64,000 nucleotides of DNA from Rickettsiales bacterium (GCA_031279085.1 JAITJD010000009.1:97232-161231); one strand, 5' to 3'; shown: positions 1 through 64,000, counted from the first letter of the stretch. The notes: generated from the letters alone by a model not told the origin. Numbers and translations: made by a program.

Positions 1-927
1 GGGTTTGGCGAGCCGATTCCGATTTCTGCCGAGCATAAAAAGGGCTTTGATAGGATTTACGAATTTTTGGAAAATATCGGCGGCGGAAAAGAAGAAACCT
101 TATCGGCAAATAATCCGGCTCTGAAAATTGCAATCCTTGGTCAGCCTAATGTCGGAAAGTCCACATTCGTTAATAAAGTCCTTGGCGAAAACAGGCAGAT
201 TGTAAAGGACGAGCCCGGAATAACCCGCGATACCGTCAAAATACCCGCAAAATTCTATGGGCGCGATATTATCTTAATGGATACCGCCGGCCTGCGCCGC
301 AAGGCGGGAATTACGGACGATGTTGAGACTTTGTCCGCATTAAAATCTTTGGATGCCATCGAGAAGTCAGATGTCGTAATTTTGCTGATAGACGCCACAA
401 AAGACATTGAAAACCAAGCGCTGGGAATAGCGTCGCGCGTTTATGACGTCGGTAAGATTTTATGCGTCGCGCTGAATAAATGGGATTTGGTTCCGGAATA
501 TGAGCGAGATGACAGGCTGCTGAAACTAAAACACCAGTTCGGCAACTCTTTTCATCAGATTATAAAGCCGCTTGTTTTGGCGGTTTCGGCGGAGAATGGC
601 GCTGGCGTTAAGAATCTGTTCAAGCGGATTTACGAACTTTGGGATATTTCAAATTCTCGCGCTCCGACCAGCCTGATAAACCGCACGATAGAAAAGCTGG
701 TTGAAGCGCGCCAGCCACCGATGTCGCGTTTAAAGCGCCCGATGAAAATAAAATTCGCATCGCAGACAGGAACGCATCCGATGCGGATAGTCTTGAATGT
801 CGGCGGCGCGTCGGACATGCCGGAAAGCTATACGCGATATTTGCGCCGCGGACTAGCCAAAGCGCTGAATTGGGAGCAGCTGCCGATAATCTTGGAATAC
901 AAAAAGTCCGAGAATCCATTCGATTAA
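1..927 (+). CDS. der: GTPase Der/EngA, 5'-truncated by the window edge (second GTPase domain plus KH-like tail)
   Basis: Frame 1 is open from nt 1 (GFGEPIPISAEHKKGF...) into the listed ORF. P-loop GQPNVGKST, ITRDT, DTAGL and NKWD motifs are present. Stop at 925-927. Confidence 0.9.
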   Translation, partial: GFGEPIPISAEHKKGFDRIYEFLENIGGGKEETLSANNPALKIAILGQPNVGKSTFVNKVLGENRQIVKDEPGITRDTVKIPAKFYGRDIILMDTAGLRRKAGITDDVETLSALKSLDAIEKSDVVILLIDATKDIENQALGIASRVYDVGKILCVALNKWDLVPEYERDDRLLKLKHQFGNSFHQIIKPLVLAVSAENGAGVKNLFKRIYELWDISNSRAPTSLINRTIEKLVEARQPPMSRLKRPMKIKFASQTGTHPMRIVLNVGGASDMPESYTRYLRRGLAKALNWEQLPIILEYKKSENPFD

Positions 928-938
928 CATTGCGGCTT

Positions 939-1688
939 TTAAAAATAATATTTTAATCCAACGCGCAGTCCGCTGATTCGGGCAAAGCCGTCATTCTGAC
1001 TGAGAAATTGCGACAGACTGAATCCATGGCGGTATCCTATATTCGCAATAATGTCTTTTGATATGTTGAATTCTGCGCCAATGCCGAGATGCATACCCAG
1101 TCCAAAGTGGCTTTCGTCCGCGTTTAGGTCGCCTGAATATTTCAGTTTTGAAAATGTGAGTTCAGGGCCCAGATCCAGATAAAATGACGGATTCATAAAA
1201 GACAACGCAAGCCCGCCGCCACCAAATGTAATAATGTCCAACGCATGATAGAACACCCAGTTTGCAACCTTGGGATAGCTGATGTGATAGGCGATATAAA
1301 CATCATAATAAGTCGCGCTGGTTTGAATGTCGTATTCCGCTCCGACAATATTGCTGCCGCCGATGACCGAGCCGATGTCTTTCATATCTTGCTTTCCGGT
1401 ATTTATGTATGCGCCGCCAAGATAAAAACCATGCCGGTTTTTTTTGCCATAGCCGAATTGCAATTCCAACGCATTGTTTGACCGGTCGAATAAGTCATTC
1501 CGATGGCGGTTCAAATTAACGCCATCTATGATTGCGAAGGTGTTGCGATATTCAGAACCAGCGGGGGCGCCGGCGTTCGCATTCAGGTATGCGGCCTGAG
1601 TAAAAAACCGCCAATTGACATCGGATTCCGCCGCCACGGCCGCGACGGGCAGACATGCGATTCCGAATAAGAATAAAATTTTTTTCAT
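939..1688 (-). CDS. outer-membrane beta-barrel protein (small porin / OmpA-like transmembrane family)
   Basis: Signal peptide MKKILFLFGIACLPVAAVAAE, alternating Gly/aromatic beta-strand pattern, and C-terminal ...GLKYYF with the terminal Phe typical of BAM substrates. Confidence 0.6.
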   Translation of the reverse strand: MKKILFLFGIACLPVAAVAAESDVNWRFFTQAAYLNANAGAPAGSEYRNTFAIIDGVNLNRHRNDLFDRSNNALELQFGYGKKNRHGFYLGGAYINTGKQDMKDIGSVIGGSNIVGAEYDIQTSATYYDVYIAYHISYPKVANWVFYHALDIITFGGGGLALSFMNPSFYLDLGPELTFSKLKYSGDLNADESHFGLGMHLGIGAEFNISKDIIANIGYRHGFSLSQFLSQNDGFARISGLRVGLKYYF

Positions 1689-1734
1689 ATTGCTCGATTA
1701 ATTTTTAAGGCGCATTTCTGCGCCTTGATGTTTT

Positions 1735-2475
1735 TTACCATGTCGGGGCGTGGTCGCCTTCCTTTACTATCGGCTGCTCGTCTTCCCATACCGACAGGCC
1801 GGTCTTCAAGTCCGTCAGAGTCAGCTGCAAATAATATTCGACGCGGGTGTCGGTGCTGGAAAACCAACCGGATTTCAGGCCGATGTTTCGTTGCAGCATT
1901 TTTCCCGACAGCGACATGTTCGGCGCCACCAAAGTTCCTTTGCCCGCAATGGTGCCGGCGTCATATTCCGCATTGCCGCGGGTTTCGCGCATTTTATGCG
2001 TGGTTTCGTCTTCGGCCACATTCTTTTCATATTCAACTTCGGCGTATCCCTGAGCCTTGGCTTCAAGCGAAGACGAATGTTTCGGGCCGCCGCTGACCGC
2101 TTTTAATTCGGCGGATACAGGAATATAGCCCGTGGCGGTCGTCGTCTTGTTTTGGAAGCCGGTCGTTATCTGCGCCTTGCCCGAATTGACAAGGGTCGTG
2201 CGGATTTTCTTTATCAGTATGTCCGTATCGAATCGCTGCATGGTGTCGTTTTCGATATTTGCGATTGCTATCACAGGACTTTTGACTTTGGCAAGCGCGC
2301 CGCTGACAACCATAGAGTTTGTCATTTTCTCCGCAGTGTTCGTCCAGTCGCGGTATTCCAGCTCCATAACCTGCTGCATGTTGGCGACTTCTCTTTCGCT
2401 GTTCAGGTCAACGGTGCGCGTTTCGCCGCAGGCAGCCAATGCGGCCAGCATCGCTATAAATGATAATCTTTTCAT
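1735..2475 (-). CDS. LpoB-like penicillin-binding-protein activator lipoprotein (putative)
   Basis: Lipobox LAALAAC. The core VIAIANIENDT..FDTDILIKKIRTTLVNSGKAQ and the C-terminal SLSGKM...YYLQLTLTDLKTGLSVWEDE resemble the LpoB/COG3417 family from memory. Confidence 0.55.
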   Translation of the reverse strand: MKRLSFIAMLAALAACGETRTVDLNSEREVANMQQVMELEYRDWTNTAEKMTNSMVVSGALAKVKSPVIAIANIENDTMQRFDTDILIKKIRTTLVNSGKAQITTGFQNKTTTATGYIPVSAELKAVSGGPKHSSSLEAKAQGYAEVEYEKNVAEDETTHKMRETRGNAEYDAGTIAGKGTLVAPNMSLSGKMLQRNIGLKSGWFSSTDTRVEYYLQLTLTDLKTGLSVWEDEQPIVKEGDHAPTW

Positions 2476-2486
2476 GTCTTCTCCTT

Positions 2487-3758
2487 TTATTTTATTTTTA
2501 TAACTTTCGCATCATAAGTATTCCCGCCCAGGCGCACATAAACCAAGTGATTTCCTGTTTGGGGCACTTTTACTTCCGCAATCAGGTTATCACCGGATTT
2601 CAACTCAATCAAGCCGCTTTTGTCTTTTTTTACGCGCAGCAGGTAAATGCTTTTCGGCAGTGTCGCCCATGTTCTGACTTCCGCGCTGGCGCTGGCCATG
2701 GAATATGCCGTCGCCGCCAGTCCCATCAGCCCTGAATATTTGTTGTTCGAATTGTACAGCGTCGCCTGCAACACCGCCTTGGCCACGGCGGAGCCCCAAG
2801 CGCGCAAAGCCTCGTTCACTCGGTATTCGCCGTATTCGGTCATAAACATGGCGTCAATGTCCGCCAGCAGCTGCGACGAATCTATATGCGCCGAGTTATT
2901 AAAGAATACCGGCTCTGACACTGCGATGGAGACAATTATGATTTTGTTTCCGGCCGGCCATGGCATGCTGAATCTTTTTTCGCGCAGTTTCGGCGCGAAT
3001 CCGGATTCTATGAACACCCATGACATTCCGGACGGGATTTGGCTGGATTTTGCGGATTCCAAGTCGCTTTTTATGAATTTGTTTTCCGGCATCATTCCGC
3101 TGGCGCGCTTTAAATAAGTTTTAGCATCTTCAAATTTTCCGGCATTTAAAAAATAAATTCCGGACAAGTATGTCAGCGCCGGATTCATGATGTCGCGGAA
3201 TGCCGTCCATTGCGAGTTCTCGTTTTTCAGATTTTCGGCCAGCTTTTCATTTTCGGCGCCGGCCTTTTGATTTTCTTCTATCAGTTTTTCATATTCGCGG
3301 CTCATTTTCTGCTGGCGGTCGTAAGATTGGTTTATGACCACGCGCGCGTCGTCCGGACGATCGTCGGCCAGCGCGTCCCAAATCTGGTAATAAGACACAA
3401 ACAAGGCGTCCATCATATAAGGGCGATAGTCGTTCGCCATGTTCCCGCCCACTATGGCGCCGGCTTCGCGCCAGAAATCACCGCCAGTCAGATCCAGCGC
3501 GCGCCGGTTGAATTCTTCATAAGCGCGGTCGCTGGCGGCGAATTCGTTTTCGTGAAACAGTCCGTCAGCGGTTATCAGCAGCTCTAAATTATCCTGTTTG
3601 GGAATATTTTTCGCGCCGGAGAATTTTTCAGACGCAGCCGCGTAGTCGCCCATGCTGTAAACATCGCGCACATCGTCAAGTCTTCTTTCCATATTTTGGG
3701 CGCAGGCGCACAGGCCGAACGCCAAAAAGCAAATAATATATGCCGGTTTTATTTTCAT
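2487..3758 (-). CDS. lipoprotein with helical-repeat (TPR-like) composition, function unknown
   Basis: Lipobox FGLCAC. A 423-aa ORF that almost abuts the LpoB-like gene (11-nt gap), suggesting an operon. No catalytic motif recognised. Confidence 0.45.
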   Translation of the reverse strand: MKIKPAYIICFLAFGLCACAQNMERRLDDVRDVYSMGDYAAASEKFSGAKNIPKQDNLELLITADGLFHENEFAASDRAYEEFNRRALDLTGGDFWREAGAIVGGNMANDYRPYMMDALFVSYYQIWDALADDRPDDARVVINQSYDRQQKMSREYEKLIEENQKAGAENEKLAENLKNENSQWTAFRDIMNPALTYLSGIYFLNAGKFEDAKTYLKRASGMMPENKFIKSDLESAKSSQIPSGMSWVFIESGFAPKLREKRFSMPWPAGNKIIIVSIAVSEPVFFNNSAHIDSSQLLADIDAMFMTEYGEYRVNEALRAWGSAVAKAVLQATLYNSNNKYSGLMGLAATAYSMASASAEVRTWATLPKSIYLLRVKKDKSGLIELKSGDNLIAEVKVPQTGNHLVYVRLGGNTYDAKVIKIK

Positions 3759-3803
3759 AATAGGATTATACTACAAATCATCAGCCAGTCAATAGCCGCC
3801 GTG

Positions 3804-6059
3804 TCATGCGCTTAATATTTTGATTTCGTTTGTCTTGGGATTATAGATTTTCGGGATTCCGCCGTAGCCCATTACCGCATGATGCAAAGGGATTAGAAAT
3901 TCCGGCAATGGCGAAGCCTCGCCCATTTTCACTTTGTCGTCCAGTTTGATTTGAACATCGTTTTTTCTTAAAAAGTGCCTTTCCTGATCCGCTTCTATGG
4001 GTCTGTTGTAATAGCCTTGTATCAGCACGACCTGCTTTCCTGTCGGCAGCTTCATCAAATCCATCGGCGTATACAGCAATTCTTCTTCCGGTGTTTCGAC
4101 TTCTTTTCCCTTGTCGTCTGTTGTTATTTTGATTTTCATTTTGTTGCCTATCATTTCTGAAAACCGTTTTGCCGTGTCCGGATCATTTTGGCGCATGATG
4201 ATTTTTGCCGCAGTCGTGGATATGATGGTCGATGCGGCGTCATTGCCGTATTTTTCCGAAATCTGGTGAATATCCTGTCCGATTATCAGGTATGATATTT
4301 TCTGTCCGCGCCCCAGATCGGGCCCCTGGATGACCGCTTGCAGCTTTTGCATCTTGGGCATTTCGTCCAATACGAACAGCACGGGACAAGGACCCATTTT
4401 CTGACCCAGACTGTTGGTTGCGTTAGGCGCGTTGGCCAGCAGAAAGTTGGACATCAGCTCTATAAAAATTCCGGTGATGGGATTCAATGCCTCGGCATCG
4501 ACCATATTTATGGACAGATAGACCGAGACCGGTTTGATTTTTCCATCGCGCGGGTCGCGCATTCCGCGCAAGTCCGAGAGGTGAAAATCCGAATGGCTGG
4601 TGCGGTTGCGCACGGCGGCATTGCGGAAAATCCCAAGTCCTGTCATGACGGTGGACAAGATGGAACCGCGCTCTTTGTCGGGGGTGTTCGCCAGTTGAGT
4701 CAGTTCCAAAACGGCGCGGTGCGCGTATGAATACTGCCTTGCCTCATTGACGGCGTTCAGGAACAAATCTTTCATCGGATCCGACAGCATGACCATTTGG
4801 TCGCCTTCTTTGCGGCGGTTTTCAATTGAATCTGCGATTTGTATCTGACTTGCGTTCTGCCAGTCCAAAAGCATTGACAGAGACGCTTCTTTGCCGCGCC
4901 AAGCATCCGGAATATTCGCCCAGGTTCCGATATGCACATAATTCATGGCATTCATCTGGCCCGAGCGCAGCAGGCTCAGCGCTGCATAAGCGTTCGGATC
5001 ATTCATCATCGATGTGTAGTAATCGCTTAATACCGCCGCGTCTTCGGCGTCGAAAGTGCCCGCCTCTATTCTGGAATAAAAATAATCGTTGGCCTTGGCG
5101 CGCTCTATCTTCGACACGATGAATTGAATCAGCCCCGACAGCGCGGAGCGGCCGGACAACGTCCAGTGCGGATCAGCGGACGACGACGCTTTTTCCGCAA
5201 TCAGAATATTGCACATGGAGTCTATATACAAATCGCGCTGCTCGCTGTTGGTCGGAACATGCTCTGGCGACAGCGGGTTCCAGCTGGGATAATATATTCC
5301 GTTTTCCGGATTGTCCTGTCCCGCCCAGTTCATGATGAACACCGGCCCGACAGTCGCGCGGTATGCGGAAGTTTGTTGTTTTAATTCCGGCTTTGGGTCG
5401 TTGATTATCATTGAAACACTGTCGCATTCAAGAATGGTCGGCACGACCACGCCTGCGGTTTTACCGGCTCCGGGCGGCGCGACGCATAAAGCCGACAAGC
5501 ATTCGTCAAACATCAGGGGCTTTTTCTTAAAGTATCCCAGAACCATCATGAATCCGCTGAACAGGCCGTTTTTATTTTTATAGTCGGTCCCCATTTGCTT
5601 GATGTCTTCTTCGGTCGCCTTGTTGGAGGATTTTTCTTTGAACTTGTCTTTTCCGTGCGGATTAAATTCCTCAATCAAGGTCGCATGCGCCAGAAAATGA
5701 TAGACTATTATTGGAATCAGCGGACAGATGCAGGCGATGTCTGTGCGCATCAAGGTTCTTTGCAGCCAGTCGGGAATCTCTGCAAGGACGGAAAGCCCGC
5801 CGGAGAAAAACATGTTTTCAAAATATACCGACATCCACTTGGCGGTTGCCGGCGACATGCCGTACCGCCACAAATGCTCGACAGCAAAGGCAATGCCGAA
5901 CGCCAGCGCACAGCCCAGCCATATTCCGGTGGCCCAGCGAATGCGCCAGAACAGCTGCGCCATTGGTTTTTGCAGATGCGGTTTGTAAGAGCTGGACTTG
6001 AATATATTCAAGCCCTTGGAATCTTCGCCTGCTGATAAAATCTTGAACTTGCCGGCCAT
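3804..6059 (-). CDS. virD4: type IV secretion coupling protein, VirD4/TraG family
   Basis: N-terminal TM helices, Walker A CVAPPGAGKTAGVVVPT, Walker B PVLFVLDEMPKMQKL, and a LIIGQDIHQISEKYG motif. The start is ambiguous (ATG at 6059, 6092 or 6131); none has a good SD, and the longest overlaps rsmE. Confidence 0.8.
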   Translation of the reverse strand: MAGKFKILSAGEDSKGLNIFKSSSYKPHLQKPMAQLFWRIRWATGIWLGCALAFGIAFAVEHLWRYGMSPATAKWMSVYFENMFFSGGLSVLAEIPDWLQRTLMRTDIACICPLIPIIVYHFLAHATLIEEFNPHGKDKFKEKSSNKATEEDIKQMGTDYKNKNGLFSGFMMVLGYFKKKPLMFDECLSALCVAPPGAGKTAGVVVPTILECDSVSMIINDPKPELKQQTSAYRATVGPVFIMNWAGQDNPENGIYYPSWNPLSPEHVPTNSEQRDLYIDSMCNILIAEKASSSADPHWTLSGRSALSGLIQFIVSKIERAKANDYFYSRIEAGTFDAEDAAVLSDYYTSMMNDPNAYAALSLLRSGQMNAMNYVHIGTWANIPDAWRGKEASLSMLLDWQNASQIQIADSIENRRKEGDQMVMLSDPMKDLFLNAVNEARQYSYAHRAVLELTQLANTPDKERGSILSTVMTGLGIFRNAAVRNRTSHSDFHLSDLRGMRDPRDGKIKPVSVYLSINMVDAEALNPITGIFIELMSNFLLANAPNATNSLGQKMGPCPVLFVLDEMPKMQKLQAVIQGPDLGRGQKISYLIIGQDIHQISEKYGNDAASTIISTTAAKIIMRQNDPDTAKRFSEMIGNKMKIKITTDDKGKEVETPEEELLYTPMDLMKLPTGKQVVLIQGYYNRPIEADQERHFLRKNDVQIKLDDKVKMGEASPLPEFLIPLHHAVMGYGGIPKIYNPKTNEIKILSA

Positions 6060-6079
6060 TGTGCTACAATTATAGCACA
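6060..6079. promoter_or_regulatory. 20-bp palindrome TGTGCTA-CAATTA-TAGCACA in the virD4/rsmE divergent region (possible operator)
   Basis: Perfect 7-bp arms separated by 6 bp, immediately upstream of the 6059 start candidate of virD4. Confidence 0.3.
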
Positions 6080-6095
6080 AAACAGCGGACATGGA

Positions 6096-6761
6096 ATGAA
6101 AAATTTGCCGAGAATTTTTATAAATGAACAAATAGAGGCTGGAAAATCATATCTGCTGACGGCGGCTCAGTCGCATTATCTGACCAAAGTTATGAGGGTC
6201 GGCAGGTGCCTGATTTTTAACAACGGCTTGGAGTTTTCGGCGGAATTGGCCGGCGATTCAAAATATTTGGTTGCGGGCGCCCAGACCGGACGCCGCGACC
6301 CGTCGAATGACATGACTTTTTGTTTCGCGCCGGTAAAAAAGATTGACGAGATGCTGAACATGGCGACGCAGATGGGCGTCGGGCGCATGCAGCCGGTCAT
6401 AACCGAACGCACTGTCGCGCGTCATGCGAATTGGGGCAGGATTGAGAAAATAATAATAGAAGCGTCCGAGCAATCGGGAAGAAATTCTATTCCGGAATTG
6501 GCGGCTCCGATAATAATGGACAGCTGGATAAAAAAACAAAGGGAAAAGATAGTTTTTGCCGATGAAAGGCTTGCGCATTGCGACAGCCATTCCGCAAATC
6601 TGCCTTTTCGCCCTTCTGTTCTTTTAATAGGCCCCGAAGGTGGATTTTCGCCGGCCGAATTTGCCGCGCTGGATAATGCGGGCGCGGTCGGCATATCGCT
6701 GGGGAAAACGATTCTTCGTGCGGAAACAGCCGCGGTTGCGGCATTGGCGAAAATATTATGA
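6096..6761 (+). CDS. rsmE: 16S rRNA (uracil1498-N3)-methyltransferase
   Basis: N-terminal MKNLPRIFI and the hallmark C-terminal LLIGPEGGFSPAEF...LGKTILRAETA. Confidence 0.85.
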   Translation: MKNLPRIFINEQIEAGKSYLLTAAQSHYLTKVMRVGRCLIFNNGLEFSAELAGDSKYLVAGAQTGRRDPSNDMTFCFAPVKKIDEMLNMATQMGVGRMQPVITERTVARHANWGRIEKIIIEASEQSGRNSIPELAAPIIMDSWIKKQREKIVFADERLAHCDSHSANLPFRPSVLLIGPEGGFSPAEFAALDNAGAVGISLGKTILRAETAAVAALAKIL

Positions 6762-7546
6762 AAGTCAGAATAGCAAAATTTTTAGCGGAACGCGGCGTCG
6801 GCTCGCGCCGCGCTGCGGAAAAGCTTGTTGAATCCGGCGCGGTTTCAGTCAACGGCGCGACGGTAAGCAGTCCTGTGTTTTTTGTTGACGGCACTGAGAA
6901 AATCACGGTGTCGGGCAGAATGATAAAGCCTGAAAAGGAAACGAGATTATATGCGTTTCACAAGCCGGTAAATACGCTCGCGACCGCCAGCGACCCGTCG
7001 GGGCGGCGCACTATTTATGATGTTCTGCCAAAGCGATTCGGAAATCTGAAATATATCGGCAGATTGGATTACAAGACCACGGGGCTGCTGCTGCTGACAA
7101 ACGACGGGGAACTGGCGCGGCGGCTGACTTTGCCAGAGAATCATGTCAAGCGCGTTTATATCGCGAAGCTGCATCCGAAAAAGTTCGGCGACGCCTCCGT
7201 GTCCGGCGCGCGGAGCATGACGGCGCTTAAAAAGTTTCTTTCGCCGACATCGGCGGACGATTCTGTTTTTGACATTCTGCGCACCGGCGCCAAAATCGGC
7301 GGCGTCAATTACGCGCCGATGCGGATAGATTTAATATCCAGATATCCGCTGAATGTGAAAATAACTTTGACCGAGGGGAAAAAAAACGAAATCCGAACAG
7401 CATTCGATTACATCGGGCTGCCGGTCGCCAAGCTGCATCGCGTTTCTTATGGAGAAATCAAGCTTGGAAATCTTTCCGCAGGAAAAATTATAGAGCTGGA
7501 TAAGCGCGAGATAGAACGCGTTTGCGGCAATATTCGCGATTTGTGA
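6758..7546 (+). CDS. rluB: rRNA pseudouridine synthase, RsuA/RluB family with N-terminal S4 domain
   Basis: S4 motif RIAKFLAERGVGSRRAAEKLVESGAVSVNG and catalytic GRLDYKTTGLLLLTNDGELARRL. 4-nt overlap with rsmE. Confidence 0.8.
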   Translation: MKVRIAKFLAERGVGSRRAAEKLVESGAVSVNGATVSSPVFFVDGTEKITVSGRMIKPEKETRLYAFHKPVNTLATASDPSGRRTIYDVLPKRFGNLKYIGRLDYKTTGLLLLTNDGELARRLTLPENHVKRVYIAKLHPKKFGDASVSGARSMTALKKFLSPTSADDSVFDILRTGAKIGGVNYAPMRIDLISRYPLNVKITLTEGKKNEIRTAFDYIGLPVAKLHRVSYGEIKLGNLSAGKIIELDKREIERVCGNIRDL

Positions 7547-7567
7547 AATTTATCTTGCAGAAAAGAA

Positions 7568-7596
7568 TTGACGCGCTGTAAAAATCTTTTTATAAT
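7568..7596 (+). promoter_or_regulatory. sigma70-type promoter TTGACG-N17-TATAAT
   Basis: Near-consensus hexamers with exact 17-nt spacing, about 195 nt upstream of the TPR gene start. Confidence 0.55.
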
Positions 7597-7791
7597 GGCA
7601 TTGTAATCAGATAATTTTATGCGCCGGACGCGCGGAAAAAGGCAGTGGATAGTTTTTAGATTGGGCGAATATTCGTGTTATTTGTTTGAATACACAAGGT
7701 GCGTTCCGCACAGATTCGGTTCTTTATTTTGTTCCATGTCGGCGCGCATAAAAACAGTTTGATTGCAAAACCTGTAGGAAGGGAGATTCTG

Positions 7792-8775
7792 ATGAGAAAG
7801 ATAAAAACAGCCTCAAAAAAACCGGCGGTAGCCGCCAAAAAATCAGCCTTGATTGAAAAAAGCACAGAAACGGCAGCCTCTCGGTTTAATTCGTGGTCGC
7901 TTTCAATTTTTGTTTACTGGTTTGTCATTTTGTTCTTCATATCCGCCACATTTTACATACTCGGGCGCAGCCATAGCTTTTTGCGTCCATCGGACAGCAA
8001 TGTGGAGATAACCGAGGAAGCTTTGATGAAGCCGAATGATTATTTTAATTCCGGCAAGACGAAATTGCTGGCCGGGAATGTTGACGAGGCTATTGCCGAC
8101 CTGACAGTCGCGCTGGATTCCGACGACCCGTCGGCCGATGCCTTTATCCTGCGCGGAGAGGCGTACATGCAGTCAGGCAATTATAAAGACGCGATGGAGG
8201 ATTTTAACAGCGCCGTTAAAATAGATTCTTTGAATTCCGTTGCCTTTTATGACCGCGCGTTGCTGTATATGCGTTTGGAAGATTATTCGGCCGCTTTGGC
8301 GGATATCAATAATTCTCTGGCCGCGCGGGCGGTTCGTCCGAACGACATTTTGCAGCTGCGCGATATATACGCAAAGCGCGGACAGTTGAATTTATGGCTG
8401 AAAAATTGGGAAGGCGCGGTTGGAGATTATACGAATTCATTGTCGCGCCCCGAAGGGATTGTCAGCGCGTCCGTATACGCGGAACGCGCGGAGGCATACA
8501 CGGCCCTGAATCAATATCCGGCAGCGATTAATGATTACATATCCGCCGTCCGGATAATATCAGAGCAAATACAAGGCGCGCCCAGCGCGGAAGCCCGGGA
8601 AGATTTGTCGCGCAACGCTTTAAATTACTTTGAAAAGTCTGCGGCGCTGAATGTGCGGATAGGTAGTTTAGAGGCCGCAAAGTCCGACTTGGAATCCGCC
8701 TATGCCATAGCGGTTGCATTGAATGATGCCGAGACAGTTGAAAGATTGAAAAGTTTGATTAGCGAGATGCAATAA
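7792..8775 (+). CDS. membrane-anchored TPR-repeat protein
   Basis: GGGAG SD 7 nt upstream of ATG 7792. One TM segment (WSLSIFVYWFVILFFISATFYIL) followed by repeated A..Y..RG.AY...G.Y..A..D TPR-like units. Confidence 0.7.
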   Translation: MRKIKTASKKPAVAAKKSALIEKSTETAASRFNSWSLSIFVYWFVILFFISATFYILGRSHSFLRPSDSNVEITEEALMKPNDYFNSGKTKLLAGNVDEAIADLTVALDSDDPSADAFILRGEAYMQSGNYKDAMEDFNSAVKIDSLNSVAFYDRALLYMRLEDYSAALADINNSLAARAVRPNDILQLRDIYAKRGQLNLWLKNWEGAVGDYTNSLSRPEGIVSASVYAERAEAYTALNQYPAAINDYISAVRIISEQIQGAPSAEAREDLSRNALNYFEKSAALNVRIGSLEAAKSDLESAYAIAVALNDAETVERLKSLISEMQ

Positions 8776-8777
8776 AG

Positions 8778-8803
8778 AAACGCGCCGCCGGCGCGTTTTT
8801 TAT
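8778..8803 (+). terminator. Rho-independent terminator
   Basis: AAACGCGCC-GCC-GGCGCGTTT stem followed by a T-run. Confidence 0.75.
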
Positions 8804-8938
8804 TATTAATCAAGTCGCGGGTCTTGGTTCAGCCCGATTTAGCGCCGGAACCGCCAATCAATGCGGCGAAACAAATTATTTGTAAAATTCTTATTTATTT
8901 TAATCTTATTTTATGCTAAAATTCTTGGCAGAGAGAAT

Positions 8939-11002
8939 ATGAGGAAACTGATTGCGATTTTTATATTGTGTCTTGCGCCTTGCGTGGCGCCGGCGGATTC
9001 GCCGCTGTCTGGCACGGCCGGCAACAATTTGACCGCCTTTAACAGCGGCATGGGCTCGATAAATAACAATTCTTGGAATCAGATGACGAACAACAGGACG
9101 CCGGCGGCTGATTTTGGGAACTGCAACTCATTGATTCTGCGCTGCGCGCAGCCGAAATGCGCGTCCGGCGGCTGCATCAGCATGGAAATCGCGTATCCGA
9201 TTGTTTCCGGCTGCGTCATGTCGAACGCGACCTGCAAGGGACATGGCGAGGCATTGATTCAGGCTATTTCCGCACAGCTTGTCGCAAATTCCACCGCCAA
9301 GGCCAATGAGCAGATGGCCAGCGCGCAGGCCTCGGCCACTGCGGCGGCCGCCGCGCAAAGCGAACAGCAAATGCAGCAGATGCAAATGCAGATGCAGGAA
9401 ATGCAGAATCAGATGTCCCAGCAGGCGGCGCAATCCGCGGCGGCGGTTCAAGCCGCGCTGGAAGAGCAAAAACAACTTGCGGCCGCCGCTGCGGCGGAAA
9501 GCGCCGCGCGCGATGAAGCCGCCAGGGCTGCGGCTGCGGCGGCCGCCCCCGCTCAACAGATTGCGGCGGCTGCCAGCATGGGCGTGTCCCCCGATGTTCT
9601 GGCGCGCGAACAGGCGTCCGGCCAGATTATGACCCAGCTGGAAAATGCCGATGTCGCATTGAAATCCTTAAAGACGAAAATGAGGACCATTTTTGACTAC
9701 GCAAGATGCGATCCGTCGGGAAACAACTGCACCGGCCCCAAGCGGGTGAAGATATTCAAGCAAAAGGCGAATGAATTTTTCGAACCGTACGAAACCGTAT
9801 TGGATGAAGTTTATGACGCGCTGATTATGGCCCAGTCATTGGGCGTCGACATTACTGATATTTACATGATGCTGAACGACAGCTGCAATACATGGGGAAA
9901 ATACATGTGCGCGCCATGCGAAGGGGAAAGGCCCGGCGTCCTTGGCAGATCCGACTTTGAAAGCACTCATCCTTGCACATGCATGGGCACGGGGGAAAAC
10001 CGGTCTTGTTTTTACGATGTCAAAAGAAATATTGCATCGGACGGCTCTACGAAAGTGTCGGCGAAACAGGAACAGTGCCAATTGCAGCGAATGATTACAT
10101 CGTCGGAAGAAGTTCAGCAAAACTGGCTGGAAATGGATACCGGCTCTTCGGGCGGGATACGCGTTGCGTGCGCTTCGGATGCGCTGGACAATTCCGTTTT
10201 GTTCAGAAACCGCAAAAAGCAGGCCAAGATAGATATTGAAGTATTGGAACGTCTGATTAATCAGGATGCGGGCATCACGATTCCAAAAGGACAGGAAAAA
10301 GGTTGGATAACGCGCTATTGCAGCGTTGATGACAATGATGTGCCAATGCTGCAAACTTTGGTTCAGAAAAAAGCCCTAACCACATCGGGTTTTGGAAAGA
10401 TGTGCGTTGCGGAAAAAGACCTAAAAGCAAGAGCAGTGTCCAGCGCGTTTGTTTATAATGCTGCAGAAAATATAGCAAGAACCAATTGTGAAAGCACCAC
10501 CGCTGAATCATCATTTAAAACTAAGAATGATATAGAATGTAAATATGGTAATGGTAATACAGGGTGCGGTACAGTGCCAACAGGTACTGCTGATACGGAG
10601 GCAAGAAAAAAAGCAATTGAAATTTGTATTAAGTCAGAAGAACCAATTGTTCAAAAAGAATTGATTAAAGACTGCACAGAGTCCAAAGGCGTTTGGGATA
10701 ATGGAAACTGTAAATGTGGCGATGGTGAACTTGAAAAACTAACTTGTACAGGTCATACTATATCAACAGTTGAAGAGACTCGTTTTACAGATGATGAGAA
10801 TTATGAAATTAAGGAAGACTGTGAAAATGCGAATCCAAATTACGAATGCTACTCATTCAAAGCCAAAGGTAAGACCTATTGGCGTAAGAGCGAATTACGC
10901 AAAAGCACGAGTACAAGCTCCGTCCTATTCCTCCCCACAGTTGCTACACCTAAATTTAATACAAAAATCACTGGAAATGATTATTACAACTTTCTCAATT
11001 AG
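8939..11002 (+). CDS. large secreted cysteine-rich protein with Ala/Gln-rich low-complexity coiled region (paralog 1 of 3)
   Basis: GAGAG SD upstream of ATG 8939. Signal peptide MRKLIAIFILCLAPCVAPADS. C-x5-7-C-x4-6-C motifs (NCNSLILRCAQPKCASGGC). AAAAAQSEQQMQQMQMQMQEMQNQ tract. Confidence 0.7.
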   Translation: MRKLIAIFILCLAPCVAPADSPLSGTAGNNLTAFNSGMGSINNNSWNQMTNNRTPAADFGNCNSLILRCAQPKCASGGCISMEIAYPIVSGCVMSNATCKGHGEALIQAISAQLVANSTAKANEQMASAQASATAAAAAQSEQQMQQMQMQMQEMQNQMSQQAAQSAAAVQAALEEQKQLAAAAAAESAARDEAARAAAAAAAPAQQIAAAASMGVSPDVLAREQASGQIMTQLENADVALKSLKTKMRTIFDYARCDPSGNNCTGPKRVKIFKQKANEFFEPYETVLDEVYDALIMAQSLGVDITDIYMMLNDSCNTWGKYMCAPCEGERPGVLGRSDFESTHPCTCMGTGENRSCFYDVKRNIASDGSTKVSAKQEQCQLQRMITSSEEVQQNWLEMDTGSSGGIRVACASDALDNSVLFRNRKKQAKIDIEVLERLINQDAGITIPKGQEKGWITRYCSVDDNDVPMLQTLVQKKALTTSGFGKMCVAEKDLKARAVSSAFVYNAAENIARTNCESTTAESSFKTKNDIECKYGNGNTGCGTVPTGTADTEARKKAIEICIKSEEPIVQKELIKDCTESKGVWDNGNCKCGDGELEKLTCTGHTISTVEETRFTDDENYEIKEDCENANPNYECYSFKAKGKTYWRKSELRKSTSTSSVLFLPTVATPKFNTKITGNDYYNFLN

Positions 11003-11023
11003 AACGTAAAATTTTGAATAAAA

Positions 11024-11740
11024 ATGAAAACAAAAAACAGATTTTTTTATGAAACTTTGCGGCGCGGCGCATTTGCAGTCTTGTGTCTTGCGCCATGCGC
11101 TTTGTTTGCGGCAACCGATACAAGCTGCGACGATGAGAGGAACGATTTTATCAACCAGCGCCTGGCGCTGTGCAGCACGCATGTGTATAATATCGGCGCG
11201 TCGCAAAATCCTGAATCGCTGGAAGTCCGGCAGACTATGAACGAAGTTGTGGCATTGAAAACGACTATCATGACGCAGCAGATAAAAAAACAGTATGACG
11301 CCTTGGAAACAACAGTTAAAAGACTAAAAACGCAATTGGAAAAAGCCATATTGACCGCCAGCATGGAAGCCGCCGGCGCATCAAAAGAGGAATCTTCAAG
11401 CAACAGCAGAAAATCCAACTATATTGAAAGCAGCTTCAAACCCAAGGCCGAAACCATTAATATTGTTCGTCAAAATCTTTCCAGCATAATCAGCGAATTG
11501 TCCGGCAAAAGCGATAGCGCAATGGTATCGTCTCAAATAAAGAAACAGATAGTAAAAGATGCCGACAATATAGCCGCATTCTCGGGCTCAGGTCAATCAG
11601 GTAAATTACCTGACTGTGCAGAAAACAAATTGAGTAATGTCGCGAATGCGAGAAAATGCATGCAAGATATAAATGGCAGAATTGATGCTATAGAAAACAA
11701 TACATCTCAGCAAAATTTATTTCCCTGGTCTTCGCGTTAA
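11024..11740 (+). CDS. secreted coiled-coil protein, unknown function
   Basis: 21-nt gap after the preceding gene. Signal-like AFAVLCLAPCALFAATD. Helical heptad-like middle region and four Cys. Confidence 0.55.
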   Translation: MKTKNRFFYETLRRGAFAVLCLAPCALFAATDTSCDDERNDFINQRLALCSTHVYNIGASQNPESLEVRQTMNEVVALKTTIMTQQIKKQYDALETTVKRLKTQLEKAILTASMEAAGASKEESSSNSRKSNYIESSFKPKAETINIVRQNLSSIISELSGKSDSAMVSSQIKKQIVKDADNIAAFSGSGQSGKLPDCAENKLSNVANARKCMQDINGRIDAIENNTSQQNLFPWSSR

Positions 11741-12015
11741 TAAACTAACTTTTGCCGGTTTATATTTTGCAGTTATTTTAGTATAGCGGTAATTCTATGC
11801 TGTCTTCAATTATTATAAGAATAATATTAAATATTCAATCAATATTTGCGTCTTAGAAATTATCCTTTTAGGACGCCAAACCTCAAAAAAGTAATTGATA
11901 TAAAATAAGTATTCAATCATAATTAGAATATAATCTTATTAATTAGGATTATAATCAAACTAATCCCAAAAACTATACCATGTTGCGGGATTATAACCAA
12001 AGCGAGAGAGAAAAA

Positions 12016-12258
12016 ATGATGACTCATGAGGATGTATGGAAAGCAATAGAGCTGTTTGCTAACGAGCACAACATGTCTTGTTCCGGACTGGCCAAGACTA
12101 GCGGAATGGATCCGACCACTTTCAACAAAAGCAAGAGGTGGTCCAAGGAAGGACAGCCCCGATGGCCGTCTACTTTAAGCATATCGAAGATACTGTCATC
12201 TACGGGCTGCAACATAGCTGACTTTACCAGATTCATAAAGAATCCCGACGACCAATAG
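12016..12258 (+). CDS. HTH transcriptional regulator: N-terminal DNA-binding domain of an alphaproteobacterial S24/LexA-like repressor, with no peptidase domain
   Basis: GAGAGAG SD upstream of ATG 12016/12019. MMTHEDVWKAIELFANEHNMSCSGLAKTSGMDPTTFNKSKRWSKEGQPRWPSTLSISKIL matches the conserved alpha-type repressor N-terminus from memory. The ORF stops after 80 aa. Confidence 0.7.
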   Translation: MMTHEDVWKAIELFANEHNMSCSGLAKTSGMDPTTFNKSKRWSKEGQPRWPSTLSISKILSSTGCNIADFTRFIKNPDDQ

Positions 12259-12472
12259 TTCATGTGCTATTAGTTCATGTGCTATGATTGAGATTCTAAG
12301 TCAGGGAACTGACATCTGTTGATATCTTATGGACAATGGCATAGAAGTCTGTTGTAGTCTGATATCGGTGCGATTTCTGACATAATCTGTGGCGCCTGGT
12401 TTAATCGACTTGGTGCTGTGAAATCATGCTCGGCTGTTAAGAAATAGGACTAACCCAGCTTTAATTATTATA

Positions 12473-12696
12473 CCAAGTTTAGAACTTGGGATATGCCCCT
12501 TCTTGGTAAAGAGGAGGAGAATCCGAGCACGGGGCACGCCCCTCTTGATAAAGAGGGACTAATCCAAGCACGGGACATGCCCCTCTTGATAAAGAAGAGG
12601 ACAAATCTGAGCTCGGGATATGCCCCTCTTGATAAAGAGGGGAGGTTTTCCGAGCAAGCTTCGCTTGCCGGAAAAACGGGGAGATTTCTGGTTGAG
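12473..12696 (+). repeat. family-A modular hairpin repeat cluster A1 (includes a ~40-bp tandem unit x3.5)
   Basis: CCAAGTTTAGAACTTGG hairpin, then four copies or variants of GCCCCTCTTGATAAAGAGGGG spaced ~40 bp apart. These are followed by the GGTTTTCCGAGCAAGCTTCGCTTGCCGGAAAAAC hairpin and a GGGGAGATTTCTGGTT tail. Confidence 0.85.
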
Positions 12697-12815
12697 TATT
12701 AAAAATAAGAATATTTCTTCTTCCTTTTTTGTTTATAAGAAAAGATTATTTGTTTTTTTTATTATTAAGAATAAATCCTTTGTATAAATCATAAATTCTA
12801 TTAGTGCCAATCTTT

Positions 12816-13058
12816 AACCAAAAATCCCCCAAGAGTTGCTAGCTTCGCCTATGGCTCAGCAAGCCAACTCTGTCCCCCTTTACCAAGGGGGACAAATCCG
12901 AGACCGAATTCTTGCGCCAAGTTTTGAACTTGGGTTAAGCCCCTCTTGATAAAGAGGGAGAATCCTAGCGTGGCTTAGCCCCTCTTGATAAAGAGGGGAG
13001 AAAAGCTAGGAGCTTGCGTAAGCAAGCGACCCAAGCTTTTCGGGGAGATGTTTGGTTT
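12816..13058 (+). repeat. family-A repeat cluster A2 (~240-bp higher-order unit)
   Basis: Its reverse complement matches 36690-36870 and 36950-37060 module for module (GGGGGACAGAGTTGGCTTGCTGAGCC..., CCCCTCTTGATAAAGAGGGG, GAAAAGCT..GCGTAAGCAAGC..AGCTTTTC, GGGGAGAT). Confidence 0.85.
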
Positions 13059-13090
13059 AATAACATCGGCCAAATAATCATTTTTCTCAA

Positions 13091-13119
13091 TTGACAACAA
13101 TTTGAAAACAGTTCAAAAT
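13091..13119 (+). promoter_or_regulatory. sigma70-type promoter TTGACA-N17-CAAAAT of the small Cys-rich gene (copy 1)
   Basis: Conserved with copy 2 at 50086-50114 (TTGACA-N17-CATAAT). Confidence 0.5.
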
Positions 13120-13144
13120 ATATGAGAAAAGTTTCTATAAAACT

Positions 13145-13191
13145 ATGCCTAATCTAAACCACCGTTTATTTTAGGCATTTTTTTATTTTTT
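13145..13191 (+). promoter_or_regulatory. leader element: 9-codon uORF (MPNLNHRLF*) overlapping a terminator-like hairpin TGCCTAA...TTAGGCA plus T-run
   Basis: ATGCCTAATC duplicates the main ORF start. 7-bp stem at 13146-13152/13171-13177, followed by TTTTTTTATTTTTT. Confidence 0.4.
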
Positions 13192-13229
13192 AAAATCCAT
13201 GATTTCTGCGACATTTTGAACCCCCCGAT

Positions 13230-13676
13230 ATGCCTAATCCAAAGGGTGGTTTGTTATGTGCAATCTTGGCTGTTGCAGTGTCAGTCAATACAGCAGACGG
13301 GGCAACAGGCTATGCGTGTTATTCTTCGACGCCAACAAGTCCTACTTCGTGCAGTAGTTCTACATACACCGACTACACAGGCGGTTGGGCTGTTTACGGC
13401 TGCACTGGCAGCAATGTCAGATTATTTTACGGCGCCAGCGGCTGTTCAGAAACATCTGGAACTTTTGGTGTTGCTGGCAGTCCGACATTTACTTCCAGCG
13501 GCGGACAGTATTGCTGGTGCAGGATGTACGGACCAGATTTGGGTTCTGTGTCGGGTTCGTGGGTCCTCCACAACGTCTACGGCTCTGCGTCTTATTGCGC
13601 TTACGATTGCGCTCTCAACTGCGCGGCCGGCGCCGCGTACTTTTCCGACTATCGGTCGGCGCTGTTTTCTAATTAA
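13230..13676 (+). CDS. small secreted cysteine-rich protein (paralog A)
   Basis: Signal peptide MPNPKGGLLCAILAVAVSVNTA. Nine Cys in the ~125-aa mature part. Roughly 75% identical by eye to the product of 50225-50668. Confidence 0.7.
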   Translation: MPNPKGGLLCAILAVAVSVNTADGATGYACYSSTPTSPTSCSSSTYTDYTGGWAVYGCTGSNVRLFYGASGCSETSGTFGVAGSPTFTSSGGQYCWCRMYGPDLGSVSGSWVLHNVYGSASYCAYDCALNCAAGAAYFSDYRSALFSN

Positions 13677-13680
13677 AAAT

Positions 13681-13780
13681 GGGGAGACAAATCCGAGCAC
13701 AGGACATGCCCCTCTTGATAAAGAGGGGCGGTTTTCCGAGCAAGCTTGCTTGCCGGAAAAACGGGGAGATTTGTGGTTGG
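13681..13780 (+). repeat. family-A repeat cluster A3
   Basis: GGGGAGACAAATCCGAGCAC..GCCCCTCTTGATAAAGAGGGG..GGTTTTCCGAGCAAGCTTGCTTGCCGGAAAAAC..GGGGAGATTTGTGGTT, located between the Cys-rich gene and the fabZ 3' end. Confidence 0.85.
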
Positions 13781-13829
13781 TTATTATATGAAAAAAAGCG
13801 GAAACGACAGCAGAAACTGCGCCCGGGGT

Positions 13830-14273
13830 TTAACTAATATCGGGTTTGGTCTGCATTATTGCTGTAAATGTGGCCTCAGACACTTTTTTCCCGCCGACCA
13901 TCGCGATGCCGTGGAATTTGTAAAGCGTCATTTTGGTTATTATTAATTCGACATGCAGCTCTAATATATCTCCGGGCTTCACCATATGATAAAATTTGAT
14001 TTTTTCCATTGTTGTGAAATAACCGGTGCTCTTTTCGCCCGTAGTATGCAATCTTTTGAATGCGATGAAGCAGGCTGTTTGAGCCAGCGCTTCAATCTGT
14101 AAAACGCCGGGCATTATCGGATTGTCGGGAAAATGCCCCGCGCACCAGAATTCGTCGCCGCGGACATGCTTAATCCCGACGCCGCTATTTTCGTCAAAGC
14201 TGCGGATTTCATCAATCAGCCGCATGTCGCCACGATGCGGAATTATTTCTTCAATGCCTTTTGCGTCTATCAT
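13830..14273 (-). CDS. fabZ: 3-hydroxyacyl-ACP dehydratase
   Basis: IPHRGDMRLID...GHFPDNPIMPGVLQIEALAQ hot-dog motifs. GGAG SD upstream of ATG 14273; the listed ORF extends spuriously upstream into lpxD. Confidence 0.9.
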   Translation of the reverse strand: MIDAKGIEEIIPHRGDMRLIDEIRSFDENSGVGIKHVRGDEFWCAGHFPDNPIMPGVLQIEALAQTACFIAFKRLHTTGEKSTGYFTTMEKIKFYHMVKPGDILELHVELIITKMTLYKFHGIAMVGGKKVSEATFTAIMQTKPDIS

Positions 14274-14298
14274 TTTATGCTCCGTGAGTTCATAGGTC

Positions 14299-15342
14299 TT
14301 ACGATTTTGTTTGCTTGCGCAGCCACGCATAGTGGCGCATAAATTCCGTGCCCGGGCCGGCCGGATAACCCATGTGTTTCGCCCCGTCCGGAACATCGCG
14401 GAATACCCCGCTGTTCGCGCCGATTTCCGAATCGTTTCCGACTTTGACGCCGTTTGCAATGCCCACATGCCCGCCTATCAGCGCGCGGTCGCCGATAACG
14501 ACGCCGCCCGCAATGCCGACGCCGCCCGCCAGAAAGCATTCGCTGCCTATTATCACGCCGTGCGCGATCTGGCATAAATTATCGATTTTTGTGCCTTCGC
14601 CCACCAAAGTGTCGGCCATGGCGCCGCGGTCGATGCAGGAATTGGCGCCGACTGACACCCTGTTTCCAATGGCAACCCTGCCTACATGCGGTATGAACAC
14701 ATTTTTCCCTTCCGAGCGCGTAAAGCCAAAGCCGTCTTTGCCTATAACAGCGTTCGAATGAATCACGCAGTCTTCGCCGATGGTTGCGTTTTCAATATGC
14801 GCGCCGCTATGCACGACAGTTCCGCGCCCCATAGATACATTTTTGCCGATAAAAGCGCCGGGATAAATCTTTACATTTGCTTCAATGACGGCGCCGCGTT
14901 CAACAGTTGCGAATTGCCCTATATAAACAGAGCGCTTTTTGCGAAAAAACACTCCTCTTTCAACATGCGCGGCCCAATGCACGCCGAAACGAGGTTTTTC
15001 CTTGTATATTCGCCCCAGTATTTTGACAATGTTTCCACGCGGAGAATCCGTAATCAACAGAGTTGCGCCCTCTGGCGCGTTATGCGCGTGTTCGGGTTGC
15101 AGCAAAATCACATTGGCCTTGGTATTTTTCAACACATCGACAGGCAGGATTTTAAAGGCGGAGCTGTTTTGCTCAGTCGAATAAAAAGCCAGCTGACCGC
15201 GTCGCGCGTCGGCAATAGGCGCAACGCCGTAGATTTGCGTTTTCGGATCGCCGGACAGTTTAAGGCCGAATTCAGCCGCCAGCTCGCCTGCGGTGGTTTT
15301 CGCGCCGCGCGGCATAAATAAAGATTTTATAAATTTAAACAT
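14299..15342 (-). CDS. lpxD: UDP-3-O-(3-hydroxyacyl)glucosamine N-acyltransferase
   Basis: Left-handed beta-helix hexapeptide repeats (IAHGVIIGSECFLAGGVGIAGGVVIGDRALIGGHVGIANGVKVG) and the canonical lpxD-fabZ order. Confidence 0.9.
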   Translation of the reverse strand: MFKFIKSLFMPRGAKTTAGELAAEFGLKLSGDPKTQIYGVAPIADARRGQLAFYSTEQNSSAFKILPVDVLKNTKANVILLQPEHAHNAPEGATLLITDSPRGNIVKILGRIYKEKPRFGVHWAAHVERGVFFRKKRSVYIGQFATVERGAVIEANVKIYPGAFIGKNVSMGRGTVVHSGAHIENATIGEDCVIHSNAVIGKDGFGFTRSEGKNVFIPHVGRVAIGNRVSVGANSCIDRGAMADTLVGEGTKIDNLCQIAHGVIIGSECFLAGGVGIAGGVVIGDRALIGGHVGIANGVKVGNDSEIGANSGVFRDVPDGAKHMGYPAGPGTEFMRHYAWLRKQTKS

Positions 15343-15394
15343 GCAGCAATAATAACAGAAAATAGTTGATAGTCAATAGTCAACGGTCGCTAAT

Positions 15395-15729
15395 CCACAG
15401 TAATTAATCTTTGGGCGACTGGCGATTATTGACTATAAAAAATGGTTCCACGCTAAAAACCAACCCGCATCGGTATTGCCCTTGCGGGTCGTTTTTTGTT
15501 ACGGTCAGATTTCTATGTGCACAATATGTCTTTTTTCTCTCGTTTGTCCTTTATAAAGGACAAAGTTATTTTCAGACTTTGTTCACATCTAAATAATATA
15601 CGGACAATCGAGAATCGATAAAAAATAGTTCCGCTGAAAAAACAAAACCCGTATCAGTATTGCCCTTGTGGGTCGTTTTTTATCGGTGTCAAAATTCTCA
15701 TGTCCGGTATATGTCTGTTTTTCTCATCT
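15395..15729 (-). repeat. family-B cassette-array repeat block (two R/hairpin units plus the palindrome at 15544-15563)
   Basis: CCACAGTAATTAATCTTTGGGCGACTGGCGATTATTGACTATAAAAAAT..., hairpins AACCCGCATCGG..GCGGGT, R motifs at 15517 and 15693, and palindrome TTGTCCTTTATAAAGGACAA. Confidence 0.85.
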
Positions 15730-16290
15730 TTATTTCAACACTTCCCATAAATCCTCAAATGTCTCGCTTGTATCAGAAAAACAAAAATGTCCCATATCTG
15801 TGTAGTTATGCTGGATTATGCTAGGATATTCCTGCATAATACGTTCAGTGCTAACTTTTATGGAGTCCATATCGTCCGCTGAGAAAAATAAATGAACTTC
15901 TTTAACCCTATCCAACGCATTTTTATTAAGCGTGAATTCTAAAAATGGAGCTTCGAGCTTCTGTGGGTCAAGCCAAGGCGCGACCAAGAGCAGCTTATCT
16001 AGCGAGACGTTCGGATTTTCATGAATCCATTTAAGAAAAAAACCGCAACCTGCGCTGTGTCCAACCACGACCGAAAGGTTTTTGTGGTCTAACTGTTCAA
16101 AAGTCTTTTTCCATTCTTGATAAACAGGTTTGTAAGGTGTGGGCATTTCAAGACACTGGCATAATAGTCCTGCGCGCAAGAATCTTTGTTGTCACCACGG
16201 TAGCCAATGCGCGTTTGACGGCGACGGAAAATTCATTTCAAAGTATTCTTCTCTATCACAAACGCCATGCAATATCACTGCTGTTTTCAT
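15730..16290 (-). pseudogene. YdeN/RBBP9-type alpha/beta serine hydrolase with an in-frame TGA at codon 33
   Basis: AGGTG SD upstream of ATG 16290. MKTAVILHGV...NAHWLPW-TGA-QQRFL... continues in frame into the listed ORF (VVGHSAGCGFFLKW nucleophile elbow). The stop lies at 16192-16194. Confidence 0.6.
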
Positions 16291-16446
16291 TTTTACACCT
16301 TTCAATTACACGCAAATGATAGATGAAAACATGTCAGAAATAAAGATGAAAAATAAATTGTCCTTTATAAAGGACAATTTATTACTTTTATATTTTGCGA
16401 TATGCATTTTAATTCTATGTCCGCAATATGTCTTTTTTCTCTGTTT
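16291..16446 (-). repeat. family-B repeat block (palindrome 16358-16377 plus R motif 16417-16443)
   Basis: AAATTGTCCTTTATAAAGGACAATTT followed by TCTATGTCCGCAATATGTCTTTTTTCTC, which abuts the SDR stop codon. Confidence 0.8.
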
Positions 16447-17154
16447 TTACAGGCGGCCACCGTCGGCAATAATCACGGTTCCATTTACATAACTTGCGTC
16501 ATCGCTAGCCAAGAATTTTATAATTTTTGCCATTTCTGATGGCTGGGAAATTCGTTTCAAACAAACTTTTTCTGCTTCTTCTGCCAAATAATCGACAGAC
16601 AAGTCCTTGTTCATATCAGTATTTACCCAACCTGGCGCAATAGCGTTCACATTTACATACGGTGAAAATTCAATCGCAAGACTTTTAGTCAGTGATATTA
16701 TTGCGGCCTTACTGGCATTATAGTCTATTGCATAAGGCGAAAAGTCGTTTATTCCGCTAGTGCTTGAAACATTCACGATTTTGCCAAATTTGTTTTTAAC
16801 CATAATTTCTCCGACATATTTTGACATTGCAAACATACCAATCAAGTTTACATCCAAAGTGCGTCGCCAATCTTCAACAGAGCGTTCGTAGAATTCTTTA
16901 TCTATCGCCATACCTGCATTATTTACAAGCACATCTATCTTGCCAAATTCCGCAATAACCGCATCAACCGCATTTTTTACTGCTTTTTCATCAGAAATAT
17001 CGACAATAATTTCTTTCGCAACTTTTAGGTCCGTTTTTACAAACGGATTGCTATGCAAAATTATAACCTTTGCGCCCAATGCAATAAATTCCTGCGCGGT
17101 CGCATATCCAATGCCGCGACTGCCGCCAGTTACTAAAACAACTTTATCTTTCAT
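16447..17154 (-). CDS. short-chain dehydrogenase/reductase (FabG-like)
   Basis: TGGSRGIG cofactor motif, NNAG, and catalytic Y..ASK(AA). GAGG SD upstream of ATG 17154. Confidence 0.85.
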   Translation of the reverse strand: MKDKVVLVTGGSRGIGYATAQEFIALGAKVIILHSNPFVKTDLKVAKEIIVDISDEKAVKNAVDAVIAEFGKIDVLVNNAGMAIDKEFYERSVEDWRRTLDVNLIGMFAMSKYVGEIMVKNKFGKIVNVSSTSGINDFSPYAIDYNASKAAIISLTKSLAIEFSPYVNVNAIAPGWVNTDMNKDLSVDYLAEEAEKVCLKRISQPSEMAKIIKFLASDDASYVNGTVIIADGGRL

Positions 17155-17214
17155 ATTGTTACCTCTTCACTTTTCAAAAGTGTAAAGGATTTTGTTGAAA
17201 AAATGAAGTATATT

Positions 17215-17479
17215 TTATTGTTTGTCCTTTATAAAGGACAATATTTTTGCGTCTTTCAAACTTGAACTGTCTTTTCGTACCGCTCCACAGTAATTAATCT
17301 TTGGGCGACTGGCGATTATTGACTATAAAAAATAGTTCCGCGCAAAAAACAAAACCCGCAAGCGCAAAGGCTTTGCGGGTTTGTTTGTCATTTGCGCCAA
17401 ATGTCCATGTCCGCTATATGTCTTTTTTCTCACTTGTCCTTTATAAAGGACAATATTTTTGTGTCTTTCAAACTTGAAC
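17215..17479 (-). repeat. family-B repeat block: a complete 'empty' unit between the palindromes at 17222 and 17434
   Basis: Palindrome, Seg2, CCACAGTAATTAATC..., hairpin AAAACCCGCAAGCGCAAAGGCTTTGCGGGTTT, R motif 17404-17433, then palindrome again. Confidence 0.85.
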
Positions 17480-17586
17480 GAGGGTATGCAGCCGGATTCA
17501 ATCGCCGCGCAGACGGGCGAATTCAACGAGATGTTGTCCGCGCTGTACAATGCCGACAATTATCATTCTGAAACAACGATTGTGAT

Positions 17587-17949
17587 ATGAACAACCCCGC
17601 TGAAAATGTTTTAGAAAAACTGAATCCAAACCCGATAAGGCAGATGCTGTCCGAAATAAGCGCTGTCGCGGGTTCTGATAAGATTCTGCCGGACGAGTTT
17701 CCGCAAAAGGGGTCTGTTTTGCGGGAATTTGCGGACACTGCAAAGGTTCCGGGAATTTTAAAACGAAATTTCAATGAAATGCTGGATATGGCAGGCAAAA
17801 TTAAACAAACTGGCAATAGCCCCGTGGCACTGGATGAATTTTACCATCGAAAAGCCCAATACGAAGCTGCTCAATTAGGTCTGCTGCCTGCTGCATTTGG
17901 ACAGATTTTAGGACTGGGAAAGAAGCAATTGATATACCAAAATATTTAA
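17587..17949 (+). CDS. hypothetical protein, possibly with a serum-amyloid-A-like segment; may be frameshifted or disrupted at its 3' end
   Basis: LDEFYHRKAQYEAAQLG resembles the SAA core [16 protein letters not shown] from memory. A short upstream ORF overlaps through ATGA. Confidence 0.35.
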   Translation: MNNPAENVLEKLNPNPIRQMLSEISAVAGSDKILPDEFPQKGSVLREFADTAKVPGILKRNFNEMLDMAGKIKQTGNSPVALDEFYHRKAQYEAAQLGLLPAAFGQILGLGKKQLIYQNI

Positions 17950-17997
17950 TTAAAGGTCAAAATATTAAAACAATCTTACGAGATGGTAAAAAAGATG

Positions 17998-19076
17998 GCT
18001 CTGTCCCTACCCATTGTGTCTTTTTTAGTTGTATTTAGCTAAGCTTAATCTGGACGATATTCAGCATTTTTTACAATATATGCTATTACATTTAAGGGAA
18101 CTCCATATTCCTCACTTATTTGCTCAAAAGATTTTTTAGATTTATTCCCATGAAAAATTTCTTGTAATAAATCTGCAGACTTACTAGGAGAAAGCCTATA
18201 TTCTTTGTTTATCTCAAATAGTTCTTCAATTAGCTTCGCAGGAATAATAATTCTCACAGATTTCGATTCTGTATTAGATTCTAACTTTATATCTCTTAAT
18301 CTCCACTCTGGATCATATACATCTTTATATATTTCATCAGTTGTTGTGTAATCAATATAATCATCATCTAAATATAAAGCTTCACTTTCTGATAATATTT
18401 TATTGCATTTTGTATGTTCTGCTTCTTCATCTTTTTTAAGTTTTTTATTTATAATGCGTGCTTTATTTCTTAGATAATCGCATTTTCTCTTGATTTGAAG
18501 AGCAAATACCAAGTCTTTCAATCTTTTGATTTCATCTTCTGTTTCCTGTTTCTTATCTTTTTTATCCTGTATCCAATCTTCAATTTTCACGCCGATTATT
18601 CCGAGCAATAATCCAGTTATACCAGCTATAACCCAAGTCATTTTATTTTCCTTTGTTTTCCATACATTATTTTAACAAATCAAAATCTACTTTTCTACTA
18701 AAAATATTAGTTCTATTTCTTAGATTTATAAACTCAAAATGGGAAAGCAATAGGATATGTTTAAGAAAAAAATTAAAACTATAAATCTTAATTTTGAAGA
18801 AGATATAATTGTTTGTAAGATAAAAGATGGAAAGTATTATATATTTTGATAGAAATGATATTTTTTCTTGTGGTACTAAATATATCATGTTTGAAGATGA
18901 AAAATGGTTAGATTCAGGATTACATCAAAGAATTTCTTTAAATTGTGATATAGAAGAAGGATCATATTATTATGGACTTATAAATAAATATAATCTTCTA
19001 AATAAAAAGAAGAATTAGACAATTTTATTAGTTTTAGTTAATTAGAGTCAAAAAGACACAATGGGTAGGACAGAGC
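17998..19076. mobile_element. 1.08-kb very AT-rich element bounded by 27/28-nt terminal inverted repeats (non-autonomous?)
   Basis: GCTCTGTCCCTACCCATTGTGTCTTTTT (17998-18025) against its reverse complement at 19050-19076, with a single 1-nt indel. Confidence 0.55.
18045..18641 (-). CDS. hypothetical membrane-anchored coiled-coil protein with a possible C-terminal HTH
   Basis: N-terminal TM segment MTWVIAGITGLLLGIIGV, a Lys/Glu-rich helix, and C-terminal SFEQISEEYGVPLNVIAYIVKN. Lies inside the TIR element. Low-GC codon usage. Confidence 0.45.
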   Translation of the reverse strand: MTWVIAGITGLLLGIIGVKIEDWIQDKKDKKQETEDEIKRLKDLVFALQIKRKCDYLRNKARIINKKLKKDEEAEHTKCNKILSESEALYLDDDYIDYTTTDEIYKDVYDPEWRLRDIKLESNTESKSVRIIIPAKLIEELFEINKEYRLSPSKSADLLQEIFHGNKSKKSFEQISEEYGVPLNVIAYIVKNAEYRPD

Positions 19077-19194
19077 GTTTTAATAATCTTGACGGCGCCA
19101 GAATGGGGATGTATAATCAAATCAATGCCGTGGATAATCCCGATATGACAAAACATATTCCTGGTTCAATGGCGCAATATTTAGAGGTACGCAA

Positions 19195-19551
19195 ATGAAA
19201 ACTGCTCTTAAAATTATATATGGCATATTTGCCGTCATCGGCGCGTTTGTGTCAATCTTATTGGTTTTTTCTATGATTTTCTTACCGTCAGAATATGAAC
19301 CAGATCCCACGCCAAATGAACCCGCTGATCCAAAAATATGCGCTGAATCAAACGGAGTGGTGAAAGAAGATGGTTTTTGCCATGTGGATTTCTGTGATAT
19401 TATCATGGATGATGCTGTCTGCAAAAAGATATTTTCCAGCATGGATAAGCCGCCTTGCAACGATCCTATGAACGGAGTCATTTGCGAGAGTATAAAAAAA
19501 GATAGAATGAAAGAAGCTGCTCGCGCAAAGAAAGTCAAATTAAAATTTTAA
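19195..19551 (+). CDS. hypothetical small membrane-anchored Cys-rich protein
   Basis: TM segment IIYGIFAVIGAFVSILLVFSMIFL followed by six Cys. No recognisable family. Confidence 0.4.
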   Translation: MKTALKIIYGIFAVIGAFVSILLVFSMIFLPSEYEPDPTPNEPADPKICAESNGVVKEDGFCHVDFCDIIMDDAVCKKIFSSMDKPPCNDPMNGVICESIKKDRMKEAARAKKVKLKF

Positions 19552-20253
19552 CATAAAAATAAGATATTATAAAAATTAGCCGCAGATATCGCTTTATGGT
19601 ATGGGCGCAGAAAAGAAGATGTGGATTACATGCGAAACCGCTATATTCGTGGATGGAGTAAAGACAGGGCAGAAGAAGAACAATCAAAGACTTGCAAAGA
19701 AATATTGACGGTGATAGAATCGGAAAAGAATATAGAGATAATCCAACTGGATTAGCCAAATATTTGGATAATTATAAGAATACCTCGCTGAAAGAATGGG
19801 AGCGTAAATATGGTAAAAGGAATAATTAAAGCAGCTGCCATTATACTCGCCGTGCCGTTGGCTTACGCTTTATTTTGCGTTATTTGTGTTTTTAGTTATT
19901 GGCACGAGTTTTAAAGGATTAAAATGAACAGTCAGAAGTTAACATTGAAAGAATGTATAATAGAACATCCTGTCGGGGTATTATTTGCATTCTGCGGGGT
20001 GTCTTTTCTTATGATTTGGCTGTTTTTAGTTCTAAGGTTATTCGGTATTATGACTTTATTACCTTGATTAAAGGACTATCAATGAGTGGGAAAAAAATAA
20101 ATCTGATTATGTATATTAAGAAATCTGTCAGATTGACATTTGTGATACTGGGGATATTTTTTGTGTACGGTATGGCGCTTATGATACTCGCCCCCGGTTC
20201 ATAATATTAAATATAATTATTTATAATTACAGCCGCCGCAAGGCGGTTTCTTA

Positions 20254-20634
20254 ATGGAGCAAAGCATGTTTTATAAAATTATATCCAAGACCAAAATAGA
20301 GCCCGCGCCAAGGATTCAAGGCGCGATTATTAACTTTCACAAAATGCCCGAAGAACATCTGAACGGCAAAGGGTATTTCCGGCTGGTCGAAGATGAATCA
20401 TGCGGTCTTGACGACGCAAAAGAATACTATCAATCAGGCAATGTCATCAAAGCCCGCGTCAAAAAAAACGCCAAGTACGATTACCGCGCAAAACGAGCCG
20501 CCGAATATCCGCCCGTAAGCGATATTATGGACGCGCTGCTGAAATCCATGGACGGCGATGACGAAGAACTGTCAACCATCATACGCCGCCGCCGCGAAAC
20601 CAAGCTGAAATACCCTAAACCCGCAACCGTGTAA
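20254..20634 (+). CDS. hypothetical protein, phage-like
   Basis: The C-terminal AEYPPVSDIMDALLK...KLKYPKP pattern recalls small phage tail-region proteins (memory only). Confidence 0.4.
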   Translation: MEQSMFYKIISKTKIEPAPRIQGAIINFHKMPEEHLNGKGYFRLVEDESCGLDDAKEYYQSGNVIKARVKKNAKYDYRAKRAAEYPPVSDIMDALLKSMDGDDEELSTIIRRRRETKLKYPKPATV

Positions 20635-20820
20635 ATGCTAAATGCCGACTGTAAATATTAAATCTTTTCAGGGAATACGCACGATAACCCCGGAGGGGGT
20701 TGAAGTCGCCGGCCGCCAATCAGCCGCTGATTCCAGCAATATTTATCTGCGCCCTAATCAGAACTCCGCCGGATTCGGACTTTATTCGCTGCCCAAGCTG
20801 TCAGAACTGGCGGTATTCCC

Positions 20821-21134
20821 AAAGGACAATATTTTTGTGTCTTTCAAACTTGAACTGTCTTTTCGTACTGCTTATTTGGCTTGTCCTTTATAAAGGACAT
20901 TGAATTATTTGTGTATGTCGGCGGTTTGGTATCGCGTCAATGCCTGCCGTGTCAGCCCATCTTGCCCCTTAAACAGCCATCCTGGCAACAAACGCCGGAA
21001 CTATAAAAAATGGTTTCACGCGAAAAACAAAACCCGCAGGCGCAAATACTTTGCGGGTTGTTTGTCATTTGCGCCAAATTTCTATGTCCGGTATATGTCG
21101 TTTTTCTCACTTGTCCTTTATAAAGGACAAATAT
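20821..21134 (-). repeat. family-B repeat block (half-palindrome 20821, palindromes 20881 [19/20] and 21111, R motif 21083)
   Basis: Same modules as 17215-17479. Includes the hairpin AAAACCCGCAGGCGCAAATACTTTGCGGGTT. Confidence 0.85.
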
Positions 21135-21440
21135 TTACCTAACTTCTGCTGTTAACTTTATATCAAACAGATTCAACAAGCGCAAAATGGTGACAAACTC
21201 CGGATTGCCGTTTGGCGATAACATATTATAAAATCCGCTTTTGGAAAGCCCAAGCATTTCAAAAGCACTTGAAATTCTTTGATTTGTTTTCGTCAATTCT
21301 CGCAGTATTGTTTTGATTTTTTCTATATCCAAATTATCCAGCGCGGCGGTTAATTCTGCGACAAGCGCCGTATCGATTTCTTTGTTTTTTATAAAATTTT
21401 CCCGTTCTATTTTTGGTTTGGATAAAATTGAAAATCTCAT
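21135..21440 (-). CDS. HigA-family addiction-module antidote protein (HTH), with no cognate toxin gene adjacent
   Basis: ...TAALDNLDIEKIKTILRELTK...LGLSKSGFYNMLSPNGNPEFVTILRLLNLFDIKLTAE matches the 'addiction module antidote' family pattern. GAGGG SD. Confidence 0.7.
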   Translation of the reverse strand: MRFSILSKPKIERENFIKNKEIDTALVAELTAALDNLDIEKIKTILRELTKTNQRISSAFEMLGLSKSGFYNMLSPNGNPEFVTILRLLNLFDIKLTAEVR

Positions 21441-21453
21441 ACTGCCCTCTATA

Positions 21454-21578
21454 TCTGATTTGCGATTTTATTATACCCTTGTCCTTTATAAAGGACAAGC
21501 AATAAATCAAGATTTGTAATAATTTGTAATAAACAGACACAAAATTATTTTGTTTATCTAGGTAGTGCGTCTGATTTC
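21454..21578 (-). repeat. 125-bp direct repeat copy 1 (promoter module TTGTCC-N17-TATAAT built on the palindrome)
   Basis: Differs at about 4 positions from 22033-22157. On the - strand the palindrome's left half acts as a -35 element, exactly 17 nt before TATAAT. Confidence 0.8.
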
Positions 21579-22013
21579 ATCGCATGCTGCCCTCTATCTG
21601 CTGATATCATTTGCTGCAATCTTTCGCGTCCAAGTGTTTTTTCCAGTTGTTTAAGAGCCCTCTTGACATTCGGGTCGGATTGGTTTACAATATTGTCAGT
21701 GGTTTGCAAAGACGATTGTTTTTGCAAACCACTAGTCATTTTTTTATCACCAACGGTGCTTTGACGAGCAGAAAGATGATTATCTAGTCGACTGCCAAAC
21801 GCTTGCCCGACAAGCGGTTCGGATGATGGATCGCGGCGACCATCCAAAGCACCTTTTTTTATATCCTGTTTTTACAAATACATTATTGCCGTCGGCGATT
21901 TTTCCGATAATACTGACATTCGCATTTTTGCCAGAATTATCAAACATTGTTTGTAATGTTGGGTATTGTCCGCGCGAAATTTGGCTATTTCTTCCGTGCA
22001 ATGCCGACTGCAA
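21554..22013 (-). pseudogene. hypothetical ~153-codon gene split by a frameshift in an A7 run
   Basis: ORFs 21780-22013 and 21554-21847 join as ...GYKKGALDGRRDPSS... if one A of the run (T7 at 21854-21860 on the + strand) is removed. Only a TTG start is available. Confidence 0.4.
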
Positions 22014-22032
22014 AACATCTGCAATATCATTT

Positions 22033-22157
22033 TCTGATTTGCGATTTTATTATAACCTTGTCCTTTATAAAGGACAAGCAATAAATCAAGATTTGTAATA
22101 ATTTGTAATAAACAGACACAAAATTATTTTGTTTATGTAGCTAGTGCGTCTGATTTC
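22033..22157 (-). repeat. 125-bp direct repeat copy 2 (promoter module)
   Basis: See 21454-21578. Contains the palindrome at 22058-22077. Confidence 0.8.
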
Positions 22158-22314
22158 TATGTAGCAAATATGTAGGTTTCTGATACCCCAATTTTGCTTT
22201 GTTTCGGCTCATTCTGCCGCAAATCCGTTTGAGCGGTAGTCGCGGCAAAGCATACCATTCTGGGTGTTTTTGCCGTGATTTAGAACATTTTGCTGGTGGA
22301 ACTATAAAGCAAAC

Positions 22315-23430
22315 TCACGGACACAAGGACAGCTGATTCAAAACATTCTGAACATCATTGTTAACTGAAACTGTTATTTCGCGCTGCAATCCGTCTGTAT
22401 AAGTGTAATTGAATTTTGCATTGGCAAATTCGGGCAAAGTTTTATATGCGTCTGCAAATGGCGCCAGCATAGCATGAAACCATTGGCGACCGCGGCACAG
22501 GCATCCGTTTCTGACATCTGATGCAACCGCCGCAGTCGCTGTGTTCGGGTATTTTACATCAAAATCTTTGTCCGACATCATCAGGCACCTGTTGCCAAGA
22601 TCATAAAAGTTTGCATCATCGGACAAGAACTTGTAAACCAAGCCGTCGGATGCGCCGGCGCGTTTTAATTCGTGCGCCATGCCGTCTATACAGCAGGCAC
22701 GGGCGGATTTCAGCAGCATTTTATATCTGTCCAGCATAGGAGCGGCTTCTGGCGCGGTGGCTTTGAGTTTGTTATTTACGCGCGCGGCCTCTATGAATTC
22801 GTTCATTTTTTCCGCGCGTATTTTCGGACTGCGGAAAGACACTGTTTCCCGGACCATGGGCTTTTTGCGCCAAATATCGCATTCGGCTTCTGTTTCAAAG
22901 GGACAGCCGTCGCTTTCAGTTTCAAACGCCTCCCTGACGGCGCAGGACAAATCTTGAGCCTGGTATTTCTTTGACCATAAGTCGTCGGTCGGCTTATGAG
23001 GAATCAGCAGCTCTTCCACTTGGTCTTGCACAGGCATATCTATTTCGCCGAGATAGATTTCGTCCATAGGTTCCAGAAACCAATCGCTGAAATCCTTATC
23101 CTTGTAATGCGATATGGAATCGTCCCAGATTGGAACGCCGTCGCGCCAGTCAACTGTTTTATAAAAATGGCTGTTTTTATATTCTTTATGGCTGCCGTCC
23201 CAAAGCGGAGCGCGATCATCGGAAACAGTCGGCTTTATGGATATTGTCTTGAAAGATTTGTAATTCGGCTGGATTAGCAGTACTTCGGTTTCCTTCGGGA
23301 AAGAATTTTCAAGTTCAATCTGCTGCTGCGGCCCTATGGCGCAGTCGTCCCACAGGCAATCAGAAGCGATTGATGCGGATACGCCGAATATACAGAAAAG
23401 GGTCGATAAAATAGCTATTTTTGACTTCAT
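22315..23430 (-). CDS. secreted hypothetical protein (371 aa, Cys-containing)
   Basis: The internal start ATG 23430 gives signal peptide MKSKIAILSTLFCIFGVSASIA. The longer listed ORF runs through an AT-rich promoter region. Confidence 0.55.
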   Translation of the reverse strand: MKSKIAILSTLFCIFGVSASIASDCLWDDCAIGPQQQIELENSFPKETEVLLIQPNYKSFKTISIKPTVSDDRAPLWDGSHKEYKNSHFYKTVDWRDGVPIWDDSISHYKDKDFSDWFLEPMDEIYLGEIDMPVQDQVEELLIPHKPTDDLWSKKYQAQDLSCAVREAFETESDGCPFETEAECDIWRKKPMVRETVSFRSPKIRAEKMNEFIEAARVNNKLKATAPEAAPMLDRYKMLLKSARACCIDGMAHELKRAGASDGLVYKFLSDDANFYDLGNRCLMMSDKDFDVKYPNTATAAVASDVRNGCLCRGRQWFHAMLAPFADAYKTLPEFANAKFNYTYTDGLQREITVSVNNDVQNVLNQLSLCP

Positions 23431-23587
23431 GATATAAATAATATCATAAAATTTGAAATAATTAAAATACAAAATAGAAAAAGCTTTTTTCTTGTTTATT
23501 TTGTGAATATGTTTATACTGAAAGTCGTCCGAGTATTCAAGGATTTGAATCCTGGATATCCTAATAAGGCATAAAAAAGGAAAAACG

Positions 23588-24526
23588 ATGAAAAAAATTT
23601 CGATTTTAGCGATTTTAGCGATAACCATATTCCCAGTTTTCGCAGAAGAATCCATCAAAGATGTCGCAAATGATTTGCAAGCGCAGCAGATATCTGATGA
23701 AATCGCCGCCGAGCCCGCTGAAATAAACAAAAAAACACAACATGAGGCAAATCCGGATATAAAGTTTCCGCGCGGATTGCAATTCGGTCTTGGCGCGTCT
23801 GCAACCAGCGGATTGAACGGCTTTGTCGGCTATGCCAACAAAAAGTTTGATTCATTCTGGTGGAAGCGCCTGGGCGTGCGCTTTGATTTCGCAACCACCA
23901 GCCCGATTAAATCAAGCATAAATTCAGCAATAGATTCCGCTTTATCCGACGGTGTGGAAATCGGTGATGGATTAACGATAGGCAGCGGCCAGCTGTCTGC
24001 AAAGCACTTGGCGGCATTGGTGGATTTTTATCCCTTTGGCGACACTTGGTTTTTAGGCGGCTGGCGCCTGACCGGCGGATACATGACGGGCAACATGGAT
24101 TTGTCTGCGAATTTGACGGGAAAAATGGAGGGTTTGCCGGAAGATTCAGTTCAATTTGAGCTGGACGGCCGTCATTATAAATATTCCGGAAACAGCATTC
24201 ATGGCAAGACCGGCGTGAATTGGAAGTATTCGGGGCCTTATTTGGGAACCGGTTTTGATTTGGGCTTGTTCTGGGGAATCAAAATATACATGGATGCGGG
24301 CGCGGTGTTTACCAGCAAAACCGCAGAAATGAATCTGGATGTTCCTTTGGCGGGACTGGAAACTAGCCCGAACGGAATAAGCGGATGGACGCCGGTCAAC
24401 CCGTCAAGCGCGGAAGAAGCCGCATTCAATATCGCCAAGCAAAACGCGCTGAACGAGGCGAATGAAGAGCTGCAAAAGTTGAAAATATACCCGATGGTAA
24501 AGTTGGGATTCATGTATAGGTTCTAA
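23588..24526 (+). CDS. outer-membrane beta-barrel protein
   Basis: Signal peptide MKKISILAILAITIFPVFAEE, Gly/aromatic strand pattern, and C-terminal KLGFMYRF. Confidence 0.6.
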   Translation: MKKISILAILAITIFPVFAEESIKDVANDLQAQQISDEIAAEPAEINKKTQHEANPDIKFPRGLQFGLGASATSGLNGFVGYANKKFDSFWWKRLGVRFDFATTSPIKSSINSAIDSALSDGVEIGDGLTIGSGQLSAKHLAALVDFYPFGDTWFLGGWRLTGGYMTGNMDLSANLTGKMEGLPEDSVQFELDGRHYKYSGNSIHGKTGVNWKYSGPYLGTGFDLGLFWGIKIYMDAGAVFTSKTAEMNLDVPLAGLETSPNGISGWTPVNPSSAEEAAFNIAKQNALNEANEELQKLKIYPMVKLGFMYRF

Positions 24527-24551
24527 AACTTTTTACAACTGATTCGGTTTA

Positions 24552-24598
24552 CTGCCAGGATTTTCCCCAGTCTGATATAAAATCTTGGCAGTTTTTTT
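24552..24598 (+). terminator. putative Rho-independent terminator
   Basis: CTGCCAGGA...TCTTGGCAG stem (one mismatch, 22-nt loop) followed by T7. Confidence 0.4.
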
Positions 24599-24608
24599 AT
24601 TTGATTTA

Positions 24609-24638
24609 TTGACGAGAATCTTTTAATAAAGTTATGAT
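24609..24638 (+). promoter_or_regulatory. candidate rRNA promoter P1 (TTGACG-N18-TATGAT)
   Basis: Hexamer match upstream of the 16S leader. Confidence 0.4.
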
Positions 24639-24693
24639 TTTAAGCGAGATTTCGTTATTTTGGATTATTTTCTCAAAATTCTTGATTTTGCGC

Positions 24694-24722
24694 TTGACTT
24701 TTTAAAAGAAGGAATCTATACT
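24694..24722 (+). promoter_or_regulatory. candidate rRNA promoter P2 (TTGACT-N17-TATACT)
   Basis: Near-consensus hexamers with exact 17-nt spacer, about 410 nt upstream of 16S. Confidence 0.55.
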
Positions 24723-25130
24723 AATCGGGCTTTCAAGTTGGGAACAAACTCTCAACCCCTGAAATTCTGCGGTTTTCGAGATGACCATCAGATTCGGGAA
24801 TCTTGTCAAACGCAAATATTGTTAATAAAAGCAGCTCATCAAAGTACGTGATGACGCGAGATGTGAAAAAGTAAGGCGGTTATTCGCTATACATAATTCA
24901 TGTGTCCGTATCACGGAAATCAAGAAGGGATATGCAGACAGTTGATTTGGACAAACATCCAAACTTAACAGTTAAGATGTGCATATCCTAGACAGGTAGT
25001 AGGTTTACATAGATTTTATATCGTAGAAACCTCGTTAAAATACTTGTCTTGCGAATATATATGTAAAGACGAACTGACATTATTGTCAGCTTTCTTTCAA
25101 ATGCACAGGTTTAACGAACAAGTTTTCTAA

Positions 25131-26620
<1,490 letters not shown>

Positions 26621-26763
26621 TAGAGAAAGCCGTTTCACGAAACGGCCACAACCCAAACGACTGTCTGTGTATCTCTTCTTTTGAGTGGTTGGTGTAAGTG
26701 GTTAGTGGTTAGTTTGCACTGACCGCATACTAATCACTAACACTAACCACTTACGCTTTCCTT

Positions 26764-26840
26764 GGGTCAGTAGTTCAGTTGGTTAGAATGCCGCTCTGAT
26801 ACAGCGGAGGTCGAAGATTCGAGTTCTTCCTGACCCACCA
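26764..26840 (+). tRNA. tRNA-Ile (anticodon GAU), CCA encoded
   Basis: Acceptor GGGTCAG/CTGACCC, anticodon loop CTGATAC, T-arm GAAGA-TTCGAGT-TCTTC, 3' ACCA. Confidence 0.95.
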
Positions 26841-26909
26841 CTAGTTTTTGTTAGTTTTTAGTGCCGCCGGTCAAGCTTTGGCCGTATCCGGGCATATTGA
26901 TGAGGTTGC

Positions 26910-27001
26910 AATCGCTGGTAAATCAATCACTTTAATGTGAGCCTGGCCGACCACTTCGGTGTGGGCCTGTACTTGTACGGGGCCGGGATTTACCAGCGAT
27001 T
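26910..27001 (+). other. structured element in the 16S-23S spacer: perfect 15-bp stem enclosing 62 nt
   Basis: AATCGCTGGTAAATC (26910-26924) pairs perfectly with GATTTACCAGCGATT (26987-27001). Internal GGCC..GGCC and CCTGTAC..GTACGGGG hairpins. Confidence 0.5.
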
Positions 27002-27311
27002 CCAAATATTTCGGTATTTTCTGGAATCTGCTTTTATAGCAATATATTGTTAATCGGTTTTTATGTCTTTTAGTCGTAAGACGTAAGATGCAAGGTGAAT
27101 TTTCGCCTTGCGCTTCACGAATTACGCTAAAATGAACATCGTAAATAATCTCAAAATATCTTTCTGAATAAGAGTAGTCCGGAAACGGACAATTCAATTC
27201 AAAAAAAACAAGAATCAACTGAAAAATGCTTAAAGACACCGCAAGGTGTCGCTCATTAAGTGTGCTTTTTTTAAGTGCGACGAAGATTTACTCTTCAAGC
27301 ATAAGATAAAA

Positions 27312-30325
<3,014 letters not shown>

Positions 30326-30504
30326 TTTATCTACTGTTTGATTTTCTGACACTTTGTGTCGGAAAATCAAACGTATGCTTGAAGAGTAAGTTAGGAAATT
30401 CAGAAATCTTTGATTTCCTGAATTTCATCATCGCCCGCAGCTTTGGCGAAGGGTGATTGATAAGAAGATTCTGATATTTTGAGATTTTGATGTTCGCAGA
30501 TTTC

Positions 30505-30622
30505 GTTCTGGTGATTATTGAGCGGGAGCCACCCTCTGTTCCATCTCGAACCAGACAGGGAAACCCCGCATCGCCGATGGTACTTTGGCTTAAGCCACGG
30601 AAGAGTAGGTCGTCGCCAGAAC
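30505..30622 (+). rRNA. rrf: 5S ribosomal RNA
   Basis: GTTCTGGTGATTATTGAGCGGGAGCCACCCTCTGTTCCATCTCGAACCAGA...CCGATGGTACTTTGGC...AGAGTAGGTCGTCGCCAGAAC. Confidence 0.9.
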
Positions 30623-30709
30623 GAAATCTGTCTTTGGCATAAAAACCGAATAAATCCACGCGAGAGAGAACGCGCTGATAATCAGGGGGGGCATATAAGG
30701 TGTTATACA

Positions 30710-31039
30710 ATGCGTCACGATAACGAAGATTGTCAAAAATTCAAAGAGTTATTCGATAATATAGAGAAGTCTTTGTTTGACATGCATTATGATATTTATC
30801 CGCTGCACAATGGACATTTTATTCCGTACGGCATAAGCAGAATGTGTTCTAATTTCTCAGCCGCTATGCGTTGTTATGTGAAATATATCAAAGAAAGTCC
30901 GATGTCGCTGGAACAGCAGAAAGAATTCGAGCCGCATATATTGGAAATGTATGCCGCTTTGGATCAGTTCGGCAAAGTTGTCGCCGACAAAGGAAAAATC
31001 ATCCTCGATTATAAAAACAAGCAAGACAAGAGCAAATAA
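30710..31039 (+). CDS. hypothetical protein (109 aa), cargo of the inserted segment downstream of 5S
   Basis: The listed ORF 30518-31039 overlaps 5S. The internal ATG 30710 has an AAGG SD. Followed by hairpin TCCCGT-TTTT-ACGGGA plus T-run (31047-31070). Confidence 0.5.
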   Translation: MRHDNEDCQKFKELFDNIEKSLFDMHYDIYPLHNGHFIPYGISRMCSNFSAAMRCYVKYIKESPMSLEQQKEFEPHILEMYAALDQFGKVVADKGKIILDYKNKQDKSK

Positions 31040-31064
31040 AAGATACTCCCGTTTTTTACGGGAT

Positions 31065-31585
31065 TTTTTATAGTCAATAATCGCCAGTCGCCCAAAGATT
31101 AATTACTGTGGAGCGGCACGAAAAAACAGCTCAAGTTTGAAAGACACAAAAATATTGTCCTTTATAAAGGACAAGCGAGGAAACCGACATATTTCGGACA
31201 CGAAGTCGCGCCGCAGCCAACGGCGAAGGCGGATAGAACCGCCGACACAACACAGACATTTAAACATAATTCGATATCTAATATATTAGACAATCATTAA
31301 AAACTTTGTCCTTTATAAAGGACAAGTGAGAAAAACAGACATATACCGGACATAGAAATTTGGCGCAAATGACAAACAAACCCGCAAAGCCTTTGCGCCT
31401 GCGGGTTTTGTTTTTCGCGCGGAACTATTTTTTATTGATTCTCAATTGTCCATATATTATTTATATGTGAACAAAGTCTGAAAATAACTTTGTCCTTTAT
31501 AAAGGACAAACGAGAGAAAAAAAGACATATTGTGGACATGGAAATTTGTCTGCTTTATCGATTCTCAATTGTCCGTATTATTATT
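31065..31585 (+). repeat. family-B repeat block in opposite orientation to the 15-22 kb array (palindromes at 31155, 31306 and 31490)
   Basis: Reverse complement of the 15395-15729 / 17215-17479 modules, including the R motifs (GAGAAAAACAGACATATACCGGACATAG) and hairpin AACCCGCAAAGCCTTTGCGCCTGCGGGTT. Confidence 0.85.
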
Positions 31586-31810
31586 AAGCGCGTCACAGTT
31601 CAGAATTGGAAAGTTTTCGGCACAGATTGAGGCCGAGAACCTGATTTTTGTCGAAGGCGCGGACGGAACATCCGGCCAGATATTGCAGGTTTCTCGTCCC
31701 GGGCGCGAAAATATATATTTCAACCGGGAGTTGTTTGATATTTTAAGCAGCCATTAAAGGCATCGCCTGGAACGAAATCCGGTTTTGGCATAAAAACCGA
31801 GATAATATTG

Positions 31811-31835
31811 CACCGCGTTTTCGCGGTGTTTTTTT
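31811..31835 (+). terminator. Rho-independent terminator (likely the original rRNA operon terminator)
   Basis: CACCGCG-TTTT-CGCGGTG followed by T7. Confidence 0.75.
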
Positions 31836-32733
31836 GTTGAGTTTTATATTTTTTGTCCTATTATGTTCAGTGAATGTCTATAAATCTAGAATATCGTCTG
31901 TTAAGGAAACTATTTTGAATACAAAGAAATTGAAAAATTTTATTGGAAAATTCTCGCCTAATTGGAACAAGGTCATTTCTTGGTACGTCATTGATTTAAA
32001 ATCAGGGCACAAGACGTCGCAAAATCCCGACGTTCTCTTATATCCCGCCAGCTCGTACAAGATATATATCGCCGCCGCCGCATTGAGGCAAGTCCGAAAA
32101 GGCTTGCTGGATCTGAACAAGAATACTTCTCTTATGTCTGATTTCGTCCAAAAGAACCAGTTGTATCCGATTATACAAAAAACACTTCGTCCGCAGCAAA
32201 ATATTACTATTGAGCATTTGATCAAGCTGATGTTGCAACAAAGCGATAATCGCGCGGCAAATTCTTTGACAACAGAAGTCGGCCTTGATTACATAGATGA
32301 GAATTTTGGCGGAATCACGCAAAAGTTCAAGGATTCGATAAAACGTAGGGATAATGATGTATTGTATTCTGAAAAACTGGCAGTCAGCGCGCGCGGCCTG
32401 GCCGAATTTATGGCAAGGCTTGACAGCGGCGGCGAAGATGGGGAAATAAAAAAATACATGCAAAATGCCGCGCCTCCGTCGGACGGGCTTTTAAAGAATA
32501 CTATTTTTTATAAAGCCGGATATTTGGAGCTTGAATATAAAAGCGGTCCAAGCTGGTTTAAAAAATTATGTCGCGTCAGGTATAGATCCCAGGCGGCCAT
32601 AGTCAATGATGGAGAATTTCGCTATGCCGTAGGCATTATGACGCGGTGCAACTCTTTGCGGTTTGGCAGCGAATTGGATTTGTCCAAGTTTCAGAAAGCG
32701 ATGGAAAATAGGCTGAAAACTTTGAATCGTTAG
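31834..32733 (+). CDS. class A beta-lactamase-like serine hydrolase
   Basis: SxxK (ASSYK), SDN (QQSDNRAAN) and KxG (YKAGY) motifs in the right order. Only TTG starts are available (31834/31837), they overlap the terminator T-run, and there is no SD. Confidence 0.6.
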   Translation: MLSFIFFVLLCSVNVYKSRISSVKETILNTKKLKNFIGKFSPNWNKVISWYVIDLKSGHKTSQNPDVLLYPASSYKIYIAAAALRQVRKGLLDLNKNTSLMSDFVQKNQLYPIIQKTLRPQQNITIEHLIKLMLQQSDNRAANSLTTEVGLDYIDENFGGITQKFKDSIKRRDNDVLYSEKLAVSARGLAEFMARLDSGGEDGEIKKYMQNAAPPSDGLLKNTIFYKAGYLELEYKSGPSWFKKLCRVRYRSQAAIVNDGEFRYAVGIMTRCNSLRFGSELDLSKFQKAMENRLKTLNR

Positions 32734-32776
32734 ATAAATTGTTAAAACGTTATCAAATAAAATATAAGGAATAAAA

Positions 32777-33235
32777 GTGAAAAACAATCAAACCAAATTA
32801 GAATCCGACGTTATTTCCATTAGCGCATGCGGCATACATACTGATGATAATAAAAAAGGCGTTTATTATTACCGCGGGGAAGAGGTTGTCAGACCCACAA
32901 AAACAATTGAATGTTTTTTAGAACTTCAAGAATATTACAAACACAACCCCATAATTGGAAATAGTTTGAACTTGAAGAAAGCGGAGATTAAAACGGTGAA
33001 AGACAATAACAGCGAAGAAATTTGGTATAATCTGAACTTCACAAAACAGGACGGCAGCGCGTTGCAAACCGGATTCATATTCTTAACAAAGTACGATAAA
33101 CCTGGATTGGCACCGAGAATTGCGGCATACAATGTATTGTTCAACTTGAACAAAAAGCAAAATACAAAAGCAGATGTTGAAGCTTCTCTTTTTAAGATTT
33201 TATGCGTTGCAAACATTAAAAACGTGACTTGTTAG
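32777..33235 (+). CDS. hypothetical protein
   Basis: GTG start with an AAGGA SD. No recognisable motif. Its 3' end overlaps the convergent pagL-like gene by 4 nt. Confidence 0.4.
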   Translation: MKNNQTKLESDVISISACGIHTDDNKKGVYYYRGEEVVRPTKTIECFLELQEYYKHNPIIGNSLNLKKAEIKTVKDNNSEEIWYNLNFTKQDGSALQTGFIFLTKYDKPGLAPRIAAYNVLFNLNKKQNTKADVEASLFKILCVANIKNVTC

Positions 33236-33789
33236 AAACTGTAATTGAATGAAATTCCCGTGAAATTAAATCCGTCGTTCACGGGCGTCAAATTTCCGTT
33301 GGAAAAATGCAGTGTGAAAAACTCTGCGCGCCATTTATTTGATAAACGAGCGCCGATAAAGAATTTCTCGCCGAACACCAGGCGGCTTTCCACGCGCCAA
33401 TCCTTGGAATCGCGCAAATATGGCCCCAGCCCTAATCCAATGTAAAATCCGCGCCAGTCAAAAAGAGACGCGTCCCATGAAATTCCAAATGCTGTGAATG
33501 ACAGCCCGCGGTCTGATTCATATCCAAAATTCTGCACCAGGCCGATATTTTGCCGCGCGGGCAGGCGAAAGATTGTCATCGGCTGGCTGTATTGGGCCAT
33601 CAGGACCGTCATGGGCTCAAACTCCCAGAAACCTGGATAAATCAGCTTGAATAATGTGCCGTCGCCAGTGCCGTGGCCGATATGCAATATGAATGAGTTG
33701 TCATCTCCCGCGCCGAACATAGGATTGGCTTTTGCGCCGCAGATCGGCAAAGTCATCATGATGAAGATAAATAAAACAATTTTTTGCAT
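33232..33789 (-). CDS. PagL-like lipid A 3-O-deacylase / acyloxyacyl hydrolase, outer membrane
   Basis: Signal peptide MQKIVLFIFIMMTLPICGAKA (ATG 33789). C-terminal ...TLHFSNGNLTPVNDGFNFTGISFNYSF carries the H-x-S-N-G catalytic signature and a terminal Phe. Confidence 0.65.
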   Translation of the reverse strand: MQKIVLFIFIMMTLPICGAKANPMFGAGDDNSFILHIGHGTGDGTLFKLIYPGFWEFEPMTVLMAQYSQPMTIFRLPARQNIGLVQNFGYESDRGLSFTAFGISWDASLFDWRGFYIGLGLGPYLRDSKDWRVESRLVFGEKFFIGARLSNKWRAEFFTLHFSNGNLTPVNDGFNFTGISFNYSF

Positions 33790-33930
33790 AACATAAAATC
33801 TAATTGAATTAATGCGGTGTAAATAAATATTTATCAACTGCTTTACAGTATTTTACCATACTTCTATTATTAGTAATATAAAAATTTATAAAGGCAAATA
33901 TTTATTTCTTTTGTCTTTCAGTCTTTCCTA

Positions 33931-33959
33931 TTTACACGCCTCGGCAAAAATGTTATAAT
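33931..33959 (+). promoter_or_regulatory. sigma70-type promoter TTTACA-N17-TATAAT
   Basis: Exact 17-nt spacing. GGAG SD at 33975, ATG at 33986. Confidence 0.6.
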
Positions 33960-33985
33960 TAAAGCAATATGATTTGGAGTAGCCT

Positions 33986-36298
33986 ATGAAGACTCGTAAT
34001 TTTGGCGAAATTTTCAAAAATGCGGCGGGCACAGTTTTTTTACTGGCGGCGGCATTTTTCGTATGCTCTACATTTTTATCGATGCGGGCGGTTTTTGCCG
34101 ATCCGGTCGCGCCGCAGAATCAGATTCTGACGAATACGGCCCAGGCCAGGCGCACCGGCGCGCAAGGTTCCGGCGCCACGCGCGGCAGCCCGCGCGCAAA
34201 CACCGGCGCCGCCAGCCGAACAGGGGGCGCGGTTTCAACACCTTCAAGCGCCGGCCGCACGGTTTCGGGCCGCTCGACGGCATCCCGCGGAACAGGCCAG
34301 GCAGCCTCGTCTACGGACAGAAATATCGTGTCGCGCGCGAATTCGGCTAATTCCAGGGGCACGGTCGCGCGTTCGGTCGTTGCGCGCAGTGGAACGACAG
34401 ATGCAAGCCAAGCGCGTGTTTCGCTTACCGGCAGCGCGATAAGGGGCAGCAAAACCAGCACCTCCGCATACACTTACCTTTCGAACAAATTATATACCGG
34501 GAACTATTCGAACATAATTGATTCCACGACAGGATTGATATCGGCGGAAGCATACAGCAATTGTCTGGAAAGCTATTACACCTGCATGGATGAAATCTGC
34601 ACCGCCCGCAACGCGGCTCAGCGGCGCTGCGCCTGCGCGGGGCGCGTAAAGGCTTTTGCGGACGCTGAATCTAAATTGGAAACAGCGAATGAAGAACTGA
34701 TAAAAGTTTCCGGCGAACTGGCGCTGCTGATCGCGACCAAGGGCAAGGATATCAGCGCGGCGTTCCAGCTGACCGATGCGGAAAAAGTCATGAACTGCGT
34801 GTCTTGGCAGGACGAGTCGACAAACGACCCGTATTGGAGCAAGGTAGAGTCTGGCGAAACTTTGACCGGCTTGCAGAAATGGTGCCAAAACCACATGTTG
34901 GGAACCGACTGCGCGCAACCGAAATATTGCTCAGAGTCCGGTAATACTTTCGGATTTGATATCAAAAATCTTAACGGCAGCAGCAGCGATATTTTAGCGT
35001 CTTTGAAATCTTGGGCCGATGCCAAGGATAAAACGCTTACAATTACAGGTTCCAACAATGATTCGCTCTTAGGCGCGTTTCAAAACACGATCGGCGCGCT
35101 AAGCGGGATGGGGATTGATATCACAAATATTGACGATACAAGCAACCTGAAAGATTCTCTGGCTGAAACCTGGGGGTACGAGCTGTTTGAATACGCGCAC
35201 AACAATGTCTGCAACCGCGTTTTGGATTCATGCTTTAACGGAATTTATGAAGCCTGCGGCACGCCTAAAAACGGGCAGAAATGTTATAATAACTCTGCGA
35301 GCTGCCCTTATAATTACAACAGCTATATCACCGTTAACAACAGCGGAACTTATGAATTGAATTTCGTGACGCCGAACACCGGAACCAGCACTAATTCCGC
35401 AACATGTTTCGGATATACCAGCACGGCCGGCGATCCTTATCAAAACTTGCGCGGACCGGTCGCGGATTCCCGCCGCAGCATATTGCAGAAATACGCGCTG
35501 GACGCGAATGCGGACTGCGACGCGTATGGCGAGCAATTAAAAACAACCGCGCAGAATATCGGATATCAAAAAGCTGCCGCCCAGCAGGCTTTGCAGCAAA
35601 AGCGGCTTGAATTCGCGCAAGAGGAAATCACGACAATCGCGTCCGACTTCCGCGCCGCCAAGAACAACTTTAACGAATGCCTGTCGGAATTGTATGACTG
35701 CTATACCACCCAGGAAACATCGAATACCTCATGGAGCACCAGCAGAATCAAAACATATTGCTCGCAGGTTTCCAATGTTGCGTCTTGCTATGAAACCATG
35801 GTTTGCGGCGCGCCGAACAATCTGCTGGAAGCGGTCATAACCAAAACTGTTGCGGGTACGACAACAACAAATAATATAACTACGAATACGACCGAAGCTG
35901 GCACCGCGTGCAGCAATACGACCGATGCGTCAACGAATACTTGCCGCAATGTTGTGACAATTGCCGAAGTTCTCAGCGGTTCTTATGCGTCCGGTGCGGT
36001 GGCGGGGTCATCTGTGGAAATGCGTGAGAAGTGCTTGCAAAATATCGGCATAGATGGCGTGCGGAATTGGTCCAGCAAAAATTCATCCGGCGGCTGGTCC
36101 GCAGAGAGCTGTCAAGCCGGCCAGCACCTGGAAGGGACAAGCTGCGTACCCGACACAAGAGCATGCACTCATACTGACTCAAATGCTGCGACGGCCCAAT
36201 TGGTATGGAACAGCAACACCGGCAGTTGGAGCGGATGTCAGCTATTGACTTGCAAAAGTGGCTATACGGTTTCAAGTGGCGCATGCGTTCAGATCTAA
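33986..36298 (+). CDS. large secreted cysteine-rich protein with an Arg/Ser/Gly/Thr-rich disordered N-region (paralog 2 of 3)
   Basis: Signal peptide ...VFLLAAAFFVCSTFLSMRAVFA. NCLESYYTCMDEICTARNAAQRRCAC and further C-x5-7-C-x4-6-C units. Cys-rich C-terminus. Confidence 0.7.
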   Translation: MKTRNFGEIFKNAAGTVFLLAAAFFVCSTFLSMRAVFADPVAPQNQILTNTAQARRTGAQGSGATRGSPRANTGAASRTGGAVSTPSSAGRTVSGRSTASRGTGQAASSTDRNIVSRANSANSRGTVARSVVARSGTTDASQARVSLTGSAIRGSKTSTSAYTYLSNKLYTGNYSNIIDSTTGLISAEAYSNCLESYYTCMDEICTARNAAQRRCACAGRVKAFADAESKLETANEELIKVSGELALLIATKGKDISAAFQLTDAEKVMNCVSWQDESTNDPYWSKVESGETLTGLQKWCQNHMLGTDCAQPKYCSESGNTFGFDIKNLNGSSSDILASLKSWADAKDKTLTITGSNNDSLLGAFQNTIGALSGMGIDITNIDDTSNLKDSLAETWGYELFEYAHNNVCNRVLDSCFNGIYEACGTPKNGQKCYNNSASCPYNYNSYITVNNSGTYELNFVTPNTGTSTNSATCFGYTSTAGDPYQNLRGPVADSRRSILQKYALDANADCDAYGEQLKTTAQNIGYQKAAAQQALQQKRLEFAQEEITTIASDFRAAKNNFNECLSELYDCYTTQETSNTSWSTSRIKTYCSQVSNVASCYETMVCGAPNNLLEAVITKTVAGTTTTNNITTNTTEAGTACSNTTDASTNTCRNVVTIAEVLSGSYASGAVAGSSVEMREKCLQNIGIDGVRNWSSKNSSGGWSAESCQAGQHLEGTSCVPDTRACTHTDSNAATAQLVWNSNTGSWSGCQLLTCKSGYTVSSGACVQI

Positions 36299-36308
36299 CC
36301 CACAAGAC

Positions 36309-36336
36309 AAAACCCGCCAAATGGTGGGTTTTGTAA
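36309..36336 (+). terminator. Rho-independent terminator
   Basis: AAAACCCGCCA-AA-TGGTGGGTTTT (one G-U pair) followed by a T-rich tail. Confidence 0.6.
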
Positions 36337-36458
36337 TAAAGATTAAACAAATTATAATGTCCATAGCAATCTGTGGGCTTTAAGTCAGCTACTATTTACT
36401 ATCGATTGCTCTCATCGTGAGGGTGGGAAATAGAATTAGTAGTTATTAATTATTAGTT

Positions 36459-37172
36459 GACCAAAAATCTCCCCGCTTTTCCGGCAAGCGAGCTTGCTCG
36501 GAAAACCTCCCCTCTTTATCAAGAGGGGCATGTCCCAAGCTCGAATTAGTCCCCCTTGATAAAGGGGGACAGAGTTGGCTTGCTGAGCCGTAGGCGAAGC
36601 TAGCAACTCTTGGGGGATTTCTGGTTGAGGGTTGGTATTAATAATTATATTTTGGATTTCTGGTTAATAGTTGTTAATTAAAAAGAAATCTCCCCGAAAA
36701 GCTTAGGTCGCTTGGCTTACGCAAGCTCCCAGCTTTTCTCCCCTCTTTATCAAGAGGGGCTAACCCAAGTTTTAAACCTGGCGCAAGAATTCGTTCTTGG
36801 CTTGTCCCTCTTGGTAAAGGGGGACAGAGTTGGCTTGCTGAGCCATAGGCGAAGCTAGCAACTCTTGGGGGATTTGTGGTTGAAGATTGGTATTAATAAT
36901 TATATTTTGGATTTGTGGGTAATAGGTATTAGTTTAAAAATGCAAATTAATCTTTCTTATAATTAACCAGAAATCTCCCTGAAAAGCTTGGGTCGCTTGC
37001 TTACGCAAGCTCCCAGCTTTTCTCCCCTCTTTATCAAGAGGGGCTAAGCCCGAGCTTGGAATTGCCCCTCTTTATCCAGAGGGGCTATCGCGGATTCAAC
37101 CTTTGTCCTCTTCTTTATCAAGAGGGGCGTGCCCCGTGCTCGGACTTGTCCCCCGCGAGCTCGGTCTTACCA
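36459..37172 (-). repeat. family-A repeat cluster A4, inverted relative to A1-A3, with ~260-bp higher-order periodicity
   Basis: Reverse complements of the A1/A2/A3 modules. GGGGGACAGAGTTGGCTTGCTGAGCC..GGGGGATTT.TGGTTGA..TATTAATAATTATATTTTGGATTT occurs twice (about 36556 and 36818). Confidence 0.85.
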
Positions 37173-37243
37173 TTGACTCTCAGCTATTCTGTCATATCGC
37201 AAAAAAGAAATGATTTTTAATATAAAAATGCTATAATGAAAAC

Positions 37244-38386
37244 ATGTTGAAAAGAACGGAGGAATCCAAACTTACCAGCTGGTACTTTGAAATAGACAGG
37301 CGCTTGCTGTGGGCGGTTCTGGGACTGATTTTTATCGGAATGTGGGCGATGGTTTCGGCCGGCTCTGTCGCCGCTGAGCGCATAAGCCAGCCCTGGCATT
37401 TCTTCATATTAAAAGCCCTGCCTTTTTACGCCGCCGGTCTGGTCGTTTTGTTCTTGTCGAGCATGCTTGACAAGAAGTGGGTTTTGCGCGTATCCGCACT
37501 GAATGTGATTGTATGCATGCTGCTGCTGCTGGCGACACTGGTTGCGCCGGCTGCGGTCAAAGGCAGCGCGCGATGGGTGAATCTGGGTGTCGCGACAGTA
37601 ATGCCGGCGGATCTTATGAAGCCCGGCTTTGTAATTTTGACGGCTTGGTTCCTGGCCATGATGAAGTCAAAATTTGGGCGGGATATTTTTCTTAACAAAG
37701 AAGCCTGGCGTCCGAACCTGTTAAGCTGGTGGACATATCTCGCTTTGTTTGCAACGGCATTTGTAATAATTTTGACGCATCCGGATTTAGGAACGGCCAT
37801 ATTGTATTTCGCGGTTCTGTCCGCGATGGCATTCATGGCGGGCCTGCCTTGGCGAATGATGCCCGCGCTGATAGGCTGCATCGGCCTGGCCGGCGCATTC
37901 GCTTTTTTCACGATGTCGCATGTCCGCAGCCGGATTATCGGATTTTTCTCGGGAACCGGCGATGATTATCAAGTAAAGCAGTCCATTCAGTCCATTCAGC
38001 ACGGCGGCCTGATGGGCAGCGGAGACGACGCCTTTGTAAAGCAGTCCTTGCCGGACGCGCATACGGATTTTGTTTTCTCCGCCATTGCGGAAGACAGCGG
38101 CGCGATACTGGCGTGCGTTTTATTATGCATTTTGCTGTATGTTCTGAATCGTCTGGCAACCGGCGCGCTTCGCGCCAGGGACAGCTTTGTCTTTTATGCG
38201 GCCGGCGGCGCGGCGGCGCTTTTTGGCGCGCAGGTCTGCATAAACATAATGTCCGCGCTGCATTTGTTCGCGCCAAAGGGCATGACATTGCCTTTCATAT
38301 CCTATGGAGGCAGTTCTTTTGTTGCATTCTGCCTGCTGTTCGGCATGATTCTGGCGGTGATTCGGGAAGATAAGTGGAGAAATTAA
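37244..38386 (+). CDS. ftsW: SEDS-family peptidoglycan glycosyltransferase FtsW
   Basis: Multi-TM protein with the conserved ...HPDLGTA..., ...QSIQSIQHGGLMG...PDAHTDFVFSAIAEDSG... and PFISYGGSS motifs. Followed by murG. Confidence 0.85.
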   Translation: MLKRTEESKLTSWYFEIDRRLLWAVLGLIFIGMWAMVSAGSVAAERISQPWHFFILKALPFYAAGLVVLFLSSMLDKKWVLRVSALNVIVCMLLLLATLVAPAAVKGSARWVNLGVATVMPADLMKPGFVILTAWFLAMMKSKFGRDIFLNKEAWRPNLLSWWTYLALFATAFVIILTHPDLGTAILYFAVLSAMAFMAGLPWRMMPALIGCIGLAGAFAFFTMSHVRSRIIGFFSGTGDDYQVKQSIQSIQHGGLMGSGDDAFVKQSLPDAHTDFVFSAIAEDSGAILACVLLCILLYVLNRLATGALRARDSFVFYAAGGAAALFGAQVCINIMSALHLFAPKGMTLPFISYGGSSFVAFCLLFGMILAVIREDKWRN

Positions 38387-38440
38387 CCAAAAGCTTACGC
38401 GGCGGATTTTTACTAAACCGGCATTTAAAAAGGAACTCTT

Positions 38441-39505
38441 ATGAAAATATGGATTGCAACAGGCGGAACAGGCGGGCATGTTTTTCCAGCCTTGGCTTTG
38501 TCCGATGAAGTGGCAAGACGCGGCCATAATGTAATTATTTCCACCGACGGCCGGGTTCTTGACATGATAAGGAAAAACAAGCCGGAAAAAGCCGGAATTG
38601 CTTTTGTGTGGGCATCGGGCGTCGGCGCCAAAAGCAGAATCATGCAAGCGGCGGCCTTGTTTGAAATCGCCGCATCGGCGCTTGCTTTATGGCTGCGGTT
38701 CATGCTGTTTCGTCCGGCGCGCGTTGTCGCTTTTGGCGGATATGCGTCCGTCCCGGCGGTTCTGGCGGCTTACATGTGGAAAATCCCGACTTTGCTGCAC
38801 GAGCAGAATGCGGCGATCGGCCGCGCTAACAAGTTCGCATTGCGCTGGGTCGGCACTTTGATGACAAGCTTTCCCGCAGTATCCGGCATCCAGCGGCAGG
38901 CGCCCGGGCAAAAAGTGATTTACACCGGTCTGCCGGTCAGAAAAGAATTCAAACCCTCGGAATACAAAATTAAAAAAGGCGAATTCCGCCTGCTGATCAC
39001 CGGCGGCAGTCTGGGCTCGAAAATACTCGACGAAGTCGTGCCGTCGGCCATCTGTCGTCTGCCGCCGGCCATGCAAAAGAAAATATTCATAACTCATCAG
39101 ACCAGGCCGGAAAATGTGCCGTTGCTGCAAAAATTTTATGCCGATCAGAAAATCAAAGCAAATGTTTTGTCATTTATTCACGACATGGCCGGCGCAATTA
39201 TGTCCAGCGACTTGGTCATCGGGCGCAGCGGCGCCGGCACGGTTGTCGAATTGCAGACAATCGGACGACCCGCGATTTTGGTTCCGCTGGGGATTAATCC
39301 GGATCAGGCCGCGAATGCGGAAAGCTTTGCGGGAACAGGCGCGGGCTTTGCAATCGCGCAGGACAAGTTTACTCCAAAGTGGCTGTCCGCTACTTTGACC
39401 GGACTTTTTGACAACCCCGCCCGCTTGGCAAAAATGGCGGAAAAAGCATTAGTGCCGAATAATGCGGTTGATAATATTGTGAAAATAATATTAGACGACC
39501 AATAG
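38441..39505 (+). CDS. murG: UDP-N-acetylglucosamine--N-acetylmuramyl-(pentapeptide) pyrophosphoryl-undecaprenol GlcNAc transferase
   Basis: ATGGTGGHVFPALAL N-terminus and C-terminal GRSGAGTVVEL...P..P. Confidence 0.9.
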   Translation: MKIWIATGGTGGHVFPALALSDEVARRGHNVIISTDGRVLDMIRKNKPEKAGIAFVWASGVGAKSRIMQAAALFEIAASALALWLRFMLFRPARVVAFGGYASVPAVLAAYMWKIPTLLHEQNAAIGRANKFALRWVGTLMTSFPAVSGIQRQAPGQKVIYTGLPVRKEFKPSEYKIKKGEFRLLITGGSLGSKILDEVVPSAICRLPPAMQKKIFITHQTRPENVPLLQKFYADQKIKANVLSFIHDMAGAIMSSDLVIGRSGAGTVVELQTIGRPAILVPLGINPDQAANAESFAGTGAGFAIAQDKFTPKWLSATLTGLFDNPARLAKMAEKALVPNNAVDNIVKIILDDQ

Positions 39506-39581
39506 CTGAGAGTCTACGGTAAAATTTTTCTCTTGCCCCCGATTCGCTATTTGTTATATGATATGAATATAGGGGAAATAT

Positions 39582-40793
39582 ATGCGGGCGGCGTTAATAT
39601 CAGTTTTATCTTTTTTTGCGTGTATGGAAGTGTTTGCAGGCGCAAGATTGCCGGTTGTGAATATTGCGGCCGGCTCTGTTTCAGCGCGCGCAGCTTTTGG
39701 CGAAACGCCCGAAAAGCACGAGCTTGCAATCGAAAATCAAACGAAAAAAAATATCGTTTCAAACAAAGATGTTTCCGCGCGCAGCGCGCGGCCGGCGGCT
39801 AATGACATATTATCCCCGCGCAAGCCCAGCGGCGATTTGTGGGCGCGTCTGGACAAGCCGCTGCGTCTGCCGGAGCCGCAAGAATTCTCCGTCGTGCAGT
39901 CTGACTTTGTCTTGCCGGAAGAAAGCCTGAAACCGCATGTCGCGGCGCGTGAAAAACCAAAAGCTACCTTGGCAGCTCTGCCGGTTGGCGGCAATCTGGA
40001 CGCTGAAATAGCAAATTTGGTCGAATTGCAGCGCAAAGCGGATGAAAGCGTTCGCGCTTCCAAAATCGAAAATCGAAAACCGGCGGTCAAAGCCCGCGCG
40101 CCGGCGGCCGACATTACTGATGGAGAAGAAATCACTTTATCGCGCGTCATTGTCCCCGCGGTTGAGGAGCCGAAAATCGTCCCCCGCCCCGCCGCCGGCA
40201 ATTCAAAGCTGACCGTTCGCGATGAAACCGATCTAAACGATTTTACAAAAATGTCGCCCGGAGAATTAAAAAAAGCTTTTAAAAAAACTTATTTGTCCGA
40301 GAACAAGCATTTGTCCACATACAAAATAGACGACCGCTTTGATGTCGCAAGCGATGTTTCATCAAGTATTGAAGGCTTTACATCAAGCCGCGATTTGTCG
40401 GAAGCCGACGATGTGCGCACCTTGGAAATAAAAATAGGATTTCGCGGCGACGATTCGGCCTTGTCGCGCGATAATTACAATTTGTTAAGCAAGTACGCCG
40501 GCGTCATCATCAGCAATCCGAAACGCGCGATACAGATATCCATTCCGGAACGCGCAACGCGCAACCTGGACGGCCGCAAGCTGGCCGCTCGCAGGCTGGC
40601 CATTGTAGAGCAGGTTTTGCGCGATACCGGTATTTCTGACCAGCGGATTATGCCGGTGCTGAGCCAGCGCAGCGACGACAGTTTCGTTCTGCGCGCGATA
40701 TCAAGCGACCAGTTTGAAACGATGACGCAGCAAAAACGCGATATGTTTGGCGACACTGTCGGCAAAAAGACTTACAAAAGCATGACTTGGTGA
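39582..40793 (+). CDS. secreted hypothetical protein with a degenerate OmpA-like C-terminal region
   Basis: Signal peptide MRAALISVLSFFACMEVFAGA. C-terminal ...RKLAARRLAIVEQVLRDTGISDQRI... is reminiscent of OmpA/MotB peptidoglycan-binding domains. Confidence 0.5.
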   Translation: MRAALISVLSFFACMEVFAGARLPVVNIAAGSVSARAAFGETPEKHELAIENQTKKNIVSNKDVSARSARPAANDILSPRKPSGDLWARLDKPLRLPEPQEFSVVQSDFVLPEESLKPHVAAREKPKATLAALPVGGNLDAEIANLVELQRKADESVRASKIENRKPAVKARAPAADITDGEEITLSRVIVPAVEEPKIVPRPAAGNSKLTVRDETDLNDFTKMSPGELKKAFKKTYLSENKHLSTYKIDDRFDVASDVSSSIEGFTSSRDLSEADDVRTLEIKIGFRGDDSALSRDNYNLLSKYAGVIISNPKRAIQISIPERATRNLDGRKLAARRLAIVEQVLRDTGISDQRIMPVLSQRSDDSFVLRAISSDQFETMTQQKRDMFGDTVGKKTYKSMTW

Positions 40794-40870
40794 TTTTGCA
40801 GCAGTTAGTCAATAATCGAAAGTCCAAAGTCGCTTTTGACTAAAATGCTATTTATCGACCGCGGACTATA

Positions 40871-41578
40871 ATGTTTATACTGGACTTTCTTTTTCCTCCG
40901 TCTTGTCCGATTTGCAATTCGCCTGTTTCTGAGCATGGGACATTATGCCCAGAATGCTGGTCAAAGTTCAACTGGATAGGCAACCCGAAGTGCTGCAAAT
41001 GCGGATATCCCTTCCCAGCCAATCTGGATTTGGGCCCGGCGCCTTTGTGCCCTGTGTGCGCAGCCGGCGACAGCGAGCTTGACTGGATGCGCGCCGCATG
41101 CGTTTATGATGATTTCTCGCGCGATATAATGCTGCCTTTTAAGCACGCGGGCGCGCTGAAATATCAAAAAATAATGTCGCGCGCAATGATTTTTGCTTTG
41201 AATGAATTAGAATTTAAACCGGATCTGGTCATGCCGGTTCCGCTGGCTTGCCGCCGCCTGGCATGGCGCGGATATAATCAGGCGGCTCTGCTGGCCGCGC
41301 CCATTGCAAGGCATCTGGGCGTCCGTTCGGAAGTGTCGGCACTGCGCAGAAAGCACAGGCCGGACATGGGGCGCATGAACGCCAGGCAAAGACGGGAAAA
41401 TATTCGCGATGTTTTCGGCATACGCAACCCGTCCGCCATTAAAGACAAAATCATTTTGTTAGTTGACGATGTCATGACGACAGGCGCGACTTTTGCCGAA
41501 TTGAACAAAACTTTAAAACGCGCCGGCGCGAAAGCCGTGTATGGAATTGTCTTTTGCAGAGTTGTGCGCGCAATTTGA
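40871..41578 (+). CDS. comF: ComF-family phosphoribosyltransferase-domain protein
   Basis: N-terminal CPICNSP..CPECW..CCKCGYPF..CPVC zinc-finger-like cysteines and a C-terminal PRT motif ILLVDDVMTTGAT. Confidence 0.8.
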   Translation: MFILDFLFPPSCPICNSPVSEHGTLCPECWSKFNWIGNPKCCKCGYPFPANLDLGPAPLCPVCAAGDSELDWMRAACVYDDFSRDIMLPFKHAGALKYQKIMSRAMIFALNELEFKPDLVMPVPLACRRLAWRGYNQAALLAAPIARHLGVRSEVSALRRKHRPDMGRMNARQRRENIRDVFGIRNPSAIKDKIILLVDDVMTTGATFAELNKTLKRAGAKAVYGIVFCRVVRAI

Positions 41579-41642
41579 AAAAAATAAAGAATAAATTGAA
41601 AACAGCAAGATAATGATGTAATATGCACAAAAAGGATTTGCC

Positions 41643-42164
41643 ATGAAAAAATCAGCTCTTTGTTCTTTATTCTCTATTCTTTGCTCTTTTGGGGGCGCGA
41701 TGGCGCTGCCGCTTACGGGCTTTTACCAGACTATTGATGACGAAACGAGCAAGCCGAAATCAATCGTGCGCTTGTATGAATGCGGGGAAAATCTTTGCGG
41801 ACGCATAGTCGCGCTGTATGATGCCGAGACCGGCAAGATTTCCGAAACCTTGTCAAATCCTGTCCGCATCGCGGATAAAGTTGACGGCGCGCCGAAAATG
41901 ACCGGACTGGATATTATCTGGAATATGGAATGGGACGAAGATGACGCGCGGTACGAGGATGGAAAAATCATGGACCCAAAAAAAGGCAGCATATATTCTT
42001 CCGTAATCTGGCCGGACGCCGACGATAAAGCCAAACTGCGGGTGCGCGGTAAAATCGGACCGTTTGGCAGAACCCAAGTTTGGAATGTCATGAAAGTTTC
42101 AGATTTGCCGGCAGATTTGCAGAAACTGGATACAAAAGATTGGAAACCCGCAATCAGGAAATAA
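41643..42164 (+). CDS. DUF2147-family secreted protein
   Basis: Signal peptide, then GFYQTIDDETSKPKSIVRLYECGENLCGRIV...GKIMDPKKGSIYSS...LRVRGKIGPFGRTQVW, typical of DUF2147. Confidence 0.65.
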   Translation: MKKSALCSLFSILCSFGGAMALPLTGFYQTIDDETSKPKSIVRLYECGENLCGRIVALYDAETGKISETLSNPVRIADKVDGAPKMTGLDIIWNMEWDEDDARYEDGKIMDPKKGSIYSSVIWPDADDKAKLRVRGKIGPFGRTQVWNVMKVSDLPADLQKLDTKDWKPAIRK

Positions 42165-42169
42165 TCAAA

Positions 42170-44683
42170 ATGATAGAAAAATACGACCCGAAAATCCTGG
42201 AAGAAAAATATGCCAGCGAATGGGAAAATTCCGGCGTTTACAAATTTGACCGGAATACCGCGCGCGAAGATTCTTTTGCGATAGATACTCCGCCGCCGAC
42301 AGTTTCCGGCAGCCTGCACATGGGGCATGTTATGGGATATGCCCAGACTGACATACTGGCGCGTTTTCACAGAATGTCGGGGAAAAATGTTTTCTTTCCA
42401 ATCGGCTGGGATGACAACGGGCTGCCGACCGAGCGGCGCGTTCAAAACTATTTCAATATCAAGTGCGATCCTAAAATCGCCTATGACCCCGATTTCAAGC
42501 CGGATCATAAAGATAAATTCACAGAGCCTCAGCAGCCCGTATCCCGACGGAACTTTATAGAAGCTTGCAACATCTTGATTCATGAAGACGAAAAAGTTTT
42601 CGAAGCAGTTTGGCGCCGGCTGGGGTATTCCTATGACTGGGGGCTGAAATATTCCACAATTTCCGATACGGCCCGCCGCATTGCGCAAGAAGCTTTTATA
42701 AAGTTCTACAACAGCGGCAATGTCAAATCAGTGGACAGCCCGACCATGTGGGACACGACTTTTCAAACGGCGGTCGCCCAGGCGGAAATAGAAGACCGCG
42801 AGATTGCCGGTCATTTTCATGATATCAGATTTCATGTTGACGGCGGCGAATTTATAATCGCGACGACTCGTCCGGAATTTCTGCCGGCCTGCATTGCGAT
42901 TGTCGCGCATCCCGATGATTCGCGCTATAAAGATATAATCGGTAAAAATGCCGTCGTTCCCCTGTTCGGGCATTCTGTTCCGATATTGGCAAGTCCGCAT
43001 GCCGATCCTGAAAAAGGCACCGGAATAATGATGGTCTGCACCTTTGGCGACGCCGAAGATGTGAAGTTCTGGAAAACGCACGGACTGCCGCTGCGCCAGA
43101 TAATCGGCCGTGATGGAAAAGTCGTCGACACCGGAATTCTGCCGGAAAATGAAAATTTTGCAAAGCTGGTCGGATTACCCATCAAAGCCGCGCGCAGGCA
43201 GATTGTCGAAATGCTGCGCGAATCAGGAGATTTGACAGCAGAGCCGCGGCCTATAACGCATGCCGTGAAATTTTATGAAAAAGGCGATGTGCCGATTGAA
43301 TTCGTGCCCAGCCGCCAGTGGTTTGTCCGCTTGCTGGATAAAAAAGAAAAGCTGTCGGAATTCGGCGCGCGCATCGGCTGGTTTCCGGAATATATGGGCA
43401 GGCGCTTGCAGGATTGGATTGACGGGCTGAATCAGGATTGGGCGATTTCTCGCCAGCGATTCTTCGGCGTGCCGTTTCCTGTCTGGTACAGACTGGACGA
43501 TGCGGGCGAGCCTGATTTTGACAACCCTATTTTGGCGGCCAAGCTGCCATGCGATCCGCTGGCCGAAGCCCCTGATGGATTCGACGAAAGCAGGCGCGGC
43601 CAGCCGAATGGATTCATCGGCGACCCCGATGTCATGGATACTTGGGCGACCAGCAGCCTGACGCCGCAAATAGCGATGGAAATGGCCGGCAACCCGAAAA
43701 ATCTGAGCCTGCCGTTCAATGCGCGGAATTCTGGCCCCGAAATCATCCGCACTTGGAATTTCTACACCATTGCCCAAGACATGATGAATGCGGATTCGAT
43801 TCCATGGAATCAATGCTGGGTAAACGGCTGGGTTCTGGATCCAGACCGCAAGAAAATGTCAAAGTCCCTGGGCAATGTGGTCGTGCCGACGGAAATAATA
43901 GAAAAATACGGCGCGGACGCCATACGGCTGTGGGCAGGTTCCATGAAGTGGGGCACCGACGCGGCCTGCGACGAGAAATCCATCGAAGCAAAGCGCAAGC
44001 TGTGCATGAAGTTCTTCAACGCCGCGAAATTCGTGTTCGGATTCCGCGCAGACTGCATGAACGCGCCTGCGGCAACTGCGGATGGTCCGGACGAATTTCA
44101 TAATCCTGTCGACACGGCATTCACAGCAAGGCTGAATGAATCAATTCAAGAATATGAAAAGTATTTCAAGGAAAACGATTATGCCGGCGCGCTTGCGTCG
44201 GTTGAACAGGCATTCTGGGATTTCTGCGACAATTATTTGGAAATCACAAAAGGGCGCGCTTATTCCGGCGACAAATCCGCGTTAAAGTCTTTGACCTTGT
44301 CAGTAGAGTCTTTCTGCGCTTTATTCGCGCCTTTCATGCCGTTCATAACCGAAGAGGTGTGGCAGTCGCGCCCATGGTCCGATAAAGACAAATCGATTCA
44401 TAATCAGCCGCTGCCGTCAAAATGGCCCGATTACATCAACGGCGCTGACGGAGATACAGTAGGCTATCGGCTGTTGTGCGAATTGGTGTCCGCCGTGCGC
44501 GGAAAAAAATCCACAGGCGGAAAATCTGTGAAATTCCCGATTAAAAAGCTGGTTGTGCGCGATGATGAATTCTTGCGCGGCGCGGCTGCTGACATAAAAA
44601 ATGTTTTGAATGCGGATAAGCTGGAATTTGCCGGCAATGATTTGATAAGTGAATTAGAATGGGGGGAAGCAGAGACAAAATGA
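42170..44683 (+). CDS. valS: valine--tRNA ligase (archaeal/actinobacterial-like type, as in Rickettsiales)
   Basis: HIGH-region PPPTVSGSLHMGH, GWDDNGLPTERRVQ, and KMSKS (RKKMSKSLGN). ATG 42170; the listed ORF starts upstream inside the DUF2147 gene. Confidence 0.88.
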   Translation: MIEKYDPKILEEKYASEWENSGVYKFDRNTAREDSFAIDTPPPTVSGSLHMGHVMGYAQTDILARFHRMSGKNVFFPIGWDDNGLPTERRVQNYFNIKCDPKIAYDPDFKPDHKDKFTEPQQPVSRRNFIEACNILIHEDEKVFEAVWRRLGYSYDWGLKYSTISDTARRIAQEAFIKFYNSGNVKSVDSPTMWDTTFQTAVAQAEIEDREIAGHFHDIRFHVDGGEFIIATTRPEFLPACIAIVAHPDDSRYKDIIGKNAVVPLFGHSVPILASPHADPEKGTGIMMVCTFGDAEDVKFWKTHGLPLRQIIGRDGKVVDTGILPENENFAKLVGLPIKAARRQIVEMLRESGDLTAEPRPITHAVKFYEKGDVPIEFVPSRQWFVRLLDKKEKLSEFGARIGWFPEYMGRRLQDWIDGLNQDWAISRQRFFGVPFPVWYRLDDAGEPDFDNPILAAKLPCDPLAEAPDGFDESRRGQPNGFIGDPDVMDTWATSSLTPQIAMEMAGNPKNLSLPFNARNSGPEIIRTWNFYTIAQDMMNADSIPWNQCWVNGWVLDPDRKKMSKSLGNVVVPTEIIEKYGADAIRLWAGSMKWGTDAACDEKSIEAKRKLCMKFFNAAKFVFGFRADCMNAPAATADGPDEFHNPVDTAFTARLNESIQEYEKYFKENDYAGALASVEQAFWDFCDNYLEITKGRAYSGDKSALKSLTLSVESFCALFAPFMPFITEEVWQSRPWSDKDKSIHNQPLPSKWPDYINGADGDTVGYRLLCELVSAVRGKKSTGGKSVKFPIKKLVVRDDEFLRGAAADIKNVLNADKLEFAGNDLISELEWGEAETK

Positions 44684-45402
44684 CGGAAAAACTGGTTGAA
44701 AAAAGAATATTGAAAACTTACCAAACGGACAGGTACGGCAATATCCGCCCGCTGATGCTGATGAACGAATTGCAGGCGATAGCCGACAATCATGCAGAGG
44801 TTTTGGGCTGCGGCCGGTCGTACTGCATGGATCATGGTCTGGCCTGGGTCGTGACGCATTATCTGATAGATATCAAAGAACTGCCGCGCGAAGCCGAAGA
44901 GCTTACATTTATAACCTGGCCGGCGGCGCATGACATGTTAAAGGCGGTTCGCGATTTTGAAGTTCGCGGGGCTGACGGCCGCCTTATGGTCCGCGCGACC
45001 AGCCAATGGATTCTGATAGATATTGAAAAAAGGCGACCGCTGAAATTGTCGGACAACCTGCCCTATTGGGATATAATACCAGAGCGCGCATTGAATCGCG
45101 CCTTTGACAAGTTCCAGGATTTTGAGCCGCAAAAATCATGGACTGTCAAATGCAGGTATGACGATGTTGATGTCAATCAGCATATAAACAACGCCGTCTA
45201 TGCGGTATGGGCGACAGAAAGCGTTGGCTTTGAATTCCGCAACACTCACAAATTGCGCGGCATCGAATTGAACTTTAAAAAAGAAATCAATCCAAATACC
45301 AAGGAAGTCGCGGTTGACACCGCAATACTTGAAGATGTCAGCCAGCATAAAATCCGCATCGGTGATGTCGAGCACGCAAACATAGTGTGCCATTGGAAAT
45401 GA
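44680..45402 (+). CDS. acyl-ACP thioesterase (FatA/B-like, PF01643-type)
   Basis: Double hot-dog pattern ...GLAWVVTHYLIDI... and RYDDVDVNQHINNAVYAVWATE. Start overlaps the valS stop (ATGA). Confidence 0.65.
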   Translation: MTEKLVEKRILKTYQTDRYGNIRPLMLMNELQAIADNHAEVLGCGRSYCMDHGLAWVVTHYLIDIKELPREAEELTFITWPAAHDMLKAVRDFEVRGADGRLMVRATSQWILIDIEKRRPLKLSDNLPYWDIIPERALNRAFDKFQDFEPQKSWTVKCRYDDVDVNQHINNAVYAVWATESVGFEFRNTHKLRGIELNFKKEINPNTKEVAVDTAILEDVSQHKIRIGDVEHANIVCHWK

Positions 45403-45446
45403 AAGTTCTAATGTTTACCGGCGACCGGGGCGGCATAAAAACAAAA

Positions 45447-45486
45447 CCCCGCAATTGTAATATTATTGCGGGGGCTTATTTTTTGC
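45447..45486. terminator. bidirectional Rho-independent terminator between the thioesterase gene and rpmH
   Basis: CCCCGCAAT-N9-ATTGCGGGG stem, flanked by an A-run upstream and a T-run downstream. Confidence 0.7.
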
Positions 45487-45499
45487 GTAAAGCAATTTT

Positions 45500-45652
45500 T
45501 TAATTCACTGCGGATACCGCCAACCTCTTGCGGCCGGCCGCGCGGCGGCGGCTTAGCACATCGCGTCCGCTTTTTGTCGCCATTTTTTCGCGAAATCCAT
45601 GCGTCTTGACGCGGCGGGTTTTAGACGGTTGATAAGTTCTTTTTGTTGCCAT
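45500..45652 (-). CDS. rpmH: 50S ribosomal protein L34 (not in the supplied ORF track because it is under 60 aa)
   Basis: The reverse strand translates to [50 protein letters not shown]. Confidence 0.9.
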
Positions 45653-45936
45653 TACTAATCCTTTTGTAGCCCTATTTAATCACAGGTTTTGCCAAAACGC
45701 AAATTATTTTTTATTCTCTGACACCAAACCCAGTTTTTTCAGGACTTCCAAGAACAAAAAGTAAACAAAAATCATTGCAAACAAACGCCAAACCGGAAGA
45801 AACATTACTTGCTCCTTTTTCTTTTATATATAGCGCGAAATAATTTTTTGTCAACCAAAATTTCGGGCTTTATTCCTTGACCCGCGGCGCGTTTTTCTGC
45901 TATCTTTCACATTGTTAAAAACAAGGAAAATCCAGT

Positions 45937-48645
45937 ATGTCTGAAATAAATAATGTAAATGAAATAAAAGAAGCAAAAGTGCCGGTCAGCCCGCTGGAAC
46001 ATGAAATGCAGACCAGCTTTTTGGACTACGCCATGTCGGTCATAGTCGACCGCGCGCTGCCCGATGTCCGCGACGGGTGCAAGCCCGTGCACCGCCGCAT
46101 TCTGTATGTCATGAACGATGTGGCTCCATCAACCAAGGCGACCGTGAAGTCCGCCCGCATTGTCGGCGATGTCATGGGCAAATACCACCCGCATGGCGAC
46201 AGCTCTATCTATGAAGCCATGGCGCGCATGGCCCAGGATTTTTCCATGGGCGAAATTTTGGTTCATGGCCAGGGAAACTTTGGCTCGCGCGACGGGGACA
46301 AGCCCGCCGCCATGCGTTATACCGAAGCGCGCCTGTCCAAGCTGGGCGCCAGCCTGATGGACGATATGGACAAAGACACTGTCGGCTGGATGCCGAACTT
46401 TGACGGCAGCTTGCAGGAACCGCAGGTCTTGCCGGCGAAATTTCCGAATTTTCTGGTTAACGGTGGCTCAGGAATCGCGGTCGGCATGGCGACGAATGTC
46501 CCGACATATAATCTGGGCGAAGTTTGCAACGGTGTTCTGGCCGTATTGGATAAAAAAGAAATAACAGACGACGAATTGTTCGGAATAATCCAAGCGCCCG
46601 ATTTTCCGACAGGCGGCATAATCATGGGCCGCGCTGGCGCATACAAGGCGCATACCACGGGCCGCGGGTCTGTCATCGTCCGCGCCAAGACCCATATCGA
46701 AGACTTCCGCGAGCGCGAGGCGATTATTGTTGACGAGATTCCATACCAGGTCAATAAATCTCAGCTGATTATAAAAATAGCCGAACTGGCAAAGGATAAA
46801 CGCATTGAGGGAATTTCCGAAATCCGCGATGAATCATCTAAAGAGGGACTGCGCGTCGTCATTGAGTTAAAGCGCGACGCGATTGCCGATGTGGTTTTGA
46901 ACCAGCTGTTTCAATACACAGAACTGCAAAACAGTTTTCCGGTCAACATGATGGCGCTGAACCGCGGCCGCCCGATGCTGTTCAATATTCGCAAAGTGCT
47001 GGATTCTTTTATAGATTTCCGCATAGAGGTTATTCGCCGCCGCACTATTTTTGACCTTAACAAAGCCCGCAACCGCGCGCATACCTTGCTGGGGCTGTCG
47101 GTGGCTGTCGGAAACCTTGACGAGATAATCGCGCTAATCAAAGGCAGCGAATCACCAGAGGCGGCGCGCGAAGCCTTGATTGCGCGCGGCTGGAAAGCAT
47201 CGGATATAGAAAGCTATATCCGGCTGATCGACGACCCTAATACCGAATACAAGGACGGAATGTTTTATATGTCCGAAGACCAGGCCAAAGCGATTTTAGA
47301 ATTGCAACTGCACCGCCTGACGGGCTTGGAACGCGAAAAGATTCACAAGGATTTGACCGACCTTGGCGTGGTCATCAAAGACCTGCTGGACATTTTGGGC
47401 AGCCATGCGCGCATCATAGAAATCATACGCGGCGAAACAACCGCCGTGCGCGACAACTGGGCCAGTCCGCGCCGCACTGAAATATCGGATGCGGAAATCG
47501 ACATCGACATCGAAGACCTGATAGCGCGCGAAGACATGGTCATCACGGTCAGCAATACCGGATATATCAAGCGCGTCTCGCTGGATACTTACCGCGCGCA
47601 AAAGCGCGGCGGCAAAGGACGCAACGCAATGACGACCAAAGAGGACGATTATGTCGTCCAGGTGTTCGTTGCGAATACTCATGCGCCGCTGTTGTTTTTC
47701 AGCTCCAAGGGAATTTGCTACAAGCTGAAAACATACAAGCTGCCGGAGGCCGCATCCGCCGCCAAAGGCCGGCCTTTGGTAAATCTGCTGCCGCTGTCCG
47801 CGGGCGAAGCTATCACGGCGATTCTGCCGGTTCCGGAAGATACGGACAAATCGCACATGATGTTCGCAACCAGCATGGGAACAATCCGCCGCAATGATTT
47901 CAGCGACTTTGAATCAATCCGCGCAAATGGAAAAATCGCCATGAAGCTGGAAGACGGCGAATCTTTGGTCAGCGTTATGCTGTGCAATGAAAACCAAGAT
48001 GTGTTCATGTCGACTTACCGCGGCCGCTGCATTCGTTTCCCCGTTCCCGAAATCCGCGTATTCCAAAGCCGCGCCAGCACCGGCGTCCGCGCGATAAAAC
48101 TGGGCGACGACGACAAAATCATAGGCATGGCGATGTTGAATCATTCTGACGCCGACGCGGAAACTCGCGCCGCTTATATAAAGCAGAGCCGCGCCGCGCG
48201 CCGCGCCGCAACCGGCGTGGAAGAAGAAGCCGATGCCGATGAAGAAGCGACGACATTGGTTTTAGATGATGCGAAAATGACTGAAATGGCGGCCCGGGAA
48301 GAATTTATCCTGACCATTTCGGAAAACGGATTCGGCAAGCGCAGCAGCAGCTATGAATACCGCCCGACTCATCGCGGCGGCGGCGGGTTTGCAAACATAA
48401 AGCTGGGCGGCAAAAATACTGCTGTGGCCGGCAGCTTTCCGATAAGCGCGGCGCAAGATGTCATAATGGTGACGGACGGCGGAAAGATAATCCGCACGCC
48501 GGTATCTGATATCAGAATAGCTGGCCGCGCGACGGCGGGCGTGACTTTGTTCCGCATGGCGGACAAGGAAAAACTGGTGTCGGCAATACCGATTGTCCGC
48601 GAAGAAGAATCTGATGAACCCGAAGAACAAGGGGAAAGCCAATGA
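45937..48645 (+). CDS. gyrA: DNA gyrase subunit A
   Basis: [25 protein letters not shown] (catalytic Tyr), a QRDR-like region, and C-terminal beta-pinwheel repeats. Confidence 0.95.
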
Positions 48646-48950
48646 GAAAATTTCTGATTCTGCCTCTGCTGGCGGCATGCACGACGACCGCGCAGACTCC
48701 CGAAGGCATGGCAGTCAGGATTGTGGACGAAAAGCCGCAGGCTTGCGAGTCTTTGGGCGATTTGGATACGATGGGCAACAACTTTTCCGACAGCGAGTCC
48801 CTGAATTATATCCGAAACAGAACGGCCAAGGCCGGCGGCAATACTCTGCGCATTTCCAAGGTTGTGAATTACAGCTATGTCAGCAGCATGGTGATAGGCA
48901 GCAACGACTATTACGCGCACTATGCCTATATGTATAAATGCGGAAGTTGA
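48642..48950 (+). CDS. small lipoprotein (DUF4156-like)
   Basis: Lipobox LLAAC. ...C.SLGDLD........[15 protein letters not shown] pattern. 4-nt overlap with gyrA. Confidence 0.55.
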
Positions 48951-48951
48951 T

Positions 48952-49590
48952 ATGAAAAGAATTCTTTTGGAAAACAAATACATATTGCTGATGCTGGGGA
49001 TTTCTGCGGCATATATTGTTGTTTTGCAGCATGTGTTTGGAATAGTTCCGTCGCTTGTCGAAACGATTGCGGTAATATTCGGAATAATTCAGCTGGATTT
49101 ATTCAGACGGCAAAAGCCCGCAGGTTTTGTTTTTAATATTCTGTATTCCGGTTTTCTGATATTTTGGTTTGCCTCGATAATGCTATACGGGCAGGTGGCA
49201 ATGAGGGCGATATTTGTGGTCATAAATCTTTTCGGATTGTATTTCTGGCTAAAGCCGCAAATTGGTAAAACCAAAGAATTAAAGCCGTCCTGGCTGTCGT
49301 ATAAAGTCAAGATTCCTGCATATATTGCCATTATTGCTTTTGGGGCGGTTGTCTGGAAAGCCGAGAGTCTGAAAATATCCGCGGATTGGATGTATGCTTT
49401 GGCGGCCGTAATCGGCCAGATTTTTATTTCCAAAAAGAAAATCGACAGCTGGGTTTTATGGTTGTGCAATGATGTCTTGATCGGCCTGCCGCTTTTCTTT
49501 TTATCCGGTTCATGGATGTATTTGATGATGACTGTTTTCATGATATTCGGGGAAGTCGGCTCAATATTGTCATGGAGGAGGCAAAAATGA
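48952..49590 (+). CDS. pnuC: PnuC-family nicotinamide riboside/NMN transporter (putative)
   Basis: Seven or so TM segments with conserved Trp/Asn-containing helices (...GLYFWLKP..., ...DSWVLWLCNDVLIGLPLFF...). Confidence 0.55.
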   Translation: MKRILLENKYILLMLGISAAYIVVLQHVFGIVPSLVETIAVIFGIIQLDLFRRQKPAGFVFNILYSGFLIFWFASIMLYGQVAMRAIFVVINLFGLYFWLKPQIGKTKELKPSWLSYKVKIPAYIAIIAFGAVVWKAESLKISADWMYALAAVIGQIFISKKKIDSWVLWLCNDVLIGLPLFFLSGSWMYLMMTVFMIFGEVGSILSWRRQK

Positions 49591-49985
49591 ATAGCGAATA
49601 CTTTTTATCCATCAGCGATGTGTCGAAAAAGCTGGGTATTCCGGCGCACACATTGCGTTATTGGGAAAAGCAGTTTCCGGCGGCGGTAAAACCCGCGACC
49701 GGCGCCGGCGGGCGCAGATATTACCGCGCTGAAACCGTCGGCGCGCTGGCGGCTATAAAGAATTTGCTTTATGCGCGCGGCATGACGATCGCGGGCGTGA
49801 AAAAATTGGTGAAAGAAGGCGCTTTGCAAAGCGGGGCGGATTTTGCCGCCGGCGCCAATGACGCGGATTATGTAAAAAAACAGCCGGAAAACTCCGCGCC
49901 GGATAATTCCGCTTTGTTTTCGCAAAAAGCATATATCGGGCAGGCGATTGATTTGCTGAAACGCGCGCGCGCTGTTTTGGAATAA
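49587..49985 (+). CDS. MerR-family transcriptional regulator
   Basis: GGAGGAG SD. LSISDVSKKLGIPAHTLRYWEKQF...GGRRYYR...I..L.Y..G.TI.G. Confidence 0.8.
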   Translation: MNSEYFLSISDVSKKLGIPAHTLRYWEKQFPAAVKPATGAGGRRYYRAETVGALAAIKNLLYARGMTIAGVKKLVKEGALQSGADFAAGANDADYVKKQPENSAPDNSALFSQKAYIGQAIDLLKRARAVLE

Positions 49986-49989
49986 AAAA

Positions 49990-50018
49990 CTCCGCTTTCG
50001 CGGAGCTTTCTTTTATTT
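49990..50018 (+). terminator. Rho-independent terminator
   Basis: CTCCGC-TTTC-GCGGAG followed by CTTTCTTTTATTT. Confidence 0.65.
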
Positions 50019-50085
50019 CTGACGCCAGCGGGACAGGTTTTTATAAAATTCGATAATTTAGTCATATTTCAAGAATTTTTCTCAA

Positions 50086-50114
50086 TTGACAACAGTCTGA
50101 AAACAGCGCATAAT
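50086..50114 (+). promoter_or_regulatory. sigma70-type promoter TTGACA-N17-CATAAT of the small Cys-rich gene (copy 2)
   Basis: Conserved with 13091-13119. Confidence 0.55.
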
Positions 50115-50139
50115 ATGGTCATAAAAGTTCTATAAAACT

Positions 50140-50187
50140 ATGCCTAATCCAAACCACCGTTTATTTTCGGCGGTTTTCTATTTTTAA
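50140..50187 (+). promoter_or_regulatory. leader element: 15-codon uORF (MPNPNHRLFSAVFYF*) overlapping the hairpin AAACCACCG/CGGCGGTTT plus a T-rich tail
   Basis: The first 14 nt are identical to the main ORF start (ATGCCTAATCCAAA). AAACCACC is also complementary to GGTGGTTT at codons 6-8 of the main ORF. Confidence 0.4.
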
Positions 50188-50224
50188 GAATCCCTGATTT
50201 CTGCGACATTTGAACCTTTCGATT

Positions 50225-50668
50225 ATGCCTAATCCAAAGGGTGGTTTGTTATGTACAATCTTGGCTGTTGCGGTGTCGGTTAATACGGCAGAGGGAGCAA
50301 CAGGATATGCGTGTTATTCTTCGACGCCAACAAGTCCGACGAAGTGCAGTAGTTCTACATACACCCAACACATAGGCGGCTGGGCTGTTTTTGGCTGCAT
50401 CGGCAGCAATGTAAGATTATTTTACGGCGCCAGCGGTTGCTCTGCCACATCTGGAAGTTATGCTGTTGCAGGAAATCCGACATTTAGTTCCAGCGGCGGA
50501 CAGTATTGCTGGTGCAGGATGTACGGGACAGACTTGGGTTCTGTGTCGGGTTCGTGGGTCTTCACCTACGACTACGGCTCCGCGTCTTTTTGCGCGAGCA
50601 ATTGCGCTAACGACTGCGCGGCCGACGCCGGGAACGATTCCGACTTACGGTCGGCGCTGTTCAACTAA
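50225..50668 (+). CDS. small secreted cysteine-rich protein (paralog B)
   Basis: MPNPKGGLLCTILAVAVSVNTA signal peptide. Same Cys spacing as 13230-13676. Confidence 0.7.
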   Translation: MPNPKGGLLCTILAVAVSVNTAEGATGYACYSSTPTSPTKCSSSTYTQHIGGWAVFGCIGSNVRLFYGASGCSATSGSYAVAGNPTFSSSGGQYCWCRMYGTDLGSVSGSWVFTYDYGSASFCASNCANDCAADAGNDSDLRSALFN

Positions 50669-50821
50669 CGAAAGGATTTCTGTATAAAAAAGTCATTAAC
50701 AGCATTCCTACTAATTTCCATGATTTCTTTTTCAGTGGGCGAAGTTTATCATTACAGCAGCGACACCGTGGCGAATCAAGACGACATCGGCTGCGCGGTT
50801 GAAGACTTGTGATAATTAAAA

Positions 50822-50839
50822 AACGGCCTTTCGGCCGTT
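50822..50839. terminator. bidirectional terminator hairpin
   Basis: AACGGCC-TTTC-GGCCGTT flanked by A5 and CTTTT. Lies between the convergent Cys-rich gene and skp. Confidence 0.65.
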
Positions 50840-50842
50840 CTT

Positions 50843-51514
50843 TTAAAATCCTTTCGGAGTTTCCATTTTTATATTCGAAATCTTTTTATCCAGCGCGCCG
50901 ACCACATCCTCTGTTATATCCAAGTTGGCGGCTGAACTGCCGATGCGGGCAAAGCGGCCGTCAATCACAAGGGATAAATTCTTTTTTGCGATAATTCCTT
51001 CAATCAGCGGATCCAAATGTTTGGATTGGATTTCATTCAACGCCTTTTGAAAAGAGGCCTCTATACTCTGCGCGCGTTCTGTCAAAGCGCGCTGCAATTT
51101 CGACACGCGGTTTTGATAGTCCGCGACGCGGCGCTGCAAAGCCTCGCGCGACAAGACATCTTGGGATTTCTCGATTTCGTTTTTTTCTTTTTCCAACGAC
51201 TGCTGCTCTTTGGTCAATTCATCGCGCAGTTTCGATTCATAGGATTCTTTCTGCTTGCGCAAGCTTTTCAAGACATTCGCTTCCGCCTGTATCGCGTCCA
51301 TGCGAATCACGGCGATGCGCATGTCGGCGCCATTTGCGGCATCGGCCGTAATATCCGACAGAGCTTCTTCAACTGTGGCACTTGTTGTGCGCAAAGCTGA
51401 AACGCCCCAAACGCCAAGCGCCGCAATGACGACAACCGCGGCTGCAATTATTCCGATTTTAGCATACTTCTTCGCAACCGGATTTGCCGGCGCGGCAGTT
51501 TTTTTAACATTCAT
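50843..51514 (-). CDS. skp: OmpH/Skp-family periplasmic chaperone
   Basis: TM/signal segment, a long Glu/Lys/Gln-rich coiled arm, and C-terminal ...IIAKKNLSLVIDG.... Confidence 0.7.
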   Translation of the reverse strand: MNVKKTAAPANPVAKKYAKIGIIAAAVVVIAALGVWGVSALRTTSATVEEALSDITADAANGADMRIAVIRMDAIQAEANVLKSLRKQKESYESKLRDELTKEQQSLEKEKNEIEKSQDVLSREALQRRVADYQNRVSKLQRALTERAQSIEASFQKALNEIQSKHLDPLIEGIIAKKNLSLVIDGRFARIGSSAANLDITEDVVGALDKKISNIKMETPKGF

Positions 51515-51628
51515 TTTTCTTCCTTTTGTTCTTGCTTAGACGGATTATAGCAATAAAAACTGGTGGTTTACAACCTAAAAAATAACAGCTTTTGTTCCTA
51601 TCTCGGCGCCGGTCATGCGTCCGCGTCT

Positions 51629-52330
51629 CTATCTTGCCGGAGAAATACGGAGCTCCACACGGCGGTTGGTAAGCCGTCCCATATCGTCTTGGGCGGCGAT
51701 CGGCCGCGCGGAGCCGCGCCCAACAACAAACATTCGCGCCGTATTTATCTTGCTGCGCGCAAAGAATATGGCCGTGCGCTGCGCCATGTCCAAAGACAGT
51801 GCTTTTGCGGCCTTTTTATCGGTAAACGAATCCGTGTATCCCGCGATTTCTATAAAAGACGCATCATATTTTTGCAAAATTTTAGCGATTATGCCCAAAG
51901 TATCCGCGCCCGTATCGGAAATATCGGGCGCTTCCAACTGCATCAGCGCGTCGCGCACCAAAATCACAAGCACATCCGTCCCCGCCCTTTGCACCAGTAT
52001 TCCAGGCTTGCGCAAACCATCGTAAAGCTGGTATTCCAAATTTTCCATATACCGCAGAACAACCTGATTCGCATCGGGCTCTTTTCCATAATTTCTGATT
52101 TCCGCTTCATCGGTCTTGATTCTTTCACCGCCCGCCCCCAGGTATACCGGCATTTTGGCGATTTTGGCTTCTGCCGTCATGTCTGAAAAGCTGGCGCCGC
52201 GCAAATATGCCGCCCAAGTATCGCGCGCAGGGGTGGAGTACCGCGCGCAGGCCCACAAACAAGCGGCGGCCAGCAGGCAGCAAGAAAGCATTGCGGCTTT
52301 TTTAAACAAAAACTCATTTATGATTTTCAT
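51629..52330 (-). CDS. OmpA-family peptidoglycan-binding lipoprotein
   Basis: Cys-containing signal (LLAAAC). C-terminal IEIAGYTDS...LSLDMAQRTA....VVGRGSARPIA...NRRVELRI. Confidence 0.75.
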   Translation of the reverse strand: MKIINEFLFKKAAMLSCCLLAAACLWACARYSTPARDTWAAYLRGASFSDMTAEAKIAKMPVYLGAGGERIKTDEAEIRNYGKEPDANQVVLRYMENLEYQLYDGLRKPGILVQRAGTDVLVILVRDALMQLEAPDISDTGADTLGIIAKILQKYDASFIEIAGYTDSFTDKKAAKALSLDMAQRTAIFFARSKINTARMFVVGRGSARPIAAQDDMGRLTNRRVELRISPAR

Positions 52331-52339
52331 ATTCGCCCG

Positions 52340-52798
52340 TTATTTCACTATGAATGAAATTTCATTTCCGCCGGTTGTCAAGCAATACGAATTTTGATTC
52401 GATTCATATCCGTTGACTCTGATTCTATCGGCCCAATCAAGATTGATGGTCGTGAAATAATCGCATTCGCCCTTTGACAGGCCGACAACATTTATGGAAA
52501 ATTCCAATCCGTCCGCGCTGGATTCGACAGACCAGCTTTCGCCCCCGATCGGCGCCTTGCCGTTTCTCAATGCGCCGGCTTTTACCAGATAATCGACAGA
52601 CACTCCGGAATAGTCGCCGCCGGCGGCCATTAATAATTTCGTATCCTTTGCGATCTGCGCCAGCTGCGCGGCCGCGATTGTTCTGACCTGGCGGGCGCGC
52701 ACCGTGTTGTATGACGCCACGACGCCGGCTGTCAGAATTGCGCCGATTGCGAGAACGCCTATCAGCTCTATCAGCGAGCGGCCATATTCCTGCCTCAT
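52340..52798 (-). CDS. type IV pilin-like protein (prepilin-type N-terminus)
   Basis: MRQEYG|RSLIELIGVLAIGAILTAGVV: short basic leader ending in Gly, Glu at +5, and a hydrophobic helix. Two C-terminal Cys. Confidence 0.65.
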   Translation of the reverse strand: MRQEYGRSLIELIGVLAIGAILTAGVVASYNTVRARQVRTIAAAQLAQIAKDTKLLMAAGGDYSGVSVDYLVKAGALRNGKAPIGGESWSVESSADGLEFSINVVGLSKGECDYFTTINLDWADRIRVNGYESNQNSYCLTTGGNEISFIVK

Positions 52799-52799
52799 G

Positions 52800-54365
52800 T
52801 TATCCTCCTATTATCTCCGCGCCGTCAAACAGCGACAATGCGCTGGCAATCATGGGGTCTGACTGCATGTTTTCTTTTTTCTGCTCTATAACCGTCCGCT
52901 TGTTTTCAGATTCGTCAGCGCGTTCCAAAACCCATTCTTCTCCGGTTTTATCCAGCAGCCATTTGGCAAGCTTTTGCGCAAAACCCTGCTCGCCTTTTCT
53001 GTCAAAATATTTTATCTTCCGGCCTTCGATTTCCGATACTTCTATATTGCCGCTGTAATAAGAAAGCAATATCAATTCCTTGGATTCCTGCAAAGCGTTC
53101 GCCAAGTCGATCGCCGAGGAAATTTTTATAAACTTAGGTGCCGGCGGCTGGATGTCCGGCCCCGGCAGAATCTTGTCATCAGCAGCTTTCGCGCCTTTTG
53201 GGGCGCATTTCTCGCTTTGGTTTTCGCTCTGCGCCAGCAAAACGGAAATCGGCGGAATATCCGCCAAGTGCATCAGCCGGACAACCAGCATGTCAAAACA
53301 CTGCTTTGGATTCGCGGACGCCTGCATTTCAGAAACCGACGCCACCATAACCTGCCATAATCTGGACAAGGAGTTCAATGAAATTCTGGAATTAATTTCT
53401 TTTATCTGCTCGCGCTGGTCGGCGGTGTAGGGAAAGTTGGCAACATCTCCGGCGCGCAGCGCGGGATGTATCCTGGTCGCCCAATGCGTCCATTCCATCA
53501 TGTCGCCCAGCAGCATTGAAAGATCCGCGCCATTATTGTAAATATTATCGGCGGCGGCCAGCGCGGCGGCCGTGTCCCCGCTTAACAGAGTCTTCATAAA
53601 ATCCACGACGACATTGCGGTCGGCGCGTTTCAGCATATCAAGAACGGCAGCTTCGTCAACTTTGCCGCCGGTTTGCGAGATGGCTTGATCCAACAGGCTT
53701 AGGCCGTCGCGAACCGAGCCGTCAGCGGCGCGCGCAAGCAATTCGTTGGCGGCATCCGACATTTCTATTTTTTCTTGCCCCGCAATCCAGGCAAAATGCT
53801 TTTTCAAAGTCTGAACGGGAACGCGCACAAGGTCAAAACGTTGGCAGCGGGACAATATTGTCACGGGAACCTTGCGGATTTCTGTCGTCGCCAGGATAAA
53901 AATAACATGCGACGGAGGCTCCTCCAAAGTTTTTAGCAAAGCATTGAACGCATTGGTGGACAGCATGTGCACTTCGTCTATTATATAGACTTTATAGCGG
54001 CCGTTGGTGGGGCGGTATTGCGCGGCGTCCAGAATATCCCGCATATTGTCGACGCCGGTATGCGAAGCGGCGTCTATTTCCAGAACATCGATATGCTGGC
54101 CCGCCGCAATCGCGCGGCAGTTTTCGCACTGGCCGCACGGCGTCGCGGTCGCTTTGTCAGACGACTGGCAGTTCAGAGCCTTGGCAAGTATCCGCGCGGT
54201 GCTGGTTTTTCCAGTGCCCCGTATGCCGGTCAGCATATATGCATGCGCTATGCGCGATGTGTTTATCGCAGTCGTCAAAGTCTTGACAAGAACATCCTGC
54301 CCGATAAGAGAATTAAAATCCTGGCTGCGATACTTGCGAGCCAAAACTGTGTAATTGGTATCCAT
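52800..54365 (-). CDS. dnaX: DNA polymerase III subunit gamma/tau
   Basis: GIRGTGKTSTARILAKALNC, CGQCENC zinc module, YIIDEVHMLS, and SRCQRFDL. Confidence 0.92.
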   Translation of the reverse strand: MDTNYTVLARKYRSQDFNSLIGQDVLVKTLTTAINTSRIAHAYMLTGIRGTGKTSTARILAKALNCQSSDKATATPCGQCENCRAIAAGQHIDVLEIDAASHTGVDNMRDILDAAQYRPTNGRYKVYIIDEVHMLSTNAFNALLKTLEEPPSHVIFILATTEIRKVPVTILSRCQRFDLVRVPVQTLKKHFAWIAGQEKIEMSDAANELLARAADGSVRDGLSLLDQAISQTGGKVDEAAVLDMLKRADRNVVVDFMKTLLSGDTAAALAAADNIYNNGADLSMLLGDMMEWTHWATRIHPALRAGDVANFPYTADQREQIKEINSRISLNSLSRLWQVMVASVSEMQASANPKQCFDMLVVRLMHLADIPPISVLLAQSENQSEKCAPKGAKAADDKILPGPDIQPPAPKFIKISSAIDLANALQESKELILLSYYSGNIEVSEIEGRKIKYFDRKGEQGFAQKLAKWLLDKTGEEWVLERADESENKRTVIEQKKENMQSDPMIASALSLFDGAEIIGG

Positions 54366-54430
54366 TTGCTATTCCTTCTGGCACCAGAATAGCAAATATG
54401 CGCAGCATTTCAAGAGCTAAAACTTTTATT

Positions 54431-54718
54431 TCAAATCGACCAGAAAGTTTGCGATATTTGCTCGTCATCTTCCGCATTTTCCAAAGCGCTTTCTTGTTCG
54501 GCGACAAGCTTTTCCTTTGGGTCGCGGCAAGAATCTATCTTTCCCTGTTCACCATTAACAATACGGCCGTAATGCTCGGCCATTTGCAAAAGTCGCTCTC
54601 GTTCGATTTCATCTGATGTCTGACGCGCCTGATCCATGCATTGCTTTCGTTTCTGACGCAATTTATGACAGCGTTGAATCATAAGTCCAACAGACGTTTG
54701 ATTTTTTTTATTTTGCAT
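54431..54718 (-). CDS. hypothetical small charged protein
   Basis: ATG start but no clear SD. Lys/Glu/Gln-rich. Weak support. Confidence 0.3.
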   Translation of the reverse strand: MQNKKNQTSVGLMIQRCHKLRQKRKQCMDQARQTSDEIERERLLQMAEHYGRIVNGEQGKIDSCRDPKEKLVAEQESALENAEDDEQISQTFWSI

Positions 54719-54857
54719 AATTTTTCTTTAAAAGTAGAAATCGGATCACTTGGAGATGACCCATTAAACCTATCGACAAGTACAATATTACATCAAGCAA
54801 AAACAGATTGCAAGAAGTTTGTATAAAGTCTATAATCAAAATGTAGGGGGGAAGTTT

Positions 54858-56255
54858 GTGTATGTCAAAGTCAAGGAGTTTCAAATTGCAAACCGCGGCG
54901 GATGCGTCTCATCAGCCGGGAACTTCCTGCTGCAAGCATTGCTGGCTTTGGCTCTGATCATCGCATTTATGCCGTTTTTTACCCAAAAGCTGCTGGAACG
55001 CGACAAAAACCTGCAAATGCACGCGACAACCGTCCAAATCGATGCCGCGCAGACCGCAGCGCGGATTTATATTCGGGAAAATCTAGACTATATCAAATAT
55101 GATGCGACAATAATGTCCGACGACGGGTTCGCCGATGCTTTGGAGCCCTATGGACTGCCGCTGGGCTTTGTCCCCAAAACCGCTTTCGGCCAAGAAATAT
55201 CGCTGGTGATAAACAAAACGAAGGAAGAAATATCCGCCTATTTGGAATTGAAAGGCGGCAAATTGTCGCAATTGCAGCGGGCGGAACTGACGAAAAGGAT
55301 AGGTTTTTACGCTTCTCAGGAAAATGGCGGCATAAAAGTCGTCGTTCCAATAGACGAGATTTTTTCCGACATTGTCCGACGCGATGAGCCAAAACCCGAT
55401 GAAAACGGTTTTTTGTCGGATTTGAACCTGGGCGGGTTCGGATTGGAAAATCTGGGCGCTCTTATAGGGCGCAACGGAGAATTCGAATCCGCGCAAACGG
55501 GCGCGCTTTCGCTGTTCGGAATAGAAGACGGACGAAAAATACGCAGCAAAATCGGCGATATGACAGTGGGAAAAACCGTATTTCAAAGCAATATTGGCGA
55601 AGCGGCCTTGTTTGTCACGCGCGGCTCGCTGAACGCGCTCAATGTGTCCGCAAGAACAATATCAAAATTTGGCGACACGGGCGCGCTGGTATCTGAAATC
55701 GCATCCGTGTACGACCTTTCCATGACAGAAGGGCGCACCGGTTTCACCGGACCTTCGAAATGGGAAGTCAAAGGAAATCTTATCGCGGATAAAATCAGCT
55801 TTTCAACCGAGCGCCTGGAAATATCGTCTTTTATAAACGCGTCCCGAGGACAAGATGTTTACATAAATCCAAGCGATTTGGAATATAGTTCGCAAAGCGG
55901 AATAGAGGCCGGCATAATACGCGCCGCAAACATCACCCTGCGCGACCAGACATCCTCCGCTTTGGCCAGGGGGGAAACCGGCGCGGTGCTGCTGGATATA
56001 AGGCTGGCCGATACCTCCGTTCTTCCGGATGCGCTGGTTGACGGCATAAGCAACGACAGTTTTTTGATAATTGCAAAGCCGGCTGACGATGACGGCGGCA
56101 CTGTGGACTGCAAATCAATAATAACCAGCCTGGACGGCAGATATAATTCAAAATCTCTGTCGCAGCATATTGTTTGCCAGTATGTTTTCTGGCAACGTCT
56201 GGAAAAACGCATAGATATAAAAAAGTGCATAATGGAAGGAAAAAGTGGCTGCTGA
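54858..56255 (+). CDS. large pilin-like protein 1 (hydrophobic pilin-type N-helix, no Glu+5); start uncertain
   Basis: GGGGGGAAG SD upstream of GTG 54858 (TTG 54819 is also possible). ...AGNFLLQALLALALIIAFMPFF.... Mid-protein DLNLGGFG motif shared with the next two genes. Confidence 0.55.
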   Translation: MYVKVKEFQIANRGGCVSSAGNFLLQALLALALIIAFMPFFTQKLLERDKNLQMHATTVQIDAAQTAARIYIRENLDYIKYDATIMSDDGFADALEPYGLPLGFVPKTAFGQEISLVINKTKEEISAYLELKGGKLSQLQRAELTKRIGFYASQENGGIKVVVPIDEIFSDIVRRDEPKPDENGFLSDLNLGGFGLENLGALIGRNGEFESAQTGALSLFGIEDGRKIRSKIGDMTVGKTVFQSNIGEAALFVTRGSLNALNVSARTISKFGDTGALVSEIASVYDLSMTEGRTGFTGPSKWEVKGNLIADKISFSTERLEISSFINASRGQDVYINPSDLEYSSQSGIEAGIIRAANITLRDQTSSALARGETGAVLLDIRLADTSVLPDALVDGISNDSFLIIAKPADDDGGTVDCKSIITSLDGRYNSKSLSQHIVCQYVFWQRLEKRIDIKKCIMEGKSGC

Positions 56256-57438
56256 CAGATTCTTTTCGCGCATTGCGTCGGAACAGCGCGGCGCAAGCAT
56301 TCTTGAAATACTGCTGGTCATGGCAATAGTCGCGCTTTTGTCGCCGTTCATGTATAATCAGATAACGCGGGCTTCGAACGAAATCACGGATATAGCGACC
56401 GCAAAGCAAATTATGAAAACGCGCGAAGCCGCTTTGAACTTTGTGCGGTTAAATCAGGATCAATGGCCGGATTATGTGCAGATAAAGCTTGCCCAGGAAG
56501 AACTTGACGCCATAAACGATTCCGCGCATGCCGGATTTATAGACAAGTACATTGTTAAAGACGCGGCGGTAACCGACATTTATTTTGCGTTTAAAATCGG
56601 CGGCAGCTTGCTGCGATCGGCGCAAATAGCCAGAATCATCGGCGCGGATGCCGCAAGTGTGGATTCTGACGGCGTTGCGCGCAATATTTCATGGGCGGCG
56701 TCCGCGCCGGATTTTGCACCGGGCGACCTGGTGTATCGAATAAGTCATGATTTCAGGCTGGATAACAACTACAAATACCTTCGGCGAGTAACTTCGCCGG
56801 AAGACGATTCAAACCTTATGCAGCGGAATTTGAATATGGGAAAGTTCGACTCATACGGCGTGGGAACCGCATCCGCCGAAACCGGAAAATTTGAGGAAAT
56901 GTCGGCGGCTTTCATAGAAAGCGATGAACTGACAGCCACATCCGCTTATTTTTCCGGCGGCGCGACAATGGACGGCAATGTCGTCAAAATCGAATCCATG
57001 CGCGTCAGCGGCGACATAACGGGATTCCGCAATATCAATGCAAAAAAAATCAACCGCGAAGGCTTTTCTTTAACCGGCAGCATTATCGCCGATCGCGTAA
57101 GAATAAATAATTCCGTCAATGTCGGAGGAAACCTGAACCTGAAATCCGACACGATAAGAACAATTAGCGGTTTTGCCGGAATTGTAGCGCACTCGCTGGC
57201 CATATCCTTTTTAACCGCCGACGAGCTGACATTTGCAAACAAGTTCGGATTGACGGTTTCTGGCGAATTACTGATGTCCAGCACGGCACCGTTGAGAATA
57301 GGAAGTTGGAGCTTCCCTTCAATAACGCCACCAAGCTTTGCAAGCTTTGAGATGGCGCGCGCCAAAATTCCGGATACGCCGAATGCTTATGAATTTGATA
57401 AAATTATGAAAAGCGGTTGGAGAACGGACAATAACTGA
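56245..57438 (+). CDS. large pilin-like protein 2 (prepilin-type N-terminus)
   Basis: ...EQRG|ASILEILLVMAIVALLSPF with Glu+5. Overlaps the upstream gene by 11 nt. RNLNMGKF motif. Confidence 0.6.
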   Translation: MAADRFFSRIASEQRGASILEILLVMAIVALLSPFMYNQITRASNEITDIATAKQIMKTREAALNFVRLNQDQWPDYVQIKLAQEELDAINDSAHAGFIDKYIVKDAAVTDIYFAFKIGGSLLRSAQIARIIGADAASVDSDGVARNISWAASAPDFAPGDLVYRISHDFRLDNNYKYLRRVTSPEDDSNLMQRNLNMGKFDSYGVGTASAETGKFEEMSAAFIESDELTATSAYFSGGATMDGNVVKIESMRVSGDITGFRNINAKKINREGFSLTGSIIADRVRINNSVNVGGNLNLKSDTIRTISGFAGIVAHSLAISFLTADELTFANKFGLTVSGELLMSSTAPLRIGSWSFPSITPPSFASFEMARAKIPDTPNAYEFDKIMKSGWRTDNN

Positions 57439-58778
57439 TGAAACTGAACGAAAAATTTTTCAGCGCTCGCAAGTTTCGGCTTTCGACCCACGAACGCGGC
57501 GGAATGATGGCGGAATTATTGCTGACTCTGGCGCTGGTTGCCTTGGTGCTTCCTTTTATAATCAACTTTCAGAAATCTGGCATAGAGAGAGCGCAGAACA
57601 TAGCGACCGTCAAGGAAATGGAGCTGATGCAGACCGCGCTGGAACGATACATCGATTTTCACAAAAGCGAGCTTCTTGCGCCAATAGGAAAAAACATCAC
57701 GCGCGTGAAAGTGCCGGATTTAGAAGAATACGGCGCGCCGGCGCGCCCGATAGAAGAAAATAGTGAAAAGTTTCAAATACGAATCATCAAATCCAGCGAC
57801 CGCGAAGGACGTGCGACCTTGCAGGGCGTAATCGTGCTGAATGACCCGGACATATCGCCGATAAAAACCAGGGAAATCGTAAATATCGGCGGCAGCAAGA
57901 TGGGGTTTGTGGAAAAAGGCAAGGCTTTCGGAGCTTTCGGGACATGGCGCGCAAACACATCGGATCTGGGGATAGGCGGAAAAAGCGGAATCGTCAAAAC
58001 AACCAAAACAACATTGGACAAAGAGCAGTACTTGTGGCGAATCCCGTCTGAAAACACGTCTGACGCCACGATGCTTTCCTCTTTGAATCTGGCCGGGCAC
58101 AATATCGTGGACGCGAAATTCACGGACGGAAGATACGCGCTGTTTGAAGAGATTCTGAAATCAAAAATATTCGCCGCCGGCAAAATTATATTTCAGAACA
58201 GAACGACCATAGACAAGAATTTGAAAACCGGCGATGCGATCGTCGCCGGAACATTGTCCGCCGATTCCAGAAACTTTGATATCTACGGAACGCTTTCGCT
58301 TTCAGACACCGCGAAATTTTCAAGCTTCACGGCGGACAAACTTTGGGTTGGCAACTTAAATCTGTCGGGAATATCCATAGCCGCCGAAACCGGCAAGCCG
58401 GCGGTTTTAAAAGTCAATCAAACCATGGACATGGTTTCCGGACGCATCAGCGCCATGTTCGCGACAGTGGGATTTACAGGCTCGCTGACGCCAAAGCTGG
58501 TGATAAGAAGCAGGATTGAAGATTCGGCTAATTCTGGATATTTTTGGGATGCAAGCACAAGTTCCGCCGCCGCCAGATTTTCAGATGTATACATCGCAGA
58601 GCTTAATAGAATGGCCGCAATATCGGCATCCAAGGAAGCGGGCGAAAAGACCGCCAGCGGACAGATTTTCAAAGCCGTCGTCACAAACAAGAACGCGACC
58701 GCTTCGGATTTTATCAACGCGATATCCGAAATACAAAACAAAGTCCGAATAAAATATCGCCAGTTGAATTTGGAATAA
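57438..58778 (+). CDS. large pilin-like protein 3 (prepilin-type N-terminus)
   Basis: ...HERG|GMMAELLLTLALVALVLPF. ATGA overlap with the upstream gene. SLNLAGHN motif. Confidence 0.6.
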   Translation: MKLNEKFFSARKFRLSTHERGGMMAELLLTLALVALVLPFIINFQKSGIERAQNIATVKEMELMQTALERYIDFHKSELLAPIGKNITRVKVPDLEEYGAPARPIEENSEKFQIRIIKSSDREGRATLQGVIVLNDPDISPIKTREIVNIGGSKMGFVEKGKAFGAFGTWRANTSDLGIGGKSGIVKTTKTTLDKEQYLWRIPSENTSDATMLSSLNLAGHNIVDAKFTDGRYALFEEILKSKIFAAGKIIFQNRTTIDKNLKTGDAIVAGTLSADSRNFDIYGTLSLSDTAKFSSFTADKLWVGNLNLSGISIAAETGKPAVLKVNQTMDMVSGRISAMFATVGFTGSLTPKLVIRSRIEDSANSGYFWDASTSSAAARFSDVYIAELNRMAAISASKEAGEKTASGQIFKAVVTNKNATASDFINAISEIQNKVRIKYRQLNLE

Positions 58779-58801
58779 AACATGATAAGCTAGCGGGGAT
58801 A

Positions 58802-59305
58802 ATGAAGATAACATGCGATTTTTGCAAGACCGAATACTCGGTGGGCCGCGCGCCGGTCGCGCCGGTCCAATGCGCGGTATGCGGGCATGTCTGGACAGTC
58901 GCGCGCCAGGCCCGCGGGCATACGTTTTTGGTTTTTGCGGCGGCCGTTTGCGCCCTGCTGGCCGCCGCCGTGTTTTCATTCGCGATAATAATAAACCACC
59001 GGGCGGAAAGCTTGAAGAAAAAACCGCTGGCCGCGCATATTTCCGAAGTGCATTCCGTAATAGACGCATTCGGCGCGCCGCATTTTGTTGTCAGCGGGAA
59101 AGTGATCAACAGGTCGGAAAAAATCTACGGGGTTCCCGACCTTGTAATAACATCGCGCGACGATGCGGGCAATATCGTCGCCCAGCAAAAGTTCATGCCG
59201 TCCGCAACGCTCCTGGATGCCGGCGAGGAAGTGAAATTCTCGCACACATTATCGGCTTCGTCCGAAAGCGTCAAAAAAATAACAGTCGAATTAAGCGACC
59301 AGTGA
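58802..59305 (+). CDS. MJ0042-type zinc-ribbon membrane protein (DUF3426-like C-domain)
   Basis: MKITCDFCKTEYSV...VQCAVCGHVW zinc ribbon, a TM segment, then a ~90-aa beta-rich domain. Confidence 0.65.
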   Translation: MKITCDFCKTEYSVGRAPVAPVQCAVCGHVWTVARQARGHTFLVFAAAVCALLAAAVFSFAIIINHRAESLKKKPLAAHISEVHSVIDAFGAPHFVVSGKVINRSEKIYGVPDLVITSRDDAGNIVAQQKFMPSATLLDAGEEVKFSHTLSASSESVKKITVELSDQ

Positions 59306-59319
59306 AATAGGTAAAAAAA

Positions 59320-59766
59320 ATGAAAAAATATTTATTCTTTATCTTTTATTCTTTATTCTTTGTTTTTTGCGCCCAAGGCGCGGAACGTGTCAGCATATTT
59401 TCAACCAGCGCCGACTGGGAGGCGATATCAGGCCTTCGTTTTTTTCAATCGGCAATTGATTTCCAGCCGGATTCAAAATTGATAGGCAAAGGCCTTGAAC
59501 TGTATTTTCTTGATAATTTTCCATGCTTTGGGCAGACCGACAGCACCCAGATTTGGCTTGGCGCGAACAGCGACAATGGCAGAAGAATCAGGATTGTCTG
59601 CCTGTTTGCTCCTGAGAAAGTATATTTCGCATGGCGCAATGCCGCCCGCGATGCCAACCAGGACAAAACGACCGGAATTTTGGAATGTCCGGTAAAAGGA
59701 GAATCCGCTTTCAAGATAAATTTGTCCGACTGCGTCAAAGGCAAGGAATGGAAAGAGTACAAATAG
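59320..59766 (+). CDS. secreted hypothetical protein
   Basis: Signal peptide MKKYLFFIFYSLFFVFCAQGA. No recognisable motif. Confidence 0.5.
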   Translation: MKKYLFFIFYSLFFVFCAQGAERVSIFSTSADWEAISGLRFFQSAIDFQPDSKLIGKGLELYFLDNFPCFGQTDSTQIWLGANSDNGRRIRIVCLFAPEKVYFAWRNAARDANQDKTTGILECPVKGESAFKINLSDCVKGKEWKEYK

Positions 59767-59817
59767 CCGAAAGTCCGCAGGCGACTGTGGAATATTGACT
59801 AATGATTGTGGACTAAA

Positions 59818-60783
59818 ATGACTGAGACAAGAATTTTTACAGCGGGCGCCGAAAATGCGGGCCAGCGGCTGGACAAGTTTCTGGCGCTGCAAATGCCGGA
59901 ATTTTCACGCAGCGAAATCCAAAAATTCAAAGCGCAAAGCGCGAACGGCAAAGCGCCGCTAAAACATTCATATAAATTGCGCGCAAATGACATCATAGAA
60001 GTTGAAATTCCAAAAAATATTCCAGATGATTGCGCGCTCAGTTTTGAACATTGCACTTTGGACTTAAATATTCTGCATGAAGATGACGACATAATAGTAA
60101 TAAACAAGCCGCGCGGCATCGTCATGTATCCGTCCGCTGGAAACAGGGACGGCACTTTGGTGCAAAATGTGCTGGCGCATGCAAATTTGTCGCGGTTGGG
60201 CGGCGCGACGCGCCCGGGGGTTGTTCACAGATTGGACAAAGACACCAGCGGAGTGGTGATTTTTGCAAAATCCGACGCGGCGTACCGCGAATTGGTCAAA
60301 ACTTTTGCGGCGCACGATTTGACCAGAAGCTATATCGCTTTCGTCTGGGGCGTGCCGAATTGGGAAAGCGCGGACATCAGCGGGAATATAGCAAGGTCTT
60401 CGCGAAACAGGCAGAAAATGACAATGGTCAGGCATGGCGGCAAAGAAGCGCATACTCAGGTTGATGTCATGAATGTTTGGGGCGGCGTTAAAGTGTCGCA
60501 GCTTCGCTGCACTCTGCTGACCGGTCGCACGCATCAAATCAGGGTTCATTTGTCGGCGCATGGATTTCCGGTATTATGCGATCCGGTTTACGGCCGCGGC
60601 TCGGCCAGATTGGGCAACGTGAAGAATCCTGAATTGCTGGAATTTTTGAAAACTCACAACGGCCAGATGCTGCATGCGGAGGTTTTGGAGCTAAAACATC
60701 CGACAACCGGCCAGCAATTGCGCTTTAAATCGCGCCTGCCGGAAGACATGCAGGAGTTGAAGGGGATTTTAAATCAATCATGA
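59818..60783 (+). CDS. rluD: RluA/RluD-family 23S rRNA pseudouridine synthase
   Basis: S4-like N-terminus (GQRLDKFLA), catalytic HRLDKDTSGVVIFAKSD, and ...GRTHQIRVH.... ATG 59818 is preferred over TTG 59806. Confidence 0.85.
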   Translation: MTETRIFTAGAENAGQRLDKFLALQMPEFSRSEIQKFKAQSANGKAPLKHSYKLRANDIIEVEIPKNIPDDCALSFEHCTLDLNILHEDDDIIVINKPRGIVMYPSAGNRDGTLVQNVLAHANLSRLGGATRPGVVHRLDKDTSGVVIFAKSDAAYRELVKTFAAHDLTRSYIAFVWGVPNWESADISGNIARSSRNRQKMTMVRHGGKEAHTQVDVMNVWGGVKVSQLRCTLLTGRTHQIRVHLSAHGFPVLCDPVYGRGSARLGNVKNPELLEFLKTHNGQMLHAEVLELKHPTTGQQLRFKSRLPEDMQELKGILNQS

Positions 60784-60813
60784 TACTGCCTTGCCTCTTG
60801 TTCTAAATTTCAT

Positions 60814-60842
60814 TTGTCCCAATATTATTTTTATGATATAAT
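60814..60842 (+). promoter_or_regulatory. sigma70-type promoter TTGTCC-N17-TATAAT
   Basis: Exact 17-nt spacing. GGAG SD at 60862, ATG at 60868. Confidence 0.55.
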
Positions 60843-60867
60843 GAAATAAAATATATGGAGTGCGGAG

Positions 60868-63800
60868 ATGTATTTTCTTAAAAAGTCATTTGGTTTTATT
60901 GTTGTTTTTGCCATGATTCCGGCCGTCTTTGCCGCAACCGCCCGTCCAAGCATAATTGCCTCGGCTTCATCAAGGATGCCGACGATGACAACTTCGATTT
61001 CAGGATTACTGACGACAAATACCAGCTCAGCCGCATCATTAATCGCCGACGCCGAGTGCATTGACGCATATACCAGCTGCGCCAAGGGCGCGGATGTTTG
61101 CGGCCCGGATTTTGAAGAATGCACGAACAAAACTCTGTTTTATGCCAAAAAGCCGCAATGCGCCAGCACTTTGATGCAGTGCAAGACAACCGGCATCACC
61201 AGCTTGTTCGGCACCAGCGCCCAGACGGCTTTCTCCAACAAGAATTCAAACGGCGAATATGTGTACCCGACCGCAGGCAGCGTCCTGGGACAGCTGATTG
61301 AGGCCGCGTATATCAACAATCGCTATGACACCAGCACCTGCGTGAAAAGGTACACCAGCTGCTTGAAAAAAGACGATGTCTGCGGCGCGGATTTTGAACT
61401 TTGCACCAGCAACACCGAATTCAAAAAGCAAAAGCTGTTCTGCGAATCCACATTGGCGCGCTGCCAGGCCGACGGCTTGACAGAATTGTTCGGCACCACC
61501 ACAACCGCTGCAAATCCGACGGCCAACAGCCGCCTTGGAATCATGATTTCCGAAGGCGCCGCGCTGGCTGCGGTGAATGCGGTCGCCACCTGCTATAAGG
61601 TTGCGGACCAGTGCATTCTGAACGCCTGCGCAACCAATCCCTATAAGTGCAAGGAAGGCAGCGAACAGACCATAGTGGATATTACCGAGACAATCAATAA
61701 TACCGACGGCACGACCACGACGACCAGCTCGCAAAATATTATGGGCGCGGTCAATCGCAACGAAATATCGGGCTTTATAAAGAATGCGTGCCAGGACACG
61801 ATCGGCGCGAACAAATTCTGCTACGCGACATTTTTGGGCAACGGCGCGATGCCGACAAATGCCCAGCTGCGCGATGAAGAAAACAAAGACGCCATTTACA
61901 GCGAGGCTTATTCTTCCCGCATGAACGATTCAATGAAGTCCAAGATTGATGCTCTGATAGAAAAGTTTGATAAAAAGACCAAGCAGCACTGCCAGGATAC
62001 CATCGTCAATTGCGCGATGCGCTCCTGCGGCGAGGGCAGCGGCGCGGCCTGCTATGCTTCCGCCTTCAACTCTTCCAACACCGTCAAGGGCGTGACGAAT
62101 CCGTCGACCATGTCGAACATCAAATACGGTTGCGAAGCCGTCGTCAACAACGATACATCATGCAAGTATGCCTCGGCTACATTTACGACGGCGGGCGTTA
62201 TCAACTTCCTGGAAAGCAGCCTGTTTGACACTTTGTTCACAGCTCCGGACAATACGGATGTCAGCAAGCCGGACGCGGTTGGCGCGGTTGCGGCGCTGAA
62301 TGCCCGGCTGTCGACTTCTTATAACCAGGCGGCGCTGGATCAGATGAAAAAGCAGTGCCAGACAGTCGCGACCGGATGCGTCAGAACCATGTGCGGCAAC
62401 GAATACACCAACTGTTATCGCAACCGCACGGATGTTTCCTCGACATTGACGAATACCGGCGAGGCAGCCTTTGACAAAAGCATGAACAAAGTCGGCGGCG
62501 TTCTGGATTACACGATTGTTCTGGGTCTGTGCCTGAACACGGTGAAGATCAACCCCGTATGCGAAGAGCATATCAAGGCCGAAGCCGCGCGCCGCAGCGC
62601 CAGCAGCAGCTATACCGCGAATTCCTGGGGCAGCGCCGGCAGCACGCGCGACGGCTGGCTGGGCGCGGGCGTGTATTCGGCTACTGGTAGTACTAGCGAG
62701 TATCAGGATATAGACGCGGACGGCAATATGCTGTGCACCACATCCAAAGACAACGGCGGGCAGATTGGCCGCTGCGACGATATCAGCGGAACATACATAT
62801 ATCCCTATATGATTTCCGAAACTTCGTACAAGATTGAACAGGCGGAGCGCACGGTATTCCGCGACTTGGTCTATGATTTGGAAAAAGAAGCCCAGGCGCA
62901 ATACAACGCCAAGCTGACCAAGCAGCAGAATATGTGCATATCCAGCAACAACGGCGGAATTGTCGGAACCAAGGACACGGGCAGCACATTCATGTGGGTG
63001 AAGTTGAGAAACAACAAGGTTCCGAAATCTTACGCGACTGCGGGCTTGAAAGCAAATGACTTCGTGACCAGCAATGAGTTGTACGGAAGCTTTTGCCGGA
63101 TTCGCGTGGTTTTGCAATCGGATGAAAAACATATTCAGGATGCGATTTCTGCGGGCAAGGATTGGGGCATCGCATACTTTGCGGCAGGCGATCCATTCAC
63201 ATGCGGCAGCTGGATACCACAGAGAGCTCTGGAAGAAATTTCCAGTTCTGTTGGAAAAGAAGCGGAAGATGAAAAGCGCAGGGGCGATGACAGAACCCGC
63301 GGCTGGATAACCGCGCTTGGCTCAGTTGTTGGCGGCGTGGGCGGCGGAATAGGCATGAATGCGCTGCAAAAAGGTTCCTTGGGCGGTTTGCTGGGAACAA
63401 CGAACAAGACGGACACCGTATCAACAAACGTTTCTCGCTGCCAGAGTTTTGTAAAGAATTACAAGTCCCAACCAGACGGAGTAAAAGCAGAATCGATAGG
63501 AACGGCTGCTATAAATGCTGCAAGAGAAATAGGGGATTTGAATAGTGATATAGGGTTTATTGAAACTGCTGTGGGGGATGCGGCGACGGCGGAGAATAGG
63601 GCGAAGAGTGCGGAGAATTTGGCGACGCTAGCGACGGCGGAGAATAAGGCGACGGTGGATACGGCGGCGAGAGATGAGAGGTTGGCGGCGACGAATGCGA
63701 AAAATGTAGCAAACCAAGCGATGGATACATTATCAGACCTTTGCAAATCAGAGGCGACTAGCGCAAAATCAAGCAGCAGTAAAACTATTGGAAATCTGGT

Positions 63801-63999
63801 TGGTGCCGGTGTAGGTGCGGTTGCCGGCGGCGTGCTGGGGTATACTATAACAAAGAGCGTTCAAGACGCCGCAGCCGAAGGCGCGAATGCCGAGGCTCGA
63901 AAAGCTTGGATGGAAGAAGTCGGCAATCACATACGCTGCTATATAGGCTCTGACGAGGTCGGCTCATACGGCGATATGATCAGCACTGAAATGGAATAA
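60868..63999 (+). CDS. giant secreted cysteine-rich protein (paralog 3 of 3) with two C-terminal Gly-zipper hydrophobic segments
   Basis: Signal peptide MYFLKKSFGFIVVFAMIPAVFA. Tandem ~90-aa Cys modules (CIDAYTSCAKGADVCGPDFEECT / CVKRYTSCLKKDDVCGADFELCT). ITALGSVVGGVGGGIGMNAL and IGNLVGAGVGAVAGGVLGYTI lie near the C-terminus. Confidence 0.7.
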   Translation: MYFLKKSFGFIVVFAMIPAVFAATARPSIIASASSRMPTMTTSISGLLTTNTSSAASLIADAECIDAYTSCAKGADVCGPDFEECTNKTLFYAKKPQCASTLMQCKTTGITSLFGTSAQTAFSNKNSNGEYVYPTAGSVLGQLIEAAYINNRYDTSTCVKRYTSCLKKDDVCGADFELCTSNTEFKKQKLFCESTLARCQADGLTELFGTTTTAANPTANSRLGIMISEGAALAAVNAVATCYKVADQCILNACATNPYKCKEGSEQTIVDITETINNTDGTTTTTSSQNIMGAVNRNEISGFIKNACQDTIGANKFCYATFLGNGAMPTNAQLRDEENKDAIYSEAYSSRMNDSMKSKIDALIEKFDKKTKQHCQDTIVNCAMRSCGEGSGAACYASAFNSSNTVKGVTNPSTMSNIKYGCEAVVNNDTSCKYASATFTTAGVINFLESSLFDTLFTAPDNTDVSKPDAVGAVAALNARLSTSYNQAALDQMKKQCQTVATGCVRTMCGNEYTNCYRNRTDVSSTLTNTGEAAFDKSMNKVGGVLDYTIVLGLCLNTVKINPVCEEHIKAEAARRSASSSYTANSWGSAGSTRDGWLGAGVYSATGSTSEYQDIDADGNMLCTTSKDNGGQIGRCDDISGTYIYPYMISETSYKIEQAERTVFRDLVYDLEKEAQAQYNAKLTKQQNMCISSNNGGIVGTKDTGSTFMWVKLRNNKVPKSYATAGLKANDFVTSNELYGSFCRIRVVLQSDEKHIQDAISAGKDWGIAYFAAGDPFTCGSWIPQRALEEISSSVGKEAEDEKRRGDDRTRGWITALGSVVGGVGGGIGMNALQKGSLGGLLGTTNKTDTVSTNVSRCQSFVKNYKSQPDGVKAESIGTAAINAAREIGDLNSDIGFIETAVGDAATAENRAKSAENLATLATAENKATVDTAARDERLAATNAKNVANQAMDTLSDLCKSEATSAKSSSSKTIGNLVGAGVGAVAGGVLGYTITKSVQDAAAEGANAEARKAWMEEVGNHIRCYIGSDEVGSYGDMISTEME

Positions 64000-64000
64000 A

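Follow-up and report, generated by a model that had tools for sequence, protein, structure and literature searches.

As reported, TcpB (423 aa) and CofB, the large minor pilins of the V. cholerae TCP and ETEC CFA/III type IVb pili (PMC5207764, PMC9045228), are located at the pilus tip, act as trimers and initiate assembly as a first subunit that does not need Glu5 (PMC5207764); for CofB the trimer is described as homomeric (Kawahara 2016, cited by PMC5207764). In the T2SS, the GspH-I-J-K tip complex is built from several different minor pilins of one operon, and its distal subunit, GspK, lacks Glu5. The conjugative thin pili of the IncI1/IncI2 plasmids (R64, TP114) carry at their tip PilV (PF04917), a protein of 400-500 aa with a class III signal, whose single gene has C-termini swapped by a shufflon and whose product is an adhesin (PMC9045228). 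In Caulobacter, the DUF3426 domain of ZitP is required for polar (Tad) pilus biogenesis (PMC5182063).

In this study, we analyzed a window of 64,000 nucleotides from the chromosome of a bacterium of the order Rs-D84 / Candidatus Enterousia, a lineage of uncultured gut Alphaproteobacteria with reduced genomes (~1 Mb). Rs-D84 genomes are smaller than 1 Mbp, and the bacteria are predicted to be partner-dependent (PMC12306168). A preliminary description of the window had pointed to three adjoining genes, here called A, B, and C, as an orphan block of unusually large pseudopilins.

Gene block A-B-C and its class III signals

The features of the locus are as follows; a slash marks the predicted cleavage point.

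51629..52330, minus strand: OmpA-family peptidoglycan-binding lipoprotein (Pfam OmpA, 6e-10), directly downstream of the small pilin gene
52340..52798, minus strand: small PilS-like type IV pilin, 152 aa, candidate major pilin, signal MRQEYG/RSLIE
54808..54836, plus strand: promoter-like site TTGCAA-17-TATAAT upstream of A, a consensus match only (10/12)
54858..56255, plus strand: gene A, PilV-like minor pilin, 465 aa, with a class III signal and an hhalign match to PilV
56245..57438, plus strand: gene B, PilV-like minor pilin, 397 aa, signal ...QRG/ASILE
57438..58778, plus strand: gene C, 446 aa, the most PilV-like of the three, signal ...ERG/GMMAE
58802..59305, plus strand: ZitP-like bitopic protein, 167 aa, with a zinc ribbon (CxxC...CxxC) at the N-terminus, a TM segment, and a DUF3426/FxLYD-like domain in the periplasm
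59320..59766, plus strand: p148, small exported protein with a Sec-type signal peptide, the next gene after the ZitP-like one

The three ORFs lie where they had been described, with B starting inside the end of A (11 nt overlap) and C overlapping the end of B by 1 nt (ATGA). A public protein collection calls A as P0121, of 465 aa, with the start GTG at 54858. This start lies 3' of the promoter-like site and a G-rich RBS, and the site itself sits in the 139-nt divergent intergenic region ahead of A. In the region scanned, 15 promoter-like sites occur, compared with 8.0 ± 3.2 in shuffles.

Each of the three proteins begins with a class III (prepilin) signal, and the N-termini quoted in the preliminary description are correct. 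Among the 172 ORFs of the whole window (stop-to-stop, at least 100 aa), the pattern G-x4-[E/Q] followed by 15 uncharged residues occurs in only four, namely, A, B, C, and the small pilin at 52340-52798. Conservation was counted among the 120 homologs listed per family, for sequences with the motif aligned. Gly-1 is invariant (A 111/111, B 116/116, C 105/105), as is Pro+18 across the three families. The diagnostic Glu+5 noted earlier in two of the three belongs to B (113/116) and C (100/105), the remainder being Asp in both families, while position +5 of the A family is Gln in 111/111. The median leader lengths are 6, 15, and 17 residues for A, B, and C, respectively. Judged by this conservation, the class III signature is a conserved feature of the three families and not a chance resemblance. 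With curated pilin models, B reaches 12.2 bits on N_methyl PF07963 (cut-off 21.2) and 9.7 bits on TIGR02532 (cut-off 16.3), A and C match neither model, and the window's A, B, and C all stay below every curated family threshold.

The paralogy of A, B, and C is weak in BLASTP, with ~20% identity, which indicates an ancient duplication. In profile comparisons with hhalign, B and C align at 98.9% (E 2e-17, 236 columns), A and C at 97.1% (E 6e-11), and A and B at 92.1% (E 6e-7), and the aligned regions include the mid-protein (D/N/S)LN(L/M)G motif that had first suggested a common origin. At the level of sequence profiles, the three proteins are clearly mutual paralogs. Moreover, their C-terminal halves are conserved as strongly as their pilin domains, which is not what diversifying pressure typically produces in a receptor-binding adhesin; a structural role also fits. 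The C-terminal domain of A contains four conserved cysteines (418, 440, 457, and 465). Relatives of A with diverged C-terminal halves still keep Gln5 and the first ~30 mature residues, and the family is narrow, with 87 matches among 1.84 billion representatives.

Relationship to PilV and other large minor pilins

Against an alignment of PilV, C aligns at 99.1% (E 5e-19, 308 columns), B at 97.3% (E 2e-11), and A at 95.9% (E 6e-9). The homologous part corresponds to the N-terminal ~200-300 residues and includes the mid-protein motif, which is therefore common to PilV too: LYRxxVPGxPELNRMxTxIDMGGNDIxNA in PilV corresponds to YLWRVPSxNxxDATMLSxLNLGGHDIxNA in C. Similarly, tblastn with Citrobacter PilV matches 57747-58127 of the window, within C (E 2e-8). 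Among the 85 tblastn matches to PilV in the lineage loci and the window, all those inspected fall in the C gene, except for one weak match on B. In the reverse direction, the plasmid matches listed for a C ortholog (15 of 26 records) are annotated pilV in 15/15 cases, and the A-family profile independently finds a PilV-type protein, P0447, with the LYRRAVPGQPELNRM motif. The divergence from PilV is considerable: Pfam Shufflon_N (PF04917) detects only 4/103 C orthologs at E 0.01 or better, three C orthologs examined score 27.8, 27.6, and 27.0 bits (cut-off 27.5, passed by the first two), and none of the three window proteins matches the model at E up to 1. Collectively, these comparisons show A, B, and C to be distantly homologous to PilV, which serves IncI/R64 thin pili as minor pilin and adhesin.

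The PilV homology rules out an unknown kind of giant pseudopilin. The size of the proteins, which had seemed without precedent, is also that of other large type IVb minor pilins, since seven aligned PilV proteins of IncI plasmids span 431-496 aa, and TcpB and CofB, each a pilin domain with a large C-terminal extension, belong to a class of 420-520 aa.

In contrast to plasmid PilV, A, B, and C sit on the chromosome and pass by vertical descent in alphaproteobacterial genomes of ~1 Mb, and the genes of their system are split between two or more loci. Where PilV has a single gene with exchangeable C-termini, there are three paralogs here; no sfx-like repeat array or inverted cassettes occur in 54300-60000, and no Rci recombinase or integrase was seen in the conserved neighborhood. 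The C-terminal halves are unrelated to the PilV cassettes. Furthermore, one paralog (A) has Gln5, and none of the three families varies at Pro+18-Phe+19. A fixed set of three uniformly conserved paralogs thus stands in place of a shufflon.

AlphaFold models of the single proteins place a helix at residues 19-73 of B, followed by a beta-sheet at 78-169 (pLDDT 82-92), and a helix at 22-74 of C, followed by a beta-sheet at 87-188. A pilin-like fold, with a long alpha-1 helix on a beta-sheet, is thus predicted for the first ~170-190 residues of each of the two proteins. Overall confidence is moderate (mean pLDDT 62-68) and low over the C-terminal halves that had been claimed as 'beta-type'. Structural searches back the helix-on-sheet arrangement only weakly: the best Foldseek match of B is a T2SS minor pseudopilin of the XcpGHIJK model (prob 0.94, TM 0.56, target-normalised, E 0.09), and the search with the C model gave no significant match.

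The likeness to TcpB and CofB is one of architecture, and neither sequence nor fold comparison gave a match. Moreover, the TCP and CFA/III systems use a single homo-oligomerising minor pilin, whereas there are three distinct paralogs here, so any A-B-C trimer would have to be a heterotrimer. In this respect, and in the absence of Glu5 from A as from GspK, the block resembles GspH-I-J-K, to which the best structural match of B also leads. In contrast to the Gsp proteins, A, B, and C are all large and mutually paralogous, and the associated machinery is of the PilO/PilP/PilS type.

The structural match of B also fits another reading, in which the filament machinery is mainly a secretion piston (T2SS-like, or TCP-like exporting TcpF) and A, B, and C form a pseudopilus cap that engages a substrate, e.g., p148, rather than an adhesin. 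Type IVb systems do export proteins via a large minor pilin (TcpB-TcpF and CofB-CofJ; PMC5207764); p148 carries a Sec signal and is consistently co-located; the C-terminal domains are uniformly conserved; and some homologs are annotated at source as 'type II secretion system protein' or 'PulG'. However, every specific family signal is that of an R64-type pilus (PilO, PilP, PilS, and PilV) and not Gsp. The NCBIfam scores of B are far under the cut-offs (GspG 20.7 bits against 88.85, GspK 14.4 against 130, and GspH 12.6 against 80) and come from matches confined to the N-terminal helix, none of GspC, L, M, and D turned up, and p148 resembles no known substrate. We therefore consider a secretion piston unlikely.

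Conserved neighborhood and assembly machinery

To place the block in its lineage, we compared 80 species genomes kept from 235 with a relative of B. The gene order small PilS-like pilin-dnaX, then A-B-C-ZitP-like-p148 is common to essentially all of them. The small pilin, located 2 kb upstream of A-B-C in the window, is syntenic in 76/80 loci, a co-occurrence that had been suggested as a check. Its orthologs with the motif aligned (73/76) have a leader of 6 residues and invariant Gly-1, Ser+2, Glu+5, Gly+8, and Ala+11. Pfam PilS (PF08805) is found at E 0.01 or better in 36/61 orthologs (best 2.6e-5); the sole bit score seen, for the ortholog of locus L034, is 17.7 (cut-off 22). The window's small pilin matches N_methyl only (18.8 bits, cut-off 21.2), and a profile search with it gave a weak TcpA match (E 0.033). 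The OmpA-family gene adjoins the small pilin in about 75/80 loci, a linkage from which its membership in the pilus system is uncertain.

Directly after C, in 78/80 genomes, lies the gene that had been described as encoding a zinc-ribbon/DUF3426-like membrane protein. Both domains and the TM segment are predicted, with domain scores at or below the cut-offs: Zn_ribbon_4 25.1 bits (cut-off 30.3), MJ0042_CXXC 20.8 (20.9), and DUF3426 22.2 (27.7); the L034 ortholog exceeds the MJ0042_CXXC cut-off with 23.9. The protein resembles Caulobacter ZitP in its predicted zinc ribbon, TM segment, and periplasmic DUF3426-like domain, and both are alphaproteobacterial. In contrast, Caulobacter ZitP is longer (311 aa) and serves a Tad pilus, whereas the pilus tied to the gene here is of type IVb, and no CpaM-like deacetylase partner was seen. 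The p148 gene starts 14 nt further on, is found in 78/80 loci, and has no family match; its linkage suggests a possible role in the pilus system. Envelope genes surround the locus (skp and an ompA-like gene, with lpxD and fabZ nearby in relatives). The window also encodes a VirD4-like coupling protein, and VirB3/VirB4 occur elsewhere in the lineage.

Conjugation-type genes and PilV homology together could be read as what is left of an integrated IncI-like conjugative element in decay, where the pilV copies of a frozen shufflon persist without a present function. This is very unlikely. The A-B-C ORFs are intact in nearly all 80 genomes, at 50-70% identity, and C itself is retained in 78/80. The housekeeping flanks (dnaX and rluD) are the same everywhere, the GC content of the block equals that of its surroundings, sfx-like repeats and a recombinase are lacking, and the ~20% identity of the paralogs places their duplication far back.

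Searches of the window gave no T2SSE, T2SSF, secretin, or A24 peptidase, in line with the earlier description; they were made by Pfam on ORFs of at least 150 aa and several shorter ORFs in 50-60 kb, by tblastn with plasmid pil proteins, and by a scan of all six frames for the A24 GxGD motif. However, the block is not an orphan. In addition to the PilS-like pilin nearby, the lineage keeps a second locus with an invariant pilO-pilP-pilQ (ATPase)-pilR (platform) block in the gene order of plasmid R64, so that, as for PilV, a candidate PilS-type partner and PilO-PilP-PilQ-PilR machinery accompany the large minor pilins. This block, known from relatives' genomes rather than from the window's own contig, is intact and in order in 33/33 long loci and directly adjoins A-B-C in two genomes. 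The ATPase (T2SSE 1.6e-61) is 29.7% identical to plasmid PilQ and 72-91% identical across 80 contigs kept of 165 confirmed. The platform protein matches T2SSF (2.8e-23), PilO passes the PAP_PilO cut-off (32.0 bits, cut-off 26.7), and the PilP-like protein lies below that of pilP_fam (31.0, cut-off 34.65). The search for machinery thus recovered the ATPase and platform, while a prepilin peptidase (PilU) and secretin (PilN) were found neither in the window nor in 2.66 Mb of lineage sequence; this sequence covers only two ~20-kb regions per genome, which makes their absence uninformative.

The missing peptidase and secretin would also fit N-termini that are uncleaved signal anchors, with A, B, and C as pilin-derived, inner-membrane-anchored periplasmic proteins, e.g., in a scaffold of the polar envelope that the ZitP-like protein organises, and no filament. 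The location among envelope genes, a faint resemblance of B to bactofilins (14.6 bits), and the even conservation along A, B, and C point the same way. However, the invariant Gly-1 and Glu/Gln+5 in hundreds of orthologs are what cleavage and docking into a filament depend on, whereas membrane anchoring does not require them; genomes of ~1 Mb retain a highly conserved assembly ATPase, platform, PilO, and PilP; and a canonical small pilin co-occurs. We regard the scaffold as improbable.

A proposed pilus tip complex

The strict co-occurrence of A-B-C with the PilS-like small pilin, together with the lineage-wide pilO-pilP-ATPase-platform set, argues for a pilus. In our favored explanation, which we consider likely, A, B, and C arose by ancient duplication within the PilV family of minor pilins and form the tip/initiation complex of a type IVb pilus of the R64/IncI type that is chromosomal and inherited vertically in Rs-D84. 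A prepilin peptidase would cut the three proteins after the invariant Gly, and the mature subunits would assemble on the PilR platform as a heteromer, joined through the helices at their N-termini. With Gln at +5, for which GspK-type distal subunits are the precedent (PMC5207764), A may be the first and therefore distal subunit because nothing lies above a first subunit whose N-terminal amine would need neutralising, a logic established for TcpB and GspK (PMC5207764). The PilQ-like ATPase would then polymerise the PilS-like pilin under the A-B-C complex, and the large C-terminal halves, displayed at the tip, would recognise a conserved ligand of a partner cell. Positioning of the machine may be the task of the co-transcribed ZitP-like protein, and p148 could serve as an accessory factor or be a partner that is secreted.

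It is unusual for a genome of ~1 Mb to carry three fixed tandem PilV paralogs on its chromosome, including one with Gln5. A, B, and C probably form an adhesive pilus tip by which these partner-dependent bacteria hold other cells; if so, the pilus would be an attachment organelle for biosynthetically crippled bacteria.

Organization and prepilin signature of the A-B-C locus

The three abutting large genes A, B and C are best explained as a triplicated PilV module without a shufflon, carried on the chromosome and belonging to an R64-like type IVb pilus of gut Alphaproteobacteria with reduced genomes. In the window, they are arranged with two further genes as follows.

54808-54836, +: promoter-like site upstream of the gene A GTG at 54858
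54858-56255, +: gene A, 465 aa when counted from the GTG start of public gene call P0121
56245-57438, +: gene B, 397 aa
57438-58778, +: gene C, 446 aa
58802-59305, +: ZitP-like gene, 167 aa, zinc ribbon/TM/DUF3426-like, 23-nt gap after C
59320-59766, +: p148, 148 aa with a Sec signal, 14-nt gap after the ZitP-like gene

A G-rich ribosome-binding site precedes the GTG of gene A, and an alternative longer TTG ORF begins at 54819. Because of their spacing, A, B, C, the ZitP-like gene and p148 look like one transcription unit. Divergent from gene A, a 95-aa DUF4167-like protein (54431-54718, -; 22.9 bits, cut-off 25) is kept at that position in 77 of 80 related loci.

The preliminary description quoted the N-termini of A, B and C correctly. 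A G-x4-[E/Q]-hydrophobic start occurs in 4 of the 172 long ORFs of the window, namely A, B, C and the 152-aa small pilin (52340-52798, -). For each of the three proteins, full-length homologs at 50-70% identity number in the hundreds (866, 755 and 337 matches). Among the 120 matches listed per family, wherever the motif aligned, Gly-1 and Pro+18 are invariant in all three families and Phe+19 is nearly so; position +5 is Gln in the A family (111/111) and Glu in the B (113/116) and C (100/105) families, the remainder being Asp. This prepilin signature is not due to chance, and the observation of three prepilin-type genes is confirmed.

Pairwise BLASTP between A, B and C gives marginal similarity. 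Profile-profile comparison over the first ~230 residues bears out their proposed paralogy (B-C 98.9%, E 2e-17; A-C 97.1%, E 6e-11; A-B 92.1%, E 6e-7), and the (D/N/S)LN(L/M)G motif that they were said to share lies inside these alignments. The A family is narrow, with 87 matches in the whole library of 1.84 billion representative proteins. Its divergent members differ in their C-terminal halves but hardly at all in the first ~30 mature residues, Gln5 among them; relatives still more distant from A have Glu5. Additionally, a domain with four conserved cysteines lies at the C-terminal end of A.

Relationship to PilV and predicted structure

Direct scans of the window proteins A, B and C returned no curated Pfam or NCBIfam model at threshold. 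A few C orthologs lie just above the cut-off of Pfam PF04917 (Shufflon_N), the constant region of PilV, the minor pilin and adhesin of R64/IncI thin pili. This model detects just 4 of 103 C orthologs at E 0.01 or better, which accounts for the annotation as 'hypothetical protein'. When a Shufflon_N-passing C ortholog was searched by tblastn against 72,556 plasmids, 26 records were matched, and in all 15 of these that were listed the match lies on an annotated pilV. The consensus of seven plasmid PilV proteins (418-496 aa) contains LYRxxVPGxPELNRMxTxIDMGGNDIxNA; at the same place, family C has YLWRVPSxNxxDATMLSxLNLGGHDIxNA and family B has YLHRxTSGEDxLNVMxRDLNMG. With hhalign, all three align with these seven proteins (C 99.1%, E 5e-19, 308 columns; B 97.3%, E 2e-11; A 95.9%, E 6e-9). 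Moreover, tblastn with a Citrobacter PilV gave 85 matches in the lineage loci, the window itself among them at E 2e-8, and all those inspected lie on the C gene except one weak match on B. The A-family profile, searched against the 1.84 billion representatives, independently finds a PilV-type protein with LYRRAVPGQPELNRM. A, B and C are PilV-family type IV minor pilins, and this family is far broader than Pfam's model captures. Their size, previously regarded as unusual, is normal in the PilV family, and the type IVb minor pilins TcpB and CofB are similarly large (PMC5207764).

On the Arsenophonus nasoniae plasmid paNv_CAN7 (L005), a gene annotated as 'phage tail protein' separates two annotated pilV genes of 273 and 418 aa; more than one PilV per system therefore also occurs outside Rs-D84.

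Based on AlphaFold models of moderate overall confidence (mean pLDDT 68 for B and 62 for C), B and C share the architecture of pilins, in which an N-terminal helix, here of ~55 residues, lies on an antiparallel sheet. Residues 30-170 of B have pLDDT 82-92, and the C-terminal halves of both proteins are poorly predicted. With Foldseek against the PDB, B comes closest to a minor pseudopilin in the XcpGHIJK model (prob 0.94, E 0.09; TM 0.56, normalised to target), and the same search with C gave nothing significant. PDB sequence-profile searches with A, B and C returned similarity of the N-terminal helix to geopilin (E 0.005) and otherwise noise.

Other identities were considered. A beta-helix or bactofilin fold, based on a 14.6-bit match in B and one match in a C ortholog, was not adopted, and the models of B and C give no confident solenoid. 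Tad pseudopilins (TadE/F/G) were rejected for want of a TadE-like match. CpaM, the partner of ZitP, was rejected for A, B and C, which have no polysaccharide-deacetylase domain, the domain of CpaM.

Conservation and assembly machinery in Rs-D84

Relatives of B were found in 235 species-level genomes in a genome-collection scan. The 80 kept are all MAGs from gut, rumen, termite or digester, named mostly Candidatus Enterousia, 'Alphaproteobacteria bacterium' or 'Rickettsiales bacterium', and one is a circular chromosome of 958,618 bp. These uncultured Rs-D84/Enterousia bacteria are widespread in animal and human guts. According to a 2025 survey, genomes of the order Rs-D84 are <1 Mbp and without biosynthetic pathways, and the organisms are probably obligately partner-dependent; its sole mention of type IV pili credits another lineage (PMC12306168). 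As far as that survey goes, type IV pili had not previously been ascribed to Rs-D84.

In essentially all 80 loci, the order is OmpA-like (-), small pilin (-) and dnaX (-), then A, B, C, ZitP-like gene, p148 and rluD (+); A and B are present in 80 loci, and C, the ZitP-like gene and p148 in 78 each. Because this synteny is kept, the GC content of the locus is that of its surroundings and neither shufflon repeats nor a recombinase are present, A-B-C is a vertically inherited core locus and not a mobile element. A shufflon was accordingly rejected, as was mobile-element origin as the current state, the flanks being conserved housekeeping genes. That A-B-C might be a decaying plasmid remnant is effectively excluded, since its conservation speaks against decay.

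The locus also occurs with full synteny in three records (L015, OZ246409.1; L082, CAVGNU010000002.1; P0135) labelled 'uncultured Muribaculaceae bacterium', 'Bacteroides fragilis' and 'Lachnospiraceae bacterium', which are probably mislabelled or mis-binned Rs-D84 sequences. Directly after rluD, 68 of 80 related loci encode a protein that in the window (60868-63999, open at the window end) exceeds 1043 aa and matches no Pfam family. The protein has a signal peptide, 38 Cys with repeated Cys-rich modules, and a C-terminal part rich in Gly. It is 62-67% identical in the three best-matching loci and, kept after rluD, belongs to the same syntenic block.

As stated in the preliminary description, the window holds no assembly genes. 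In two Enterousia genomes (L031 and L034), four pil genes adjoin skp, ~5-9 kb upstream of A-B-C, in the order pilO-pilP-pilQ-pilR, which is that of R64.

PAP_PilO protein: 434 aa; 32 bits, cut-off 26.7
PilP-like lipoprotein: 233 aa; TIGR03021, 31 bits, cut-off 34.65
T2SSE ATPase: 542 aa; 1.6e-61, 29.7% identity to plasmid PilQ
T2SSF platform protein

With this ATPase as probe, a relative was found encoded on 165 metagenomic contigs, with 72-91% identity among the 80 kept. The four-gene block is intact in 33 of 33 loci of at least 15 kb, where it sits between lpxK/lpxC and gyrB with A-B-C not within 10 kb; in most genomes, therefore, the machinery forms a second core locus of its own. Adjoining dnaX, the small pilin carries a canonical signal that does not vary (ESG|RSLIE), nor does its Gly+8; at E 0.01 or better, Pfam PilS, the family of type IVb major pilins, is matched by 36 of 61 orthologs. 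Since the lineage has a pilOPQR block and a PilS-like small pilin, A, B and C are not orphans. The earlier interpretation is partly right: it holds for prepilin-type paralogs and fails on size, which has precedent, and on orphan status.

Neither a secretin nor a prepilin peptidase was found in the window or in the 2.66 Mb sampled from the lineage (two regions per genome). Searches by tblastn with plasmid PilN, PilU, PilM, PilS, PilO and PilP returned nothing, a method so insensitive that it missed even genes known to be present. An A24 motif scan gave false positives only, and neither component emerged when the large unannotated proteins of the window were scanned permissively against Pfam and the PDB. 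That neither was found is the main gap in the pilus reading. Whether the peptidase exists is also what decides if A, B and C are instead pilin-derived yet uncleaved membrane anchors, which we consider unlikely.

A VirD4/TraG-type T4SS coupling protein is encoded in the window (3804-6131, -; T4SS-DNA_transf, 2.8e-51), and in 14 of 33 related loci the pilOPQR block has VirB3 and VirB4 on its upstream side (L109:5-2719); this ~1 Mb lineage therefore keeps a VirB-type T4SS besides the type IVb pilus.

Elsewhere in the window, a 152-aa Cys-rich protein with a signal peptide (50210-50668, +), between skp and a MerR-like gene, has no family match and no tblastn match in 160 related loci, and thus appears strain- or species-specific. 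Large ORFs without a Pfam match (713, 238, 770, 471, 312 and 403 aa) lie at 8861-11740, 33986-36298, 22315-24526 and 39582-40793; those of 713 and 770 aa have no PDB match, and in 16-28 related genomes the 713/238-aa pair is again found close to A-B-C. The region 16001-22000 has few long ORFs and a GC content of 0.31-0.41 versus ~0.48 elsewhere. A complete rRNA operon (16S-tRNA-Ile-23S-5S) occupies 25130-30621; ARAGORN finds only tRNA-Ile(GAT) in its 16S-23S spacer, and tRNA-Ala was not found in the ~470 nt ahead of the 23S gene.

Proposed tip complex and its significance

The conserved core genes of this lineage include, side by side, those for a PilS-like pilin, for three PilV-like minor pilins and for a PilOPQR machine. 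In the mechanism we propose, A, B and C would be cleaved at Gly-1, and on the platform the mature proteins would build, through contacts between their N-terminal helices, a heteromeric complex that initiates the pilus or forms its tip. A would be its first, distal subunit, and the ATPase would then insert the small pilin beneath it. Glu5 is required solely for neutralising the N-terminal amine of whichever subunit lies above. A first subunit can therefore lack it, which has been argued for TcpB and is the case in GspK (PMC5207764); A has Gln at this position.

On IncI plasmids, PilV is an adhesin that chooses recipient cells via its C-terminal domain (PMC9045228). A, B and C may, by analogy, bind a partner-cell surface through their C-terminal halves, which would fit the predicted lifestyle. 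Unlike in shufflon PilV, these halves are as conserved as the pilin domains, which points to a ligand that is itself conserved or to a role that is mainly structural. In Caulobacter, the periplasmic DUF3426 of ZitP is required for polar pilus biogenesis (PMC5182063); the ZitP-like protein appears to have the same architecture, and a positioning role is plausible.

The p148 protein has a conserved motif, FSTSTDWEAVTGL...LELYFLDGFPC, matches no family and always follows the ZitP-like gene. Speculatively, it could be a pilus accessory or cargo, like TcpF/CofJ. The apparatus might be a secretion piston, as TCP is in exporting TcpF, with p148 as possible cargo, although we regard this as quite unlikely.

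For a pilus that binds partner cells, a fuller scenario is that Rs-D84 domesticated the mating-pair stabilisation pilus of a conjugative plasmid as a core host-attachment organelle. Three fixed PilV paralogs would replace the shufflon, joined in a tip that is an obligate heterotrimer with A, the Gln5 subunit, at its distal end; this tip would recognise a conserved partner-cell surface structure and hold the partner, and the co-resident VirB/VirD4 type IV secretion system would meanwhile exchange DNA or proteins. Taken jointly, these steps are a doubtful proposition. Saccharibacteria need type IV pili for episymbiosis, and the domesticated pilus, if true, would be their alphaproteobacterial counterpart.

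Collectively, about nine formerly 'hypothetical' core genes (A, B, C, the small pilin, pilO, pilP, pilQ, pilR and possibly the ZitP-like gene) are assigned to one coherent R64-like type IVb pilus and become concrete targets for metaproteomics, imaging and enrichment. Rs-D84 bacteria are thought to live off other cells, and the pilus may bear on their attachment. Furthermore, a PilV-type adhesin that is triplicated and fixed, not shuffled, with one Gln5 copy, is a natural experiment in pilus biology and offers a direct test of tip-complex stoichiometry and of the role of residue 5.
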